From contig OY762209.1 of assembly GCA_963665295.1 (NCBI GenBank), positions 1,376,001 to 1,440,000 on the forward strand: a DNA stretch of 64,000 bases. Reading direction: 5' to 3'. The stretch is from Syntrophorhabdaceae bacterium (lineage in GTDB: Bacteria; Desulfobacterota; Syntrophorhabdia; Syntrophorhabdales; Syntrophorhabdaceae). The notes beneath the pieces were generated by a model, which saw nothing but the letters and a program-made list of their open reading frames with translations, ran no database searches and was not told where the DNA came from. Below, one piece after another: positions 1 to 64,000 of this stretch (its first letter is position 1; every line of letters begins with the position of its first letter). The translations under genes and the position numbers were made by a program.

Positions 1-8
1 TGGATGTA

Positions 9-2183
9 GTGAAGGAGTATGTCAACTTCGAAGATATCGAGAAAGGCTCGTCGCGGGTATGGGATTACGTGGAAGACGGCCGGGTGAGGATAAAGAAACT
101 GAGCTATGCCCTGAAGGGTAAGACCTTCGTGGACTTTTACGTGACCGGCACCCGGGCGGTGTACAAGGATGTGACCTTCAACGGCATCGAAGCGTTCATC
201 CACCTCGATGAAAGGAACCTCGACATCTCGGCCATGAGCGGCCGTTTCAAAGGGAGCGCTTTCCACGATGTTTCCGCCAGGTTTACCCTTTCCAATGGGA
301 AGATTGCCGCAAAGGGCGCGTATTCCCTCGACCTTAAGGATATCGGCGCCATCGCCAAGGTGAGCGATCTCACGTTTAAGGACGGCCTCACCACCGGTGT
401 GGTTGCCATGGAGCGAAGAAAGGACGGGAAGTTCGACTTCAGCGGCAGCGGCGCGCTGGAAAACGGCGAAATCGTGTGGAAGGAGATACCCCTCCATTCG
501 AAGGGCACGTACCGGTTCACCAACTCGACCCTCACCTTCGAGTCCCTCAATGTAAGCCGTGACGGCACGGACCTCGACATTACCGGACTTTTGACCGCGA
601 AAGAGATGAAGCTCAACCTGAAAGGCCGCCTCGACGCGGCCCACGTGGAGCGGATTTATCCCTTGCCATTCAAGGCGGCAGGGGCCGCGGACCTCGACGT
701 GCTGATCGACCGCACCGGCGAAGGCTTTCATGCCGCAGGCTCCCTCGGCATGAACGATGTGGCCTACGAGTTCCCGGACCTCATGAAGAAAGGGAAAGGG
801 ATAGCGAATATGGTCCGGTTCGACATTTCCCAGGGGGACGAGGGGGTCCATATCGCCCGACTCAAATATGACCTCGATGTCATTGACCTCGATGTCACCG
901 GCGACATAAGAAAGAACAGGAAGATGGACCTCGACGTTTCCATGAAGGTGGACGGGTTCGAGAGGGTGGCAAAGCTCTTCCTGGTGAACGATGACGGCGC
1001 CAGGGGAGACGCGCAGGCCGTCCTGTCCATCAGGGGCGTGGACCTCGTGAACAGGAGGACGTCATCCATAAAGGGCTACATGCACGTGAACAACGGGTTT
1101 GTGAGGCTCCCGGGGATGACGAAACCCTTCAAGGAGATAAACCTCACCGCAGACTTCAACGGCAACAACTTCGACATCCATATGACCCGGTTCAGGTGCG
1201 GGAACACGGTGCTCAAGGGGGGCGACCTCCATGTTGAGGGCCTTGAATCCCCCCGTTTTGTCCTTTCCCTCAATATGGACATGCTCGACCTTGCCGATTT
1301 CGAGGGCCGGTCGGAGTTCAAAATGAGCGGGCTCCGGCAGAATAACTCCTTTGCCCGTGCAAACGGACGCATCAGCTTCCTGGCAAGGGAGATGAGGGCG
1401 GGAAAATTCACTGCCAAAGACCTCACCCTTGCGGGCGTTATGGCGGACAGGAAGATCAATATCTCGGAATTCAAGGCGGACCTCTTCGGCGGCAGCGCCG
1501 ACGTGCACGGCACCATGGATTTTTCGGGTCCCGCCCCGCGGTTCTATGCGAGCGGCAGGATCGACAGGATAAAGGCCGGACTGTTGCTCGCGGCCTTCGA
1601 CGCCAATGCCCATATCTTTGACAGTACCGGGCTCGCGTACGGGAGCCTGAGCGCCCGGGGCGAGAAGCCGGAGGAGTGGCTGAAGAGCTTGAACGGCGAT
1701 CTGACCCTTTACAGCAAAGACGGGGTGATCAAGAAGTGGGACCTCCTTTCGAAGATCTTCGGGGTCCTCAACATCTACGATCTCGTGAGGGGCAAGGTCG
1801 ATCTCAGGGCCGACGGGCTTCCGTACAACAAAATGGGGGCGAGCTTCCGCGTGAAAGACGGCGTGTTCCGGACGGATAACTTCATCATCGACAGCTATGC
1901 CATGGTGATTACCGGGGCGGGGGACGTGAATGCGAGCAAGAAGGAGATCGCGGCGAGCATCACCGTGTCGCCCCTCGTGGCCATCGACACCTTTCTGGAC
2001 AAGATACCCATCATAAGGAGCGTTTTGAGAGGGAAGAAGAAGGGGTTCCTTTACGTGTCCTATGACGTGAAAGGCCCCATGGACGACCCGGACGTGAGCG
2101 TGAGCTTCATCGACAGCATCGGGACGAAGCCCCTCCAGATCATAAGAAATATACTGACTTTGCCTAAAGAGGTGTTCGAGTGA
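9..2183 (+). CDS. AsmA-like/YhdP-family envelope protein (C-terminal part; probably begins before the window)
   Basis: Long beta-rich ORF open from the window edge. C-terminal AsmA_2-like segment 'GLPYNKMGASFRVKDGVFRTDNFIIDSYAMVITGAGDVN...YDVKGPMDDPDV'. Confidence 0.75.
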   Translation: MKEYVNFEDIEKGSSRVWDYVEDGRVRIKKLSYALKGKTFVDFYVTGTRAVYKDVTFNGIEAFIHLDERNLDISAMSGRFKGSAFHDVSARFTLSNGKIAAKGAYSLDLKDIGAIAKVSDLTFKDGLTTGVVAMERRKDGKFDFSGSGALENGEIVWKEIPLHSKGTYRFTNSTLTFESLNVSRDGTDLDITGLLTAKEMKLNLKGRLDAAHVERIYPLPFKAAGAADLDVLIDRTGEGFHAAGSLGMNDVAYEFPDLMKKGKGIANMVRFDISQGDEGVHIARLKYDLDVIDLDVTGDIRKNRKMDLDVSMKVDGFERVAKLFLVNDDGARGDAQAVLSIRGVDLVNRRTSSIKGYMHVNNGFVRLPGMTKPFKEINLTADFNGNNFDIHMTRFRCGNTVLKGGDLHVEGLESPRFVLSLNMDMLDLADFEGRSEFKMSGLRQNNSFARANGRISFLAREMRAGKFTAKDLTLAGVMADRKINISEFKADLFGGSADVHGTMDFSGPAPRFYASGRIDRIKAGLLLAAFDANAHIFDSTGLAYGSLSARGEKPEEWLKSLNGDLTLYSKDGVIKKWDLLSKIFGVLNIYDLVRGKVDLRADGLPYNKMGASFRVKDGVFRTDNFIIDSYAMVITGAGDVNASKKEIAASITVSPLVAIDTFLDKIPIIRSVLRGKKKGFLYVSYDVKGPMDDPDVSVSFIDSIGTKPLQIIRNILTLPKEVFE

Positions 2184-3043
2184 AAATAGGGATTATCGGC
2201 GCGGGAAAAGTGGGAACGGCCATAGGCCATGCCATGAAGGACAGAGGCCTCGATGTGGTGGCCATATCGGATGTAAGAGACGAGTCCCTGGAGGCAGCGG
2301 GACGGTATCTGGGGAAGGGGTGCCTTTATACCCACCATAACCGGGCAGTGGTAGAGGCGTCGGACGTGATCGCCGTGACGACTCAGGACAGGGAAATACG
2401 AAGGGTGGCGCGGGAGGTTTACGAGGCCCCGACCGAAGTGAGGGGCAAGCTCTTCTTCCACACGAGCGGTGCCCATCCGTCGTCCATACTGTCCCCCCTT
2501 GACGAAAGAGGGGCAATCCTGGGCTCCCTCCATCCCCTGCAGACCTTCCCGGATATCGAGAGCGCTATAAGGGTGCTTCCGAGCACCTATGTATTCATCG
2601 AAGGCGACGAAGCCGCCCTGGGGACGCTACGGACCCTGGGTGCTGCGATAGGCTATCAGGCGGTAGTGATCGAAGGCCCTCAGAAGGTCCTCTATCACCT
2701 CTCCGCGGTCTTTGTCTGCAACCTCCTCTGTGCCCTCTTCTACAATGCGGAAGGAGTTATGGAAAAAATAGGCATAGACCTGGTCCCCTTTCACCCCATT
2801 ATCAACGCGACGTTAAAGAACATAGAAGAAAAAGGCCCGTTACTGTCCCTCACCGGCCCCATAGCGAGAGGCGACGCGGAAACGGTCCAAGACCACCTGA
2901 CCGCAATGAAAGGAATGGAATCCCAGCAGCGCACCTACAAGTCCCTGTCCCTTGTAGCGTTAGAAATGGCCGAAAGAAGAAATATCCTCGACAAAGAAAC
3001 CCTGGAAAAACTGCAAGCCGTCCTGAAAACCATAAAAGAGTAA
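2180..3043 (+). CDS. Rossmann-fold + DUF2520 oxidoreductase (PanG-like ketopantoate reductase family)
   Basis: GAGKVG dinucleotide motif, HTSGA, SLHPLQTF and LTGPIARGD motifs. GTGA overlap with the upstream gene. Confidence 0.85.
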   Translation: MKIGIIGAGKVGTAIGHAMKDRGLDVVAISDVRDESLEAAGRYLGKGCLYTHHNRAVVEASDVIAVTTQDREIRRVAREVYEAPTEVRGKLFFHTSGAHPSSILSPLDERGAILGSLHPLQTFPDIESAIRVLPSTYVFIEGDEAALGTLRTLGAAIGYQAVVIEGPQKVLYHLSAVFVCNLLCALFYNAEGVMEKIGIDLVPFHPIINATLKNIEEKGPLLSLTGPIARGDAETVQDHLTAMKGMESQQRTYKSLSLVALEMAERRNILDKETLEKLQAVLKTIKE

Positions 3044-3828
3044 AGCGTCCGGCGCGAGCGAAGGCGGCGAGCAGGCAGCCGGTCGGGCAGTGCGGCGTGG
3101 TAGAGCGAAAGGAAAGGTCCGGTGCGATTGGGAGTCCGTTCACGAGGTGACGGGCAGCGTCGGTGCGGGCCGCGTTGGAGGGATGAGCGTCGGTGCGGGC
3201 CGCGAGGCTTTGGGAGCGGGAGGTTATTGTCTTCCCGTTGTTTGTTGGTGTGAATGGTGCAGTGGATAGGTGGGGGCATGAAGCGAAGACTCCATATGCA
3301 CCCCTCTGCAAAGGGGCGAGCCCTCCTCCGTACGAGAGTACGGCTCCGGTCCACACCCCTTCACAGCCGGGCACATCTGAAGCCTTCACTCCATGCCCCC
3401 GCCTACTCCACCCGGCACATCTTATTTATTTTTAATCAATGGATGCCGGAAATAAAGGCCCAGTTGAAGAAGGGAGTATCACAAGTACTTTTGTTCCTTA
3501 CCCATAAGGAAGGCCCGTAGGGTTTCAGAGGGTTTATGGGTGTGGGGGGACGTCTTAAATATTTCAATCGACAATGTGACCTCGAGACTAGAGGGGCATC
3601 CTGTGGCGCGGTCTGGCACGTTGAAACAGAAGCCTTTGGCGCGAATAAACGCACGCGTGAAGTAATGTGTCTTTACAAATCAGCGTGGCGCAAGATATTG
3701 AAAATGAATCCAGGTAGTAAGACTATGGGGGCGTGGGAACGTAGTTTCTTTTGTTACACCTAAGCTTTTGTTATGCCTCTATACTCTCAGCCGGTGCATC
3801 TTTAGGCACCGGCTCGTGACGTGAAAAA

Positions 3829-3857
3829 TTGACACGAAACCGCGTTTGCGGTAAGAT
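3829..3857 (+). promoter_or_regulatory. Sigma70-type promoter for hicBA
   Basis: TTGACA-17 bp-TAAGAT, overlapped by an imperfect inverted repeat (acgaaaccgc...gcggtaagatttcgt). Confidence 0.6.
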
Positions 3858-3898
3858 TTCGTCATAGTACGAGAGCGTATCAAGCGGTGGAGGGCAGA

Positions 3899-4099
3899 AT
3901 GATCTACCATATTCTTATCGAACAGGACGAAGAAGGGTATTACGTGGTGAGCGTTCCGGCCCTGCCCGGGTGCGCCTCTCAGGGTAAAACCAAGGAAGAA
4001 GCGGTCCGGAATATACGGGAGGCCATCGCGGGATGGTTCGAAGTTATGGAAATGAAGAGCTGCGCGGACACTTCCCGCCTTATCGAAATCGCGGTTTAA
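3899..4099 (+). CDS. hicB: HicB-family antitoxin (short form without DNA-binding domain)
   Basis: YVVSVPALPGCASQGKTKEEAVRNIREAI motif. RBS ggaggg before ATG 3899. Confidence 0.9.
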   Translation: MIYHILIEQDEEGYYVVSVPALPGCASQGKTKEEAVRNIREAIAGWFEVMEMKSCADTSRLIEIAV

Positions 4100-4102
4100 G
4101 GA

Positions 4103-4321
4103 ATGACCGGATTAAAGTTATGCTCCGGGTCCGAGACAGTTAAGAAACTGAAACGGGCCGGGTGGAGCATCGCAAGGCAAAGAGGATCGCACGTAATGAT
4201 GGTAAAAGAGGGCTACGAGTGGACCCTTTCAATACCACAACACGCCGAACTTGGGCCGGGTTTGCTTAAGAAATTAATCGAGCAGGCAGGCATTAGCGTC
4301 GAAGAATTTAACGAACTATAG
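4103..4321 (+). CDS. hicA: HicA-family mRNA interferase toxin
   Basis: GW..RQRGSH..M...SIPQH..LGPGLL motif, directly downstream of hicB. Confidence 0.9.
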   Translation: MTGLKLCSGSETVKKLKRAGWSIARQRGSHVMMVKEGYEWTLSIPQHAELGPGLLKKLIEQAGISVEEFNEL

Positions 4322-4875
4322 TTAGACCTCCCGGCCGAGGCGCAGCTAACGAAACGCGACAAAGAAAAACGGGGTTGACAAACTAATAAACCGGGGTCAA
4401 AATTTACGGTCGGTTGCCGGAGAACACTGACCGGAAAGCATGTCTGGAAACGCTTTGGTGAAAGCTCGTACCCAGCCTCAATAACGATTCAAGACCCAAT
4501 ATTCCTCATGGTCGGACCTACTAATCTCCATGCAATAGACGCATCGGAGAAGTAGGCTGGACGACCATTTACTATTTGCTTTGCATAATCTAATCTTATT
4601 GAAATGTCGCGACGAGTACCGGGCAAGCCAGGGGGCAGGTATGCGTCAGAGTGCGAAGGTCTTATTGAGCAGATGAGGAATGCGACGTCTGACGAACTGC
4701 GAGTGTCGGTGGCCTTTCCGGTTTGGTCAACCAAGAAGCGAGTAAGTATCTGGAAACCCTGTTATGCCTCTATACTCTCAAGAGGTGCGTCTTTAGGTAC
4801 CGGCTCAAGACGGAGAATGACAGTGACGGTGCGGTGTGCTATACTTCGCCAAAGGATGAAAAGGAGGTTTTTGCC

Positions 4876-5952
4876 ATGACACTGCGACATGCAGCAGTCC
4901 TTTGCCGGCGCGCGCTTACATTCCTGGTGGTTCTTATGCTGCCCGTGTGCTTTCACGCCATGCCCGTATTTGCCGATGCCTCCGACGATATGGAGGCGGC
5001 CGCCAAGCCGACTGAAATGACCACGTCGAAAGGACGGGCCTGCTATGACACCTCACGCCACAAAGTGCTGTCCGTCCCCGTGGCGCGGGGGGTCCATGTC
5101 GAGGTGCTCGATTGGGGCGGTTCCGGAGATCCCCTGGTGTTTCTTGCGGGACTCGGCAACAGCGCCCACATCTTCGATGAGTTCGCCTATCAGTTTACCG
5201 ACAAGTTCAGGGTCATCGGCATCACGCGGCGGGGATACGGCCAGTCGAGCAGGCCAAAGCAGGGTCCCGAGCCGAATACAGGCTACGATATCACGACAAG
5301 GGCAGCGGACGACATCAAGGTCCTCGATCACTTCAAGTTCCAGAAGGCGATCTTTGTGGGGCACTCCGTTGCGGGGGTCGAGTTGGGCCGCCTCGGTGCG
5401 GTATATCCGGACCGGGTGATCAAGCTTGCATTCCTGGATGCTTACGACTACGGCCCCCTCCACGAGAAAATCCCCACCGATATCCCCGGCCCTCCGGGTC
5501 AGGCGCGCGACCTTTACTCCCCGCAGCACCTTGACGCCTATACCGTCCGCAACATGGGCTACCGGGGTGTGGCCGCCGATACCTGCAATGTCTTCAACAT
5601 CAACGGTGCGGGAAACGTGCTCGCCAACAAGACGACCAGGGAGATAGGCGACGCCGTCATAAAAGGTTCCGGCCTTGCGGACTTTGCGAGCATCACCGCG
5701 CCCACCCTGGGCATATTCACCTATCCGCAGGCGACTCCGCCCTATTATTATTTCCTGACCGCCGAGCAGCAGAAGACATTCGATGACGCCATGGCCCTGC
5801 TGGCCGTGTGGAAAGACGACGTAATCGACCGTTTCAGCGCGGGCATCAAGGATGTACAGGTAGTAAAGATACCCAATGCCCCCCACTATATCTTTCGGAG
5901 CAACGAGGCCGAAGTGGTGCACCTCCTCAGGACGTTCCTGCTAGGGGGATGA
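4876..5952 (+). CDS. Secreted alpha/beta hydrolase
   Basis: RBS aggagg before ATG 4876, signal peptide ending VFA, GHSVAG nucleophile elbow, C-terminal catalytic His (NAPHYIF). Confidence 0.85.
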   Translation: MTLRHAAVLCRRALTFLVVLMLPVCFHAMPVFADASDDMEAAAKPTEMTTSKGRACYDTSRHKVLSVPVARGVHVEVLDWGGSGDPLVFLAGLGNSAHIFDEFAYQFTDKFRVIGITRRGYGQSSRPKQGPEPNTGYDITTRAADDIKVLDHFKFQKAIFVGHSVAGVELGRLGAVYPDRVIKLAFLDAYDYGPLHEKIPTDIPGPPGQARDLYSPQHLDAYTVRNMGYRGVAADTCNVFNINGAGNVLANKTTREIGDAVIKGSGLADFASITAPTLGIFTYPQATPPYYYFLTAEQQKTFDDAMALLAVWKDDVIDRFSAGIKDVQVVKIPNAPHYIFRSNEAEVVHLLRTFLLGG

Positions 5953-6069
5953 GCCGCGCTTTTCAAGGGGGGCTCCAGGGAGGCGTGGGCCTACTACGTG
6001 GACGACGGACAATAACCCCTCGCCGTCAGGCCGGAGGCACTGTCGCCGGTGGCGTAGCGGCTAGCGAAA

Positions 6070-6497
6070 TGAGATCAGCAATGATCGAACAATCATGTCT
6101 CGATGAGAGAAATGGCCGTGGTGGGAGTGTAGGCTTTAATGGGGATCATTACAAATTGGGCGGTAGCCGTTTTGATGAAGCTAATCCCAATGCTCTCAGT
6201 TGGCTTGGAGGGCAGCAGGGTGGCAGGGGCTCTTTGTTTGGTATGATTCACTATTCACCCGGACCATTTTGGGATCATGTGGTTGAAACGTTCGCAGGGC
6301 CTCATGATTTCCTCAACTGGTATTGGTATAATGCCACGGGAACTATACGGCAAGGTATGAGCTGTCTCGAGGTAGCTATCGGTGAAGTCATAAATGCAGT
6401 CGATATACCTCTTGCCGCTCCTTTTGCGGCCGCAAGCATCACTCCCTCTCCCGTAGGAGGATTTATTGCGGCCCATATCGTGACTGATAGGCGATAA
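6070..6497 (+). pseudogene. Orphan polymorphic-toxin C-terminal fragment (CdiA/Rhs-type tip); 5' boundary uncertain
   Basis: AT-richer segment with LGGQQGGRGSLFG...YSPG..D...E..AGPHDFLN..WYN pattern and no delivery domain, followed by a small lipoprotein. Confidence 0.5.
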
Positions 6498-6509
6498 GGA
6501 GATTGCGCT

Positions 6510-6824
6510 GTGAAGGTAAAGATATTTTTGACTGCGATATTTACGTTTGGAATCTTGAGCTCATGTATCTCACATGAACGGGCAAAGCAATTGTTTGTTT
6601 ATGAAAGAAACTACGATGTGGGGAGAGCAGTCACCGTAGTTCCTCTTCCAAAACCCACTAAAATAGTACCGATTGATACGGAAAGCAGTCTTTATGTATA
6701 TGAATTCCAGAATACTGGTTGCCAATGGTCATACGTAGTCGATGACTCGACCAAAAGCATTCTTTCATGGAAGTTCATTAGCGACCCCGACCTGTGCTAC
6801 ATGAAGTTGCGAGCGGGTTATTAG
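6510..6824 (+). CDS. Small lipoprotein, putative cognate immunity protein
   Basis: RBS aaggag, lipobox LSSC, AT-rich, 12 nt after the toxin-like ORF. Confidence 0.6.
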   Translation: MKVKIFLTAIFTFGILSSCISHERAKQLFVYERNYDVGRAVTVVPLPKPTKIVPIDTESSLYVYEFQNTGCQWSYVVDDSTKSILSWKFISDPDLCYMKLRAGY

Positions 6825-6916
6825 GAAACCATTAGGGACATCCGTTGAATAGTACCCCTCAGGTTCAATTGAAAAGGGTCTTCCTAAGGGAGTATGGCAG
6901 GGAAGTCGGCGTCCCT

Positions 6917-6973
6917 GGTTCGCAGGGGTTTACTCGGTATGAAAACAAAGAGTTACGTTTCCGGTCGCATTTA
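6917..6973 (-). pseudogene. Remnant copy of the 3' end of the 64-aa gene at 9407-9601
   Basis: 57-bp match to 9394-9450 with 4 mismatches. Encodes NATGNVTLCFHTE*. Confidence 0.8.
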
Positions 6974-7288
6974 GAGGCGTGAAAGACGTCCTCAAACATT
7001 CCAATTGACAATGTGACCTCAAAACCGGAGGGACATCCTGTGCTGCGGCCTGGCACGTAGAAACAGAAGCCCTTGACGCAGGGCAAGAGTGCCCCCACAT
7101 GGTTTGATTGTGTCCGATGCGTCCTATCCTTTGCCATTTTCGCTATAAGTCCTCATAGCTATCCCGACTCAATAATAATTCTCACATGATATAACTGTGA
7201 TTCATCAGATTCACATTTTCGCTTGGACAGAAGACGATCCGGTAGTGTATCTTGCAACAGGTTAAAAGATTAATCGGACGGGAGGTTT

Positions 7289-9151
7289 TTGATGAGGGTA
7301 AGACATGGCTTCAATTCCATAATGAAACTGATGCTGATCGGAGTTTTCTCCATATTCGGCATGGTGGTGACGGACGCATGCGGGGCGGGTCACGATCTGG
7401 TGAATCCGCCTGTTAAGGGTTATCCCAACGGTCACCTGCTTGTTTCAACCGGGTGGGTGCAGAAAAACATCGGGGCAAAGGATCTCGTTATCATTGACGT
7501 GCGTACGAGCGGGTACGAGGCGTCTCATATCCCGGGCGCCATCAACCTTGTCCAGGACCGGTTCAAGACGGGAGGCAAGCTGCGAAGCCTGAAGGACCTG
7601 GAAGCCGGGCTCACCTCGGCAGGCCTCAGCAAGGACATGAAATTCGTCATCTACGACGACCCGTCCAAGCCTTTGGGAACCGCGGGGTGGTTCTTCTGGC
7701 TGTTAGAGTATCTCGGCTGCACGGACGTACACGTGCTGGACGGAGGTTGGGCGAAATGGCTCGCCGATGGCGGGGCGAAACAGGCGGAGGTAGCGCACAG
7801 ACCGAAGGCGGGAAGATTCGTAGCGAAGTCGAATGGGTCCGTCTCCGCCCGGGCCGCGCATATCGCCGCAAAATCGAAAAGCACGGATTTTGCCCTGATC
7901 GATGCGCGATCTCCGGAGGAGTTTAACGGCTGGCAGCTTTACGGCGAGTCACGCGGGGGTCATATTCCGGAGGCCGTCAATATAAATTACCTGTCTTTTT
8001 ACAATCCCGACAAGACCGTTATGGAGTATAAGGAGGTGAAAAGCCTTCTTGAGTCACGGGGCATCACGCCCGACAAGGAGGTTGTTTCCTACTCCACCGA
8101 CGGCATTCGTAGCGGCAGCGTTTACTTTGTTCTGAGATTGGCGGGATACGAACGGTCCTCCAACTATGACGGGTCCATACGTGAGTGGTCTCAGGACGCA
8201 GCCCTTCCAATGGAGAAACTCGCCCGTTATGAGAGACTTGTGTACCCCGCATGGGTAAAGGACCTGATCGACGGTAAAAACCCTCCCACTTACTCGGGCA
8301 AAAGATTTGTAATTCTTGAGACCCGATATACCGGCTTTTCCATCTCGCAGCTCACATCGTCCAAGCAGACAGGCTACATCCCCGGGGCCGTATCCGTTCA
8401 CCCGTGTTATGTCGAGCACGGAAACGACACGGCGAAATATTACCCCCATTATTCCGTACCGGGCGACGCGAAGCTCCTACCTGCCGACCGGCTTCAGACC
8501 GCCCTCGCCAACCTCGGGATCACGAAGGACACCACGATCGTCGTGTATGGCAACGGCATGATCATTCCCATGACCGCCGCGCGCGTGGCATGGGCATTGA
8601 TGTATGCGGGCGTTAAGGACGTGAGGGTTCTTAACGGCGGTTTCACCGCATGGCAAGCAGCGGGCTACCCCGTGGCCCCGGCGCCTGCCGCTTTGACGCC
8701 TGCAAAAGACTTCGGTGCGCAGGTTCCCCTCAACCCTGAATTTTACGCAACAGCCGACTATGTGCGGTCGGTGGTTAACCACCAGAAACCCGCCGTGGTG
8801 ATGGTTGATGTGCGGAAGAGAGAGGAATTTGACGGCAAAACATGCCCATACCCCTTCTTTAACAGAAAAGGGCGAATACCGGGCGCAGTATGGCAGGGCG
8901 ATTGGGATGCCCTGGTGAACACAAAGGACGACACCTTCAAAAGCTATCCGGAGGTGCGGAAAATGTGGCAAAACCTGGGGATCACGTCTGACAGGGAACC
9001 TGTTTTTTACTGCGGCACCGGCTGGCGTTCCACGATCGGATTTTTTCAAGCCTATTTGATGGGGTTTCAGAAACTGAGAAACTATGACGGCAGTTTTTAT
9101 GACTGGAGCTCAAATGCCGGCAATCCCATTGCCGACGGCAGCACAAAGTGA
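7289..9151 (+). CDS. Exported four-domain rhodanese/sulfurtransferase (YnjE-like)
   Basis: Signal peptide, repeated HIPGA and LDGG/LNGG motifs, C-terminal active loop CGTGWR and YDGS..W. Confidence 0.9.
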   Translation: MMRVRHGFNSIMKLMLIGVFSIFGMVVTDACGAGHDLVNPPVKGYPNGHLLVSTGWVQKNIGAKDLVIIDVRTSGYEASHIPGAINLVQDRFKTGGKLRSLKDLEAGLTSAGLSKDMKFVIYDDPSKPLGTAGWFFWLLEYLGCTDVHVLDGGWAKWLADGGAKQAEVAHRPKAGRFVAKSNGSVSARAAHIAAKSKSTDFALIDARSPEEFNGWQLYGESRGGHIPEAVNINYLSFYNPDKTVMEYKEVKSLLESRGITPDKEVVSYSTDGIRSGSVYFVLRLAGYERSSNYDGSIREWSQDAALPMEKLARYERLVYPAWVKDLIDGKNPPTYSGKRFVILETRYTGFSISQLTSSKQTGYIPGAVSVHPCYVEHGNDTAKYYPHYSVPGDAKLLPADRLQTALANLGITKDTTIVVYGNGMIIPMTAARVAWALMYAGVKDVRVLNGGFTAWQAAGYPVAPAPAALTPAKDFGAQVPLNPEFYATADYVRSVVNHQKPAVVMVDVRKREEFDGKTCPYPFFNRKGRIPGAVWQGDWDALVNTKDDTFKSYPEVRKMWQNLGITSDREPVFYCGTGWRSTIGFFQAYLMGFQKLRNYDGSFYDWSSNAGNPIADGSTK

Positions 9152-9171
9152 GAAGGTTTCGTTGAAAGCCA

Positions 9172-9200
9172 TGGGTCAAACCGTTTCTGAAGGTTTGACC
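9172..9200 (+). terminator. Hairpin downstream of the sulfurtransferase
   Basis: gggtcaaacc-9 nt-ggtttgaccc, 10-bp stem. Confidence 0.5.
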
Positions 9201-9406
9201 CTGACCTCCTATGAAGTCTGTCAATGAGAGGATTCTCGGTTCCGGGGCGTTTGCAGGAAAGCACGTGAACGAAAAACGATATCCCGTCGGTATGAAAGGA
9301 TGAAGGAGACTATGGAATCCCGCCGCAAGGAAGGGGTGTCATGCCGCGAAGGGAGGCTGAGTCACGATAGTCGAATATGTCTCCCAAGGGGCCGGTTCGC
9401 CGGGGT

Positions 9407-9601
9407 TTACTCTGTATGAAAACAGAGAGTTACGTTCCCGGTCGCATTTATCGTGGTGCCATCCGTCAATTCGATTTCCCAGAACGGTTTTTCTGCATCG
9501 GGATAGGAAACCTTGCTCACGCTATCCTCGTAATAGACGTCGTCATTGACACTCAACCTGACTAATTTCCTCTCCCCGAGTCCTTCAATTTCAATCTTCA
9601 T
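9407..9601 (-). CDS. Small hypothetical protein (64 aa)
   Basis: RBS aggaggg. Its duplicated 3' end at 6917-6973 differs only at synonymous sites in the coding part, which supports a real protein. Confidence 0.7.
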   Translation of the reverse strand: MKIEIEGLGERKLVRLSVNDDVYYEDSVSKVSYPDAEKPFWEIELTDGTTINATGNVTLCFHTE

Positions 9602-9846
9602 ATTCCCTCCTGAACGTTATCAACCGGGTGCCCATATTTCACATATCTAAGACAATGGCCTCTCTAAGTAGAGCGCGAAGTGCCCGGGTTATCCTCTCCG
9701 ATCATTTACCGGGAAGGCGTAACCCCCTCCGGAAGCTCCGGGAAGGCGGAAGAGTCGATAATACCATTCCCTGATATTCGTGAGAAATATGGTCAATGCA
9801 GGGCGATGTGGACCTTGTCCAATAGCCACAGGCGCACATCCTTCAC

Positions 9847-10098
9847 CTAAATACATTCTTCCAGCGGAAAAGTAAAGGCCCTTAAGCTGACAGTGGGATG
9901 GGTCGCTTTCAGCTCCCGGACAAGCTCGATGAGGTGAGGAATCTCCTCATCGGACACAGGCACGAAAAGGGCATCGGCCCTGCCGGACGGCCTCGTTCCG
10001 TGATGTAATTTCAGATACGACGTGCAACCGGCTTGCGTGAAGGCGTTTGTGATGGATTCATCGAAGTAATCGTCATAACCAACAAAAAACATCTTCAT
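9847..10098 (-). CDS. PII-like small protein (PG0541 transporter-associated family-like)
   Basis: RBS gagggag. 83 aa ending LRAFTFPLEECI, typical of this PII-fold family. Confidence 0.55.
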   Translation of the reverse strand: MKMFFVGYDDYFDESITNAFTQAGCTSYLKLHHGTRPSGRADALFVPVSDEEIPHLIELVRELKATHPTVSLRAFTFPLEECI

Positions 10099-10389
10099 GA
10101 TTTCTCCCTCTTTTAAAGAAACGTTTTGAAATATTGAAAACACGGTTTTGCCGTTTATTTCAAATTATAACAAATATTCTCAGGAAACAACACCGTCACA
10201 AGACGGTCATGCCTGCCAATCTTACCGGGACCGCAACGGCGGGCGAAGGCTTCCGGAAGGCGGGCCCGCCTTCCTCGGCCGGTCAACCGTAGAAGTCTCC
10301 CTTGAACCCACCTATCTCCGATGGGTGCTCAGGCAGAGAATTATCGGGAAAGCTCTTGTTGTTTATCTTTCAGAGATATAATATTTAAT

Positions 10390-12310
10390 CCGAAGTTCCC
10401 CGCCCAATATTAACCCATCACCTTGATATTCCAATGATTATGGCAGAAATTGATTTCCCGTTACTGGCTACAGTCCGAGGAGGGCAAGGGCGCGGGCCTG
10501 GAGAGGTGTCGGATCAGTAAGAAGGGTGAAGGCCGGGGCCATGGAGTCCAAAACCATCCTGCACCGGTTTTTGCATCGGGTCCCCAGTGCGGCAAGGAGG
10601 GTACGGAAGCTCTGGACGGGAAGGCCGTCAGGGGTGAGCTTGGTGGTCTTCTTTTTCTTTGCGGAAGAAGATGACTCCGCGGGCTTTACCGGGTCTCTCG
10701 TCGTTCGTGAGAGGGGAAGCTCCTCATCGTCGAAGAGCAGCGGCGTAAGGGCCTCCCTCATATGCCACTCTACGTAATAGGCGAGGGTGCAGAGAAAGAT
10801 GTGGGCTCGCACGTGATCCTCGGTACGGTGGTGAATGGGACGGACGAGAAGATCGATGCCCTTCAAGGTCCTGAAGGCCCGCTCTACCCGGGCAAGGTTC
10901 TTGTAGTTCCGTACCACATCGGCGGGAGGAAGGGCTGGTTCACTCGTACGGATCACATAGATCCCGTCGAGGGCTTCTTCTTCGGTGATTGACTCCTCGT
11001 TCCGGGCGAATGAGAAGGACCCGTCTCCGATGGTAAGGATAAAGTGCTTCGCCATCTTGTGATCGTTGACTACCGCGCCGACTTTCTTCCCTATCTCCGC
11101 TGCGGAAAGAGGCGTCCTTGTCCTTCTCCCGACCGCCCGTACAATGGAGGACAACTTCTTTTCCGTCACATCGAGGAGCGCGTTTCTTTTCCTCTTTCTC
11201 TCTTCGGCAAGAAGGGGGTTGAAGCAAGCGATGAGCCTTTCCCCCGGATACTCGGGAGAGGTGATTTCCGCAAAGTCCTGGGTATCGAAGAGGGACATCT
11301 GGATGCTCCCCTGTCCCACAAGCTCGCGTATGGCGGAAGACCTGAGGGCCGATATCCACCCTATGCCGGGCATCTCCTTTATCTTTGTAATCTGTGTCTC
11401 CGTAAGCATGCCCCTGTCGCCCACGAGGACGAGGTGATCGAGACCGAATCTTTCTTTGAGCTTTGCCGTCTGGTCGGGAATGGTAGAGGGATCGCCCGTA
11501 TTCCCCGGATAGACGGTAACTGCAACAGGTCGGCCTTCGTGATCGGTGAGTACTCCATAGACGATGATCCTCTTTCCCTTTTCATCCCGGTCATGGCCGA
11601 ACTGCGCAAGGGGACAGGTGTGGCCCTCGTAGTAACTGCTCGTCACATCGTAGAGCACGAGCGAGCCCTCGGTAAGGTGCTTATTCGCCAGCTTCTTCTC
11701 GATCCGCTCCTGTCTTGCCAAAAGCCAGTCCAGGGCATCATAGAGTTCGTCCTCATCGGCATCTGCAACCGAGAGTTCCTCCGCCACCGAAGTAGTATGC
11801 CAGAGCCTCGTAGTTGCTAATTTCGATGAGGGGTGGATGAGGCGTTCCACGATCATGGCGATTACGAGGTCTCTCTCCCTTCCAGGCTTCGAGGCAATGA
11901 CCGTATCAAGGCCAAGCTTCTTTATTGTCCCGAGTATGGCCTCCACATGGCCGTGGGGGAGAGACTGCTCAACCTTAAAGGCTTCCTTCGGAGAGACGAG
12001 AGACTCCCCTTTCAATACACGCCTCAAGAGCTCGATCTTCTCTTCCGGCCAATCAGTGAGGTTTGCGACTGTCTTCTTCTTTATCTTTTTGCCTTCCCTC
12101 CATGCCTCCCTCAAGAGGATGGCGGGCCGGGAGTTGCGGTTGGGGATGCTTTCGATGTACATGGAACATATATAGCAAATAGCTTACCTACATGTCAAGT
12201 ACATAATGCACTATTACATGGCAACAAGTAGAAGATATGATTATCACCCTATTCCCGTCATTTCAACGGGATAGAGTGATATTGGGGGGATTTCACAGGG
12301 GGAACTTCGG
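10390..12310 (-). mobile_element. IS1634-family insertion sequence, copy 1 (1921 bp)
   Basis: Terminal IRs ccgaagttcccc / ggggaacttcgg. 6-bp target duplication TTTAAT at 10384-10389 and 12311-12316. Confidence 0.92.
10468..12162 (-). CDS. IS1634-family DDE transposase
   Basis: YDVTSSYYEG, VGDRGM, Y..L..VERAFR.LK and RPIHH..E.HVRAHIFLC motifs. Confidence 0.92.
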   Translation of the reverse strand: MYIESIPNRNSRPAILLREAWREGKKIKKKTVANLTDWPEEKIELLRRVLKGESLVSPKEAFKVEQSLPHGHVEAILGTIKKLGLDTVIASKPGRERDLVIAMIVERLIHPSSKLATTRLWHTTSVAEELSVADADEDELYDALDWLLARQERIEKKLANKHLTEGSLVLYDVTSSYYEGHTCPLAQFGHDRDEKGKRIIVYGVLTDHEGRPVAVTVYPGNTGDPSTIPDQTAKLKERFGLDHLVLVGDRGMLTETQITKIKEMPGIGWISALRSSAIRELVGQGSIQMSLFDTQDFAEITSPEYPGERLIACFNPLLAEERKRKRNALLDVTEKKLSSIVRAVGRRTRTPLSAAEIGKKVGAVVNDHKMAKHFILTIGDGSFSFARNEESITEEEALDGIYVIRTSEPALPPADVVRNYKNLARVERAFRTLKGIDLLVRPIHHRTEDHVRAHIFLCTLAYYVEWHMREALTPLLFDDEELPLSRTTRDPVKPAESSSSAKKKKTTKLTPDGLPVQSFRTLLAALGTRCKNRCRMVLDSMAPAFTLLTDPTPLQARALALLGL

Positions 12311-12328
12311 TTTAATAGAGGCGCAACC

Positions 12329-12727
12329 ATGAATCGTTCGCAAGACACTCATCTTAAGTCGATCGGCTACATCCTGTGGATCTTCGGTTTCACGGGCTCC
12401 CACCGGTTTTACTACGGCAAGCCCGTTACGGGCACCATCTGGTTCTTTACTTTAGGCCTTCTGGGCATCGGGTGGATCATCGACTTTTTCCTCATTCCGT
12501 CCATGGACCGTCAGGCCGATTTCAGGTATCGCAGTGGCAACCTTGATTACACGGTAGCCTGGATTCTGCTGACATTCCTGGGAATCTTCGGCATACACCG
12601 TTTCTATATGGGAAAGTGGGTTACGGGCGTGGTATACTTGGTGACGGGGGGTATATTCGGCCTGGGGTATCTCTATGACCTGTGGACCCTCAATGATCAG
12701 GTCTCGCGGATAAACAGCGGGTCCTGA
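12329..12727 (+). CDS. TM2/NINE-domain membrane protein (two TM2 repeats)
   Basis: Two G..G.HRFY.GK..TG...T.G..G.G...D repeats. Confidence 0.88.
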   Translation: MNRSQDTHLKSIGYILWIFGFTGSHRFYYGKPVTGTIWFFTLGLLGIGWIIDFFLIPSMDRQADFRYRSGNLDYTVAWILLTFLGIFGIHRFYMGKWVTGVVYLVTGGIFGLGYLYDLWTLNDQVSRINSGS

Positions 12728-12775
12728 CTCCGCAGAAGTTGACATTTCCTTACGTTTACCGTCGCAGGAGGGCGT

Positions 12776-13252
12776 ATGTTACCCCATAACCTGGAAGAAC
12801 TGGAGAAGATAAGGAGGGATTGCCTTCGCATGTCCCGCAGGCGAGCCTTTCTCTCGGCGGCCGCCTCGGTCGTTCCCGTCCCCTTCGCCGACATCGCCAC
12901 CGACGTAGTCCTTCTCAAACAGATCATACCGGGAATCAGCACCAAATTCGGCCTCTCGAAGGACCAGATCGATGGGTACAATCCCCAGGCGGCGATCTTT
13001 ATCTATGATGCCGCAAAAAGGTTCGGCACGAAGATGATCGGCAAGTACGTCACGAAAGAGTTGATACTACAGGTTTCGAAAATGGTGGGAGCCCGGTTCA
13101 CCACAAAACAGGTGGCCAGGTATGTGCCTGTTATAGGACAGGCGATCTCCGCCGGTATAAGCTTTACAGCAATGAGATTCATTATCCATTGCCATATCAA
13201 CGAGTGCTATAAGGTTGCCGGGGCAGCCATGGAGGCAAGACACCCAACCTGA
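12776..13252 (+). CDS. Conserved hypothetical protein (DUF697-like)
   Basis: RBS aggaggg. SAAASVVPVPFADIATD and RYVPVIGQAISAG amphipathic motifs. Confidence 0.6.
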   Translation: MLPHNLEELEKIRRDCLRMSRRRAFLSAAASVVPVPFADIATDVVLLKQIIPGISTKFGLSKDQIDGYNPQAAIFIYDAAKRFGTKMIGKYVTKELILQVSKMVGARFTTKQVARYVPVIGQAISAGISFTAMRFIIHCHINECYKVAGAAMEARHPT

Positions 13253-13350
13253 CACATCCTCGAAAGGCATTCCCCCGTGACACGCAGGCAGCCATGAACC
13301 CCGGTCCATCCTTTGCTGCGCCGAATCACCGGCAGCCCCGGTTCTTCGTC

Positions 13351-13413
13351 GCAGAGGGGCCCTATGGGCTTTGCCACGACATGGATGCCCTCCGCGTTAT
13401 CGGCAATATCCAT
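13351..13413 (-). pseudogene. 5' remnant of an anaerobic sulfatase-maturating enzyme (anSME)
   Basis: Starts 4 nt after the sulfatase stop. MDIADNAEGIHVVAKPIGPLC matches the anSME N-terminus and breaks off after the first Cys of CxxxCxxC. Confidence 0.7.
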
Positions 13414-13417
13414 ATTT

Positions 13418-15841
13418 TCAATCCGACAAATGTCTTTTCGTCGCATACTCCCTGTGGAGCCTGTCCTGCTCTTCCCGATCCACTTTCTCCGTTTTGCCGA
13501 GGTCTATGACGACCTTGTCTATGACGCCGGTGAAGTTATAGGGCGCGGGGATTCCGTAGTCCTCCACCACAGGGGTCTCGCCGTCCCGGCCGACATCGGC
13601 TCCTTCGTCCGGCGAAAAGATGAAGCTGTGGGTCTTTTCGATGCGCCCCTCGGCAACCGTCTCGCCGTTGACCATGAGACGGCCTGAACCGCCCTTGCCG
13701 AACCCGTTGCCGTCATAGGCGAATTCGTAGCGGATACGCGCTTTTCCGGGAGGGAGGCTTTTTCCGGAGGCAATGGTGTAACGGCTGAGACCAAGCCAAT
13801 TGTAGGTGAATGTCGGCTTTCCGTCTTTCAGATAGAGACTCCATCCGCCGAAACGTCCTCCCTGGGCGAGGATGACCCCCCGGGCGCCTTCACGGGGTAC
13901 CTGCACCTCGGCGGTGACGGAGTGGGTCCGGTTTTTCACATTGATGAATACGTTTTCCGACATCCCGATCATTCCATCGTAGACCGTGAGCGATGTCCGG
14001 CCGGCCATCAGGTCCGGACGGCCCGCGATGGCCGCGTTCATCCGTTCCTGGATACGGTCGTCAATCGGCAGGACCCGGTATTTTATTGCTTCCGCCATGA
14101 AGAGGTCCTGCATCTCCTTGAGTTTGCCGGGAAATTTTGCCGCCACGTCGTCTGCGAGGCTGAAATCGGTCCGCGTGTCATATAATTCCCATTTGTCCTT
14201 ATCCAGAGATGCCCTGGGAACGCTCTCCCACACGGCCCTGTGCACGGTGCCCGCAAGCCAGCCGTCATGGTAAACGCCGCGATTGCCGACAATCTCAAAA
14301 TACTGGGTCCCATGGCGGTCTTTTGCCCGGGCATCGTTAAAAGTGTAAAGAAGGCTTACGCCTTCGATAGGGGTCTGTTCGATGCCGTCCACCTTCTTCG
14401 GTTCGGGCAGGCCCGCGGCCTCAAGGATGGTAGGGGCAATGTCGATCACATGGTGCCACTGGGAGCGGAGTTCGCCTTTGCCCTTGATCCCTTTGGGCCA
14501 GCGAATAACCATCCCGTTGCGCGTACCCCCGTAGTTGGAGGCAACCGCCTTTGTCCACGTGAAGGGAGTGTCTCCCGCAACCGCCCAACCTGCGGCATAG
14601 TGCCCGTAGGTCTTGGGTCCGCCCAGGTCGTCGATGTGCTTCAGGATATCGGCAAGATTCTCCTCTACCTTGTTGAAGAAGGTCATCTCGTTAAAAAGGC
14701 CGTTCATGCCTCCGTCGGCGCTGGCGCCGTTATCGCCGGGTATGTAGAAGACGAGGGTGTTATCAAGTTGGCCCATGTCGTCGATCGCCTGAACAAGCCG
14801 TCCGATCTCAAAATCGGCATACTCGCCGAAGGCGGCATATATTTCCATCTGGCGGGCAAAGAGCGTTTTCTCGTCCGCCGTCAGTGTATCCCAATCCTTG
14901 ATGGCTTCGGGTTTGGCCGCCAGTTTCGTGTCCGGAGGCACCACCCCCAGCTTCTTTTGCCGCGCCAGCGTCTCTTCGCGCAATTTGTCCCAGCCCTGGT
15001 CGAATTTGCCTTTGTATTTCGCAATCCACTCCTTGGGCACGTGGTGGGGCGCATGGGTTGCGCCGGGGGCGAAATAGAGGAAGAAGGGTTTGTCGGGGGT
15101 AAGGGATTTCTCCGCCCGCACCCATTTGATCGCCTGATTCGTCATGTCGGTCATGAGATGGTAATTCGGGTCCTTCGGGGCTTCTATCCTGGTCATGCCG
15201 TCATAGAGAGAGGGCGACCACTGGTTTGCTTCACCGCCTATGAAACCGTAGAATTTGTCAAAGCCGCTGCGGGTCGGCCAACGATCCGTCGGCCCTGAGG
15301 GACTGACCTCCCACGGGGCGGTTTCGTGGCTCTTGCCGAAGGCCGCGGTTGCGTAGCCGTTATAGCGTAACATGGTTGCCAAAGGGGCCACACTGACCGG
15401 ACGCCGGCCGGTGGCTCCCGGGAACGCCGTCGCCATCTCCATCACCAGGGAGGTGTTGCAGGTGTGGTGGTTACGCCCGGTGAGAAGGGCGGCCCGTGTC
15501 GGTGAACTGACACCCGTGGTGTGAAAGTTGTTGTAGCGCAAGCCTTGATCCGCCATGAGCTGAAGGGTGGGCATGTGAATCGGTCCGCCGAAGGTGCCCG
15601 GCTGGCTGAATCCCATGTCGTCGAGGAGTATGATGAGCACGTTGGGAGCGCCCGCGGGCGTCTTCACTTCAAATCCGGGCGGGGGCGTCGCGTTTCTCAC
15701 ATCCAGTACGGTGCTGTGGGGATATTCAGGCTCCGGAATGGGAAGATTGGTGCGATCGGTGGTGCTCTCGGCCCCGGTCGTTGCGGCAAGGGTGGCGCCA
15801 AGGGCAAGGCCGAGTGTGGCCTGCATGGTCTTTCGTTTCAT
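13418..15841 (-). CDS. Secreted Ser-type arylsulfatase with C-terminal LamG-like extension
   Basis: Signal peptide, LDDMG, SSPTRAALLTGR formylglycine motif (Ser type), GKSH, HAPH, GDNGAS. Confidence 0.92.
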   Translation of the reverse strand: MKRKTMQATLGLALGATLAATTGAESTTDRTNLPIPEPEYPHSTVLDVRNATPPPGFEVKTPAGAPNVLIILLDDMGFSQPGTFGGPIHMPTLQLMADQGLRYNNFHTTGVSSPTRAALLTGRNHHTCNTSLVMEMATAFPGATGRRPVSVAPLATMLRYNGYATAAFGKSHETAPWEVSPSGPTDRWPTRSGFDKFYGFIGGEANQWSPSLYDGMTRIEAPKDPNYHLMTDMTNQAIKWVRAEKSLTPDKPFFLYFAPGATHAPHHVPKEWIAKYKGKFDQGWDKLREETLARQKKLGVVPPDTKLAAKPEAIKDWDTLTADEKTLFARQMEIYAAFGEYADFEIGRLVQAIDDMGQLDNTLVFYIPGDNGASADGGMNGLFNEMTFFNKVEENLADILKHIDDLGGPKTYGHYAAGWAVAGDTPFTWTKAVASNYGGTRNGMVIRWPKGIKGKGELRSQWHHVIDIAPTILEAAGLPEPKKVDGIEQTPIEGVSLLYTFNDARAKDRHGTQYFEIVGNRGVYHDGWLAGTVHRAVWESVPRASLDKDKWELYDTRTDFSLADDVAAKFPGKLKEMQDLFMAEAIKYRVLPIDDRIQERMNAAIAGRPDLMAGRTSLTVYDGMIGMSENVFINVKNRTHSVTAEVQVPREGARGVILAQGGRFGGWSLYLKDGKPTFTYNWLGLSRYTIASGKSLPPGKARIRYEFAYDGNGFGKGGSGRLMVNGETVAEGRIEKTHSFIFSPDEGADVGRDGETPVVEDYGIPAPYNFTGVIDKVVIDLGKTEKVDREEQDRLHREYATKRHLSD

Positions 15842-16068
15842 GGTCGGGTTCCTCCAGTAATGGTCGGGCGCGGTAGTTCCTCCTAAATCTATACAATACT
15901 TGGCGCTGTCTTTGAAAGGATTTTCGCGGGGCAGAATCATCCCGGTCGTTCTTCCGACGCATGGGAATACATAGTGTCGGTAAGGGAGAGTAAAAAGGCT
16001 CGGACCCACGCGTGTTCGCAAAGGAGAACCACGGCATGTCGAAATCTTTCATGGGGGAACGTATGGGA

Positions 16069-18627
16069 TCACTCTTTGTACAATCGATAGCTGTTTCTTC
16101 CCGTCCTCTTCGCTTCATACATGGCGATGTCGGCCTTTTTTACCAGCGTGTCGATGTCATTGCCGTCCTGCGGGTAAAGGGAGACCCCAACGCTGGTGGT
16201 GACGGACACCTCATGGCCGGTCAGGGCAAAGGGGCTGCGGAATGTTTCAACAATCTTCCCCGCGATCACGTCTGCATAACCTTCCCACCCCACATCAGGG
16301 ATTATCACAAGATACTCATCTCCGCCCATGCGCGCTACCGTATCACCCCTTCTCAAAAGGTCGGTAAGGCGTTGCGCAACATTTATGAGCAGTGCGTCTC
16401 CTACATCATGACCGAGGGTGTCATTAATGTCCTTGAATCTATCAAGATCGAGAAGCATTACGGCGACTTTGTCTTTGTTGCGGTCGGCATTTGTCATTGC
16501 CAGAGTGAGCCTGTCGTTGAAAAGGGGGCGGTTGGGCAGTCCCGTCAGGGCATCATGGTAAGCGAGCCTTCTGATTGTTTGCTCCGCATCCTTACGGGCC
16601 GTGATATTTTCCATGGTTCCCTCGTAGTAAAGGATGTTTCCCGACTCGTCGCGAACGGACCTGGCGTTGATGGATGCCCAGATGGCGCTCCCATCTCTTC
16701 TGTGCAGCCTCGTTTCGAAGGCTTGTATGGTGTTGTTGTTTTCGAGGTTTTGCAGGTACTGCAAACGATCGGAAGGGTCCATATAGACCTCGCGGGCAAT
16801 ATCCGCACAGGCTTTGACCATCTCTTCCGGGGATGAGAATCCCAGCATTTTTGCCAGCGCCGGATTTGCGCTGAGAACACGTCCGTCCACGGTGGTCTGG
16901 AATATCCCCTCGATGGTATTTTCAAATATCTTCCGGTATTTTTCTTCGCTCCCCTTGAGCGCTTCTTCTGTTTCCTTCTTCCCCGTAATATCCCTCAAGG
17001 ATTCGATTGCGCCGATAGCATTCCCCTCTTTATCAAAGAGCAGCGAGGCGATTCCCCAACAATATGCCCCTTTACCATTGTATACGTTAGGCAGGTGGAT
17101 TTCGCCGTAGGTAGTCTTCCCTTTTCTTTCCACGAGGTCGTATAGCTTGTTGATCTCGGAATCAGGAGAAAACAGGAGATCGATGAGCATCGGCCTCCTT
17201 TTGCCGTAGAAAGGAACAGCGTAGTCATGATTGCCCTTCCCGAGCATGTCCTCCTTTCTTGTACCCGTCATTTCCTCCAGGGTTCTGTTCCAGGCAACCA
17301 CCTTCTTCTCGTTGTCGATGACAAAGGTTGCATCGGGGAGGAATTCGATAATATCGTGGAGCTTTCGGGAGGAGGTCTCCAGTTCCGCTGTCCGTTCCCT
17401 GACGCGGTTTTCCAACTCGCTATGAGCCTTGCGGAGGGCGCCTTCTGCTTCCTTCCGTCTCGTAATGTCTTCGTTTGTTCCCTCATAGTAGAGGACTGCG
17501 CCATCCCCGTCACGAACCACACGGGCATTAATCGAAATCCAGAATATGCCCCCATCCTTCCGGTACACCTCGGTTTCGAAACCTCTAATGGCGCCCTGCC
17601 CGGCAAGCAGGTTCTTAAATCTCCGCCTGTCTTCGGCGTTCACGTATATCTGGTTGCCTACGTCCGTAACGCCGGCCATCATCTCTTCTGGGGATGCAAA
17701 ACCAAACATCCGGGCAAGTGCGGGGTTGACGACAATAAGATGATCATCAACGGAGATCTGGAAGATCCCTTCTGCGGAGTTTTCGAAAATACTGCGATAC
17801 TTTTGTTCGGCCTGCCTTGCCGCTTGTTCTGCGTGTTTTCGTTCCGTCATATCCCGGAAGTACCAGACTCTCCCGTAATAATGGGCATCAGGCCCGAACA
17901 TGGGCGCCGAGTAGCGGTCAAATATTCTGCCGTCCTTGAGGAATATCTCGTCGCGGCTTGTTTCCTCTTTGTGGGCATAGAGTGCATTTACCCTGCAAAG
18001 AAACTCTTCGGGGTCCGCCAGTTTTTCAAACACGGACTGCAGGGTAAGTTCATCGGACCTTGTCTCCATGACATCGGGGGGAATCCCCCACATTTTGACG
18101 AATTGCCCGTTGTAAGAGAGAATCCTGCCGGTTCCGTCCACTACGAGAATCCCGTCGATAGATGCCTCCTGCTGCGTGGAGAGAAGTATGTTCCTGAATG
18201 CAAGCTCCGCCTCTGCTTTTTTGCTCTCAGTGATGTCTTCGCAGCTTACGAGTGTCTCGCCGGCGGCGAGTTCGACAGGGATGAAGCTGATGATCTTTTC
18301 TGCCCCGTCTTTGCACGTAACGGTAAAGATGCAGGGGGTCCTTTCGCCCTTTACGTGGGCGCGCCGATGCTTTTTCAGGTCATCATGCCACATGGAGACA
18401 ACCTTTCGTCGGTATTTTATATCAGGGTACGCTTTTCTGAACCACGTCCTCCCGTCGGGTATATCAGAAAGGTCATAGCCGAAAGTCTCCGTGAATTTGC
18501 TGTTGAGATACGTGTAGGTCCCATCCCTCGCAATAACCGCGATGCCGAAAGGCGCATTTTCGGTGAGAATATGGAAATCGTTCCGTCCGGAAGGGAGAAT
18601 ACCTTCTCCTCCCTGGTTTCTCGTCAT
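16069..18627 (-). CDS. Multi-PAS diguanylate cyclase
   Basis: Five PAS/PAC repeats, HDALTGLPNR, RRGD I-site, GGDEY. Confidence 0.9.
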   Translation of the reverse strand: MTRNQGGEGILPSGRNDFHILTENAPFGIAVIARDGTYTYLNSKFTETFGYDLSDIPDGRTWFRKAYPDIKYRRKVVSMWHDDLKKHRRAHVKGERTPCIFTVTCKDGAEKIISFIPVELAAGETLVSCEDITESKKAEAELAFRNILLSTQQEASIDGILVVDGTGRILSYNGQFVKMWGIPPDVMETRSDELTLQSVFEKLADPEEFLCRVNALYAHKEETSRDEIFLKDGRIFDRYSAPMFGPDAHYYGRVWYFRDMTERKHAEQAARQAEQKYRSIFENSAEGIFQISVDDHLIVVNPALARMFGFASPEEMMAGVTDVGNQIYVNAEDRRRFKNLLAGQGAIRGFETEVYRKDGGIFWISINARVVRDGDGAVLYYEGTNEDITRRKEAEGALRKAHSELENRVRERTAELETSSRKLHDIIEFLPDATFVIDNEKKVVAWNRTLEEMTGTRKEDMLGKGNHDYAVPFYGKRRPMLIDLLFSPDSEINKLYDLVERKGKTTYGEIHLPNVYNGKGAYCWGIASLLFDKEGNAIGAIESLRDITGKKETEEALKGSEEKYRKIFENTIEGIFQTTVDGRVLSANPALAKMLGFSSPEEMVKACADIAREVYMDPSDRLQYLQNLENNNTIQAFETRLHRRDGSAIWASINARSVRDESGNILYYEGTMENITARKDAEQTIRRLAYHDALTGLPNRPLFNDRLTLAMTNADRNKDKVAVMLLDLDRFKDINDTLGHDVGDALLINVAQRLTDLLRRGDTVARMGGDEYLVIIPDVGWEGYADVIAGKIVETFRSPFALTGHEVSVTTSVGVSLYPQDGNDIDTLVKKADIAMYEAKRTGRNSYRLYKE

Positions 18628-19029
18628 ATTTCGTCCCTCTGTCACGTTCGTGTCGTCAGGCGCCGGACAACGGTTTTCCGTTTCAAGTCCCTCCACCTTG
18701 ACGGTTCTACGTGTTATATTCGCACAAACAGGCAAAAGATTAAAGAGGCAAGGAGAACCCCGGGACCGCCTGCTGCGGTCCTCAAAGCTTCTCTCCCGGG
18801 GAGCTGCACGAACCGACTGCCGCACTATCGGCGTGTCAAGGGGTGGACAACCATGAGGAAGAACCGGGCGTCCTGTGCCCGGACATGGAGAAGCAATTGA
18901 CCATCAAGGGTGACCCGAAAGGCACAGCACGTCCTCTTCGATACGCACGGGGGTTGCCGAATTGACATTTGTGCTATATTTATTGGTAGGGATCGTCTTA
19001 AGATAATCCTGCTTCAGGGGAGGTACACC

Positions 19030-19692
19030 TTGGAACAAATCATAAGGGAATACAATGAAGCCATATTCGACACCGACCGTGAAAAGGCGCTGAAGGTTGT
19101 CCGTGACGCCCTTGATAAAGGCGTCAGTCCCGAACAGGTGGTGTTCAAGCTCGTCATCCCCGCCATCGAATCGATGATCAAGTCTATCAGCGAAGATGGC
19201 GATGCGAGTCTCGCCCAACACTTTATGGCCTCCCAGATAGGGGCGGAAGTGGTTGAAGAGATGATCCCCAGATTCGAACGTCGCCCGGACGTTATCGGTC
19301 GCGTGGTGATCGGGACATCCCAGGGGGACTTTCACGGACTGGGTAAGCGGATTGTCACCGGATGTCTGAGGGTCTACATGATCGAGGTTACCGACCTTGG
19401 ACTCAACGTTTCACCCGCGCGTTTCGTCGATGAGGCTGTTGTGCGCAACGCGCAAGTGATCGGCGTATCTTCCATGATGGTGCATACTGCCAGGGGGGAG
19501 AACGGATGTCTCAAAGTACGGCAGATTCTCGAAGAACGAGGTCTCGAGGACAGGATCAAGGTAGTTGTCGGCGGAGCGCCTTACCGTTTTGACCACGAGT
19601 TATATAAGACGGTGCATGCGGATGCCTGGGCAGAGAACGGCATCGTAGCGGGGAGAGTCATCACGGACCTCATCAGGGAGGTGAGCAGATGA
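19030..19692 (+). CDS. Corrinoid (cobalamin-binding) protein, cap + B12-binding domains
   Basis: RBS ggggagg before TTG 19030. GDFHGLG (DxHxxG), DLG.NV, VSSMM and VVGGAP motifs. Confidence 0.9.
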   Translation: MEQIIREYNEAIFDTDREKALKVVRDALDKGVSPEQVVFKLVIPAIESMIKSISEDGDASLAQHFMASQIGAEVVEEMIPRFERRPDVIGRVVIGTSQGDFHGLGKRIVTGCLRVYMIEVTDLGLNVSPARFVDEAVVRNAQVIGVSSMMVHTARGENGCLKVRQILEERGLEDRIKVVVGGAPYRFDHELYKTVHADAWAENGIVAGRVITDLIREVSR

Positions 19693-20732
19693 TTACGGGA
19701 ATGGAAAGGCTTGTTGCCGCAGTGAATGGAGAGCCATCGGACCGCATTCCCGTATTCTGCAACCTTTTGGACCAGGGGGCGAGGGAATTGGGTTTGTCTC
19801 TGAAAGAATATTACTCGAAAGGCGAGTATGTTGCGGAAGGGCAACTCAGGATGCGAGAAAAATATGGGTACGACAATCTATGGAGCCTCTTTTATGTGGG
19901 GAAGGAAGCCGAACTTCTGGGGTGCAGGAAGATAGTCTTCGCAGAGGACGGCCCACCCAACGTAGGGCAAATGGTGATCAGGACCTACGACGATGTAGAA
20001 AGACTGGAGATCCCCAATGATGTATCCGGCCATCCCGCCTTCCAGGAATCGTTAAAATGCCTTAGAATCCTTCGCGCCGAAGCAGGGGGCAAGTATCCTA
20101 TCTGCGCATACATCACTGCATCCATGACCCTTCCGGCCATCCTTATGGGAATGGAACGATGGATCGAACTGCTCCTCATGGGTCCGGTTGACGTTCGCGA
20201 CGAACTTCTCGCGAAATGCTCGGACTTCTTCCGAAAGGAAATCGCGGCCTATCGAGATGCCGGTGCGGACGTGTTCGTCTATTCAAACCCCTTCGGCTCC
20301 ACCGACTTCATCTCCATGAAGTTCTTCAAGGAGGTCTCCCTCCCGTGGATGGAGCGGGACTTCAAGGGGGTAGACACGGGGGGCGTGGTTTATTACTGCG
20401 GCAGCTCACCGTTCAACAACGTGATCGACACGGTGATTGAACGACTTGGCATAACGGCCTTTTATCTGAGTCCTATGGATGACATCGTCGAGGCAAAGCG
20501 GATAATCGCGGGAAGAGGGCTATGCTGCGGCGTTATCAACGATATCAAGCTCATCGACTGGTCAAAAGAGGAGATAAGAGGCGAGGTCCGCAGGATGATT
20601 GACCAGGGTATGCCGGGAGGGCGGTTCCTCTTTGGAACGCTGGTCATGCCTTATGGTATCCCCGAAGAGAACATCAGGACCATGCTCGGAGCGGCCTACG
20701 AATTCGGAAGCTGCAAGAACGGGCGGCAATGA
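19689..20732 (+). CDS. UroD/MtaA-CmuA (MT2) fold protein with degenerate Zn site
   Basis: ER..AAV.G.P.DRIPV N-terminus, EAELLGC and P.ENI..M..AA.E.G motifs. ATGA overlap with the corrinoid gene. Confidence 0.85.
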   Translation: MITGMERLVAAVNGEPSDRIPVFCNLLDQGARELGLSLKEYYSKGEYVAEGQLRMREKYGYDNLWSLFYVGKEAELLGCRKIVFAEDGPPNVGQMVIRTYDDVERLEIPNDVSGHPAFQESLKCLRILRAEAGGKYPICAYITASMTLPAILMGMERWIELLLMGPVDVRDELLAKCSDFFRKEIAAYRDAGADVFVYSNPFGSTDFISMKFFKEVSLPWMERDFKGVDTGGVVYYCGSSPFNNVIDTVIERLGITAFYLSPMDDIVEAKRIIAGRGLCCGVINDIKLIDWSKEEIRGEVRRMIDQGMPGGRFLFGTLVMPYGIPEENIRTMLGAAYEFGSCKNGRQ

Positions 20733-21301
20733 TGGCCGAGGAGCGGCTTCTCCTTGCGGGGTGCGGCATTCTGCGCAAAGAGATCAGGTTTCTCATTAAA
20801 AAGAACGGATGGCCCCTCGATGTATCCTTTCTTGATTCCGCCCTCCATGTCGACTTCGAGGCCCTCTCGAAGGGCTTGATAAGCGTCCTTGGAAGGCATG
20901 CAGGACGAAGAGTGATCGTTTTCTACGGCGCATGTCATCCCCTCATGGAGAGGATACTCGACGAGGCAAAAGTGTGCAGAACTCCAGGGCAGAACTGCGT
21001 GGAAATGCTCCTTGGCCACGAACTGTTTACCCGGGAGCTGTCGCAGGGCGCCTTTTTCCTCCTGAAAGACTGGGCGCGGAGATTTGACGTTATTCTGAAA
21101 AGAACATTAGGAAATAACGAAGCAGTCTGGAAAGCCGTGTATCAGGAGGACAGAAAATACCTTGCCTGTATCCGCACGCCCTGTTCCGGGGATTTCAGTA
21201 TTGAAGCCGAAGCGGCAGGCGAGAAGGTGGGGCTGCCCCTCAAGTGGATGGATGCTTCCCTCGATCACCTTGAATCGGTGTTGCACGCAATGGTAACATA
21301 G
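20729..21301 (+). CDS. DUF1638-domain protein
   Basis: CGIL..EI, LDSALH, YGACHP, NCVEMLLG and FFL...W motifs. ATGA overlap. Confidence 0.8.
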   Translation: MMAEERLLLAGCGILRKEIRFLIKKNGWPLDVSFLDSALHVDFEALSKGLISVLGRHAGRRVIVFYGACHPLMERILDEAKVCRTPGQNCVEMLLGHELFTRELSQGAFFLLKDWARRFDVILKRTLGNNEAVWKAVYQEDRKYLACIRTPCSGDFSIEAEAAGEKVGLPLKWMDASLDHLESVLHAMVT

Positions 21302-21318
21302 CAACGAAAAGGGACTTC

Positions 21319-22860
21319 ATGACCGAAATGATACACATAGGCAAAGATGAACTGAAGAGCCTGAAGGATCGTCTCGAAAAGCTGGCTTCGGAAAAATCGT
21401 ATCTCAATCTGCTTATCCACATGATGAGCAGATTAGGGACTGTGTCCGGCCTTGAAAACACGGTGGAAGCCATGTTGCAGGTGATTCTGAACAATATTGG
21501 CGGAACGAATCTTATCCTGTATTACTTTATTGACGATAGTATTTACTTCGCTGATGTTTTCGGTAAGAGGATGAAGCTCGATGTAATCGAGGACGCCTCT
21601 GTGAAGGAAGTCTTCCTGAGCCGGGAACCTGTCGTGCATGAACATGATTTCAACGACACGATGATGATGACTCCGGAATTTACAAAGGCAATGACCTGGA
21701 TATTTCCTCTTCTTGTAGGCTCCGATCTTGTGGGGATTTTGAAGATGGACGGAATGCACATGGGGACCGGCGCCTTGAGGCAACAATTGCCCACCTTCTT
21801 CAGCTATGCGGCCCTCATACTGAAAAACGTGATACTTGGGCACACGAGGCTCCGGAAGGCCTATGACGAGGCGCGGCAGACAAACGCGGAACTCATGAAA
21901 GAGATTGCCGAACGCAGGCGGGCAGAAGAAGCGTTGCTGAACAGCGAGGAGAAACTCAAAGCTGTTGTTTACGGGTCCCCGATCCCCCAATTCGTCATTG
22001 ACTCGGATCATGCGGTCGTCTATTGGAATAAAGCGCTGGAAGAAGTCACGGGAATCAGGGCATCGGAAGTGGTAGGCACAAGCCAGCACTGGCAGGCGTT
22101 CTACGGTACGGAGAGGCCCTGCATGGTTGACTTGATGGTAGAAGAAAGAGTTGAAGAAATCACCGAACTCTATGGGGAGAAGTGTACCACGTCAAAATTG
22201 GTGACCGGCGCATTTGAGGTTACGGACTATTTCCCCGCCCTCGGCGAGGGGGGGAAGTGGTTATATTTTACCGGCGTGGCCATTCGGGACGCCGGTGGGC
22301 GGATTATCGGCGCCCTGGAGACCCTGGAAGACATCACCGAGCGCAAACGACTTGAAGAGAAGTTGCTTGCCCAGTCAATTATTGACGAACTTACCGGACT
22401 ATATAACCGACGGGGATTCCTGACCCTTGCCCAGCAGCAGTTGAACCTGGCGGAAAGGGCGAAGAAACGGATCGTCCTCTTCTTTATGGACCTGGACCGC
22501 ATGAAGTGGATCAATGACACGCTGGGTCACCAGACGGGCGATGCGGCGTTGGTTGAAGTTGCGTCGGCCCTCCGGCAGACATTCAGAAAATCGGACATTA
22601 TCGGTCGGATGGGAGGAGATGAATTTGCGGTCCTTGCCATAGATGCCGCCCCTCACGTGGAAGAGACCGTCACACGTTTGCGCAAGTGTCTCGACAATCG
22701 CGCCGGGCCGGGAACAAGCGGATACAGACTCTCCTTGAGCGTGGGCGCGGCGCATTTCGACGCCCACAGCCCAACTTCTCTCGACGACCTCATTTGCGAA
22801 GCGGATAACCTTATGTATGGGGAGAAAAGAATGAAACAGACGGTAACCCCTCTTTCGTAG
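21319..22860 (+). CDS. Sensor diguanylate cyclase (GAF-like + PAS + GGDEF)
   Basis: DELTGLYNRRG, NDTLGH..GD, RKSD I-site, GGDEF. Lies 17 nt after DUF1638. Confidence 0.9.
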   Translation: MTEMIHIGKDELKSLKDRLEKLASEKSYLNLLIHMMSRLGTVSGLENTVEAMLQVILNNIGGTNLILYYFIDDSIYFADVFGKRMKLDVIEDASVKEVFLSREPVVHEHDFNDTMMMTPEFTKAMTWIFPLLVGSDLVGILKMDGMHMGTGALRQQLPTFFSYAALILKNVILGHTRLRKAYDEARQTNAELMKEIAERRRAEEALLNSEEKLKAVVYGSPIPQFVIDSDHAVVYWNKALEEVTGIRASEVVGTSQHWQAFYGTERPCMVDLMVEERVEEITELYGEKCTTSKLVTGAFEVTDYFPALGEGGKWLYFTGVAIRDAGGRIIGALETLEDITERKRLEEKLLAQSIIDELTGLYNRRGFLTLAQQQLNLAERAKKRIVLFFMDLDRMKWINDTLGHQTGDAALVEVASALRQTFRKSDIIGRMGGDEFAVLAIDAAPHVEETVTRLRKCLDNRAGPGTSGYRLSLSVGAAHFDAHSPTSLDDLICEADNLMYGEKRMKQTVTPLS

Positions 22861-22942
22861 CTCCCGGACCCTTTGCCGTAATAGCGAGCGTCTCCGGGCA
22901 TCTTTGAAGGGGAACCTGAAGCGCCGCATAGCGCCTTCTAAG

Positions 22943-24863
22943 CCGAAGTTCCCCGCCCAATATTAACCCATCACCTTGATATTCCAATGATTATGGCAGA
23001 AATTGATTTCCCGTTACTGGCTACAGTCCGAGGAGGGCAAGGGCGCGGGCCTGGAGAGGTGTCGGATCAGTAAGAAGGGTGAAGGCCGGGGCCATGGAGT
23101 CCAAAACCATCCTGCACCGGTTTTTGCATCGGGTCCCCAGTGCGGCAAGGAGGGTACGGAAGCTCTGGACGGGAAGGCCGTCAGGGGTGAGCTTGGTGGT
23201 CTTCTTTTTCTTTGCGGAAGAAGATGACTCCGCGGGCTTTACCGGGTCTCTCGTCGTTCGTGAGAGGGGAAGCTCCTCATCGTCGAAGAGCAGCGGCGTA
23301 AGGGCCTCCCTCATATGCCACTCTACGTAATAGGCGAGGGTGCAGAGAAAGATGTGGGCTCGCACGTGATCCTCGGTACGGTGGTGAATGGGACGGACGA
23401 GAAGATCGATGCCCTTCAAGGTCCTGAAGGCCCGCTCTACCCGGGCAAGGTTCTTGTAGTTCCGTACCACATCGGCGGGAGGAAGGGCTGGTTCACTCGT
23501 ACGGATCACATAGATCCCGTCGAGGGCTTCTTCTTCGGTGATTGACTCCTCGTTCCGGGCGAATGAGAAGGACCCGTCTCCGATGGTAAGGATAAAGTGC
23601 TTCGCCATCTTGTGATCGTTGACTACCGCGCCGACTTTCTTCCCTATCTCCGCTGCGGAAAGAGGCGTCCTTGTCCTTCTCCCGACCGCCCGTACAATGG
23701 AGGACAACTTCTTTTCCGTCACATCGAGGAGCGCGTTTCTTTTCCTCTTTCTCTCTTCGGCAAGAAGGGGGTTGAAGCAAGCGATGAGCCTTTCCCCCGG
23801 ATACTCGGGAGAGGTGATTTCCGCAAAGTCCTGGGTATCGAAGAGGGACATCTGGATGCTCCCCTGTCCCACAAGCTCGCGTATGGCGGAAGACCTGAGG
23901 GCCGATATCCACCCTATGCCGGGCATCTCCTTTATCTTTGTAATCTGTGTCTCCGTAAGCATGCCCCTGTCGCCCACGAGGACGAGGTGATCGAGACCGA
24001 ATCTTTCTTTGAGCTTTGCCGTCTGGTCGGGAATGGTAGAGGGATCGCCCGTATTCCCCGGATAGACGGTAACTGCAACAGGTCGGCCTTCGTGATCGGT
24101 GAGTACTCCATAGACGATGATCCTCTTTCCCTTTTCATCCCGGTCATGGCCGAACTGCGCAAGGGGACAGGTGTGGCCCTCGTAGTAACTGCTCGTCACA
24201 TCGTAGAGCACGAGCGAGCCCTCGGTAAGGTGCTTATTCGCCAGCTTCTTCTCGATCCGCTCCTGTCTTGCCAAAAGCCAGTCCAGGGCATCATAGAGTT
24301 CGTCCTCATCGGCATCTGCAACCGAGAGTTCCTCCGCCACCGAAGTAGTATGCCAGAGCCTCGTAGTTGCTAATTTCGATGAGGGGTGGATGAGGCGTTC
24401 CACGATCATGGCGATTACGAGGTCTCTCTCCCTTCCAGGCTTCGAGGCAATGACCGTATCAAGGCCAAGCTTCTTTATTGTCCCGAGTATGGCCTCCACA
24501 TGGCCGTGGGGGAGAGACTGCTCAACCTTAAAGGCTTCCTTCGGAGAGACGAGAGACTCCCCTTTCAATACACGCCTCAAGAGCTCGATCTTCTCTTCCG
24601 GCCAATCAGTGAGGTTTGCGACTGTCTTCTTCTTTATCTTTTTGCCTTCCCTCCATGCCTCCCTCAAGAGGATGGCGGGCCGGGAGTTGCGGTTGGGGAT
24701 GCTTTCGATGTACATGGAACATATATAGCAAATAGCTTACCTACATGTCAAGTACATAATGCACTATTACATGGCAACAAGTAGAAGATATGATTATCAC
24801 CAACTTTACATAATTTCAACGGGATAGAGTGATATTGGGGGGATTTCACAGGGGGAACTTCGG
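22943..24863 (-). mobile_element. IS1634-family insertion sequence, copy 2 (1921 bp)
   Basis: Same IRs as copy 1. Target duplication TCTAAG at 22937-22942 and 24864-24869. Confidence 0.92.
23021..24715 (-). CDS. IS1634-family DDE transposase (identical protein to 10468-12162)
   Basis: Identical 564-aa translation. Confidence 0.92.
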   Translation of the reverse strand: MYIESIPNRNSRPAILLREAWREGKKIKKKTVANLTDWPEEKIELLRRVLKGESLVSPKEAFKVEQSLPHGHVEAILGTIKKLGLDTVIASKPGRERDLVIAMIVERLIHPSSKLATTRLWHTTSVAEELSVADADEDELYDALDWLLARQERIEKKLANKHLTEGSLVLYDVTSSYYEGHTCPLAQFGHDRDEKGKRIIVYGVLTDHEGRPVAVTVYPGNTGDPSTIPDQTAKLKERFGLDHLVLVGDRGMLTETQITKIKEMPGIGWISALRSSAIRELVGQGSIQMSLFDTQDFAEITSPEYPGERLIACFNPLLAEERKRKRNALLDVTEKKLSSIVRAVGRRTRTPLSAAEIGKKVGAVVNDHKMAKHFILTIGDGSFSFARNEESITEEEALDGIYVIRTSEPALPPADVVRNYKNLARVERAFRTLKGIDLLVRPIHHRTEDHVRAHIFLCTLAYYVEWHMREALTPLLFDDEELPLSRTTRDPVKPAESSSSAKKKKTTKLTPDGLPVQSFRTLLAALGTRCKNRCRMVLDSMAPAFTLLTDPTPLQARALALLGL

Positions 24864-24864
24864 T

Positions 24865-26052
24865 CTAAGCCGTTGGCATCCCCTTACGTCTTTTCCTCAC
24901 AAAGAACTGAAAATAACCGAGATTAACGAAACTTATGGAAGCGAGAATGAGAAACATTGCGGGGTAGCCCGTGAGAGGGACGACAAGGCCCATGACGGCC
25001 GGTCCGAGGGCCATTCCCAGATCGTAGGACGCGTTGAAGGTCGCCACCGCAGGACCATCCGGGGAACCCGCGTACTCAAGGGCATACACCATGGATGCAG
25101 GCATGAAAAAGGCCAGCCCCGTTCCGAACAATAACCCTACGAAGATGAACATGGAAAGGTTTGTGGAGAAGGAGAGTATCGCCATTGCCGCCATCATGAT
25201 TGAAATGAGCGTCACAATCACCTTTTCCTTGTCGCAGGTATCGAGGATTTGCCCTCCAAACACCCGGCCCGCGACAACGACTACCGCGCTCGCAGTAAAA
25301 AAGAGGCCGGGGTTCGTTACCCCGCACTGAAGCGCATAGAGGGGGAAGAAGGCAACGAGGGCTCCATAGACAAACATTTGCAGGAAGGCGGAAATACCGG
25401 GGACAACAACCTTCCATTCAATGAAAACGGCGTTGCGGGGCCGGGTACTCTGTTGAGGTGCGCCTGCCGCCTTCCCCTCCTTCGCGCTCCACGACAGAAA
25501 TAAGGAACATACACACAGGCTCGCGAATGTGAGAAAGAATACGGTGAAGTTGTAGCGGTTGACGAGAAAGATTCCAAAAGGAGCGGCCATGGCCATGGCA
25601 AGATAGGTTGCCAGGGTGAAGTACGCGAGACCCTGACCCCGATGGGCCGGTGAGATCGTCTTCACCGCATAGGTGAAGGCAGCGGTATGGACGGACGCAA
25701 AGGAGATGCCTTGAACGGCCATCACGACAAAAAGAGGCCAAAAAGGCCGGAACACGGTAAAAGCAAGGAGGGCGAGGGTGAAGAGCGTAGTGCCGAAGAG
25801 CATGACCTTTTTCTCGGAGTACTTCGTCAGGACCGCCCCCACAAAGAACCGGGAAACAAGCGCCGCGATACCCATGATACTGACAAGCGCGCCGACCTGG
25901 CTTTCGTTGGAGCCAGACCGTGTAAAATAGATGGGAACGGCGGGCATGAGGGCGAAGTAGGCAGCCTGAAAAGAGAAGAAGGCCACAAAGACGAGAACGA
26001 AATCGCGGGTGAACATCCGCGCATATTGTGAAATCCTCCCCTCATTGTCCAT
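24865..26052 (-). CDS. MFS transporter
   Basis: 12 hydrophobic segments in two halves, with MFS loop motifs (SP.HRGQGLA, DLGMALGP). Confidence 0.88.
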   Translation of the reverse strand: MDNEGRISQYARMFTRDFVLVFVAFFSFQAAYFALMPAVPIYFTRSGSNESQVGALVSIMGIAALVSRFFVGAVLTKYSEKKVMLFGTTLFTLALLAFTVFRPFWPLFVVMAVQGISFASVHTAAFTYAVKTISPAHRGQGLAYFTLATYLAMAMAAPFGIFLVNRYNFTVFFLTFASLCVCSLFLSWSAKEGKAAGAPQQSTRPRNAVFIEWKVVVPGISAFLQMFVYGALVAFFPLYALQCGVTNPGLFFTASAVVVVAGRVFGGQILDTCDKEKVIVTLISIMMAAMAILSFSTNLSMFIFVGLLFGTGLAFFMPASMVYALEYAGSPDGPAVATFNASYDLGMALGPAVMGLVVPLTGYPAMFLILASISFVNLGYFQFFVRKRRKGMPTA

Positions 26053-26582
26053 GGCGTCTCAGTCTCCCATGGGAGCGAAGGGAGGTACGGTCAATAGCTG
26101 GTCCCGGAAATATTTCCGACTTATGCCCTCTCTCCATTCTTGTGCTGCCCGTTCCTCCCCTCTTCCGACGGTTCCCCGTCGGCGGATGTGACGGCCGGCA
26201 CACGCAAAGCCATAGAGGTCAAAGCGGCATGATCCGGGTCCGTTTATGGTATATTACATACCAAACGGTATTAATGCAAGCTGTTTTCCATGGGACTGCA
26301 AGGGGTTTTCGTGATTGATGCAAAGCACTGTGTCTATTATATTATGAACGTTATATGCCATGACCGTCATCTCCCGGTACCATGGGTTATGTTTGAAATC
26401 GATCGGTAATAGTATGGAAGAGACTGTCAACCCCTTCAATACGGCCCGGGTCGGAGAACCGGTCCCCCCACGGTCGCGGCATGGCGACACGCGTATGCTG
26501 CCCCATAGGCGGTTGCGCGCCCCAAGGGTAACGAAAAATTAGGCATAATACAAACCAAAACAGCTCCCTGTAAGAATATTCA

Positions 26583-26611
26583 TTGACATGTCGTACAGAA
26601 ATCTATACAAT
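26583..26611 (+). promoter_or_regulatory. Sigma70 promoter driving the riboswitch leader
   Basis: TTGACA-17 bp-TACAAT directly upstream of the aptamer. Confidence 0.75.
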
Positions 26612-26617
26612 CGAAAG

Positions 26618-26708
26618 GTGAAAAGGGCAAACTCGCCGAAAGACGGGGGCGCAAAGCCGATGGCCTAAGGGGGTGAAGGGATTCTACCTATGGCGGCAGG
26701 GCTGCCGG
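26618..26708 (+). ncRNA. c-di-GMP-I (GEMM-I) riboswitch
   Basis: AGGGCAAAC-stem-GAAA tetraloop-GGCGCAAAGCC...GGCCTAAG...TATGGCGGCAGGGCTGCCG matches the GEMM-I layout. G20 and C92 equivalents are present. Confidence 0.88.
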
Positions 26709-26905
26709 TTCCCTTTGCCGGTTTCGCATTCCTCCTTGCTATCGATAGTATTCCCTAGGATATAACGGTATGAGCGTCGGCCAACGCCGGAAAAGCGGTG
26801 CTTTGTGGAGATAACGTGACCGGCGGAGTCGCTCTTGACATCCGCGCCCTGAGCCGGAATGGCAGTGAACTTGACTAATGACTGATTGATGGAGAATGTT
26901 TATCC

Positions 26906-27760
26906 ATGAAACTCGACTCATGGTATTTCAACCTTGCCTTTGCCGTTCTTGTATCCGTCTTCTTCGTTGCGGTGGCGCCCGTTTCCGGCTATCCGGAAGA
27001 GACGCTCCTTATCGGAGGCGCGGGGACAAACACCGGCGCCATGAAACTGATGGCCGAGGACTTTCGAAAGCGCCGTCCCCGTGCGACGATCGTGGTGCTC
27101 CCGAGTATCGGCACTTCCGGGGCCATCAAGGCCGTGGCCGAAGACAGGATTGATATCGGACTGACCAGTCGTGCCCTGAACCCGGAGGAGCGCGACGCGG
27201 AAATCATCGAGGAACCTTACGGTCAGACCGCCCTGATCTTCGGAGTGCCCCAGTCAAATCCGGCTGAAGGGCTGACCCTTGCGGAGATTGAGGACATATA
27301 TGCGCGGAAGCGTACTGCCTGGCCGGACGGAACGCCCATAAGGCTTATTCTTCGTCCCCAAAAGGATACCCTTTCCATATACCTTGCAGGCATCAGTCCC
27401 GGGCTGAAGTCTGCGTCCGAAAAGGCCCGCTCCGTGCCCGGGGTCTTTGTGGGAATGACCGACCAGGATGCGGCCGCTCAGATCGAGAAGACGCCGGGCG
27501 CCTTCGGGGTAATGAGCGCCTCTCTTATCTCATCGGAAAACAGAAGGATCAAGGCCCTCTCCGTCCAGGGGACAGCCCCTACACCCTCCAATGTGGCCGC
27601 CGGCAAGTATCCGTACGTCCTGACACTGTTCCTGATTTACAAGAGGGACAGGTGTAAGGGGGCGGTGAAGGACTTTGTGGAGCTTGTCTTTTCGAAGACC
27701 GGCAGGAACCGCCTCTATGAAACCAATCATGTCGCCCTGCCGCGAGCTACCAGGAAGTGA
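26906..27760 (+). CDS. PstS-like periplasmic substrate-binding protein
   Basis: Signal peptide, GGAGT, SIGTSGAIKAV, DIGLTSR.L and G.YPY...L motifs of the PBP2 phosphate-binding-like family. Confidence 0.8.
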   Translation: MKLDSWYFNLAFAVLVSVFFVAVAPVSGYPEETLLIGGAGTNTGAMKLMAEDFRKRRPRATIVVLPSIGTSGAIKAVAEDRIDIGLTSRALNPEERDAEIIEEPYGQTALIFGVPQSNPAEGLTLAEIEDIYARKRTAWPDGTPIRLILRPQKDTLSIYLAGISPGLKSASEKARSVPGVFVGMTDQDAAAQIEKTPGAFGVMSASLISSENRRIKALSVQGTAPTPSNVAAGKYPYVLTLFLIYKRDRCKGAVKDFVELVFSKTGRNRLYETNHVALPRATRK

Positions 27761-27772
27761 GGTGACAGCCCT

Positions 27773-29257
27773 TTGAACCTACAGCAGCCAAGACCGCCCA
27801 TTACAAGACTTATGAGCCATCTGGGAGCTTTGGCGGCGGCCGTTTTCGCCGTCACAATACCCCTTATATACTACTATTCCACTGTCGTTGAGATGCGCCA
27901 TGCCCTTGCGATAGAAACTGCCTTCTTCGCAAAGTCCGTTGAAAAGACTATTCAGGACAGCCCCGATATGTGGAGGTTCGAGAAGGCAAGACTGACGGAA
28001 CTTGCGTCGCAACCCTCTTTCTCGGGGAAACAGGATGAAAGGGAGATATGGACTTCAGGGGGCGCAATGCTGGTAAAGACCGATTTCGTCGCACAACGTC
28101 CTTGTGTGACTGTCCTGTCAACCCTATTTGACTCGGGGGTGCCTGTCGGTGAGGTCCGGGCGAGACGATCGATTCGCACCCCGACGCTCTACACCGCCCT
28201 GTTGGGAATCTTCAGCTTCTTCTTCGGTTATTTCATATATCTTATCTTCCGTACCTATCCCATCAGAACCCTCGATGGAGTCCTGGCCGACCTTCGCCTT
28301 GAAAAGGAAAGGACGGAAAAGACCCTCCAGGCCATCGGCGACGGGGTTATTTCAGTTGACTCCAGGGGAAGGATCAGCTTGATGAACAGAATGGCGGGAT
28401 CCCTTGTGGGTTGGGACGCCTCCGAGGCAATGGGGCGGCCTCTGGAAGACGTGTACGTCTTGCGTGACAGCCAGGAAGGCCTGCGCGGAGGGAAGGGCGG
28501 TCTCAATATTCTCGTGAGCAAGGAAGGAATCGAGTATGTTATTGAAGAACTCCGCACGCCCGTACCGGAGATGGAGACAGGCAAGGAAGGGACCGTCATT
28601 ATTTTCAAAGACATCTCCGGACGCGATGAGGCTGCCCAGGTGCGACAGAACAACGAACGGAGCATCGCGCGGTTGAGAAAAGGCCTGGGTGCGACGGTCG
28701 AGGCCATTGCCGCGATCGTCGAGACGAGGGACCCCTATACGGCGGGTCACCAGCGGAGGGTAGCCGATCTGGCGAGGGCCATTGCCACGGCCATGGGCCT
28801 CTCGGCCGACCGGATCGACGGCATCCGTATGGCGGCGAGCATTCACGACATAGGGAAGATATCCATCCCTGCGGAAATCCTCAGTAAACCGACGAAGCTG
28901 AGAAACACGGAATCCGAATTGATCAAAGAGCACCCCCGGGCGGGCTACGAAATATTGAAGGATATCGACTTTCCGTGGCCCATTGCGAGGATGGTTTTGG
29001 AGCACCATGAGAGGGTAGACGGGTCGGGATATCCGGAGGGATTGACGGGAGAGCACGTCCTCGTGGAGTCAAGGATTATCGCGGTCGCCGATGTGGTGGA
29101 GGCGATCGCCTCACATCGTCCCTATCGGCCCGCACTCGGGATCGACGCCGCACTGCAGGAAATCGTCAGGAACAAAGGCGTCTTCTATGATCCTGACGTA
29201 GTCGATACGTGCATTCAACTCATAAAGGAAAAGGGCTACAAGATGAAGGAGGATTGA
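27773..29257 (+). CDS. Membrane-anchored PAS + HD-GYP c-di-GMP phosphodiesterase
   Basis: Two TM helices, PAS, RDPYTAGH, HDIGK, HHERVDGSGYP, RPYR. Confidence 0.9.
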   Translation: MNLQQPRPPITRLMSHLGALAAAVFAVTIPLIYYYSTVVEMRHALAIETAFFAKSVEKTIQDSPDMWRFEKARLTELASQPSFSGKQDEREIWTSGGAMLVKTDFVAQRPCVTVLSTLFDSGVPVGEVRARRSIRTPTLYTALLGIFSFFFGYFIYLIFRTYPIRTLDGVLADLRLEKERTEKTLQAIGDGVISVDSRGRISLMNRMAGSLVGWDASEAMGRPLEDVYVLRDSQEGLRGGKGGLNILVSKEGIEYVIEELRTPVPEMETGKEGTVIIFKDISGRDEAAQVRQNNERSIARLRKGLGATVEAIAAIVETRDPYTAGHQRRVADLARAIATAMGLSADRIDGIRMAASIHDIGKISIPAEILSKPTKLRNTESELIKEHPRAGYEILKDIDFPWPIARMVLEHHERVDGSGYPEGLTGEHVLVESRIIAVADVVEAIASHRPYRPALGIDAALQEIVRNKGVFYDPDVVDTCIQLIKEKGYKMKED

Positions 29258-29545
29258 AGGCGCACGTTAAGGAAGCATTAACCGTCGCACATACGTAATG
29301 CGCGGAAGAACAACCCTCTTCCGGGCACAGGTCCGCGGAATGCGGTGTCCGATACATGGTGCAACCTTCCATGGAACCCCGAGCCGCCCGGACCGGTCAT
29401 TAACTTCTCCACAATTTTGCCGATAACAGTGCAGGAGCGCTTGAGGAGCACGACGCAGGAAGGCAGGTGAGGGGCATGGTCTGTCTGAATACATGGACGC
29501 GAGCGCCCTTTCCCGCAAAGGGACATTACCGGTTTGGGGTTGAGA

Positions 29546-31030
29546 ATGAAGACAAAGAGTTTCACTGAAGCAGAGCGTCTGGAGGACCCGGGAGCAGGGA
29601 ACGGCGGCCTCGCGGACGAAACGGACGACAACGGTTTTTCTCCCGGGTATCCTGAGGATGAACCGGACCTTTTTTCAGAGTCCGATATGGACATGGTTGA
29701 AACGATATGCATAAAGGCTGAGTCGTACGAGGAAGAGGGCACAAGCCAGGGCGAAGGGTCGGAAAGAAACGACAGCATAATCTGGGCCTACCTGAAAGAT
29801 ATCGGACACCTATCACTCCTCACCCCCGACGAGGAATACCGGATTGCGAACACGATAGAAGCAGGCGACACCATGGCAAAGAATATTCTCTTCGGGTTGT
29901 CCCGGGCGGTGAAGGAACTCGTGCAAGTCGGCCGGCAGTTGGAGGAAGAGAGCGTAAGGGTAGTGGATATTATCAACGTCAACGGTGTCGGGTTGACCCA
30001 GGAAGATGAGGAGCGATACAAGGCGGAAACCATATCGTCCATCAATACCATCAAAAGCCTTCATGACTCGAGGGCGGAGATAAAGAGGAATATGGCGGAA
30101 ACGGTGGAACCGGCCGGGAAGGAATGGGAGAAAGACCTGGAGGTGATCGGGGACAAGGCGGAAGCAGTCCTCCGCAATCTTAAACTCAGCAAGAAGGTCC
30201 TCACGGACATTATCGGGAAGGTTGCAGGGCAGATGGATTCAAGGGGTGATGACGAAGCAAGGGCGGTACAGCACGGATTGAACCAACTCGCAAAGATCGA
30301 CCATGACCAGAAGGCTGCCAGGGACAGGCTGGTTCAGGCAAACCTGAGGCTCGTCATCAATATCGCCAAGAGATACACAAACAGGGGCCTTCCTCTTCTC
30401 GACCTTATCCAGGAAGGCAACATGGGCATCATGAAAGCGGCGGAGAAGTACGATTATCGAAGGGGCTACAAGTTCTCCACATATGCGACGTGGTGGATCA
30501 GGCAGGCAATAACACGGGCAATCGCCGACTGCGCGCGGAACATCAGGGTGCCGGTCCATATGCTCGAAGCAGCGAACAAGATCGACAAAGTGACCAAGGC
30601 CCTCAACCAGGAACTCGGAAGAAGGCCGGACCCCGAAGAGATAGCACGGGAAGCCGGGCTTCCCCTGGAGAAGGTACGGAAAGTCATGAAGATTCGAGAT
30701 GGGACAGTATCCCTTGAAACCCCGATCGGAGACGACGAAGGTACCCTCGGGGATCTCATGGTGGATAGTGAAGCTTCTTCGCCTTTTGACGAGTTTGAAG
30801 GCGCGTCTCTTAAGGAAGAGGTAGACAAAGTCCTGTCCACTCTCACACCGAGAGAAGAGAAGATCATACGGATGAGACTCGGCATCAACGAGGAGACCGA
30901 ATATACCCTGGAAGAAGTGGGCGATCTCTTTGGAGTTACCCGTGAACGCATCCGCCAGATCGAACTCAAGGCCCTGAACAAGCTGAAACACCGCTCACGG
31001 CGAAGTATGCTGGAGAGCTTCCGGGAATAA
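29546..31030 (+). CDS. RpoD-like sigma70 factor (paralogue)
   Basis: Region 1.2 YLKDIG..LLT.DEE, region 2 ANLRLV..IAK and [17 protein letters not shown], region 4 [18 protein letters not shown]. Confidence 0.9.
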
Positions 31031-31037
31031 CCCCGCG

Positions 31038-32141
31038 CTACACGACTACGTTTTGCGCATACCTGCCCAGTATTCTCTTTATCACGTAGCTGGAGATAAA
31101 GGATAGCACTACAATGCTCAGGAATATCACAGGCAGCATATTCTGCCCCGTCAAGTGCAACATGCGAAAGACCACGGTGCATACAGCCGCGATTACAAGG
31201 TGAACGCAGAAGACTCCCAATGTCAGTTGGGACAATCCGGTGATCACTGCGGCGGATCGTTCACTCTTGAAAATATCCAAGGTCAAAGAGAAATAGAGAA
31301 CCAGGACTGTCGCGAGGAAGAGTCCAAATCCATTATAACCGAAGCCATAGGCGGGGTTATCGACAGCAGAGAAATAATATCCCAGCCCATACGCCGCGAT
31401 TATCGCACAGTACGACAGAGCCTTTTGCGGATCGAACTGCTTTCCATACCTTTTATAGCGATTTAACAATAATCCCGCGGAAAAATATGGAACGAATTCG
31501 ATAAACCTTCCCAGGGTGAACCGGACCCGATAGTCCATATCTCCGAACAGGAGATAATTGATCCGACTGTATTGGACCAGAAAGCTCACCAGGATCAATG
31601 CCGTGCAGACTATTATGTTCGTTTTGACAGTCTTCGTCATAACGACATAGAAGAATAGATTGAGCCACAGCAGGTCTATAAAATAATACCCTATGGCAGA
31701 GATGGAGTGGCCGAAAAATAGCTGCCAGGCAATATTCGGGAGGTTGACAATCTGATATTCAGGAAGCGTCTTGCCGCCGATCCTTGACGATGCGGCCATG
31801 AACATCAGGTTGGCGAGGCAGTAGACGAGGCTCCACGCGAGTACGGGGGTGTAGAGGCGCTTCAGTCTCGAAATGACAAAAGGCTTGAAAGTCAGGGACT
31901 TCGAGAAGAAATATTCCGACGTGAGATATGACGATATCATTATGAAGGTCGGCACGGCAGTCCGCTTCAGAAACCCGAGGAATGGCGCAAAATTCTCAAA
32001 GTATTCAAAACTCGCAGTGTGATTGCCGATGACCAGGACGGCCATTATGATTCTCAAAAACTCTATTACGATATTTCTATTTGTGTACGGTGTTATCTTC
32101 TTAACTTCCTGCATGGTATGTACCCTGTCTCCGGTCTGCAT
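31038..32141 (-). CDS. Acyltransferase-3 family membrane O-acyltransferase
   Basis: IEFLR....LVI..H, AVP.F..IS.Y, R.KRLY.P and LG...H motifs. About 10 TM segments, AT-rich codon usage. Confidence 0.8.
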   Translation of the reverse strand: MQTGDRVHTMQEVKKITPYTNRNIVIEFLRIIMAVLVIGNHTASFEYFENFAPFLGFLKRTAVPTFIMISSYLTSEYFFSKSLTFKPFVISRLKRLYTPVLAWSLVYCLANLMFMAASSRIGGKTLPEYQIVNLPNIAWQLFFGHSISAIGYYFIDLLWLNLFFYVVMTKTVKTNIIVCTALILVSFLVQYSRINYLLFGDMDYRVRFTLGRFIEFVPYFSAGLLLNRYKRYGKQFDPQKALSYCAIIAAYGLGYYFSAVDNPAYGFGYNGFGLFLATVLVLYFSLTLDIFKSERSAAVITGLSQLTLGVFCVHLVIAAVCTVVFRMLHLTGQNMLPVIFLSIVVLSFISSYVIKRILGRYAQNVVV

Positions 32142-32389
32142 CTTAGCTCAGTTCGGCCATTTTTGCAAGGGCCATGCCTTCTTCGGATGGACAAAGGGCG
32201 ACCTTGACCGGCACCCTTCTCCGGTATGCAGAATGGGCTCAAAGCCCGTTTTCCCCCAGGCTTTTGCGCGTGCGTCTCAAGAGGTTGTGTTGCCGCCCGC
32301 CCATGCCTATTTTATGTATTGACCATTTCATGGGGTCGTTTATAATATCAGACCATGAGGGCACCAAAAATACATTTCAGGAGGTTCAC

Positions 32390-32794
32390 ATGACCACCGC
32401 TCTTGAGTATCTGAAAATCAATCCTGTATTTCACATTGCCACTGTTGACGGCACGAAGGCCAGGGTCCGCCCCTTCGGTTTCAGCATGGGGAGAAACGGC
32501 GCCCTGTATTTCTGCACCAACAAGACCAAAGACGTGTACAAACAACTGGTTCAGAATCCTGAAATCGAGATTTCCGACATGGGAAAAGACGGAACATGGC
32601 TCCGGGTAAGAGGCAGGATCGCATTTGATGAGACCCGGGACGCAAAGGTTCAGGCCTTCGGGGAGTCGGCCAACCTCAGTAAGGTCTATCCCAAAGGGGC
32701 GGATGACGAAACCTTTGTAACCTTTTACTTTACCGAGGCCGCGGCAACATTGTTCTCCTTTACGGAAGCCCCCAAGGACATACCTCTCCTTTAG
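32390..32794 (+). CDS. Pyridoxamine 5'-phosphate oxidase-family (FMN split-barrel) protein
   Basis: RBS aggagg. IATVDG..ARVRPF, LYFCT...KDVYKQL..NP.IEI and WLRV.G motifs. Confidence 0.85.
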   Translation: MTTALEYLKINPVFHIATVDGTKARVRPFGFSMGRNGALYFCTNKTKDVYKQLVQNPEIEISDMGKDGTWLRVRGRIAFDETRDAKVQAFGESANLSKVYPKGADDETFVTFYFTEAAATLFSFTEAPKDIPLL

Positions 32795-33108
32795 GAACAC
32801 CCTGTCTTAAACAGGCAAAAGGCGGACCTTCACTTCCGGAAAGCGGCCGGAGTGCGGAGGTCCGCATAGTGTCTGGAAACATTCAATCGCAAGGTCCGGA
32901 AATATTACTCACGGCAAACAAAGGGCGCAGGTCGCAACGGCGATGCGTTGCTGCCGCCCGTTGCTCCGGAAAAGTATCCTTTTTTCATACCGTTTAGGAA
33001 CATTATGGTTGCAAAGTCAACAGAATAAAGAGAAAATGAATTGAGTGAACCTTGGGAAGAGAATGACATCCCACGATTTGACGCCATGACGAAGAGAAAC
33101 CGGGAGAG

Positions 33109-36100
33109 ATGAGGCGGGTATTGGACATTCCGGGAGCCATGTTCCTGTGCTCCCTCACGATTTTCCTTTTGTGTTCCCTCGGGTCGCTTGCGGAAGCCAT
33201 GACGGACCTCGGGGCCATGGGAGGAGACCACAGCGAAGCCACTGCCATCAACAGCGCGGGACAGGTGGTGGGGTATTTCTCCTCAGGCCGTTATAACCAT
33301 GCCTTTCTTTACGACCACGGGACCATGACCGACATCGGAACCCTGCCGGGCGGGGACAGCAGTGCGGCCACCGCCATCAACAGCGCGGGACAGGTGGTGG
33401 GGAATTCCGACTATGGATCCGGCCATTGGTGTGCCTTTCTCTACAAGAGCGGATACATACAGGACCTCCGCTACACGGGGGGTCACCTCGGTTCCGCCGC
33501 GGGCATCAATAGATCGGGTCAGGTGGCGGGGCTTGACTACACTCCCTATGAACATGCCTTTATCTACAGGGCCGGAAACATGACCGACCTCGGAACCCTG
33601 GGAGGAAAACGGAGCTATGCCGCGGGCATCAACGATGCGGGACAGGTGGCGGGATACTCCGACACACCGTCCGGCGACCGCCACGCCTTTCTCTACAACA
33701 ATGGAAACATGACCGACCTCGGAACCCTCGGCGGAAACAACAGTTATGCTACGGGCATCAATAAATGGGGACAGGTGGCGGGGTACTCCGAAACGTCATC
33801 CGGCAACCATCACGCTTTTCTCTACAACAACGGGACAATGACCGACCTCGGGACCCTCGGAGGAGGCAACAGCACGGCCACCGGTGTCAACGAGTCGTTA
33901 CAGGTGGTGGGGTATTCCGACACGCCGTCCGGGAACACCCGTGCCTTTCTCTACCGCGACGGACACATGATCGACCTCGGGACCCTCGGCGGAGAGAATA
34001 GCTATGCCACGGGCATCAACGACGCGGGTCAGGTGGTGGGGGGCGCTGAAACTTCATCCGGCGCTACCCATGCTTTCCTGTCGGAAAGCCCCTCATTCCT
34101 CACCGTCACCAAGGCCGGGAACGGTTTTGGAGCCGTTACTTCCTCTCCCGCCGGTATCTCCTGCGGTTCGGCCTGTTTCGCCTGTTTCGCCCCAGGGGAC
34201 AGTATCACCCTCACCGCCGTGCCGGAAATAGGCTCCAGGTTCACGAAGTGGTCGGGAGGGAAGTGCACGGGTAAGGGCGCATGCACCATCAAGATGCCCG
34301 CCGACGATGTTGCCGTGGAGGCCACATTCACGCACACCACCTACGTGCTGACCGCGACGAGAACGGGCACGGGCTCAGGGACCCTCTCCGCAACGGGCCT
34401 TACCTGCGTCGGCACGAGTTGTTCGGGAACCTATGACTGCGATACACCGGTGACCATAACCGCAGAGGCAGGCGCGGGTTCCACTTTTACGGGCTGGACG
34501 GGCTGTGATTCGACCTCGGGGAACTCCTGCAAGGTCACCATGACGGGCAACAAATCCGTAAACGCCGACTTCACCCTGAATACCTTCACCCTGACTGCAA
34601 CAAAAACCGGCACTGGCTCAGGGACCCTCTCCGCAACGGGCCTTACCTGCAACGGGGCTACCTGCACAGGGAAATACCCCTATAATTCCTCCGTAACCAT
34701 AACCGCCGCCCCGGCGACGGGTTCCACTTTCGGCGCATGGACGGGCTGCGCCACCTCTTCGGGGACTGCCTGCACGGTTACCATGAGCGTAGCCAGATCG
34801 GTCTCCGCGAGCTTCACCTCGAATGCCTACACCCTGACTGCAACAAGAACGGGCGCAGGCACCGGCACCCTCTCCGCAACGGGCCTTACCTGTAACGGCG
34901 CTACCTGCACGGGGGCGTACCCCTATAATACTTCCGTGACCATAACCGCCGCCCCGGCCACGGGTTCCACCTTGGGCACCTGGACGGGCTGTGATTCAAG
35001 CTCGGGAACTACCTGCACGGTTACCATGAGCGCAGCCAGATCGGTCTCCGCGAGCTTCACCTCGAATACCTACACCCTGACTGCAACAAGAACGGGCACG
35101 GGCACCGGGACCCTCTCCGCAACAGGGCTTACCTGTAACGGCGCTACCTGTACAGGGACATATCCCTATAATACCTCCGTGACCATAACCGCGGCCCCGG
35201 CCACGGGTTCCACCTTTGGCACCTGGACGGGCTGTGATTCAAGTTCAGGAAATTCGTGTAAGGTTACCATGAGCGCAGCCAGATCGGTCTCCGCGAGTTT
35301 CGTTGTGCGTACCTACGCGGTGTCCGCCTCTGCTCCAGGCGGTCACGGCTCAGTGAGCCCCGGCGTTCAGACGGTGAATTACGGCGCGTCATCTGCCGTC
35401 ACCATCGTCCCCGATAAGGGCTACCACATAGACTCCATTACGGATAACGGCCGGTCGGCGGCAATCGCCAACCCTTATGTCATAAATAATGTAGTTGCCG
35501 ACCATGTCATAGCGGTTACCTTCGGCACGACCTACACCCTCTCCCTGCAACCCGGTGGCGGGGGCGTCGGCACGGTCACGAGCAGCCCCAAAGGGATCAA
35601 CTGCGGGAGCACCTGCACCTATGATTTCAAATCGGGCACGAAGGTGACCTTGACCGCCAAACCCGTGGGTAACGCCGCCTTCACAGGCTGGTCGGGGGGA
35701 GGCTGCCAAGGTACGGGCGCGTGCACGGTAACCATGCTGAACGATACGAACGTGACCGCCGGCTTTGCGCCCCCCGCAACCATCACAATCGATCCCACGG
35801 GTCAGGGCGACGGCACCGTCACGAGCAGTCCAACCGGTATCAACTGCGGCAGTACATGCAGCGCGGCATTCAAGATGAACTCCAGGGTAACCCTCACGGC
35901 AAGGCCCGGGGCAAACTCATACTTCACCGGATGGACCGGCCCCTGTTCGGCAGGCAAGACCACCTGCACGATTACCGTCGCCGGCGCGACTACGATAGGC
36001 GCGAACTTTTCCTCCGATCCGAAGATTTCCGTCACCCCTTCCTCCAAGGACTTCGGCAAAGTCTCTCTGAATAAGAGAAAGAATCAGACTTTTACGGTAA

Positions 36101-36375
36101 AGAACGTGGGAAAGGGAACCCTGTCTCCGTCATCAATCAACATAACGGGAAGCCCCTTCTTCACCATGAGCGCCAACGGATGCGGCAATGCGGACCTGAA
36201 GCCGAATAAGACCTGTACCTTTACAATAGTCTTTAAGCCCCTCAACCCGGCCCCTGCTCCCGGAGCGGTTTCCATCTCCTCCAACGATCCGGCGACCCCC
36301 GTTTTCATCATACCTGTCGCGGGAAATGCCGGTGGTACGGGCAGCGCGCCGGAGGAGGACGCACCCGATTCCTGA
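33109..36375 (+). CDS. Secreted HAF-repeat protein with Cys-rich bacterial-repeat (InlB-B/Flg_new-like) domains and a C-terminal choice-of-anchor-D/ASH domain
   Basis: About 7 MTDLGTLGG..S.A.GIN..GQV.G...HAFLY repeats, G.G.V.S.P.GI.CG..C...F..W.G repeats, and a C-terminal DFG.V...F.VKN.G.G.L...ISSNDP domain. Confidence 0.88.
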   Translation: MRRVLDIPGAMFLCSLTIFLLCSLGSLAEAMTDLGAMGGDHSEATAINSAGQVVGYFSSGRYNHAFLYDHGTMTDIGTLPGGDSSAATAINSAGQVVGNSDYGSGHWCAFLYKSGYIQDLRYTGGHLGSAAGINRSGQVAGLDYTPYEHAFIYRAGNMTDLGTLGGKRSYAAGINDAGQVAGYSDTPSGDRHAFLYNNGNMTDLGTLGGNNSYATGINKWGQVAGYSETSSGNHHAFLYNNGTMTDLGTLGGGNSTATGVNESLQVVGYSDTPSGNTRAFLYRDGHMIDLGTLGGENSYATGINDAGQVVGGAETSSGATHAFLSESPSFLTVTKAGNGFGAVTSSPAGISCGSACFACFAPGDSITLTAVPEIGSRFTKWSGGKCTGKGACTIKMPADDVAVEATFTHTTYVLTATRTGTGSGTLSATGLTCVGTSCSGTYDCDTPVTITAEAGAGSTFTGWTGCDSTSGNSCKVTMTGNKSVNADFTLNTFTLTATKTGTGSGTLSATGLTCNGATCTGKYPYNSSVTITAAPATGSTFGAWTGCATSSGTACTVTMSVARSVSASFTSNAYTLTATRTGAGTGTLSATGLTCNGATCTGAYPYNTSVTITAAPATGSTLGTWTGCDSSSGTTCTVTMSAARSVSASFTSNTYTLTATRTGTGTGTLSATGLTCNGATCTGTYPYNTSVTITAAPATGSTFGTWTGCDSSSGNSCKVTMSAARSVSASFVVRTYAVSASAPGGHGSVSPGVQTVNYGASSAVTIVPDKGYHIDSITDNGRSAAIANPYVINNVVADHVIAVTFGTTYTLSLQPGGGGVGTVTSSPKGINCGSTCTYDFKSGTKVTLTAKPVGNAAFTGWSGGGCQGTGACTVTMLNDTNVTAGFAPPATITIDPTGQGDGTVTSSPTGINCGSTCSAAFKMNSRVTLTARPGANSYFTGWTGPCSAGKTTCTITVAGATTIGANFSSDPKISVTPSSKDFGKVSLNKRKNQTFTVKNVGKGTLSPSSINITGSPFFTMSANGCGNADLKPNKTCTFTIVFKPLNPAPAPGAVSISSNDPATPVFIIPVAGNAGGTGSAPEEDAPDS
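34348..35310 (+). repeat. Four tandem 243-bp (81-aa) intragenic repeats
   Basis: accctctccgcaac recurs at 34381, 34624, 34867 and 35110. Confidence 0.9.
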
Positions 36376-36420
36376 ACCCCTGTCCCGGCAATGCATAAGG
36401 ATACGGGTTTGACCCCCATA

Positions 36421-36558
36421 TTACTGCTTGCTTTGCACCACCGTGAAGACTTTCTTCTGTTTGGGGTCTCCGGTGAGGGTTATGTTGATCTTGCCCGTCC
36501 TCCTGGCGCCCGGCGCCTTCGGGATCACCGAATAGGACACTTCTCCCGTTCCCGTGCC
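36421..36558 (-). pseudogene. Remnant copy of the 3' end of the protease gene 40187-42028
   Basis: 138-bp near-identical match to 40187-40324. Encodes ...GDPKQKKVFTVVQSKQ*. Confidence 0.85.
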
Positions 36559-36864
36559 TCATGTCTCCCGAAAAATGGATTGACAGGCATTTACATAGTC
36601 GCTACAATTGTCACGTTATCGGGCCCCCGCGTGCGGTTTGCAGCTCCCGGGTGGGAAGGGGAAGAAGCAAATGGGCCTCATTCAGGGCATTTTTTCTTCT
36701 GTCTCTTTTTCGGGCTCACCATGGCGGAGTGGAATGGTCCGTTCAGGAGGGGTGCGTTCGCCGGGCATCAGAAAGGAAAACCCCGGGAGAAACTCAAAAT
36801 AAACATGACATGAAAACGGGCCTTCCATAAGCGAGCACGACTTTGTTGCGGAAAAGGAGGAGGA

Positions 36865-39800
36865 ATGATACCACCGCTCCCAGCGTGGAAGACCATGCAC
36901 AGGGTAAGCAGATTTGCGTCACAATGGGTGATGGTGTTCTTCTGTGTCTTCCTGTTCCATCTCCTCGCCCTCCCGGTTCACCCGGCCCCAACCGGTGCAG
37001 CCGCGGGGAAGGTCAACACAGGAGGTCAACCAGGGACTTTCTCTTCCAGTCGAATCTCTTCTTTCAGGATCGACACCGATCCCCTTGCCCAGTGGGTCGT
37101 GAGAAACAAGGCAATGCCTGCTGACGCTAATTTGGAGAGTGTAGCCTACGGTAATGGACTCTTCGTGGCAGTGGGCAACCCCCAGGTTAGCTCTTCCTGC
37201 CCCATATACACTTCTCCCGATGGCATCGTATGGACCCAGCAGACACTGCCGGCCAAAACTCTGGAGACGCTCGAACGATTCTTCGGCGTCACTTACGGTA
37301 ATGGACTTTTCGTGGCAGTGGGAGCGTCCAGGACCGGCGCAGACGACTTAGTGTTGGTGCCCACGATCTTCACCTCACCGGATGGGGCCACATGGACCCA
37401 GAGGACCGCACCCGTGGAAGCGGGGTTACTTAGCAGGCTCTACGGCGTGACCCACGGCAACGGAACCTTCGTCGCGGTGGGGCATTATTTTACCGATGAT
37501 ACGATGGCAACCTCTTCCCCGGTTGTTCTCACCTCACCGGATGGGGTCACATGGACCCGGAGAACTCCGCCGGGCGGGAACAGGGCCCTGGCGGGCGCCG
37601 GTTACGGCAACGGAACTTTCGTGGCAGTGGGGTATGACCGTTCCATAAAACTCTGGGAGCCCGATGTCCCTGTCCTCCTCACTTCCCCTGATGGCGAGAC
37701 GTGGACCCAACAGACGGTACCGCCTCAAATAGGCGGGGTGCTGAACGGCCTCAGCAGCGTTACCTACGGCAACGGGCTTTTCGTGGCAGCGGGGTATAAT
37801 TATGACAATGTGTCTGGTAGAACCGTTCCCACCATATTCACTTCCCCTAATGGCGCCGCATGGACCCAGAGGACGCTCCCGACCATCCAAACCGGGGCGG
37901 TCCTCCGTAGCGTCACCTACGGCAACGGAGTCTTCGCAGCAGTGGGAGGCAATGATTATTATGGGGGATTTGTCCCTATTGTCCTTTTCTCGCCTAATGG
38001 CGCCACATGGACCCAGGTTACAATGACGGATCAAAGGCGGCCGCTCTCCGGGATCACCTATGGCAACGACATGTTCGTCGCAGTCGGGGGTGTCGACGCA
38101 TACGACAATCCCGTACCCGCCGTATTGACTTCGCCCGACGGCAGTGCGTGGACCTGGAGGACCTCGGCGGCTCAGAACGGAACGCTCCTCGGGATCACCT
38201 ATGGCAACGATATGTTCGTCGCAGTGGGGGAATCTGATTACGGCTATGCCATACTCGCCTCATCCGACGGCATCACGTGGACCCCGGGGACACAACCGTA
38301 TCAACACGGCTACACCAATGGGCTCGGCAGCGTCACCTACGGTAATGGAACCTTCGCGGCAGCGGGATTTAACTACCATGACACAGCCCAGGTATATACC
38401 CCCGTTGCCTTTTCCTCGTCCGACGGCATCAATTGGACTCAGGGGACGCTCCCCGCTCTGGTACAAACCGGGGCGCTCAACGGCGTCACCTACGGCAACG
38501 GAATTTTCGTAGCAGCGGGGTATAGCCATACTACCACGCCTCACGTATATACCCCCGTTGCCCTTTCCTCGTCCGACGGCATCAATTGGACCCAGGCGAC
38601 GCTCCCTGCGCAAACCGGGGCGCTCTACGGCGTCACTTACGGCAACAATATGTTCGCAGCAGTCGGTGATGCCGTATTCACCTCGCCTGACGGAAACACA
38701 TGGACCAGGAGGGCCGGCAAGACTTTCTACGGCGTCACCTATGGCAACGGAATGTTCGTGGCGGCCGGCGCCAACATATTCACCTCATCCGACGGCATCA
38801 AATGGACCCAGAGGACGACCAGCAAGAGCAAGCAGAGGCTTACGAGCGTCACCTACGGCAACGGAAGCTTCGTGGCAGTGGGGTGGGATGATTACCCGTA
38901 CATCCCCATTGTCCTCTTTTCGTCCGACGGCATCACATGGACCCGGAAAACCTCGCCCGTGGCAGCGGGACTGCTGAGCGGGGGGCTCTTCTGTGTGACC
39001 AATGGCAACGGAACGTTCGTGGCGGTGGGAGACGAGGGCGTCATCATCCAGTCCCAGTCGGGCGGTTCCGAATACACGCTTTTCGTCGCCCGGTCGGGCG
39101 CAGGCAGCGGCGCTGTCGTAAGCTCCCCTGACGGCATCAACTGCGGGAGTACCTGCTCCGCTCCCTTCGCAAAAAGCAGCTCCGCGACTCTCACGGCAAC
39201 AGCCGCATCAGGGTCTACCTTCAAGTCCTGGTCCGGCTGCACCTCTTCGTCGGGCAATATCTGCATTGTTACCATGGACCAGACAAAGACGGTGACCGCC
39301 ACATTCATCATCGCCAACCCCATGAAGCTCACTGTCGCCAAGGTAAAGCAGAACGGCGGGGACGGGACCGTCGTGAGCTCCCCTGACGGCATCAACTGCG
39401 GGAGTATCTGCTCAGCCCCCTATGCCCCGGGCGCCCAAGTGACCCTCACGGCAAGCGCCGATGCAGGTTCCGTTTTTACCTCCTGGTCCGGCTGCGCTTC
39501 TTCCTCGGATACCCTCTGTACCGTTACCATGGACAAGGCAAAAACCGTAAAGGCGGGCTTCGCGGGACCCCAGACCCTCACCGTGAAGAACGCTTCCGTA
39601 AACAAAGGTTCGGGCACAGTAATGAGCGACCCTGCGGGCATTAACTGTGCATCAGGTTCCTGCAAGGGAACCTTCGCATATAATACAGAGGTGACCCTCA
39701 CGGCAAGCGCCGATGCAGGTTCCGTTTTTACCTCCTGGTCCGGCTGCGCTTCTTCCTCGGATACCCTCTGTACCGTTACCATGGACAAGGCAAAAACCGT

Positions 39801-40080
39801 AAAGGCGGGCTTCGCGGGACCCCAGACCCTCACCGTGAAGAACGCTTCCGTAAACAAAGGTTCGGGCACAGTAATGAGCGACCCCGGCGACATCAACTGC
39901 ACCTCCGGGTCCACGGGGATCTGCAAGGCGTCACTCCCTTATAATACCGGCGTAACCCTCACCGCGGTCCCTGACAGCGGCTCGTCTGTCGCGAGTTGGT
40001 CGGTTCCCGGGTGTAACGGCGCCACGTGCGTAGTCACCATGACGAAAGCACTGAGCATTACCGTGAAGTTCAAAAAGTAG
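36865..40080 (+). CDS. Secreted beta-propeller protein (TYGNG.FVAVG / S.DG..WT repeats) with C-terminal bacterial-repeat domains
   Basis: RBS aggaggagg, signal peptide, about 13 L..VTYGNG.FVAVG...SPDG.TWT repeats and four Cys-rich repeat domains. Confidence 0.85.
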   Translation: MIPPLPAWKTMHRVSRFASQWVMVFFCVFLFHLLALPVHPAPTGAAAGKVNTGGQPGTFSSSRISSFRIDTDPLAQWVVRNKAMPADANLESVAYGNGLFVAVGNPQVSSSCPIYTSPDGIVWTQQTLPAKTLETLERFFGVTYGNGLFVAVGASRTGADDLVLVPTIFTSPDGATWTQRTAPVEAGLLSRLYGVTHGNGTFVAVGHYFTDDTMATSSPVVLTSPDGVTWTRRTPPGGNRALAGAGYGNGTFVAVGYDRSIKLWEPDVPVLLTSPDGETWTQQTVPPQIGGVLNGLSSVTYGNGLFVAAGYNYDNVSGRTVPTIFTSPNGAAWTQRTLPTIQTGAVLRSVTYGNGVFAAVGGNDYYGGFVPIVLFSPNGATWTQVTMTDQRRPLSGITYGNDMFVAVGGVDAYDNPVPAVLTSPDGSAWTWRTSAAQNGTLLGITYGNDMFVAVGESDYGYAILASSDGITWTPGTQPYQHGYTNGLGSVTYGNGTFAAAGFNYHDTAQVYTPVAFSSSDGINWTQGTLPALVQTGALNGVTYGNGIFVAAGYSHTTTPHVYTPVALSSSDGINWTQATLPAQTGALYGVTYGNNMFAAVGDAVFTSPDGNTWTRRAGKTFYGVTYGNGMFVAAGANIFTSSDGIKWTQRTTSKSKQRLTSVTYGNGSFVAVGWDDYPYIPIVLFSSDGITWTRKTSPVAAGLLSGGLFCVTNGNGTFVAVGDEGVIIQSQSGGSEYTLFVARSGAGSGAVVSSPDGINCGSTCSAPFAKSSSATLTATAASGSTFKSWSGCTSSSGNICIVTMDQTKTVTATFIIANPMKLTVAKVKQNGGDGTVVSSPDGINCGSICSAPYAPGAQVTLTASADAGSVFTSWSGCASSSDTLCTVTMDKAKTVKAGFAGPQTLTVKNASVNKGSGTVMSDPAGINCASGSCKGTFAYNTEVTLTASADAGSVFTSWSGCASSSDTLCTVTMDKAKTVKAGFAGPQTLTVKNASVNKGSGTVMSDPGDINCTSGSTGICKASLPYNTGVTLTAVPDSGSSVASWSVPGCNGATCVVTMTKALSITVKFKK
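39439..39884 (+). repeat. Apparently perfect 194-bp internal duplication (period 252 bp)
   Basis: 39439-39632 matches 39691-39884 by eye. Confidence 0.85.
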
Positions 40081-40186
40081 GGCGGGGGCCCCTTCGTTTA
40101 GCGAAATATGTTCTAGAGGCCCCAGGATAAATTCCATGGGGCCCTATCGTGGTCCGTGTGAGACGGGGAAGGTTGTTCTTCGGCCT

Positions 40187-42028
40187 TTATTGCTTGCTCT
40201 GCGTTACGGTGAAGACTTTCTTCTGCTTGGGGTCTCCGGTGAGGGTTATGTTGATCTTGCCCGTCCTCCTGGCGCCCGGCGCCTTCGGGATCACCGAATA
40301 GGACACTTCTCCCGGTCCCGTGCCCGGGGTCCCGGAATGTATGACGATCCAGGCCTCTGTTGTGGAGGCCTGCCATTCGCAGCCCTCTTGGGTGCGAACG
40401 GTGAAGGTGTCCTGCTCGCCCGCCGACGGTAACGTTGCGCTCCCGGGAGCAAGGGAGGAAAGCTTGCACACCACCCCCGCCTGGTCCACAATAAGGCTTT
40501 GATCGGCTACGGCTATCGACGCCTGTCTCCCGCCGGGAGTGGGCTTTCGGGCAACCGTTACCTTGACGGTTCCGCGGTTTCCCTTGAAAACGGATGCCTT
40601 CGTCCCGATCCACGGGGCATCGCTCGCGACCTGGGGGCTCGGACAATCCTCGCCGTCCTCCCCTTTTACGCTTATCGTAAATGTTCCGCCGTTGACGCCG
40701 ACCTTCTTCGTCTTCGTCGGGGATATCTCGTAGGTGCAGTTCGAGTCGAATTCGTCTTCCAGGTCCACGTCCTCGTCAAGGACCAGGGTACACGTCGCCT
40801 CCGTACCCGAACAGTCCGTGCCGGTCCAACCCTTGAAGGTGGAATTCGGATTCGCCGTTGCCGTGAGGACCACGGTTTCGCCGTCGTCGAAGTTTGCGGT
40901 ACAGGTCCTGTTGCTGGTGCTGCAATCGATACCCGGAGGGTCGCTCACTATTCTCCCTTCGCCCGTACCCTTGAGGTTGAGGGAAAGAGACTTGCCGGCC
41001 TTGACGCCGAGGGCCTCGAAATGGGTGACGTAATTTAAGACGCCCTCCTGCTTGAGCTTGCAGTCATAATTCATGTACATGGGGATCCTGAAAAGCCCGT
41101 TCGGCCTTTTCCCTCCCGCCGTTCCATTGGATTCGAGGACAATCCAGTAATGCTTCGCCGGGTCCGTAGCATCGTCGTTATATCCCACAAGGGCCGTGGC
41201 GTGGGCTATGCCCGTGGAGGGATCATATTGCTTGCCGCAGTATTTGTCGGGACGCCAGAGCACCGTTTCGTCGGAACCGGTCCAGAATTCGTCAAAGGCG
41301 TCCCAGTCCTGGCTGTTTGCCAGGGCGAAGGAGTATTCCACGGCCCTTTTTTGATTGAGCACGTTTTTTATGTTCTCGATAGCCTGTTTCTGGGTGATGC
41401 CGTGGGTTTCTATTGCCTCCGCCTGGAACTTGTCCACCCCGTAGCTCGTGTCCTTTGCGATGGAGTCACAGGAGACGGGCGATGCCGAGCACACGTTTGC
41501 CCCGGAGCACGTGCGGGCCCCGTCCGCGTAGGAGGCGTTCGTGTTCGACCAGGGTATTACCGCGCCCTGGCTGTTATACCAGGCGGTGAATGTGCCGAGG
41601 TCGCCGCCGCAGCACGCGCACCGCTCCCCCGAGGAGTAGGTCTTGCAGGACGTGGTGTACTGTATGGAGAGACGATCCTTAATCCCCTTGTTGACGCTGA
41701 GCATGATCTCGTAGAGGGCCGTGCTGGACCAGACCCAGCAACTGCCGCACTTCCCCTGAACGCGGTCGGCCGCGACATAGGAGAGATGACTGAGGAGGTC
41801 CATGGAGGTAGGCTCCCCCGAGGCCTGCTTCCCGGAAAGCTGCGCCGCAATGGCCGGGTCGGATTTCGCCCTGGGCATATTCCGGTGACGCTCGGCCCAC
41901 GTGCGGAACTCCTTTGCGTCCATGCGCATGGGAGCGCTCTTTGCGTCAGGCAGGTCCGCCGCCCATGGGATACCTCCGAGGGCGAAGAATAGGGCGATAC
42001 CCATGCACACGGCCTTTATTCTCATCAT
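40187..42028 (-). CDS. Secreted papain-like (C1A) cysteine peptidase + bacterial-repeat + two BACON-like domains
   Basis: Signal peptide, QGKCGSCW, HATALVGY, and C-terminal C.W.AS....WI...SG..GTG.G.V.YSV..RTG.I BACON pattern. Confidence 0.85.
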   Translation of the reverse strand: MMRIKAVCMGIALFFALGGIPWAADLPDAKSAPMRMDAKEFRTWAERHRNMPRAKSDPAIAAQLSGKQASGEPTSMDLLSHLSYVAADRVQGKCGSCWVWSSTALYEIMLSVNKGIKDRLSIQYTTSCKTYSSGERCACCGGDLGTFTAWYNSQGAVIPWSNTNASYADGARTCSGANVCSASPVSCDSIAKDTSYGVDKFQAEAIETHGITQKQAIENIKNVLNQKRAVEYSFALANSQDWDAFDEFWTGSDETVLWRPDKYCGKQYDPSTGIAHATALVGYNDDATDPAKHYWIVLESNGTAGGKRPNGLFRIPMYMNYDCKLKQEGVLNYVTHFEALGVKAGKSLSLNLKGTGEGRIVSDPPGIDCSTSNRTCTANFDDGETVVLTATANPNSTFKGWTGTDCSGTEATCTLVLDEDVDLEDEFDSNCTYEISPTKTKKVGVNGGTFTISVKGEDGEDCPSPQVASDAPWIGTKASVFKGNRGTVKVTVARKPTPGGRQASIAVADQSLIVDQAGVVCKLSSLAPGSATLPSAGEQDTFTVRTQEGCEWQASTTEAWIVIHSGTPGTGPGEVSYSVIPKAPGARRTGKINITLTGDPKQKKVFTVTQSKQ

Positions 42029-42360
42029 TGTGCTCTCCTTTGGACTTTTCCTGTTGATAACCACGTTCTCATGCGTAACCCCGGCTTTCCCGTGGAAAAG
42101 GCCTGCCTCGCCGGCTCATCTCCGGCCATCGGCTCCGTGACCATACCTTGAAGATGAAGTGAGTATATGATGGAACCCTTTGGCTGTCAACGCAAAAGAA
42201 AACCGGGGAAATACAGGCCAAATCCGTAATTTTTCAACCCTATTCCAGGAACGGAAAGGGCAAGGAATCTCATTTTCGGTCCCCCCTTCGTCCTTTTCTC
42301 ATGCGAACCTGAGGGGAGACCATGGCCGTCGCCTATTCATGCCCAGTGGAGGACTAATTA

Positions 42361-44035
42361 GTCTCCATCCGGAAACCCCCATTTTCGAGCAAGCCCCCGG
42401 TCTATTGCCAGGGTGGGCGCTCAGCCGTCCGGTGATTCCGTCATCCCTTTTCGGATTTCACTCCATCGGGCCCGTTTTCCCCAGAGTCAGGGCGTAGCTC
42501 ACCCTTGTCCCCTTGAGAAAATAGTCTTCTCTCATCATGAGGCCATCCTGATGCGGGCGATGACGAGAAGATTGTAGGAGACGATACTGGAGAGCACGTA
42601 CCGGGCAAACCCTTCCCATCCTGTCCACGTCGCCCGGTCAAGGCCGAAGGACCGTTTCAATGTGGAGATGCCTGCTTCAATGCCCGCCCGGAAGTTCCTG
42701 AGCTTCTTGTAGACCCAGGTGCTCTTTGCCATGTCGAGGATGGAGAGCCCCCTCTTTCTGGCGAAGACGGCATCCTTGATATGGTTCTCCTTCGCATAGG
42801 CGAGGTTCTCTTTTGAGGCAAAGCCCCCGTCGGCCGTCACTTGGCGAGGCATCTTCCCGTACCACTCCTTATGCTGCTCAAGGAGGGATTGATACTGGTC
42901 GGTATCAGCGGGGTTGCCCGGGACGATGAGACACCCGATGATCATGGTGGAGCGTCCTCCTGTAAGGAACACCTTATGGCCGTACTCGGTATCCCTCCTC
43001 CCCTTCACGATGATGTCCGTGTGGTCCTCGAAGAAAGAGACGATCTTCTCGGAGGCGGGGACCTTCTCGTTCTTGAAGACTCTCCGGTCGGTCTGGTCGA
43101 TGACCTTCCCGAGTATGCCCACGGCGCGTTCAAGTCTCCGGGCAAGCTCGCGGGCAGCGAAGGTGTCCATGAGATTATCGCCCTCGTAGGGGATGAGTTC
43201 GGTGATCGCCTCTTCGGCATATCCCTTCACGAGATTCGCATAGTGGAGGAGGTCCTTGTAGGCGCTCTTCCGTGTTCTGTCGTTCTTTGCATTGAGGATC
43301 GTCATGAGCTTCTTCTTGGCTACTCTCCTATGGTCACTGTAGGCATACCGGGGCACGGGAGCAAGCTCCTTCCCTTCGGTGAGTAACCGGGTAATGACGC
43401 GGATGCCGTCCACGATGAGCGATGAGTCGGTGGGGTGGTGGATGTTGGTCTCCACCGTGGTGGAGTCTACTCTTACCACGCGGCCGGATTCTATCTTCTC
43501 CTTTACCGCGTAGCGGTTTACTTCCTGAATGATCGCCTCCCAGGTTTCTTCCCGTATCGCCTTTATGTTCTCCTGAAGGACCGATTTGGAGGGGTACTGT
43601 CCCATCTCCAATCTCGCGAAACTGCGGAGTGCGTCGGAGTCTTCCATGTGGAAGGCAAGCTCTTCATACGTCAGTTGGCGGTACTGCTTGAGTATGGCGA
43701 TCCGGAGCACCTGTTCCGCGGTGAGCCCCTCTCTTCCCGTGTCGGTGCGACAGAAGGAGGTCATATCCCCGAAGACCAGATCCAGAAGGCGGGGATTGGC
43801 GTCTATGACCTTTGACATCTCCTGAAGCTCCTTTACAATAGAATGGCGCATCATGGGGGAGAAGAGACCTGTCTGGGGGTTGAATTTCTGGCGCATTCCG
43901 GAATCCTTTCTGAAGGCGTTAGGTAATGATATTGCCTTGTTACAACCATATTGTACCTCAGATGAGGGGCGAAACTCCAGGGGAATGTGGGGATTTGGGC
44001 AAATATTTCATGGGGTTAGGTTTCCGGATGGAGAC
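42361..44035 (-). mobile_element. ISNCY (ISDol1-like) insertion sequence, 1675 bp
   Basis: 17-bp IRs gtctccatccggaaacc / ggtttccggatggagac. Target duplication TAATTA at 42355-42360 and 44036-44041. Confidence 0.88.
42535..43896 (-). CDS. DDE transposase (ISNCY/IS5-like)
   Basis: RVDSTTVETNIHHPTDS, EKIVS.F..HT.II.KG, ADGGFAS and FRAGIEAGIS.LKR motifs. Confidence 0.9.
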   Translation of the reverse strand: MRQKFNPQTGLFSPMMRHSIVKELQEMSKVIDANPRLLDLVFGDMTSFCRTDTGREGLTAEQVLRIAILKQYRQLTYEELAFHMEDSDALRSFARLEMGQYPSKSVLQENIKAIREETWEAIIQEVNRYAVKEKIESGRVVRVDSTTVETNIHHPTDSSLIVDGIRVITRLLTEGKELAPVPRYAYSDHRRVAKKKLMTILNAKNDRTRKSAYKDLLHYANLVKGYAEEAITELIPYEGDNLMDTFAARELARRLERAVGILGKVIDQTDRRVFKNEKVPASEKIVSFFEDHTDIIVKGRRDTEYGHKVFLTGGRSTMIIGCLIVPGNPADTDQYQSLLEQHKEWYGKMPRQVTADGGFASKENLAYAKENHIKDAVFARKRGLSILDMAKSTWVYKKLRNFRAGIEAGISTLKRSFGLDRATWTGWEGFARYVLSSIVSYNLLVIARIRMAS

Positions 44036-44076
44036 TAATTAAGTTCCTATCGTACCTGATTAGTGAAAAAAAGCGC

Positions 44077-44104
44077 TTGACAGTATATTCGGTTATATTA
44101 TAAG
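44077..44104 (+). promoter_or_regulatory. Candidate sigma70 promoter for the Rhs gene
   Basis: TTGACA-16 bp-TATAAG. Confidence 0.45.
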
Positions 44105-44223
44105 ACAAACATAGACGATTTGTATTGTTATTCACCAATGACGCTTCATCACCGCAAAAGTCTTATTTGTTTTCCTTTAATACAGGTTCGTCCATGACCA
44201 CAGGCATGGACAGCAGACAATGA

Positions 44224-47200
44224 ATGCACAGGACATCATGGAGGGGGGTCATGACGCGGGTTAAATCTGTCTTCGGCTTAAACATCGTGTGTATCTGTAT
44301 ACTTATCGGCCTTCTCTGGGTTTTCCCCCCGTGCAGCCATGGGGAGAACGAGATAGGGGAGACGGGCGACGCGGAGCTTCCCGTTACCATCCCCGAGAAT
44401 TCCATTCTTTCCGGGGCCGCAACCTATACCTACCAGGTGGCGGCGCCCCCGGGCAGAAACGGCCTGGGCCCCCGGTTGGCCCTCACCTACAACAGTCAAA
44501 GGAAAAGCGGCTGGGTCGGGATGGGATGGGACCTCGATATGGGCTACATTCAGCGGTCCACCACGTGGGGCCTCGATTACGCCTCTCAAGGTACGGACCC
44601 TGCCAAGCCCGGTTTTGTGGTGTCCATGAACGGCTCCACGACTGAGCTTGTGAGAAGGACAGACTGGGATTCCAACGGCCTTACCTGTTACGGCGCGAAG
44701 ATAGAAGGGGCCTTCACCCGGTACTGCCGCACCGAAACCAACAGTTGGGAAGCGACCGCAAAAGACGGCGTCACGTACTACTACGGCAGAACCTATGACT
44801 CCCGGCAGGAGTTCTTCCGTACCCCCGGCCCCGGATCGGATACCTTTAAGTGGTGTCTGGACAAAGTGCAGGACACGAACGGAAATTATATGACCATGAG
44901 TTACCAGAAGCCCATGGACCAGATATATCTGTCTCAGATCAACTACAACTTCAGAGCAAACGGCTCGCCCGCAAACCGGATCGTATTCACCATCGGTTAC
45001 ATGCCTTCGCTTGAGGAAATTTCGCCGAATTATACTGCCGGCTATGAGCTTTCTTCGAGCTACAAGCTTACTCAAATAGACGTTTACGGGTTGAACGCCT
45101 CCGGAAACGACGAACTCGCAAAGTCGTATGGTCTGGTCTACAACACCTATTGCCCCCCGAGGCAGGACTGCTCTTATCCTTTCTCCTCCATGCTTCAGTC
45201 GATCACCCGGGCGGGGAGCGACGGGACAACGCTGCGGCCCGTGGTTTTCACCTATCAATGGCATGCCGATGAATTCACCAAGACCCCCACGAACAATATC
45301 CCCGTATGGTTCGGAGCCAAATTGTATAACAGCAGTACATGGAAAGGCTATAATTTGACGGGCGATTTCAACGGCGACGGCAGAACCGATATCGTCAGTT
45401 GGGACGCGAGCGGGGACTACCTTAATATGAACCTTTCCGCCTTGCCCGGCTCCGGGGACATGTTCCGGAGCTACCTGTGGCCGCACAGTCTCACGGGCAA
45501 TTTTGTCAAGGACGGGAACGGCCACCCAAGGCTCTGGGTCGGCGATTTTAACGGCGACGGCCTCTCCGACGTGGCAACCATCGAGGGCGGCGGCGACAAC
45601 GGCAAGATCTGGATCTATATGTCCACGGGGTCCGATTTTGCGGACAGGCAATGCTGGAACGACTGGACCAACAATACGGAGAAGAAGGCCCGTAAGGCTG
45701 CCACGGACGTCAAGAAGGTCCGCGTGGGGGACTTCAACGGGGACGGCCTGGCGGACATGATCAGTTGGCTCGACTCCGGCCACATCCGGGTTTATCTCTC
45801 GAAAGAGGCGGGCAACGGGTTTGATATCCAGGATTGGGAGGGCGATTTCAGTTTGAGCGGCGGCTTCGGGATGATGATCTGGCTCGGGGACTTCAACGGC
45901 GACGGCAAGACCGATATCGCGGCATGGGATGAAAAGAACCCGGGCACCCAGCTCATCATGCATATGTCGAACGGGTCAGGCTTTGATAGGGCTGTCTGGC
46001 TGCCGACTTCGCCCGCGAAATTTCACAAAGACGGCACCTACGGTCCCCTTATCTGGCTCGGGGACTTCAACGGCGACGGCAAGACCGACATTGCAAGCTG
46101 GAACAGCAGCGATCCCGGCAAATCTCTCTGGATTCACAGTTCCATGGGGACAGGTTTCAAATCCCATCAGGCCTTCCTGGACCCTGGCCGGCCCCTCAAT
46201 AAGAACCCGAAATACGGACCGTGGCTCGGGGATTTTGACGGAGACGGCAGAACGGATATTGCAACCATCAAAAATGGCACGACCATCGACATTTACAGGT
46301 CCATGGGGTATGAATTCCAGATGCTGACCCTGGCCGCCGATGTGCGCGGCGACGCCTCGAACGGGGGGAGGGTGTGGCTCGGGGATTTTGACGGAGACGG
46401 CAGAACCGATATCGCGGGCTGGAACAGCAACGATCCCGTGGAAAATCACATGGTGAGCCTCCATATGCACTCCTATCACGGCCAACCTGTCCGCTACCTC
46501 CTCTCGAAGGTGGATAACGGCCTGGGAGGCTTTGCAACGGTGGAGTATAAATCGTCTTCCGCCTGCAATGATGTTGGCGAGGACTTCCCGTATTTCCCGT
46601 GTTTCTCCGGTCTCCCCTTCAATGTCCCGGTGGTGAGCCGCATAACGGTCGGCAGCGACGGCGGGGTGACCGGGTCGATAATCGGCGGGGGTGCGGTGAC
46701 GAGGACGATGGTCGGCGACGACAGCGGCTCGGGAGACTCCGTTACGACTTACGACTATGACGGCGCGTTCTACACCAGGTCGGCAAGGGAAAGGGAATTC
46801 TACGGATTCAAGAACATCAGGGCCGCCGATTCCTTCGGGACCCAGGTGGAGACCACATTCCTGCAGTCGCACCCGGACTGGGCGCCGGGCATATATAAGG
46901 GCCTCATCGACTCTCAGGTCACAAAAGATCAGTTCGGCAAGCCCTACAAAGACATAAGGAACTTCTACCAGTCAGCGAGTCCCGCCTCAGGGGTGAACTT
47001 TCCGCATCTTGACAGGAGAGACGAATACGTACTGGATGGCCGGTGCACCCTCGCCAATCCGGGACTGCAGCCTCCCGCGTATCACGATTCCGACGGCGAC
47101 CCGTGCTACCCCGTAGAGACTTCCTTTGCCTACGACGGATACGGGAACGTGACCGGGAAGTTCTTCTGGGGTCATATAGACAAAGTCAGGGGAACAGACA

Positions 47201-49749
47201 TTCCCGGCGACGAACGTTTCGAGATTACCTCCTACAGCAAGGATGCCGGCCTTCTGTCCAGATATATTTTGGACCGTCCGTGGGTTACGGAGGTAACGGA
47301 CAGCGCGGGGGCCGTCTTCGCCCGCACGACCTTGAACTATTATCCGAACGGCAACCTGAGAACGAAAACGGAATACTACGACAGGGCGTCCCAGGGCACG
47401 CACGGTGACCCCGTCACCTCGTACACCTACGATGCATATGGGAACAAGGCGTCGGTTACCGATCCCATGGGTAACGTGACACGGCATTACTATGACGCCG
47501 TCGCCAACACCTATCCGGAGACTACCGTGGTGGAAGGACTGGGCCTTCAGACAAACAAGACCTGGGACTACCGCTATGGGAAGCCTCTCAGCGAGACCGA
47601 TTACAACGGGAGGACCACGTACCATCAGTATGACAACTTCGGAAGGATATGGCGGACGTACCAGCCGCCGGATTCCCCGGGCGGCCTTCCCACCAGACAA
47701 TATACCTACAACCTTACCGGCGTCGTGGGACTCCAGAATGTGAGGGTCGAGCTCAAGGTGGATGACGGCCGCAGCTCCTGGAAGGAAACATACTTCGACG
47801 GCCTGGGCCGGACCGTCAGGACAAGGAAGCAGGGGGCGGCACGTCCTATTGTCGTGGAAAGGGCGTATGACTCAAGAGGCCTCCTGTCGAAAGAATCGTT
47901 GCCTCATTTCGATGCGGCAAGCGCATCGGTCTATTGGACGAAGTATGCCTATGACCCCGTAAGAAGGGTTACCCAGGTCATGTACCCGGACGGCACCTAC
48001 ACGACAACGGGGTACGATCGCGAAAGGACAACACTCGTCGATGCGAGCTTTCATTCCAAGGTCAGGGAAACGGACGGCCTCGGGCGGCTCACGGCGGTTC
48101 ATGAGTTTAAGGGCAATGGAAGCCTCGACCCGGAATCCCCGACGCCCTGGGCGCCCTATGCGGTTACCGGATATACCTATAACCCTATGGGTAAACTCAC
48201 CGCGACACGGGATGCCCGGAACAACGTCACGGAGATACGGTATGACTCCCTTTCGCGGAAATACTATATGAAAGACCCGGACATGGGTGAGTGGACCTAC
48301 GGTTACGACGCGAAGGGCAACCTCACGGGACAGATTGATGGAAACGGCCGATCGATCACCTTCGCCCACGACGGACTTAACCGCGTTACACAGAAGACCT
48401 ACGTGGGCAGCACGACGCCCCCGGTAGTCTATACCTACGACCTCGGCCCCTTTGAAAACCCGAAAGGTAAGCTCACCGCTGTTACCGATGCGTCGGGCTC
48501 CGCCCAATTTTCCTATGATGAGCGGGGGAGAACGAAGGGCACGATGAAGGCCGTCAACGGCGTCTACTATACCATACTGACGGCATATGACTCCCGGGAC
48601 AGGGTCACATACATTACCTACCCCGGACCGAACCCCGAGACGGTGAGCTACCTGTACGACAACGCAGGGAACCTTGCCGTCGTCCAGGGCAGCCTCCCTC
48701 AACCGTATGCGGCCTATACGGACTTCAACGCCAATGGTCAACCCCGAACCGTCCTGTATGGAAACGGCGTCTATACGGCCTACAATTGGGACCCTGCCAC
48801 CACCCGCCTCGCCAACCTTACGACCGTAGGGACCGAGACGTTACAGAGTCTCGGCTATCTGTACTATAATGCGGGCAACGTAAAGACCATCACCGACGGG
48901 GCAGGGGGGGCGAGATCCAGGACCTTTTATTATGACGAGATGAACCGTCTTGTCCAGGCGGACAGTCCGGTTTACGGGACAATTTCCTACGCCTATGACG
49001 AGATAGGGAATATGACCGGTAACAGCCGTGTAAGCAGCGAGCCCTATGTGTATCCCCAGTCCGGCCAGGTTCATGCGGTGACCTATGCCGGCCCGAATGT
49101 CTATACCTATGATCCGAACGGGAACATGACGAGCGGAGAAGGCAGAACTTTTGCCTGGGATTACGACAACAGGCCCGCAAGCATAAACGGGGTGCCCATG
49201 GTATACGATCACGAGGGAAAGCGGGTGAAGAAGGGCTCGACCCTGTACGTAGACAAGTTTTACGAATGCACCGTCGGCAGCGCCTGCACCACATACATCT
49301 TCGCCGGGAAGAACAGGATAGCGAAGAAGACGGGAACGTCGGTCGGCTACTACCACCCCGACCACCTGGGAAGCTCGAACATTATCACCGGCGACGGCAT
49401 GGCCAGGGTGGAGGAAATCGATTACTATCCTTACGGAGAGATAGGGATGGACGTGGGCTCCTCAAGCGCGTCCCACAAATTCACCGGCCAGGAATGGGAC
49501 AGCGAGACGGGACTTTACTATTACGGGGCGAGATATTACAACCCCGTCATCGGAAGGTTCATCTCGGCGGACACGACGGTGCAGGACCCCGCGAACCCGC
49601 AGACACTGAACAGATACAGTTACGTGGGGAATAACCCGATCCACTACGTGGACCCGAACGGAAAAGCGTTTATCGGGTTTCACATGTTTACCGAATTCAC
49701 AGGCTCCCTGTCTGGACTCATGTTCGGTTCCGGCAAGAACCCGTTCTAG
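44224..49749 (+). CDS. Rhs/YD-repeat polymorphic toxin with signal peptide, SpvB-like and FG-GAP (GDFNGDG..D) repeats
   Basis: PPGRNGLGP.LALTYNS...GW.G.GW, seven GDF(N/D)GDG repeats, many YD repeats, Rhs core YYHPDHLGS...FTGQE.D.ETGLYYYGARYY...N.Y.YV.NNP..YVDPNG. Confidence 0.92.
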   Translation: MHRTSWRGVMTRVKSVFGLNIVCICILIGLLWVFPPCSHGENEIGETGDAELPVTIPENSILSGAATYTYQVAAPPGRNGLGPRLALTYNSQRKSGWVGMGWDLDMGYIQRSTTWGLDYASQGTDPAKPGFVVSMNGSTTELVRRTDWDSNGLTCYGAKIEGAFTRYCRTETNSWEATAKDGVTYYYGRTYDSRQEFFRTPGPGSDTFKWCLDKVQDTNGNYMTMSYQKPMDQIYLSQINYNFRANGSPANRIVFTIGYMPSLEEISPNYTAGYELSSSYKLTQIDVYGLNASGNDELAKSYGLVYNTYCPPRQDCSYPFSSMLQSITRAGSDGTTLRPVVFTYQWHADEFTKTPTNNIPVWFGAKLYNSSTWKGYNLTGDFNGDGRTDIVSWDASGDYLNMNLSALPGSGDMFRSYLWPHSLTGNFVKDGNGHPRLWVGDFNGDGLSDVATIEGGGDNGKIWIYMSTGSDFADRQCWNDWTNNTEKKARKAATDVKKVRVGDFNGDGLADMISWLDSGHIRVYLSKEAGNGFDIQDWEGDFSLSGGFGMMIWLGDFNGDGKTDIAAWDEKNPGTQLIMHMSNGSGFDRAVWLPTSPAKFHKDGTYGPLIWLGDFNGDGKTDIASWNSSDPGKSLWIHSSMGTGFKSHQAFLDPGRPLNKNPKYGPWLGDFDGDGRTDIATIKNGTTIDIYRSMGYEFQMLTLAADVRGDASNGGRVWLGDFDGDGRTDIAGWNSNDPVENHMVSLHMHSYHGQPVRYLLSKVDNGLGGFATVEYKSSSACNDVGEDFPYFPCFSGLPFNVPVVSRITVGSDGGVTGSIIGGGAVTRTMVGDDSGSGDSVTTYDYDGAFYTRSAREREFYGFKNIRAADSFGTQVETTFLQSHPDWAPGIYKGLIDSQVTKDQFGKPYKDIRNFYQSASPASGVNFPHLDRRDEYVLDGRCTLANPGLQPPAYHDSDGDPCYPVETSFAYDGYGNVTGKFFWGHIDKVRGTDIPGDERFEITSYSKDAGLLSRYILDRPWVTEVTDSAGAVFARTTLNYYPNGNLRTKTEYYDRASQGTHGDPVTSYTYDAYGNKASVTDPMGNVTRHYYDAVANTYPETTVVEGLGLQTNKTWDYRYGKPLSETDYNGRTTYHQYDNFGRIWRTYQPPDSPGGLPTRQYTYNLTGVVGLQNVRVELKVDDGRSSWKETYFDGLGRTVRTRKQGAARPIVVERAYDSRGLLSKESLPHFDAASASVYWTKYAYDPVRRVTQVMYPDGTYTTTGYDRERTTLVDASFHSKVRETDGLGRLTAVHEFKGNGSLDPESPTPWAPYAVTGYTYNPMGKLTATRDARNNVTEIRYDSLSRKYYMKDPDMGEWTYGYDAKGNLTGQIDGNGRSITFAHDGLNRVTQKTYVGSTTPPVVYTYDLGPFENPKGKLTAVTDASGSAQFSYDERGRTKGTMKAVNGVYYTILTAYDSRDRVTYITYPGPNPETVSYLYDNAGNLAVVQGSLPQPYAAYTDFNANGQPRTVLYGNGVYTAYNWDPATTRLANLTTVGTETLQSLGYLYYNAGNVKTITDGAGGARSRTFYYDEMNRLVQADSPVYGTISYAYDEIGNMTGNSRVSSEPYVYPQSGQVHAVTYAGPNVYTYDPNGNMTSGEGRTFAWDYDNRPASINGVPMVYDHEGKRVKKGSTLYVDKFYECTVGSACTTYIFAGKNRIAKKTGTSVGYYHPDHLGSSNIITGDGMARVEEIDYYPYGEIGMDVGSSSASHKFTGQEWDSETGLYYYGARYYNPVIGRFISADTTVQDPANPQTLNRYSYVGNNPIHYVDPNGKAFIGFHMFTEFTGSLSGLMFGSGKNPF

Positions 49750-50178
49750 ACGATCGGTAGAAACCTCGAACTGGACCGAGATGGCGTAACCAAGAGCGGC
49801 GAATTGGACGTTGATAAGAAGACTTTTGAAATCCATGCCAATGCGTGGCGTGGGGAAGTAACCGCGGGTGAAGCGTTGGGTGCGGCAGGCGAGTCGCTTG
49901 CCGCTGATCTGGCTGCCGGCGATACTACGAAAGCCAACCATACGTTCTACGACATTATCACGCACAGGGGATGTGAGTATAACGGCACGTGGGACGACAT
50001 CAGCACCTGGCCCGGCGCAATCAGCCACTTTGTTCTTAATGATTTTGTGTTGGGTACGTTGTTCTTGCCCGTCGCGTTGGTGGAGTCGGTGGCGGTCAAC
50101 GTCTATTCAACTGTATCGAGTTGGTTCCCGGCCGGCTATGGCGGCGGAGGCGGCAGCGAAGAGATTATCCTGGAATAA
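49750..50178 (+). pseudogene. In-frame continuation of the Rhs toxin tip beyond a TAG (nonsense mutation or read-through)
   Basis: Same frame as 44224 and stop-free from 49750 to TAA at 50176-50178. Contains HAN and HTFYDIITH motifs. Confidence 0.75.
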
Positions 50179-50230
50179 GATAGGCCAGTAAAGCTGTTCA
50201 TATGAAAGGCAAGGGAAAGGAGGCGTATGG

Positions 50231-50869
50231 ATGACAGGTAAGGTATCTCTTCTCGTAACTTTTTGGATGTTCATGCTTGTATGTCCGGTCTGCAGTGAGG
50301 ACACTCCTCCCACCTGGATACCTTCTCCGGAGATAAAAGCCGCGGCTCCGTGGGCGACGCTACCCGATGAAGTGTATCTGGGTGGTGCTATGGTGGCAGG
50401 CGCCTTGGGGAGAATCCTCCTCATCAGGAAGGGCTCGGAGTTCTGCGCCCTGAAGTTTACGAATACCTGGCTTGGCAGAAGGCCGGGCGAGCATTATACC
50501 TCATACGAATATTACTACCAGGGTGACGGAAGCGGTGAATTTTCAAAGGAGAACGTGAAATCCGGCAAAGGGGAATTCTTCTATCCGGGAAGGACGGTCT
50601 ATCTTGGTCACCCGAGTTACCTGCCGGGCCGCGTAGACACCATCCGATTCGGGAAGATAAAGATAGAATGGACCTATACCACGGTGGTCCGCTTTCGAGG
50701 AAACGAAGTGGCTCCGACGCCGTGGACCTCCATCACAGAGGTCAATCTCAAAGACCCGAGGATAAGATGGTACCGTAAGGACAGAGGCAGGGAGCGGACC
50801 ACGATGCATATCGATCAGCTCTGGCCCCGGACACCCGGAGACATGGAGGAAGAGACAGCAAAAGAGTAA
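50231..50869 (+). CDS. Exported putative immunity protein for the Rhs toxin
   Basis: RBS aaggagg, signal peptide, positioned right after the toxin tip. Confidence 0.6.
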   Translation: MTGKVSLLVTFWMFMLVCPVCSEDTPPTWIPSPEIKAAAPWATLPDEVYLGGAMVAGALGRILLIRKGSEFCALKFTNTWLGRRPGEHYTSYEYYYQGDGSGEFSKENVKSGKGEFFYPGRTVYLGHPSYLPGRVDTIRFGKIKIEWTYTTVVRFRGNEVAPTPWTSITEVNLKDPRIRWYRKDRGRERTTMHIDQLWPRTPGDMEEETAKE

Positions 50870-50879
50870 AGCAACCACG

Positions 50880-51200
50880 CCAAAGGAACTTCGGGATCAG
50901 CCGGTATCCTTTGATCTTCTTCCAGGTCTTTCTCGTCTCCGGCACGAGCTTAAAGACCATGGTGAGGGTGGAGAGCCTGGCGCCGCAGCCTTTGGTCTTC
51001 TCCGTCCTCAGTCTCACTGTCGCAAAGGTTGATTCAATAGGATTGGTAGTCCTTATGGCTGCCTGCAGGAGACGTCGTGCGCCTTCCCGTGCGATCTTCT
51101 CCAACAGACTGCCTGTGCTCTCCTCTTCTGCTTGTTTTTTCTGTCAATGGGTTCATCATTCTTCATGGGCGTATCCTTCCTCCCCTGCTGATTACAGGGG
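50880..51200 (-). mobile_element. Internally deleted IS256-family remnant (boundaries approximate)
   Basis: N-terminal LEKIAREGARRLLQAA fused directly to the C-terminal RTTNPIESTFATVRLRT..TKGC...MVFKL of IS256 transposases. Confidence 0.75.
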
Positions 51201-51250
51201 CAAAGCGGATCGCCGTTTCCGGCATCACGTTGCTCCATGGTCCGTGGCCA

Positions 51251-51568
51251 CTAATGTGGATGTAGTTCGCTATTTGCCTTCGCTTTACCATGGCGCTCGG
51301 GGATTTTCTTCAACGCGTCCCCGATTTCACTTGCCGCCCGCCTCAGTTCGTAATCCTTCTGCAGGTTCATCCAGATGTCCGGCCCGGTCCCGAACCATTT
51401 GCCGAGACGCAACGCTGTATCCCCGGAAATTCCACGCTTCCCGGCGATAATCTGGGTCAGCCGGTTTGTGGGCACGCCCAATTCCTTCGCGAGTTCGTTT
51501 GCGCTCATGCCGAGGGCCTGCAACTCGTCGGCCAAGTGTTCCCCAGGGTGTATAAGAATTCGTCCCAT
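51251..51568 (-). CDS. higA: HigA antitoxin (HTH-XRE)
   Basis: IHPGE.L...L..LGMS...LA..LGV..NR...I..GKR.I..DTALRL...FGT....WMNLQ..Y motif. Confidence 0.93.
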   Translation of the reverse strand: MGRILIHPGEHLADELQALGMSANELAKELGVPTNRLTQIIAGKRGISGDTALRLGKWFGTGPDIWMNLQKDYELRRAASEIGDALKKIPERHGKAKANSELHPH

Positions 51569-51577
51569 GGTGTCCTC

Positions 51578-51859
51578 CTAATGGTAATCTACTATTTCCA
51601 CGTTAAGCGGTCCCGGCGAACCCTCAGGCCATTCAAAACAAATCCGCCACTGATCGTTGATCCGGATGCTGTACTGGCCTTTCCGGTCACCCTTAAGCCC
51701 TTCGAGCCGGTTCCCCGGCGTATTCAGCGCCATAAGCCGATCCGCCGCATGGAGTCGGTCGAGCCGCAGCATCGCTTGCCGCTCAAACCCCTGAAACGCC
51801 TTTACGTGCTCGCCTTCGAAGAACAGTGCCGTGCGCTTATCGCGAAAACCTATAATCAT
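51578..51859 (-). CDS. higB: HigB toxin (RelE/ParE family)
   Basis: MI..FRDK.T, PGNRLE.LKGDRKGQYSIRINDQWRICF.W and VEIVDYH motifs. Confidence 0.93.
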   Translation of the reverse strand: MIIGFRDKRTALFFEGEHVKAFQGFERQAMLRLDRLHAADRLMALNTPGNRLEGLKGDRKGQYSIRINDQWRICFEWPEGSPGPLNVEIVDYH

Positions 51860-51866
51860 CTCTATT

Positions 51867-51902
51867 ATTCTACCACCTTGTACGGTGTACGTCAATCGTA
51901 CA
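51867..51902 (-). promoter_or_regulatory. higBA promoter with overlapping operator
   Basis: TTGACG-17 bp-TAGAAT on the minus strand. Inverted repeat tgtacg-tcaat-cgtaca overlaps the -35 box. Confidence 0.7.
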
Positions 51903-52216
51903 AACGACACTTTCTCTCCGGATCATGGCGTTCCGTTGTCCTCATAACATTATGCCTTCATGCCTTATGCGATGCTGTGAGAGTTCGGTTTTGCGGGAGG
52001 CACGGCCCGGACACACTCATATTCCCTGTACGGATTCCCGTCACCCGGAACATATACGCACACCGTCAAATTTTCCGTGGCGGCGGACAGTTGGAAGAAC
52101 GCATGGAACATACCGCAGAAGACATCGTCCATAAACGTGAAAGTAAAGGTAACCAGCGCGCCCAGCGGCATTTTGGACGCGACCCTCGACAGCTTCGAGG
52201 CTGAACCCGATTAGGA

Positions 52217-52271
52217 GCAAGAGAACCCCCGGGGTTCCATGTCGTGGCGAAAACCCCGGGGGTTCTCTTGC
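52217..52271. terminator. Perfect 20-bp-stem hairpin downstream of the protease gene
   Basis: gcaagagaacccccggggtt-15 nt-aaccccgggggttctcttgc. Confidence 0.6.
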
Positions 52272-52306
52272 AGATCATTGGACATCCGTGCGCAAGGCCT
52301 CGCCCG

Positions 52307-54148
52307 TTACTTGCCTGTCCCCCGAAGGTTTACCGTAGCGAGGGGCTGCTTATGAGGGTCATTCGACACTATGTCGAGGCGGGCCTTCCTCGCCTTTTTA
52401 CCTCCCGGCGTAAAGGTTATGAGGAGGGTGCACGGGCTCCCGGCGGGGATGACGGAGCAACTTCCCTCCACCGCGAAGTCCGACGCATCCGGCCCTCCCG
52501 GCGTGATCGATGCGACCGTGAGGTCGCTTACTCCTTTATTCCGTATCACGAGGGGCTTCGGGTCGGAAGCATCGCCGGTCCTCAGGGACCCGAAATTGAG
52601 ACTGGCGGGCACGCTCATTCGGGGCTCCCCTGCGGTCCCTGAAAGAGACACGAGGAGCGTCTCTTTCCCGGGGTCGTTCGACCTTATGCTCATAAGGGCC
52701 GACTTCCGGCCATAGAGCGGTGTCGCTCCGGGAGAGGCGGTAAGACTCACCTTGACGGCGCATGTGGCCCCGGCCCCCACCGGCTGGGTGCAAAGGTTGA
52801 GGAAGGAGAACTCCGGGGCGTTAACGCCCGTAAGCTCGATGGCCTCCACCACCATGTCGGCGGCCCCTTCCTTCGCCGTGTTGCCGATTGTCACGGATTT
52901 CTCCGACGATTGTCCCACCTTTACGGGCCCGAAGCCGAGGGAGCCCGGGGTCACCTTAGCCTTCGGAGGCTGCGTGAACGCCGCGGTGACGGTTACATCG
53001 CCCGTCATGGTCACGGTGCACGTGTTCCCCGACACGGAGCCGCACCCTTGCCACCCGGCGAAGAACGCTCCCTTTGGCGCGGACGCGGTGATGGTCACTA
53101 CCGAATCCTTCGGATATGAGCCCCAGCACGGCTCCTGGTCGCAGTCGAGGCCCTCCGCGGCGACCGTGCCTTTGGCCTTGAGGTTCCCCGTCCTGGCGAC
53201 GGTGAGGAGAGGGGTAGCGCTTGACGAGGCCGCATAGGCGAGGGTCCAGTATCCGAACTCGGACCCTCCTCTATTCACGCTCTTTATCTGGGAATAGGCG
53301 ATCCTGAAGAATCCGGCTTCCCCCCAGTCGGTGCCCCAACTGTTCTTGGCCGTAAAATACCCGCCATCATCGTTGTATCCCACAATCAACACCGCATGGA
53401 AGCCCGAGCAGTGCTTGCTCACCCGCGAATAGATGCCGCCTGTATAATAATACAGATCGTCGTATACATAAAGGGTGGTCGCAAGGGGGCCGTGGGTCAC
53501 GAGGGCGGCCTTAAGGACGTCGAGTTTGGGCGACATGACCGTAACGTAACTCCAGCGCCGGATCTTGTATGAGGTATCCATCCAGTTGGGACATGCCCCG
53601 GAGCACTCACCGTCCGTCGCTGTATAGGGGTAGCATGATTCGAGGGGCAAACCGTTGCGGCGTATGAAGTCCGCCGCGTCCATGGTGTAGCCGGCGAAGC
53701 AATTACCTGTTTTGCTGCATGAGACGAGGACCTGCTCGGCCAGGTCGAGATCGACCCCCGGCGTGCCCCGGACGATGAGGGTCACTGATTCGGCGGTGGC
53801 GGTGGCGGCAAAGGCCCAGCAACTCCCGCACGCGCCCTGGTCCCGGACGGGGGTGATGTAGTTTCCGCCCCGGTCCCGCCAGTCCACGCTCGAAGGGAGG
53901 ACGAGTCCCGCCGGGACGTCAAGGACCGGGATCCGGGCTTCCTCTTCCGCGGTGAGGGTGGGCCTGATGAGGCCGAGGCGCATGCGCCTCTCCTCGGGCG
54001 TAAGGCGCGTCATGGACGTTTCCCCCGCGGTCCAGGCTGCGCCCCTCGCCTCGATGGCGGCCCGGATTTCTCCAATCTCTTCCGCCGAGGAAAAGGAGAA
54101 CAGGAAAATGCTCAACAGGACCGATCCCAGAATAGCGTATATCTTCAT
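52307..54148 (-). CDS. Secreted papain-like (C1A) cysteine peptidase + bacterial-repeat + two choice-of-anchor-D domains
   Basis: LPSSVDWR, DQGACGSCWAF, HAVLIVGY and KNSWGTDWGEAGFFRI. C-terminal L.FG...SNDP domains. Confidence 0.92.
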   Translation of the reverse strand: MKIYAILGSVLLSIFLFSFSSAEEIGEIRAAIEARGAAWTAGETSMTRLTPEERRMRLGLIRPTLTAEEEARIPVLDVPAGLVLPSSVDWRDRGGNYITPVRDQGACGSCWAFAATATAESVTLIVRGTPGVDLDLAEQVLVSCSKTGNCFAGYTMDAADFIRRNGLPLESCYPYTATDGECSGACPNWMDTSYKIRRWSYVTVMSPKLDVLKAALVTHGPLATTLYVYDDLYYYTGGIYSRVSKHCSGFHAVLIVGYNDDGGYFTAKNSWGTDWGEAGFFRIAYSQIKSVNRGGSEFGYWTLAYAASSSATPLLTVARTGNLKAKGTVAAEGLDCDQEPCWGSYPKDSVVTITASAPKGAFFAGWQGCGSVSGNTCTVTMTGDVTVTAAFTQPPKAKVTPGSLGFGPVKVGQSSEKSVTIGNTAKEGAADMVVEAIELTGVNAPEFSFLNLCTQPVGAGATCAVKVSLTASPGATPLYGRKSALMSIRSNDPGKETLLVSLSGTAGEPRMSVPASLNFGSLRTGDASDPKPLVIRNKGVSDLTVASITPGGPDASDFAVEGSCSVIPAGSPCTLLITFTPGGKKARKARLDIVSNDPHKQPLATVNLRGTGK

Positions 54149-54462
54149 CGAATTATGCCCCCTTCGTTACCGGTCCCTGAAGTCCGCCATGGGCCGGGAC
54201 CGCTACGGAATTATACAACGGAAAGAGATGATTGCTTCGAAAATAATCTCACCCTTGCGCGAAAATTGAAGAGGGGCACACCATTCTTCGTCGCATAATC
54301 CAGGCGGCTGTTGAGTTTCCGGCGGCAGCCCGTTGGAGGGTGTCCCCGGGGTTTTCAAAGGTGCGTTTTTGGGTTGACATATTTCGGGTTGAGTTTTATT
54401 GTTGTATACAGGGCCTTTGTGAAAATGGCTCAAATAAAACAACAAAAGGAGGGGAAAGGATA

Positions 54463-54804
54463 ATGAAAAAGGCATTTCTGGTGGGATTGGTTGTTTTGTT
54501 TTGCGGCATGGGCCTTATAGGCATGGCATTTGCGCAGGGCGCCGACACCGCCCAGGTTGCGCAGGCTATTGCGAAGGGCAAAGCGGGTAATTTCAAAGGA
54601 GAAGTAGTGAAGACCGATCCCGCGGCCAAGACCATTACGGTCAAGATGGCCAAGGGCGGGGAAAAAGTGGGAGACACCACGTATGCAAGCTTCAATGGCG
54701 CGTTCAACGCCGCCCAGGATCTGAAACCGGGCGACAAGATCGCCGGTCACTGGTCGGAAGTCAAGGGAAAGATATATGTCACCTATATTGTGAAGTTGAA
54801 CTGA
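54463..54804 (+). CDS. Small secreted OB-fold-like protein
   Basis: RBS aaggagggg, signal peptide ending AFA, G.VV..D..AKTITVK...DLKPGDKI pattern. Confidence 0.7.
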   Translation: MKKAFLVGLVVLFCGMGLIGMAFAQGADTAQVAQAIAKGKAGNFKGEVVKTDPAAKTITVKMAKGGEKVGDTTYASFNGAFNAAQDLKPGDKIAGHWSEVKGKIYVTYIVKLN

Positions 54805-54827
54805 TACCGCAGGTTTGCGATGTGCCG

Positions 54828-54859
54828 CGAGGGGCGTCCGTGCTCACGGACGCCCCTCG
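54828..54859. terminator. Bidirectional terminator between convergent genes
   Basis: cgaggggcgtccgtg-ct-cacggacgcccctcg. Confidence 0.65.
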
Positions 54860-54873
54860 TAACGTACAATGCG

Positions 54874-55311
54874 TCACAGACCCAGGGAAGTTATCTGATA
54901 TTTAAAGGCAAAGCCTGCTTCCCGGGCCTTCTTTTCTATGGCGGCGCGTATGGTCTTATAGTCGAAGGTATAGCTGTAATGCTTCCCGAAGAGGCTCGAC
55001 TGTTCCTCTATGACGCCTTCCCTTCCCCCGGCGCCGGTTTTGTAGGTTTCCTTCTTGAATCCGAAACCGGGACTGCTGTCGAAATCGCCCCCTCCGGACA
55101 GGCCCGAACCCGACTCCTTGAGCATCTCCGTGAAACGCACCTCCCCTTTGTCCTCGTCTATCCGGTATTTTGCCGTATAGACAAGCTTCCTCTTCGACAG
55201 GAAGGACTTTCGTTCCGCTACCACATATTCCACGGTGATCAATCCTTTCTTTTCCGAAAACTCCGCGGGGAGACTGGAGAAGACCCCTTTTATCTCTTCG
55301 TGCAGAGCCAT
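54874..55311 (-). CDS. Hypothetical protein
   Basis: RBS aaggaggg, host-like codon usage, 13 nt after the kinase gene. Confidence 0.7.
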   Translation of the reverse strand: MALHEEIKGVFSSLPAEFSEKKGLITVEYVVAERKSFLSKRKLVYTAKYRIDEDKGEVRFTEMLKESGSGLSGGGDFDSSPGFGFKKETYKTGAGGREGVIEEQSSLFGKHYSYTFDYKTIRAAIEKKAREAGFAFKYQITSLGL

Positions 55312-55324
55312 GTGATCCCTCCTT

Positions 55325-58300
55325 TTATGGATTCCGCGCCTTATCTTCCACGTCCAGCGCCCGCCGGATCGCGGCGGCCAGTTCCTGCTTGGTAAGGGGT
55401 TTCATGAGGCATTCCCGGATGCCTGCTTTCCTTGCCATATCCGACGACACCGTTTCGCTGTGTCCGGTGCAAAGTATGATGGGCATACCGGGCCTGATTC
55501 TGAGGAGTTCCCTGGAGAGGTGTATCCCGGTCATGGACAGCATAGTCTGATCCGTAACGACAAGGTCGAAGCCGTAAGGATCGGAAGAAAAGGTTCTCAG
55601 GGCTTCGAGCCCGTCCGTAGTGGCGGTCACGTCATAGCCGAGCCTTTTGAGGACGGCCCGACTCCATTCCACGAGCATGGCTTCGTCATCGACAAAGAGA
55701 ATCTTCTCCTTGCCGCCGGGAGCCTGGGTTGTGCCTGCGCCTTCGTTCTCAAGCCCCGTTTCCACCTTGGGGAGGAGTACCCGGAACGTGGAGCCCATCC
55801 CCGGCGCACTTTCCACGATGACGGCGCCCTGGAGGTCCTTCACGATCCCATAGACGACCGCGAGGCCCATGCCGGTGCCTTTGCCCACTTCCCGTGTAGT
55901 GAAGAAGGGCTCGAAGACCCGTTTCATCACCTCGGAATTCATACCCGTGCCTGTATCCTTCACAGCGAGCTGCAGGTATTCTCCGGGCAGCACATCCGGC
56001 CCCACCACGGGAGAGTCCGGTGCGAAGTCGACATCCGTAAGGCTCACCTCCAGCGTTCCCCCTTTGTCCTGCATGGCATGGGAGGCATTGGTGGCGAGGT
56101 TCATGAGTATCTGCTGCACCTCCACCGGGGAGGCGAGGACCGTATCCGCGGCTGCGGTAACATGGAGTGTGATCTCGATCGTGGCAGGAATGGAGGCCCG
56201 AAGAAGCTGGACCGTCTCTTCGATAAGCGGGGTGAGGGAGAGATGAATCCTCTCATGGCTGGTCTTCCTGCTGAAGGCGAGGATCTGCTTCACGAGGTCC
56301 CGCGCCCTCATGGCGGATTTGAGGACGTTCTGGAGGCTCCTGCCCAGCTCCGGGCGATCCGAAGCGTCTTCAATCGCCATCTCGGTGAAACCCAGGATGG
56401 CGGCGAGGATGTTGTTGAAGTCATGGGCGATGCCTCCCGCGAGGGTGCCGATGGCCTCCATCTTCTGGGACTGGCGGAGTTGCTCTTCCGTCCGCCGGCG
56501 TTCATCCATCTCACACTGAAGGGCAACGTAGGCCTGGTCAAGTTCGGCGGTGCGCTCCCTGACGCGAAGTTCAAGGGAATCGTAGGCCCTTTGAAGCGCC
56601 ACCTGGTCCCGTGTATGTTCAATAATATCGGCAGCCTGACGGGCGAGCAGGTCGAGACGCCACAGGTCATGCTCGTCGGGCACGTGGGGAGAACTCCACT
56701 GGGTGGTGAGGATACCCAGTAGCTCACCTTTGCGGCTCATGAGCGGCGTGGATTGGACGGCTCTCACGCCCGCGTTGCGGAGGATCGGGAGTGACTGCGT
56801 TCCCGCGAAGAGGGGACTCGCCTCCACGTCCTCCACCACCACGCGCCTGCCGCGCCTCGTCGCCTCCCCGCATACGGAAGCCACATTCTCGGCGGAAGCA
56901 AAGAAATCGAGGAAGGGGCCTTCGTGACCGTGATGGGCAACGATGTCCAGGGCATCCTCTCGCGCCAGTTGCAGGGTGCCTTTTTCCGCCCCCGCAATAG
57001 CGACGGCCGCTTCCATGATCTCCTGCAGCACCGGTTCGAGCCGTCCTGTCTCAAGGACCGTGGTGCTCAGGGCGTGCATGAGGGTGAGGGTGTTCAGGTT
57101 CGACGCGAGACGGTTCTCGGCGCGCCTGCGTTCGGTGATGTCCTGTATCAGGGCCACGAAGTGATCGGCGAACCCATGGCCGTTACGGACACACTTCACG
57201 GAAATCGTGGTGTCGATGATCTCGCCGTCTTTCCGGACGAACCGCTTATCCATGGAATAGCCGTCGATCTCCCCCGCAAGTACCCTGTTGAAACAGGCCG
57301 TATCGGCGGCCAGATCATCGACATGGGTTATCTCCGCCCACGTCATCCGCAGGAGTTCCTCCTTTCCGTATCCCAGGATTTCACAGACCTTCTCATTGGC
57401 ATCGATGAGCCCTTTGTCCGGGGACGCGATCGCCATACCCACGAGTCCGAGCTCGAAGTAGCTCCGGAGCTGCTCCTCGCTTGCCCGCAGGGCTTCCTCC
57501 GCTTTCTTGAGGGAGGTTATATCCGATCCGGCGGTGAGGGAGCCCCGGACCCGGCCGTCGGCGCTGAAGAGGGGCACCGCGCCTATGACGAGGGCTACCG
57601 TGCGTCCATCGGGGAAGGCGAGTTCCATCATTTCGGGCGGCACCGGTCTGCCCGCCGCCGCCGTCTGGGCGGGCAGCTCGTGGGGCGTCATCTCCTCGCC
57701 GTCCTTGATCATCCTGTAAGCGACGGCCCCTTCGCCGGGCGCTGCGGTGAGAGAGATGTTCGCTCCCCGGGGTGCTTTCATGATCTCATCGGCGTAGCGG
57801 TTTCCCGTGATCTTCAGACACTGCGGGTCGTGGGCGATCCAAATGGCCACGGGCGCCAACTCCAGCACGGTCCGGAGTTCCTCCGCAACCTGTTCCGCCT
57901 CTGCCCGGGCCCGCGCAAGAGCCTCCTCGCCATGCTTGCGGTCCGTGATATCCACCAGGACATGGACCGCGCCGCGAGGGTCGCCCTTCTCGTCGAGAAG
58001 GGGCGTGCCGTAGCCCAGCAGGTGGCGGGTCGTGTCATCATCGAAGACAAGGCTGAACTCGAAGTCCCGCACGTGCTCGCCCGAGGCGGCCCGCTGGGCG
58101 GGCAGTTCATCGAGCCTCAACTCGCGGCCGTCCTTCATCGCCCTGAAATGACGAGGTTTTTGCGCGGGGGGTGCCGACAGGGATACTTCGGCGCCGTGTT
58201 CCTGCCTCAGCAGTTCGTCCGACGCGCGGTTGCCCGTCATGTGGGTGCCTTCCCGGTCGTGGACGATGACGACGGGCGTGGGCACGGCTTCGAGCACGAT

Positions 58301-58462
58301 GGCGAGTTCCTTCGCCCGTTCCCGTTCCCGGCGCTCGCTCTCGCGCAGCGCCTCCTCCGCCTCCTTGCGGGCTGATTCCGATTGCTCCAAATCCCGAATT
58401 CTTCGCCTTAACAGGGATATCTCTTCCATGAGTTCCGGATTCGTCTTAGGGGGGTTTTTCAT
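55325..58462 (-). CDS. Hybrid sensor histidine kinase (PAS x3, GAF, HisKA, HATPase, REC)
   Basis: QKMEAIGTLAGGIAHDFNN, MNLATNA, FEPFFTT...GKGTGMGL, LFVDDE...TDQTM...KP. Confidence 0.93.
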   Translation of the reverse strand: MKNPPKTNPELMEEISLLRRRIRDLEQSESARKEAEEALRESERRERERAKELAIVLEAVPTPVVIVHDREGTHMTGNRASDELLRQEHGAEVSLSAPPAQKPRHFRAMKDGRELRLDELPAQRAASGEHVRDFEFSLVFDDDTTRHLLGYGTPLLDEKGDPRGAVHVLVDITDRKHGEEALARARAEAEQVAEELRTVLELAPVAIWIAHDPQCLKITGNRYADEIMKAPRGANISLTAAPGEGAVAYRMIKDGEEMTPHELPAQTAAAGRPVPPEMMELAFPDGRTVALVIGAVPLFSADGRVRGSLTAGSDITSLKKAEEALRASEEQLRSYFELGLVGMAIASPDKGLIDANEKVCEILGYGKEELLRMTWAEITHVDDLAADTACFNRVLAGEIDGYSMDKRFVRKDGEIIDTTISVKCVRNGHGFADHFVALIQDITERRRAENRLASNLNTLTLMHALSTTVLETGRLEPVLQEIMEAAVAIAGAEKGTLQLAREDALDIVAHHGHEGPFLDFFASAENVASVCGEATRRGRRVVVEDVEASPLFAGTQSLPILRNAGVRAVQSTPLMSRKGELLGILTTQWSSPHVPDEHDLWRLDLLARQAADIIEHTRDQVALQRAYDSLELRVRERTAELDQAYVALQCEMDERRRTEEQLRQSQKMEAIGTLAGGIAHDFNNILAAILGFTEMAIEDASDRPELGRSLQNVLKSAMRARDLVKQILAFSRKTSHERIHLSLTPLIEETVQLLRASIPATIEITLHVTAAADTVLASPVEVQQILMNLATNASHAMQDKGGTLEVSLTDVDFAPDSPVVGPDVLPGEYLQLAVKDTGTGMNSEVMKRVFEPFFTTREVGKGTGMGLAVVYGIVKDLQGAVIVESAPGMGSTFRVLLPKVETGLENEGAGTTQAPGGKEKILFVDDEAMLVEWSRAVLKRLGYDVTATTDGLEALRTFSSDPYGFDLVVTDQTMLSMTGIHLSRELLRIRPGMPIILCTGHSETVSSDMARKAGIRECLMKPLTKQELAAAIRRALDVEDKARNP

Positions 58463-58602
58463 GAGGCCTTCCTATGAGTGTGCGTTGGGCCGACAGAATA
58501 GTCCAACATAAGAAGATTATATGCAGATCGGCCCACATGTCAAGGCGATATCCCGGAAACCCGGGCCGGGGAGGGAAGGAAGCGTCCCGGCGGATGTCCC
58601 TA

Positions 58603-59822
58603 GTGTCACATCACACTTGTAATGTCGTATAGTATGATATAGAATCTCCTCAAGGGTTAAATTTCACCATGGGGAGGTCCGAATGATAAAATATAGGGTG
58701 GTGCTCGAAAAAGAAGAGCGAAAGGAACTTGAAGGCGTGGTGCAAAAAGGAAATCATAAAGCCCAAAAGGTGCTCAATGCGCTGGTTCTTCTCAATTGCG
58801 ATCAGGGCCGGTTCCAGGACCACCCGATGAAGAACGAGGATATATCGGCAGTGTTGCGAATCAGCATGCGTAAGATAGATAGAGTAAAAAAGCGATTCGT
58901 GGAAGAAGGACTTGAGACTGCCCTTACCGGACACAAAGCAGAGCGAGTCTACGAGAAGAAGGCGGATGGCGATTTCGAGGCCCACCTCATTGCCTTGAGC
59001 TGTAGCGAACCACCAGAAGGTTTTGCGAGGTGGACCTTGCGTATGCTCGCGAACCGGGCCGTAGCGCTCAATTATATCGAGAATATCTCCTATGAAACCG
59101 TGCGTCGGGTTTTAAAAAAACGAAACAAAACCCTGGAAGCAGCAAGGATGGGTCATTCCACCGGAGGGCAATGCTGATTTCGTCGCCGCCATGGAGAACG
59201 TACTCGATGTATATAAACGCCCGTATGATAAAAGATTCCCGGTGGTCTGTATGGATGAAACCCCAAGACAACTGATCAAAGAAACGCGTACCCCGATTCC
59301 CCGCGCTCCGGGACGGCTCGAGCGTCACGACTACGAATACGAGCGATGTGGCGTCTGTACCGTATTTATGGCCAACGAACCATTGGCGGGCACGCGCCTG
59401 ACCAAGGTATCGGAAAGGAGAACGAAGCGCGACTGGGCGGAGTTCATCCGGGAACTTTCAGGACGGTATGGAAAGGCCAAAAGGATCACCCTTGTCATGG
59501 ATAACCTGAACACCCATAAACCAGGCTCTCTTTATGAAGCCTTTTCTCCCGAAGAGGCAAAACGCATCTGGGACCGTTTTGAATTCGTCTATACTCCCAA
59601 ACATGGAAGCTGGCTCAATATGGCGGAGATTGAGCTTAACGTGCTCATTCATCAATGCCTGAGTCGCCGGATCGACACTCTCGCCGAGGTCCACTCCGCC
59701 GTGTCTGCCTGGCAGGCCCATCGCGACAATCTCAACGCAAAGGTGAACTGGCAATTTACTACTAAGGATGCGCGGGTGAAACTTAGGCGACTTTATCCGA
59801 CATTAGATGAGTGACGTGACAC
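58603..59822 (+). mobile_element. IS630-family insertion sequence
   Basis: IRs gtgtcacatcac / gtgacgtgacac, flanked by duplicated TA at 58601-58602 and 59823-59824 within a CTAG target. Confidence 0.88.
58683..59814 (+). CDS. IS630 transposase, two ORFs joined by a -1 programmed frameshift
   Basis: HTH ORF 58683-59177. Slippery TTTAAAAAAAC at 59111-59121 gives LKKNETKPW in the -1 frame. DDE motifs CMDE, VMDNLNTH, SWLNMAEIE. Confidence 0.88.
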
Positions 59823-61336
59823 TAGTACCGCTTTCTTTTCTTTTCCTCGTACATCGATATGTCCGCCCGGGCCAGAAGCTCATCCAGGGTCGAGGGGGTT
59901 GCGGGGTCATAGTGTGCTATGCCTGCGCTCAGGGAGAGGGTATATCTTCTTCCCCCGGGCGCGTTGTAATGATCGAGGGTATCTTGCAGACGGGCCTTGA
60001 GTGCTTCTCTGGTTTCATCGGTCGTGTCAATGGCAAGGATGGCGAATTCATCTCCTCCCATGCGGCCGATGATATCCGATTCCCTGAATACCTCTTTGAG
60101 GATGGTTGCAAGGTCCACAAGGGCCTTGTCCCCTTCCTGGTGGCCCAGGGTGTCATTGATCTGCTTCATTCTGTCCAGGTCGACAAAGAAGAGGAGCATC
60201 CCCTTCTTTGTTCTTTCCGTTATCCTGAACTGCTGCTGGGCCAGGGTAAAAAAGCCTCTCCTGTTATACAGGCCTGTGAGTTCATCCGTAAGGGACGCGG
60301 CGTGAATCTTTTCTTCCAGCTTCTTTCGCTCCGAAATGTCGCGGGTGACACTGATCATATGGGGCACGCCCTGGAGGCTGATAATTCTCGCAGAGAGCAA
60401 ACCGCTGAAGAGGGTGCCGTCCTTCTTCCCAAACTCGGATTCGTAGTTTTCGACGAATCCTTTCTCGCGAAGCTGGTTGACCATTTGCCTGCGGTCTTCG
60501 GGATCTTTCCAGACGCGAATGTCCTGGATCGATCTCCCCACTGTTTCATCACGGGTAAAACCGGAAAGGACCCGGAATCCTTCATTGGCATATACGATAT
60601 GGCCATCGCTTAAACGGGTAATGACCGCCGCGTCGGGATTGGTGTTGAAGACCATCTCCATCTCCTCCTTGGCTTCCGTTGTCGCGGCGTTCAATCGCTG
60701 GTTGATCATGACAATGAGAACGAAGGTCCACAGAATGCTGCAAACCAGGGCGTCCATGTAGGTCGCCACATTCACTAATGTCGGGACGAAGAGCTTTGCA
60801 TGGATGGGCTCTTTGTAGAGCATCAGGACGCGGAAGACAAAGAACCCGCCGTGGGCGAGGAAGATGGCACCGGTAAGATTCGCCGATGCAATCACTGCGG
60901 GCGGCCTGTAGAAGAACAGGGCATGGGCGGTCAAGAATGAAACGGTCGCAAGGGTAGCGCCTATAATGATTCCCCGCGTCACAATGTCGTCATGGACCAG
61001 GATAAAATAGAGAAAACTTGCAAGGAAAGCGGTGAAGACCAGGGCGACGGACCACAGGCGCTCCTTCCTGTCAAAGAAGCGCATGATGCCGATGTAGAGA
61101 AAGATTACCCCCAGGATGATCATGGAGTTCTGACAGATTATGGCGATCAGCCTGATTGAGGGAATCTCACGGAGAAGCAGGCAGGTAAACCCGATCACTT
61201 CGCAAGCGCTCCACATCAACCACCACCCGATTCCTCGATAGTGCGTGTTGGTGACGTATTGGTAGGAGAATACCGCTACCTGGATGAAGTGGGTGATGCC
61301 CAGTACCAGGATCAGGGTGCGGATATCAAACTGCAT
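59822..61336 (-). CDS. Membrane (about 7 TM) PAS diguanylate cyclase
   Basis: Hydrophobic N-terminal 210 aa, PAS, DELTGLYNRRG, RESD I-site, GGDEF. Confidence 0.9.
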   Translation of the reverse strand: MQFDIRTLILVLGITHFIQVAVFSYQYVTNTHYRGIGWWLMWSACEVIGFTCLLLREIPSIRLIAIICQNSMIILGVIFLYIGIMRFFDRKERLWSVALVFTAFLASFLYFILVHDDIVTRGIIIGATLATVSFLTAHALFFYRPPAVIASANLTGAIFLAHGGFFVFRVLMLYKEPIHAKLFVPTLVNVATYMDALVCSILWTFVLIVMINQRLNAATTEAKEEMEMVFNTNPDAAVITRLSDGHIVYANEGFRVLSGFTRDETVGRSIQDIRVWKDPEDRRQMVNQLREKGFVENYESEFGKKDGTLFSGLLSARIISLQGVPHMISVTRDISERKKLEEKIHAASLTDELTGLYNRRGFFTLAQQQFRITERTKKGMLLFFVDLDRMKQINDTLGHQEGDKALVDLATILKEVFRESDIIGRMGGDEFAILAIDTTDETREALKARLQDTLDHYNAPGGRRYTLSLSAGIAHYDPATPSTLDELLARADISMYEEKKRKRY

Positions 61337-61597
61337 GACGCTCCTTCCCTGTTGCTGCTTCAGGACCGGCGGGCAAACTTGAATCGGAATCTTTCACGGG
61401 CTGACCAGTGCTCCGGATATGGTATGATTTTGACTACTTGGCAAAGCCAATCATACCATATCAAGGCTGTCATGTCACAGGATAATCGTATGAAGGCCTC
61501 TCCGACGCGGGCGCGCAAGGGGCCATCAGTCACTTTCCTGCAAAGAGGAAGCCGATCCCTCCTGCCCGATTATCCCCCTGTGCCTGTCCGGGGAAGG

Positions 61598-63400
61598 CTA
61601 CGCGTTTGTGAGGTCAAAGCCGATCTTCAGCCGTATCCGGTGCCATTCCTCGTCCATGAGCAGAAAGAAACCGAAGTTGCGGTACTCATATGCGGCGGGG
61701 TCGGCGTGCGGATCATAGGGGAGCGCCACGTTTACCGCATACATGAGCTGCCCCAGATAGAGCCCTTCCGCGATCTTCACGACTTCATCGATGCAGTACC
61801 GGTCGGGTATAATGGTTTTCAGGTTCGGCCACCGGTAATTGAGCTGGTAAACCGTCTTCTCCCCGCACGCGGGGTTGATGGAGGGGGCCTGATGGGCGAT
61901 GAAGAAGAAATTCTTCATGTCATAGCCGTTCTTGAGGATTTCCTCCTGTGACACGGGCTCGTTCCAGACCTGGGCGATGCCCGTGATATTCCCGACAAAC
62001 CGTTCCTTGAAGGTCCTCAGTGATTGCGTGTTGGACCCCCACCGCGTCGGCGCATGGCCCGACTCGTACCCGTCCGTTATCTCTTCGATCCGTTCCTTCG
62101 AGACGGCCTCGAAGGATTTGCCCGTCCATGTGCTGAATTTCATAGCCAACCCTGTCCACGCAAGGTTGAGAGTATTGACGTCAAAGAGCTTGAAGACCCC
62201 TTCGGAATGCCAGGAGACGAGGGCGCCGCGATAGTAACCCGCCATGTCCTCCACTCCTGTGCCCCTCACGAAGATCTCCTGCATTTGCCGGAACAAAGGC
62301 GAGTCGTTGTCGTGGCTGCCCTGGAGCCTGTCGGAATAATCTTTGAGCAGATGCATTATGGTAGGTTTGTCTTTCATGTCGGCAAGGATCGTCCCATAGA
62401 GGGCGTCGTCCCTCGGCGCCGGGTCCCCGTCCCCGGAAAGGAACGTGGAAAACCTGGGCAGCTTCATCAGGTCCTCCGCGGAAGGGGTCACCATGCCGGG
62501 GGCGTTCTCCGGTATCTGCAAGAAAGGAAAGAGCCTTCTCGCTTCGCGGTTCCACCTCTCGTCAAAGAGCAGAAAATAACCGAAATTCCGGTACCGGTAC
62601 CCGGCGACGGGAGACTCCGGGTCGTATTGGTCAAGGAGCCTGTCGGTGGCATACATGAGCTGTCCCAGGTAAAGCCCTTCCCCTATCTGCGTAAGCTCGT
62701 CTATGAGCCAGGACATGGGTGGGAGATTATTGAGGTTTTTCCAACGGTAGTTGAGCTGGAACACCCTTTTTGCAGGGTCCGGGCCCACGGAATTCCCCTG
62801 CCTGGCGATAAAGTTGCACCCCTCCTTGTCGTGGCCGAATTTCAACCGTTCTTCGGGGGATGGGATTTCCAGGCGCATCAATATGTTGAGAACAGGGAAA
62901 GAGGCGTTGTTGGCAACCTTCAGGGGAATCTTGTTGAAATGGTTGATGCCGAGAAAGGCCTCTTCTTCCGCGTCCGCCGGACCGGGTACAATCGCATTGA
63001 GCACGCCGGGGGACAGGGGCGAAAAGCTTTTTCCGGCCCAGGGGCTCTGGCCTTCAAAGCCGGAGTCCCACAGTATTTCCAGAACGTTCCCGATGGAAGA
63101 CAGGGGCGGCTCCTGGTCGCCGGTCCTGAAGCACAGGGGCACGCCGTAAAAATGGCCCTCCAGGCGGTCCGGGGTCATACCGGACTCGAAGAGCTTTGCC
63201 ATTTTTTTAAAGGGCGGGGCATCGTTGTCGGGGTTGCCCCGTAACTCCTCCATGTATCCGGCGAACAATTCGAGGATGGAGCCCTTGCCCTGGAGGTCCT
63301 CGTCAATCGCTTTGAGCCCGGCGTCGTCAAGGCTGCAATCGGGCCGGAACGTCCATGAAGTCAACAGGCCGCGGCTCCTGTCCATCGATTTTGTTCCCAT
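61598..63400 (-). CDS. Hypothetical protein made of two homologous domains
   Basis: RBS ggaggag. Repeated W.GKSF, QLNYRW..L, IDE...I.EGLYLGQLMYA and Y.YRNFG.FLL.DE.W motifs. Confidence 0.8.
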   Translation of the reverse strand: MGTKSMDRSRGLLTSWTFRPDCSLDDAGLKAIDEDLQGKGSILELFAGYMEELRGNPDNDAPPFKKMAKLFESGMTPDRLEGHFYGVPLCFRTGDQEPPLSSIGNVLEILWDSGFEGQSPWAGKSFSPLSPGVLNAIVPGPADAEEEAFLGINHFNKIPLKVANNASFPVLNILMRLEIPSPEERLKFGHDKEGCNFIARQGNSVGPDPAKRVFQLNYRWKNLNNLPPMSWLIDELTQIGEGLYLGQLMYATDRLLDQYDPESPVAGYRYRNFGYFLLFDERWNREARRLFPFLQIPENAPGMVTPSAEDLMKLPRFSTFLSGDGDPAPRDDALYGTILADMKDKPTIMHLLKDYSDRLQGSHDNDSPLFRQMQEIFVRGTGVEDMAGYYRGALVSWHSEGVFKLFDVNTLNLAWTGLAMKFSTWTGKSFEAVSKERIEEITDGYESGHAPTRWGSNTQSLRTFKERFVGNITGIAQVWNEPVSQEEILKNGYDMKNFFFIAHQAPSINPACGEKTVYQLNYRWPNLKTIIPDRYCIDEVVKIAEGLYLGQLMYAVNVALPYDPHADPAAYEYRNFGFFLLMDEEWHRIRLKIGFDLTNA

Positions 63401-63589
63401 TCTCTCCTCCCGGATATGAATATTGGTGTTTTCTCTAATTAAGCGCCTTGAGAAACCGGCGCGGATCATTGTTAACCGGTACCATGGAAAGGCGCCTGTC
63501 GGCAATGACCTGTGTCACCTTCATGTCCCGAATGCCCCTCCGGGCGCTCCTGTATGGAAGAGGAAAAGGCACCTCCGCAACGGGGCCTG

Positions 63590-63998
63590 CTATATCCCGA
63601 TCGCCCATTCCTTTCCCCGCTTCCTCGCACCGTTTTTCATTGCATCGAGAAACCGGGAGCGCATCCTGTCGCTCAGGAGGGCCCTCTTGACCGGCGGGAG
63701 TCCGAGAAAAGCGCCCACGAAGGCACGCATGAACTTCTGGTCCATCCTGTTCGGGTCGTCGAACAACTGATTCTGGAGCGTTCCCGTTTCGAGGCTTCCG
63801 AGTATGATCCGCTCGAAGGTGGTCTCCGGATGGATGACCCTTTGTGCGCGTTTTGTAAGGGTGCACGCCCCCTTGGGGCATTTGAGGGCGCATACCCCGC
63901 AGCCGAGGCACATGGTGTGATCGACCAGGGCAATCTGCGTTTTTTCCTTTCCCCCCCGTTCCCTTCCGGCCATGGTAATGGCGTCAACCGGGCACGCC
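63590..63998 (-). CDS. 4Fe-4S dicluster protein, C-terminal part (truncated by window end)
   Basis: CPV.AI and CLGCGVCALKCP ferredoxin motifs. Confidence 0.8.
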   Translation of the reverse strand, partial: ACPVDAITMAGRERGGKEKTQIALVDHTMCLGCGVCALKCPKGACTLTKRAQRVIHPETTFERIILGSLETGTLQNQLFDDPNRMDQKFMRAFVGAFLGLPPVKRALLSDRMRSRFLDAMKNGARKRGKEWAIGI

Positions 63999-64000
63999 TC

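Follow-up and report, generated by a model that had tools for sequence, protein, structure and literature searches.

A candidate corrinoid-based input module encoded beside swappable signalling proteins with a GAF-like domain

The stretch of DNA analysed here (64,000 nucleotides; hereinafter the window) carries a four-gene operon in which a corrinoid protein (CP) and a UroD-fold TIM barrel lie upstream of a diguanylate cyclase with an unnamed GAF-like input region (GAFX). The package recurs in dozens of other bacteria but lacks the acceptor enzyme that a nutrient pathway would require, and is therefore likely to be a sensor so far undescribed, which would convert B12 chemistry into a cellular signal. 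Taking together a methyl-driven sensory switch, a redox sensor and a signal synthase with its receptor, we hold with high confidence that the CP-barrel module is a corrinoid-based signalling input to GAFX. We also consider it probable that the system represents a light-independent class of cobalamin-based signal transduction, in which an acceptor-less methyltransferase module serves as receptor, the methylation or redox state of its cobalt is read by a GAF-family domain, and this reader sits on hundreds of kinases, cyclases and phosphatases from several phyla, in a design represented by at least three distinct clades. In the boldest variant of this idea, the module would produce a methylated, diffusible signal to which orphan GAFX receptors respond as well. 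The literature searched, with most subscription papers outside its scope, contained no description of a signalling combination of CP, UroD-fold protein and GAFX; the B12 sensor proteins found in it are photoreceptors, and corrinoid methyltransferase parts are read as metabolism.

Operon layout and recurrence in other genomes

The CP gene (19030..19692, + strand; 220 aa) starts at a TTG codon with GGAGG just upstream and is followed on the same strand by genes for the UroD/MtaA-fold TIM barrel (hereinafter the barrel; 19689..20732; 347 aa), a DUF1638 protein (20729..21301; 190 aa) and the cyclase (21319..22860). The cyclase comprises GAFX, a coiled coil plus an unnamed GAF-like domain (21319..21900; residues ~1-194), and the local output, assigned by Pfam as PAS and GGDEF with an RxxD I-site (21901..22860). 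The ORF coordinates bear out the first-pass annotation in its four same-strand genes, the ATGA overlaps at the CP/UroD and UroD/DUF1638 junctions and the 17-nt gap before the cyclase. Pfam identifies B12-binding_2 (E 1e-5) and B12-binding (E 2e-20) in CP, URO-D (E 2e-47), DUF1638 (E 1e-26) and GGDEF (E 9e-36) in the other three products and membrane domains in none of the four, and annotates no substrate or THF methyltransferase, activase or catabolic gene among the four ORFs. The CP/UroD junction is an ATGA in 52 of 60 representative homologous loci, and dN/dS against the nearest full locus (L026) is ~0.08-0.15 for all four genes, which argues that the operon is not a chance assembly; by this estimate all four genes are under purifying selection. 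A promoter/terminator scan of 18500-23100 was uninformative (2 and 4 sites versus 3.1 and 4.4 expected), and no cobalamin riboswitch reaches the Rfam gathering score within 9000-27000. The second cyclase gene noted earlier, a divergent PAS4-GGDEF gene (16069-~18627, - strand), does exist but has no close counterpart in homologous loci (best 32% identity), and is not supported as a cassette part.

Recurrence was assessed in 84 loci chosen by the UroD-fold protein alone (the best 80 of 201 metagenome matches plus 4 genomes). All 75 loci whose upstream flank spans >=300 nt have CP directly in front of the barrel. Of the 61 whose downstream flank spans >=1.1 kb, 60 encode GAFX no more than 1.5 kb downstream; dereplication at 90% leaves 46 such loci, 45 of them with the gene. 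Each locus has one UroD gene. Among 401 genomes the UroD clade is present in 5, and GAFX in the same 5; a single-protein scan of genome contigs returned one locus. No flank exceeds about 8 kb; among the 66 representative loci only 35 reach 10 kb, and 26 of these 35 long loci contain further signalling genes. The outcome that would have spoken for metabolism, homologous trios sitting mostly with metabolic methyltransferases, was thus not what we found: signalling genes adjoin the trio. Signalling genes likewise follow CP-UroD in two distant clades, with no homology detected between GAFX and the input domains of these clades (hmmsearch; hhalign about 1%; 2-3 sequences each). In one locus (L020) a MEDS-domain gene lies upstream of CP, a weak C1 hint.

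No acceptor methyltransferase (MTII) travels with the cassette. Pfam searches of 191 of the 194 unassigned flank ORFs in 66 representative loci yielded no member of the MtaB, MTTB or MtrH families and a single pterin-binding protein (in L026, 2.4 kb from CP behind an opposite-strand gene); these flanks share no conserved gene for an MTII, a transporter or a catabolic enzyme. Host AcsE-like methyltransferases are encoded in trans and could act as MTII; pterin-binding proteins occur in 5/5 cassette genomes, and the family also matches in 13/14 control genomes. In comparison with the needs of three-component systems, then, the reductive activase is available and a linked MTII is not. Of 47 representatives with enough flank, 15 include the corrinoid reductive activase RACo in the locus (co-oriented and directly upstream of CP in 13 of these 15), and RACo is encoded somewhere in 5/5 cassette genomes. 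The earlier statement that the operon lacks an activator is correct for this copy but does not extend to the cassette as a whole.

Corrinoid protein, barrel, DUF1638 and GAF-like input domain

CP combines a four-helix cap with a B12-binding Rossmann domain (Pfam). The DxHxxG motif reported in the first reading (GDFHGLG) is present at residues 99-105; D100, H102 and G105 are conserved in 53/53 homologs and T153, which we take to be the triad Ser/Thr position of methyltransferase corrinoid proteins, in 52/53. Together, the cap, Rossmann domain, DxHxxG and Thr match the signature of a methyltransferase cognate corrinoid protein, and the closest solved relatives are methyltransferase corrinoid proteins (1y80, 7xcn and 3ezx), with MttC/MtmC most similar. 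H64, C112 and H152 are conserved clade-specific residues among the 53 homologs. The sole tryptophan, W200, lies outside the cap, and the W-(10)x-EH motif is absent. CP is a predicted corrinoid-binding protein.

The barrel model (pLDDT 94.3) is closest to MtaA, both by TM-score (0.83 to 4ay7) and by PDB sequence match (4ay7, E 1e-13). The MtaA zinc site presumably consists of H-x-C...C ligands, and in the 4ay7 alignment these H/C/C positions read Y235, C237 and T317 in the barrel (kept in 62, 62 and 64 of 65 homologs). With two of three zinc positions lost and 95 bits against an NCBIfam cut-off of 235, assignment as an MtaA/MtbA zinc-thiol MT2 was rejected, though the UroD-type TIM barrel is present. 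Uroporphyrinogen decarboxylase (HemE), matched in fold at TM 0.80, was likewise rejected: the stretch equivalent to RQAGR, the N-terminal arginine motif that we assume to be the HemE hallmark, reads CNLLDQG (C24 in 63/65 homologs), and the barrel has no NCBIfam HemE match at E<=0.01. The barrel is the most conserved part of the cassette, with a mean identity to the window copy of 68% (CP 64%, DUF1638 56%, GAFX 47%), and positions conserved at >=95%, many of them aromatic, account for 24 of 54 residues at barrel strand C-ends versus 61 of 282 elsewhere. A remote match connects it to CdmB (E 1e-4), which the accessible part of one source describes as a zinc-free UroD-fold MTI with an aromatic cavity (PMC13222342). 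Since zinc-free UroD-fold proteins are known MTIs according to the same text, the earlier claim that the operon has no substrate methyltransferase is unsafe: MtaB and MttB are indeed not found, but the barrel may be an MTI, the absent part being the acceptor MTII. As judged from its residues, the barrel is likely a zinc-free, substrate-binding, MTI-like methyltransferase and, by analogy, may itself be a CdmB-like substrate methyltransferase; the conserved face could also serve corrinoid docking only.

DUF1638 retains C12, C69, H70 and C90 as invariant residues. It was previously proposed as the relay to the cyclase, which the comparison does not support in that form: 13 of 50 representative loci lack it, 2 have a partial copy and one close relative shows a clean deletion, so it cannot be obligatory as a relay. 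It is the only cassette part found fused to outputs (P0006, P0017, P0248, P0275 and L024); in a sister clade the kinase starts with a full-length but divergent DUF1638 (hhalign 90.5%, E 1e-6) that has cysteines at the positions of C12, C69 and C90. The model is confident (pLDDT 93.7), Foldseek TM is <=0.40, and the best VIA matches (Z 8.4, rmsd 2.5-3.4, about 100 aligned) are tied among unrelated alpha/beta folds, so no known fold was assigned; the Atlas gives no usable match outside PF07796. In the available portion of a study of Phaeobacter, Co(II) reactivation is linked to two proteins, a RamA-like one (DUF4445/RACo) and DUF1638 (10.1101/192971). DUF1638 is likely an accessory redox or reactivation partner, dispensable in part of the family.

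The cyclase is predicted to be intact, with GGDEF at residue 432, an RxxD I-site five residues before it and DLDxxKxIND at 391 (Pfam, 123 bits). The first-pass annotation recognized this domain and the GAF-like N-terminus but overlooked a PAS domain between them (residues 212-344, E 2e-10). GAFX has no Pfam match above cut-off; Atlas features place it at 0.97 to GAF clusters, all rows listed being GAF, on scores that are not calibrated for protein parts, and its homologs give weak GAF_2/GAF_3 matches, and 3p01 is matched at E 0.02. The 'EKSYL' region singled out earlier belongs to a dedicated family (431 clusters at 50% identity) that is found on HisKA, GGDEF, HD-GYP and SpoIIE outputs; five of its proteins are DUF1638 fusions. 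Of the 150 best proteins, 147 have GAFX at the N-terminus and the other three place it after a fused DUF1638. Across these 150 it conserves D79, D92, F111, F121, W127 and K142, with no Cys or His conserved at >=85%. PocR domains occur in 4 of 23 GAFX proteins (a weak C1 hint), five loci have two GAFX genes (L022, L023, L034, L077 and L084), and two genomes encode GAFX without this UroD clade (G048, 94% complete, and G447).

The output is swappable and mostly a histidine kinase, the cyclase being a rare variant: the best 150 GAFX proteins include 103 kinases and 3 cyclases, and outputs are swapped between close relatives, the nearest of which (L014 and L026) carry histidine kinases behind 78-81% identical GAFX. 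Of the earlier idea of a methyltransferase module turned receptor, the association with signalling genes stands, but c-di-GMP is no more its defining output than DUF1638 is its obligatory relay.

A possible sensory switch and its alternatives

We tentatively favour, at somewhat less than an even chance, a sensory switch in which a methyl donor changes the cobalt state and GAFX reads that state and sets cyclase activity. Its steps are proposed from genomic context and family knowledge, starting from the observed gene content, motifs, order, co-occurrence, swappable outputs and lack of an acceptor methyltransferase. CP would bind a corrinoid base-off via H102. It would be armed as Co(I) by DUF1638 together with the ATP-dependent activase RACo, whose gene adjoins CP in a third of relatives and lies elsewhere in the window's genome. 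The zinc-free barrel, acting like CdmB, would then deliver a small hydrophobic methyl donor to Co(I); candidates are a halomethane, a methyl sulfide or similar, with a methyl or small alkyl group being moved. With no MTII, methyl-Co(III) would accumulate instead of feeding metabolism. GAFX, which has no conserved Cys or His for a cofactor of its own, would dock on CP or the CP-barrel complex depending on the state of the latter, and the signal would pass through the coiled coil and PAS to GGDEF. Reset could occur by back-transfer, by a host AcsE-like methyltransferase in trans or by oxidation.

Several observations count against this switch. No reset route is encoded in the operon, the likeness to CdmB is remote, host AcsE-like enzymes are possible MTIIs, and G048 and G447 have GAFX without the UroD clade. 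GAFX is about twice as divergent (mean distance 1.19) as CP (0.58) and the barrel (0.52), which is not what a tight obligate interface predicts, and a weak search for CP-GAFX or UroD-GAFX fusions found only a tandem UroD duplicate. Distance-matrix correlations among CP, barrel and GAFX (rho 0.65-0.75) were discarded as contact evidence, as they reflect co-inheritance.

An unlikely but serious contender is a redox or energy sensor, in which RACo, using ATP and low-potential electrons, and the three-cysteine DUF1638 would hold CP at Co(I), the barrel would be a non-catalytic shield or adaptor, oxidants or energy shortage would yield Co(II), and GAFX would read the Co(I)/Co(II) ratio. The Phaeobacter reactivation pair, as far as the text available describes it (10.1101/192971), the fusions of DUF1638 alone to outputs, its divergent relative on the sister-clade kinase and the lost zinc positions are consistent with this. 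DUF1638, however, is missing from 13/50 and RACo from 32/47 representative loci, whereas the supposed shield is never missing, is the most conserved part and has a conserved pocket face; DUF1638, moreover, matches no known fold clearly and its metal binding is putative. GAF domains commonly bind small molecules, and CP and the barrel might instead catalyse methyl or halide exchange on a small metabolite whose product is the GAFX ligand; no protein contact would be needed, and orphan GAFX proteins would eavesdrop. The conserved GAFX residues listed above, the orphan genes in two genomes, the paired genes in five loci and the faster divergence of GAFX all point this way, but no second methyltransferase or substrate-supply gene is linked, and a protein complex would equally explain the strict adjacency and the DUF1638 fusions; we consider such a synthase quite improbable.

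A small metabolic or detoxifying methyltransferase, with GAFX sensing the substrate directly and CP and the barrel using a housekeeping MTII in trans, would resemble mec, which joins a sensor kinase, CP, UroD-fold MTIs, an activase and a protein of unknown function and of which mecABC-only remnants exist, according to the accessible parts of two reports (10.1101/2021.08.30.458270, 10.1101/2023.11.10.566631). Orphan GAFX genes and the pterin-binding proteins of all five cassette genomes agree with it, although 13 of 14 controls have the latter too. We regard it as improbable: the flanks conserve no MTII, transporter or catabolic gene, among the outputs are cyclases, an HD-GYP and SpoIIE phosphatases, with exchanges between close relatives, and 26 of 35 long loci hold further signalling genes. 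Finally, IS1634 copies on both sides of the operon (10390 and 22943) and the patchy distribution of GAFX (2 of 61 near relatives, counting G000) could suggest that IS activity put an orphan methyltransferase remnant beside a cyclase, by chance or as mobile cargo. Each flanking copy, however, has its own 6-bp duplication (the genome has 12 copies, and all 8 with exact ends checked have duplications), so the two are separate insertions and a composite transposon is ruled out; gene order in 60 of 61 loci, purifying selection on four genes and the presence of UroD clade and GAFX in the same 5 of 401 genomes refute this reading, which retains virtually no probability.

If the corrinoid-input reading holds, two-component and c-di-GMP signalling would respond directly to organometallic methyl or redox chemistry, which would show a way in which bacteria could detect halomethanes, methyl sulfides or the loss of low-potential reductant. 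A conserved family filed as 'uroporphyrinogen decarboxylase' would be re-annotated, an unnamed GAF family of over 400 clusters would gain a role, and DUF1638 a test bed. The copy in the window lends itself best to testing: its four proteins are small, carry no Pfam membrane domain and offer cyclase activity as a read-out.

Comparison with known corrinoid systems

Like CdmBCA and the O-demethylases MtvB/OdmB/VdmB/MtoB, as presented in the accessible part of PMC13222342, the cassette has a free CP with cap and Rossmann domains, a zinc-free aromatic UroD-fold barrel and a link to an ATP-driven activase (here RACo, in 15/47 loci). Unlike them, it has no MTII, its barrel forms a separate clade that matches CdmB at E 1e-4, and the next gene encodes a signalling protein with a dedicated GAF-like domain. 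MtaA/MtbA, which act with MtaC/MtbC, share the barrel (TM 0.83 and E 1e-13 to 4ay7) but differ at the zinc positions (Y235, C237 and T317 here) and in having an MtaB-type partner. The mec cassette of anaerobic dichloromethane degraders, in the available text, contains the same part types (sensor kinase, CP, UroD-fold proteins, activase and a partner of unknown function), sensor-CP-UroD remnants (mecABC), and in addition an MTII (MecF), several MTIs, a response regulator and an antiporter, its kinase using a PocR domain as the assumed substrate sensor (10.1101/2021.08.30.458270; PMC9768040). Compared by description, the present cassette is set apart by its absent MTII, GAFX input and variable output, and homologous loci contain neither an MTII nor a second UroD gene; since mec is marked by a MecF-type MTII, MecE and syntenic mecA-J, this places the present cassette outside mec.

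The photocobilin-diguanylate cyclase AbDPcob, the only characterised B12-to-cyclase link in the literature searched, also controls a cyclase through a B12-binding cap and Rossmann module; it and CarH are described, in the portion of the source available, as using adenosylcobalamin photolysis via the W-(10)x-EH motif in fusion with the output (PMC10979010). CP, in contrast, lacks a cap Trp and is encoded separately from the output, accompanied by a barrel and an activase. The pairing of DUF1638 and RACo beside a corrinoid protein recalls the reactivation pair of split methionine synthase as outlined in the accessible text (10.1101/192971; PMC12478193), except that no homocysteine/THF methyltransferase is present here and DUF1638 adjoins or is fused to signalling proteins. 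Corrinoid-methyltransferase genes also lie near sensor kinases in Methanosarcina (MtsD/F/H with MsmS, RdmS and MA4377); there, as far as the source is available, the kinases regulate transcription of fused corrinoid-methyltransferases (10.1101/2021.03.04.434021), whereas here separate corrinoid and barrel parts run into the signalling gene.

Operon and conserved neighbourhood

Four plus-strand genes encode the corrinoid protein (CP; 19030-19692), the UroD-fold protein (hereinafter designated the barrel; 19689-20732), DUF1638 (20729-21301) and the cyclase (21319-22860), each confirmed in its Pfam family. The coordinates, two successive ATGA overlaps and the subsequent 17-nt gap all match their placement in the first-pass annotation, and its description of an intact GGDEF enzyme is borne out by the cyclase sequence, in which A-site and I-site are both intact; Pfam adds a PAS domain. 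The operon copies are the only URO-D gene and the only DUF1638 gene in the host genome, where the corrinoid reductive activase (RACo; G000:C1:4927591-4929585) and AcsE-like methyltransferases are encoded at a distance from the operon, among neighbours recognised by eye as CODH/ACS-like.

Homologous loci were picked by the UroD-fold protein alone (best 80 of 201 metagenome matches plus 4 genomes, giving 66 clusters at 90% identity). The profile for the GAF-like N-domain of the cyclase (residues 1-194, hereinafter designated GAFX) was seeded by earlier GAFX matches, a few from these same loci, leaving locus choice unaffected. CP lies immediately 5′ of the barrel in 75/75 loci with room, and in 60/61 loci with room (45/46 clusters) the next 1.5 kb downstream include a GAFX gene, the lone exception, locus L042, carrying a REC-PAS gene at that position. 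Of 401 genomes of the host's phylum (one sample), 5 contain the close UroD clade (≥52% identity), and GAFX occurs in exactly these; kin are not independent in this count, though the 5 positive genomes represent 5 families. Another 4 hold a barrel relative at 30% identity and no GAFX. By source name, which covers barrel homologs only, these come from Desulfobacteraceae, Geobacteraceae, Nitrospirae, Armatimonadota, Alphaproteobacteria and Anaerolinea. Geoanaerobacter pelophilus, which is in culture, has a barrel of 76% identity (WP_214172688.1).

In the window, a divergent multi-PAS diguanylate cyclase (16069-~18627, minus strand) has no close counterpart beside homologous cassettes, the best reaching only 32%. 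Near-identical IS1634 copies (10390-12310 and 22943-24863), each with its own 6-bp duplication, enclose 10.6 kb in which the operon and the divergent cyclase lie together with genes for a TM2 protein and an arylsulfatase; the host genome contains 12 IS1634 copies, 4 of them within about 100 kb. A c-di-GMP-I riboswitch (26616-26709, plus strand; Rfam, 65.9 bits) lies upstream of genes for a PBP-like protein (26906-27760) and a PAS/HD-GYP protein (27773-29257); with the two cyclases close by, it may form part of a local c-di-GMP feedback loop.

Corrinoid protein, barrel and accompanying genes

D100, H102, G105 and T153 are retained in CP, whose closest relatives are methylamine corrinoid proteins; the photoreceptor motif W-(10)x-EH (PMC10979010) is absent from it. 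The barrel, the most conserved cassette member, is modelled with a pLDDT of 94 and TM scores of 0.83 to MtaA and 0.80 to HemE. Its conserved positions, many of them aromatic, concentrate at strand C-ends (24/54 versus 61/282, with strand ranges taken from the DSSP string of the model). The MtaA zinc positions read Y235, C237 and T317; because two of the three are lost and the HemE arginine motif is absent, the barrel is neither MtaA nor HemE. A 720-aa homolog (P0144), the only longer form found, carries two tandem barrel copies, the first without several clade-invariant residues including C237.

As CdmB illustrates (PMC13222342), a UroD barrel without zinc but with an aromatic cavity can act as a substrate methyltransferase (MTI). 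By that analogy, what the cassette lacks is the acceptor methyltransferase (MTII), and not necessarily an MTI. Of 194 unassigned flank ORFs at least 130 aa long, 191 remained once 3 antisense overlaps had been dropped, and Pfam (E≤1e-8) placed none of the 191 in the MtaB, MTTB or MtrH families. The one pterin-binding protein among them, in locus L026, lies 2.4 kb from CP past an opposite-strand gene and shares ~70% identity with the housekeeping AcsE-like proteins of the host. RACo is present at 15/47 clusters with room, in 13 of them co-oriented and immediately before CP. The RACo linkage implies that the family needs Co(I) chemistry, although no acceptor is linked to it.

Of 50 clusters, 35 encode a full-length DUF1638, 2 a partial one and 13 none; mapped on the barrel tree, this pattern takes at least 9 changes (raw count). 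Compared with L026 (9044-9630), the gene is precisely deleted in L014 (3742-3767), between short direct repeats at the gene start and end; L054 and L055 retain only the C-terminal 100 residues. It is the sole cassette part fused to outputs (proteins P0006, P0017, P0248 and P0275, and locus L024). C12, C69, H70 and C90 are invariant, and the predicted fold has no clear match to known structures. Published genetics (10.1101/192971) implicate DUF1638, together with a RamA-like protein, in the reactivation of B12.

GAFX, its outputs and distant clades

Pfam assigns no family above cut-off to GAFX, which resembles GAF in language-model features and in weak matches of homologs. It forms a discrete family of 431 clusters (50% identity) under a cut-off of E≤0.001, and 394 still pass at ≤1e-10; it begins in the first 30 residues in 147 of the 150 best proteins and behind a fused DUF1638 in the other 3. 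Since these 150 share no conserved Cys or His, a heme, bilin or iron-sulfur type of GAF seems unlikely.

Local searches of the 150 found a histidine kinase in 103, GGDEF in 3, HD-GYP in 1 and no output in 43; Pfam, run on 25 of those without a domain found and 2 DUF1638 fusions, detected a SpoIIE phosphatase in 2 of the 27 and otherwise PAS/GAF strings, some of them probably truncated by contig ends. Of the 50 GAFX-positive clusters, 37 have a kinase output and 1 an HD-GYP; in 10 the contig end truncates the output, and 2 have none. Because the nearest relatives of the window operon carry kinases behind a GAFX 78-81% identical to its own, the cyclase looks like a local output swap. One complete cassette closes with a 276-aa GAFX protein without output domain (L017:7017-7844). 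P0019, P0021-P0023 and P0287 carry fused PocR domains, and a MEDS (DcmR sensory)-PAS gene lies immediately 5′ of CP at L020:5592-7283. Two orphan GAFX kinases (L001:7953-11867, L004:9129-11282) have neither CP nor barrel nearby; their genomes yielded no barrel of the cognate clade, though a clade C cassette (see below) was found in them.

Distant CP-UroD pairs (25-30% identity) likewise run into signalling genes. In clade B (L119:7372-10839 on Azoarcus sp. KH32C plasmid pAZKH; L101:3652-7509; genome G279), CP, with an xHxLGKxI-type motif, and a barrel with H-x-A-S and D/E-N-H-G-E precede a kinase whose N-terminal part is a divergent DUF1638; no such kinase gene was found at three other clade B loci (L098, short; L099, L100 without CP). 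The Azoarcus locus adjoins formylmethanofuran dehydrogenase and quinoprotein genes. In clade C (L120:7332-12323 on Thiodictyon plasmid pTs417; L132:9072-13859; L133:2680-8708; genomes G447 and G048), CP, barrel and RACo precede a cyclase or kinase with its own GAF-like N-domain, conserved and common to the clade. No homology to GAFX was detected in the input domains of either clade.

Candidate mechanisms and known systems

The CP-barrel module probably serves as a signalling input in some form. We tentatively favour a mechanism in which a methyl donor would act as the switch, altering the cobalt state of CP, and GAFX would sense the outcome. Several observations speak against it: GAFX diverges at about double the rate of CP and the barrel; MTII-like proteins are encoded in trans by the hosts; and two genomes encode GAFX but no barrel of the cognate clade, though both are drafts and both carry a clade C cassette.

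A redox or energy switch is a less likely account. That the module is instead a metabolic enzyme accompanied by its own substrate sensor we regard as rather improbable; the mec cassette (10.1101/2021.08.30.458270; 10.1101/2023.11.10.566631) offers an earlier example of such parts accompanied by a kinase, there proposed as the substrate sensor of a catabolic system. Somewhat more doubtful still is the third form of signalling input, a diffusible product bound by GAFX, and chance association is scarcely credible.

In the literature searched, including work on Methanosarcina kinases (10.1101/2021.03.04.434021), photoglobin (PMC8717448) and PMC12478193, we found no description of the cassette. Three-component methyltransferases have an MTII, whereas the cassette has none linked, and its barrel lacks the complete zinc site of MtaA. 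Nor does the barrel belong with HemE, or the cassette with CarH-like photoreceptors or mec. By analogy, the cassette would work like the first half of MTI-CP systems.
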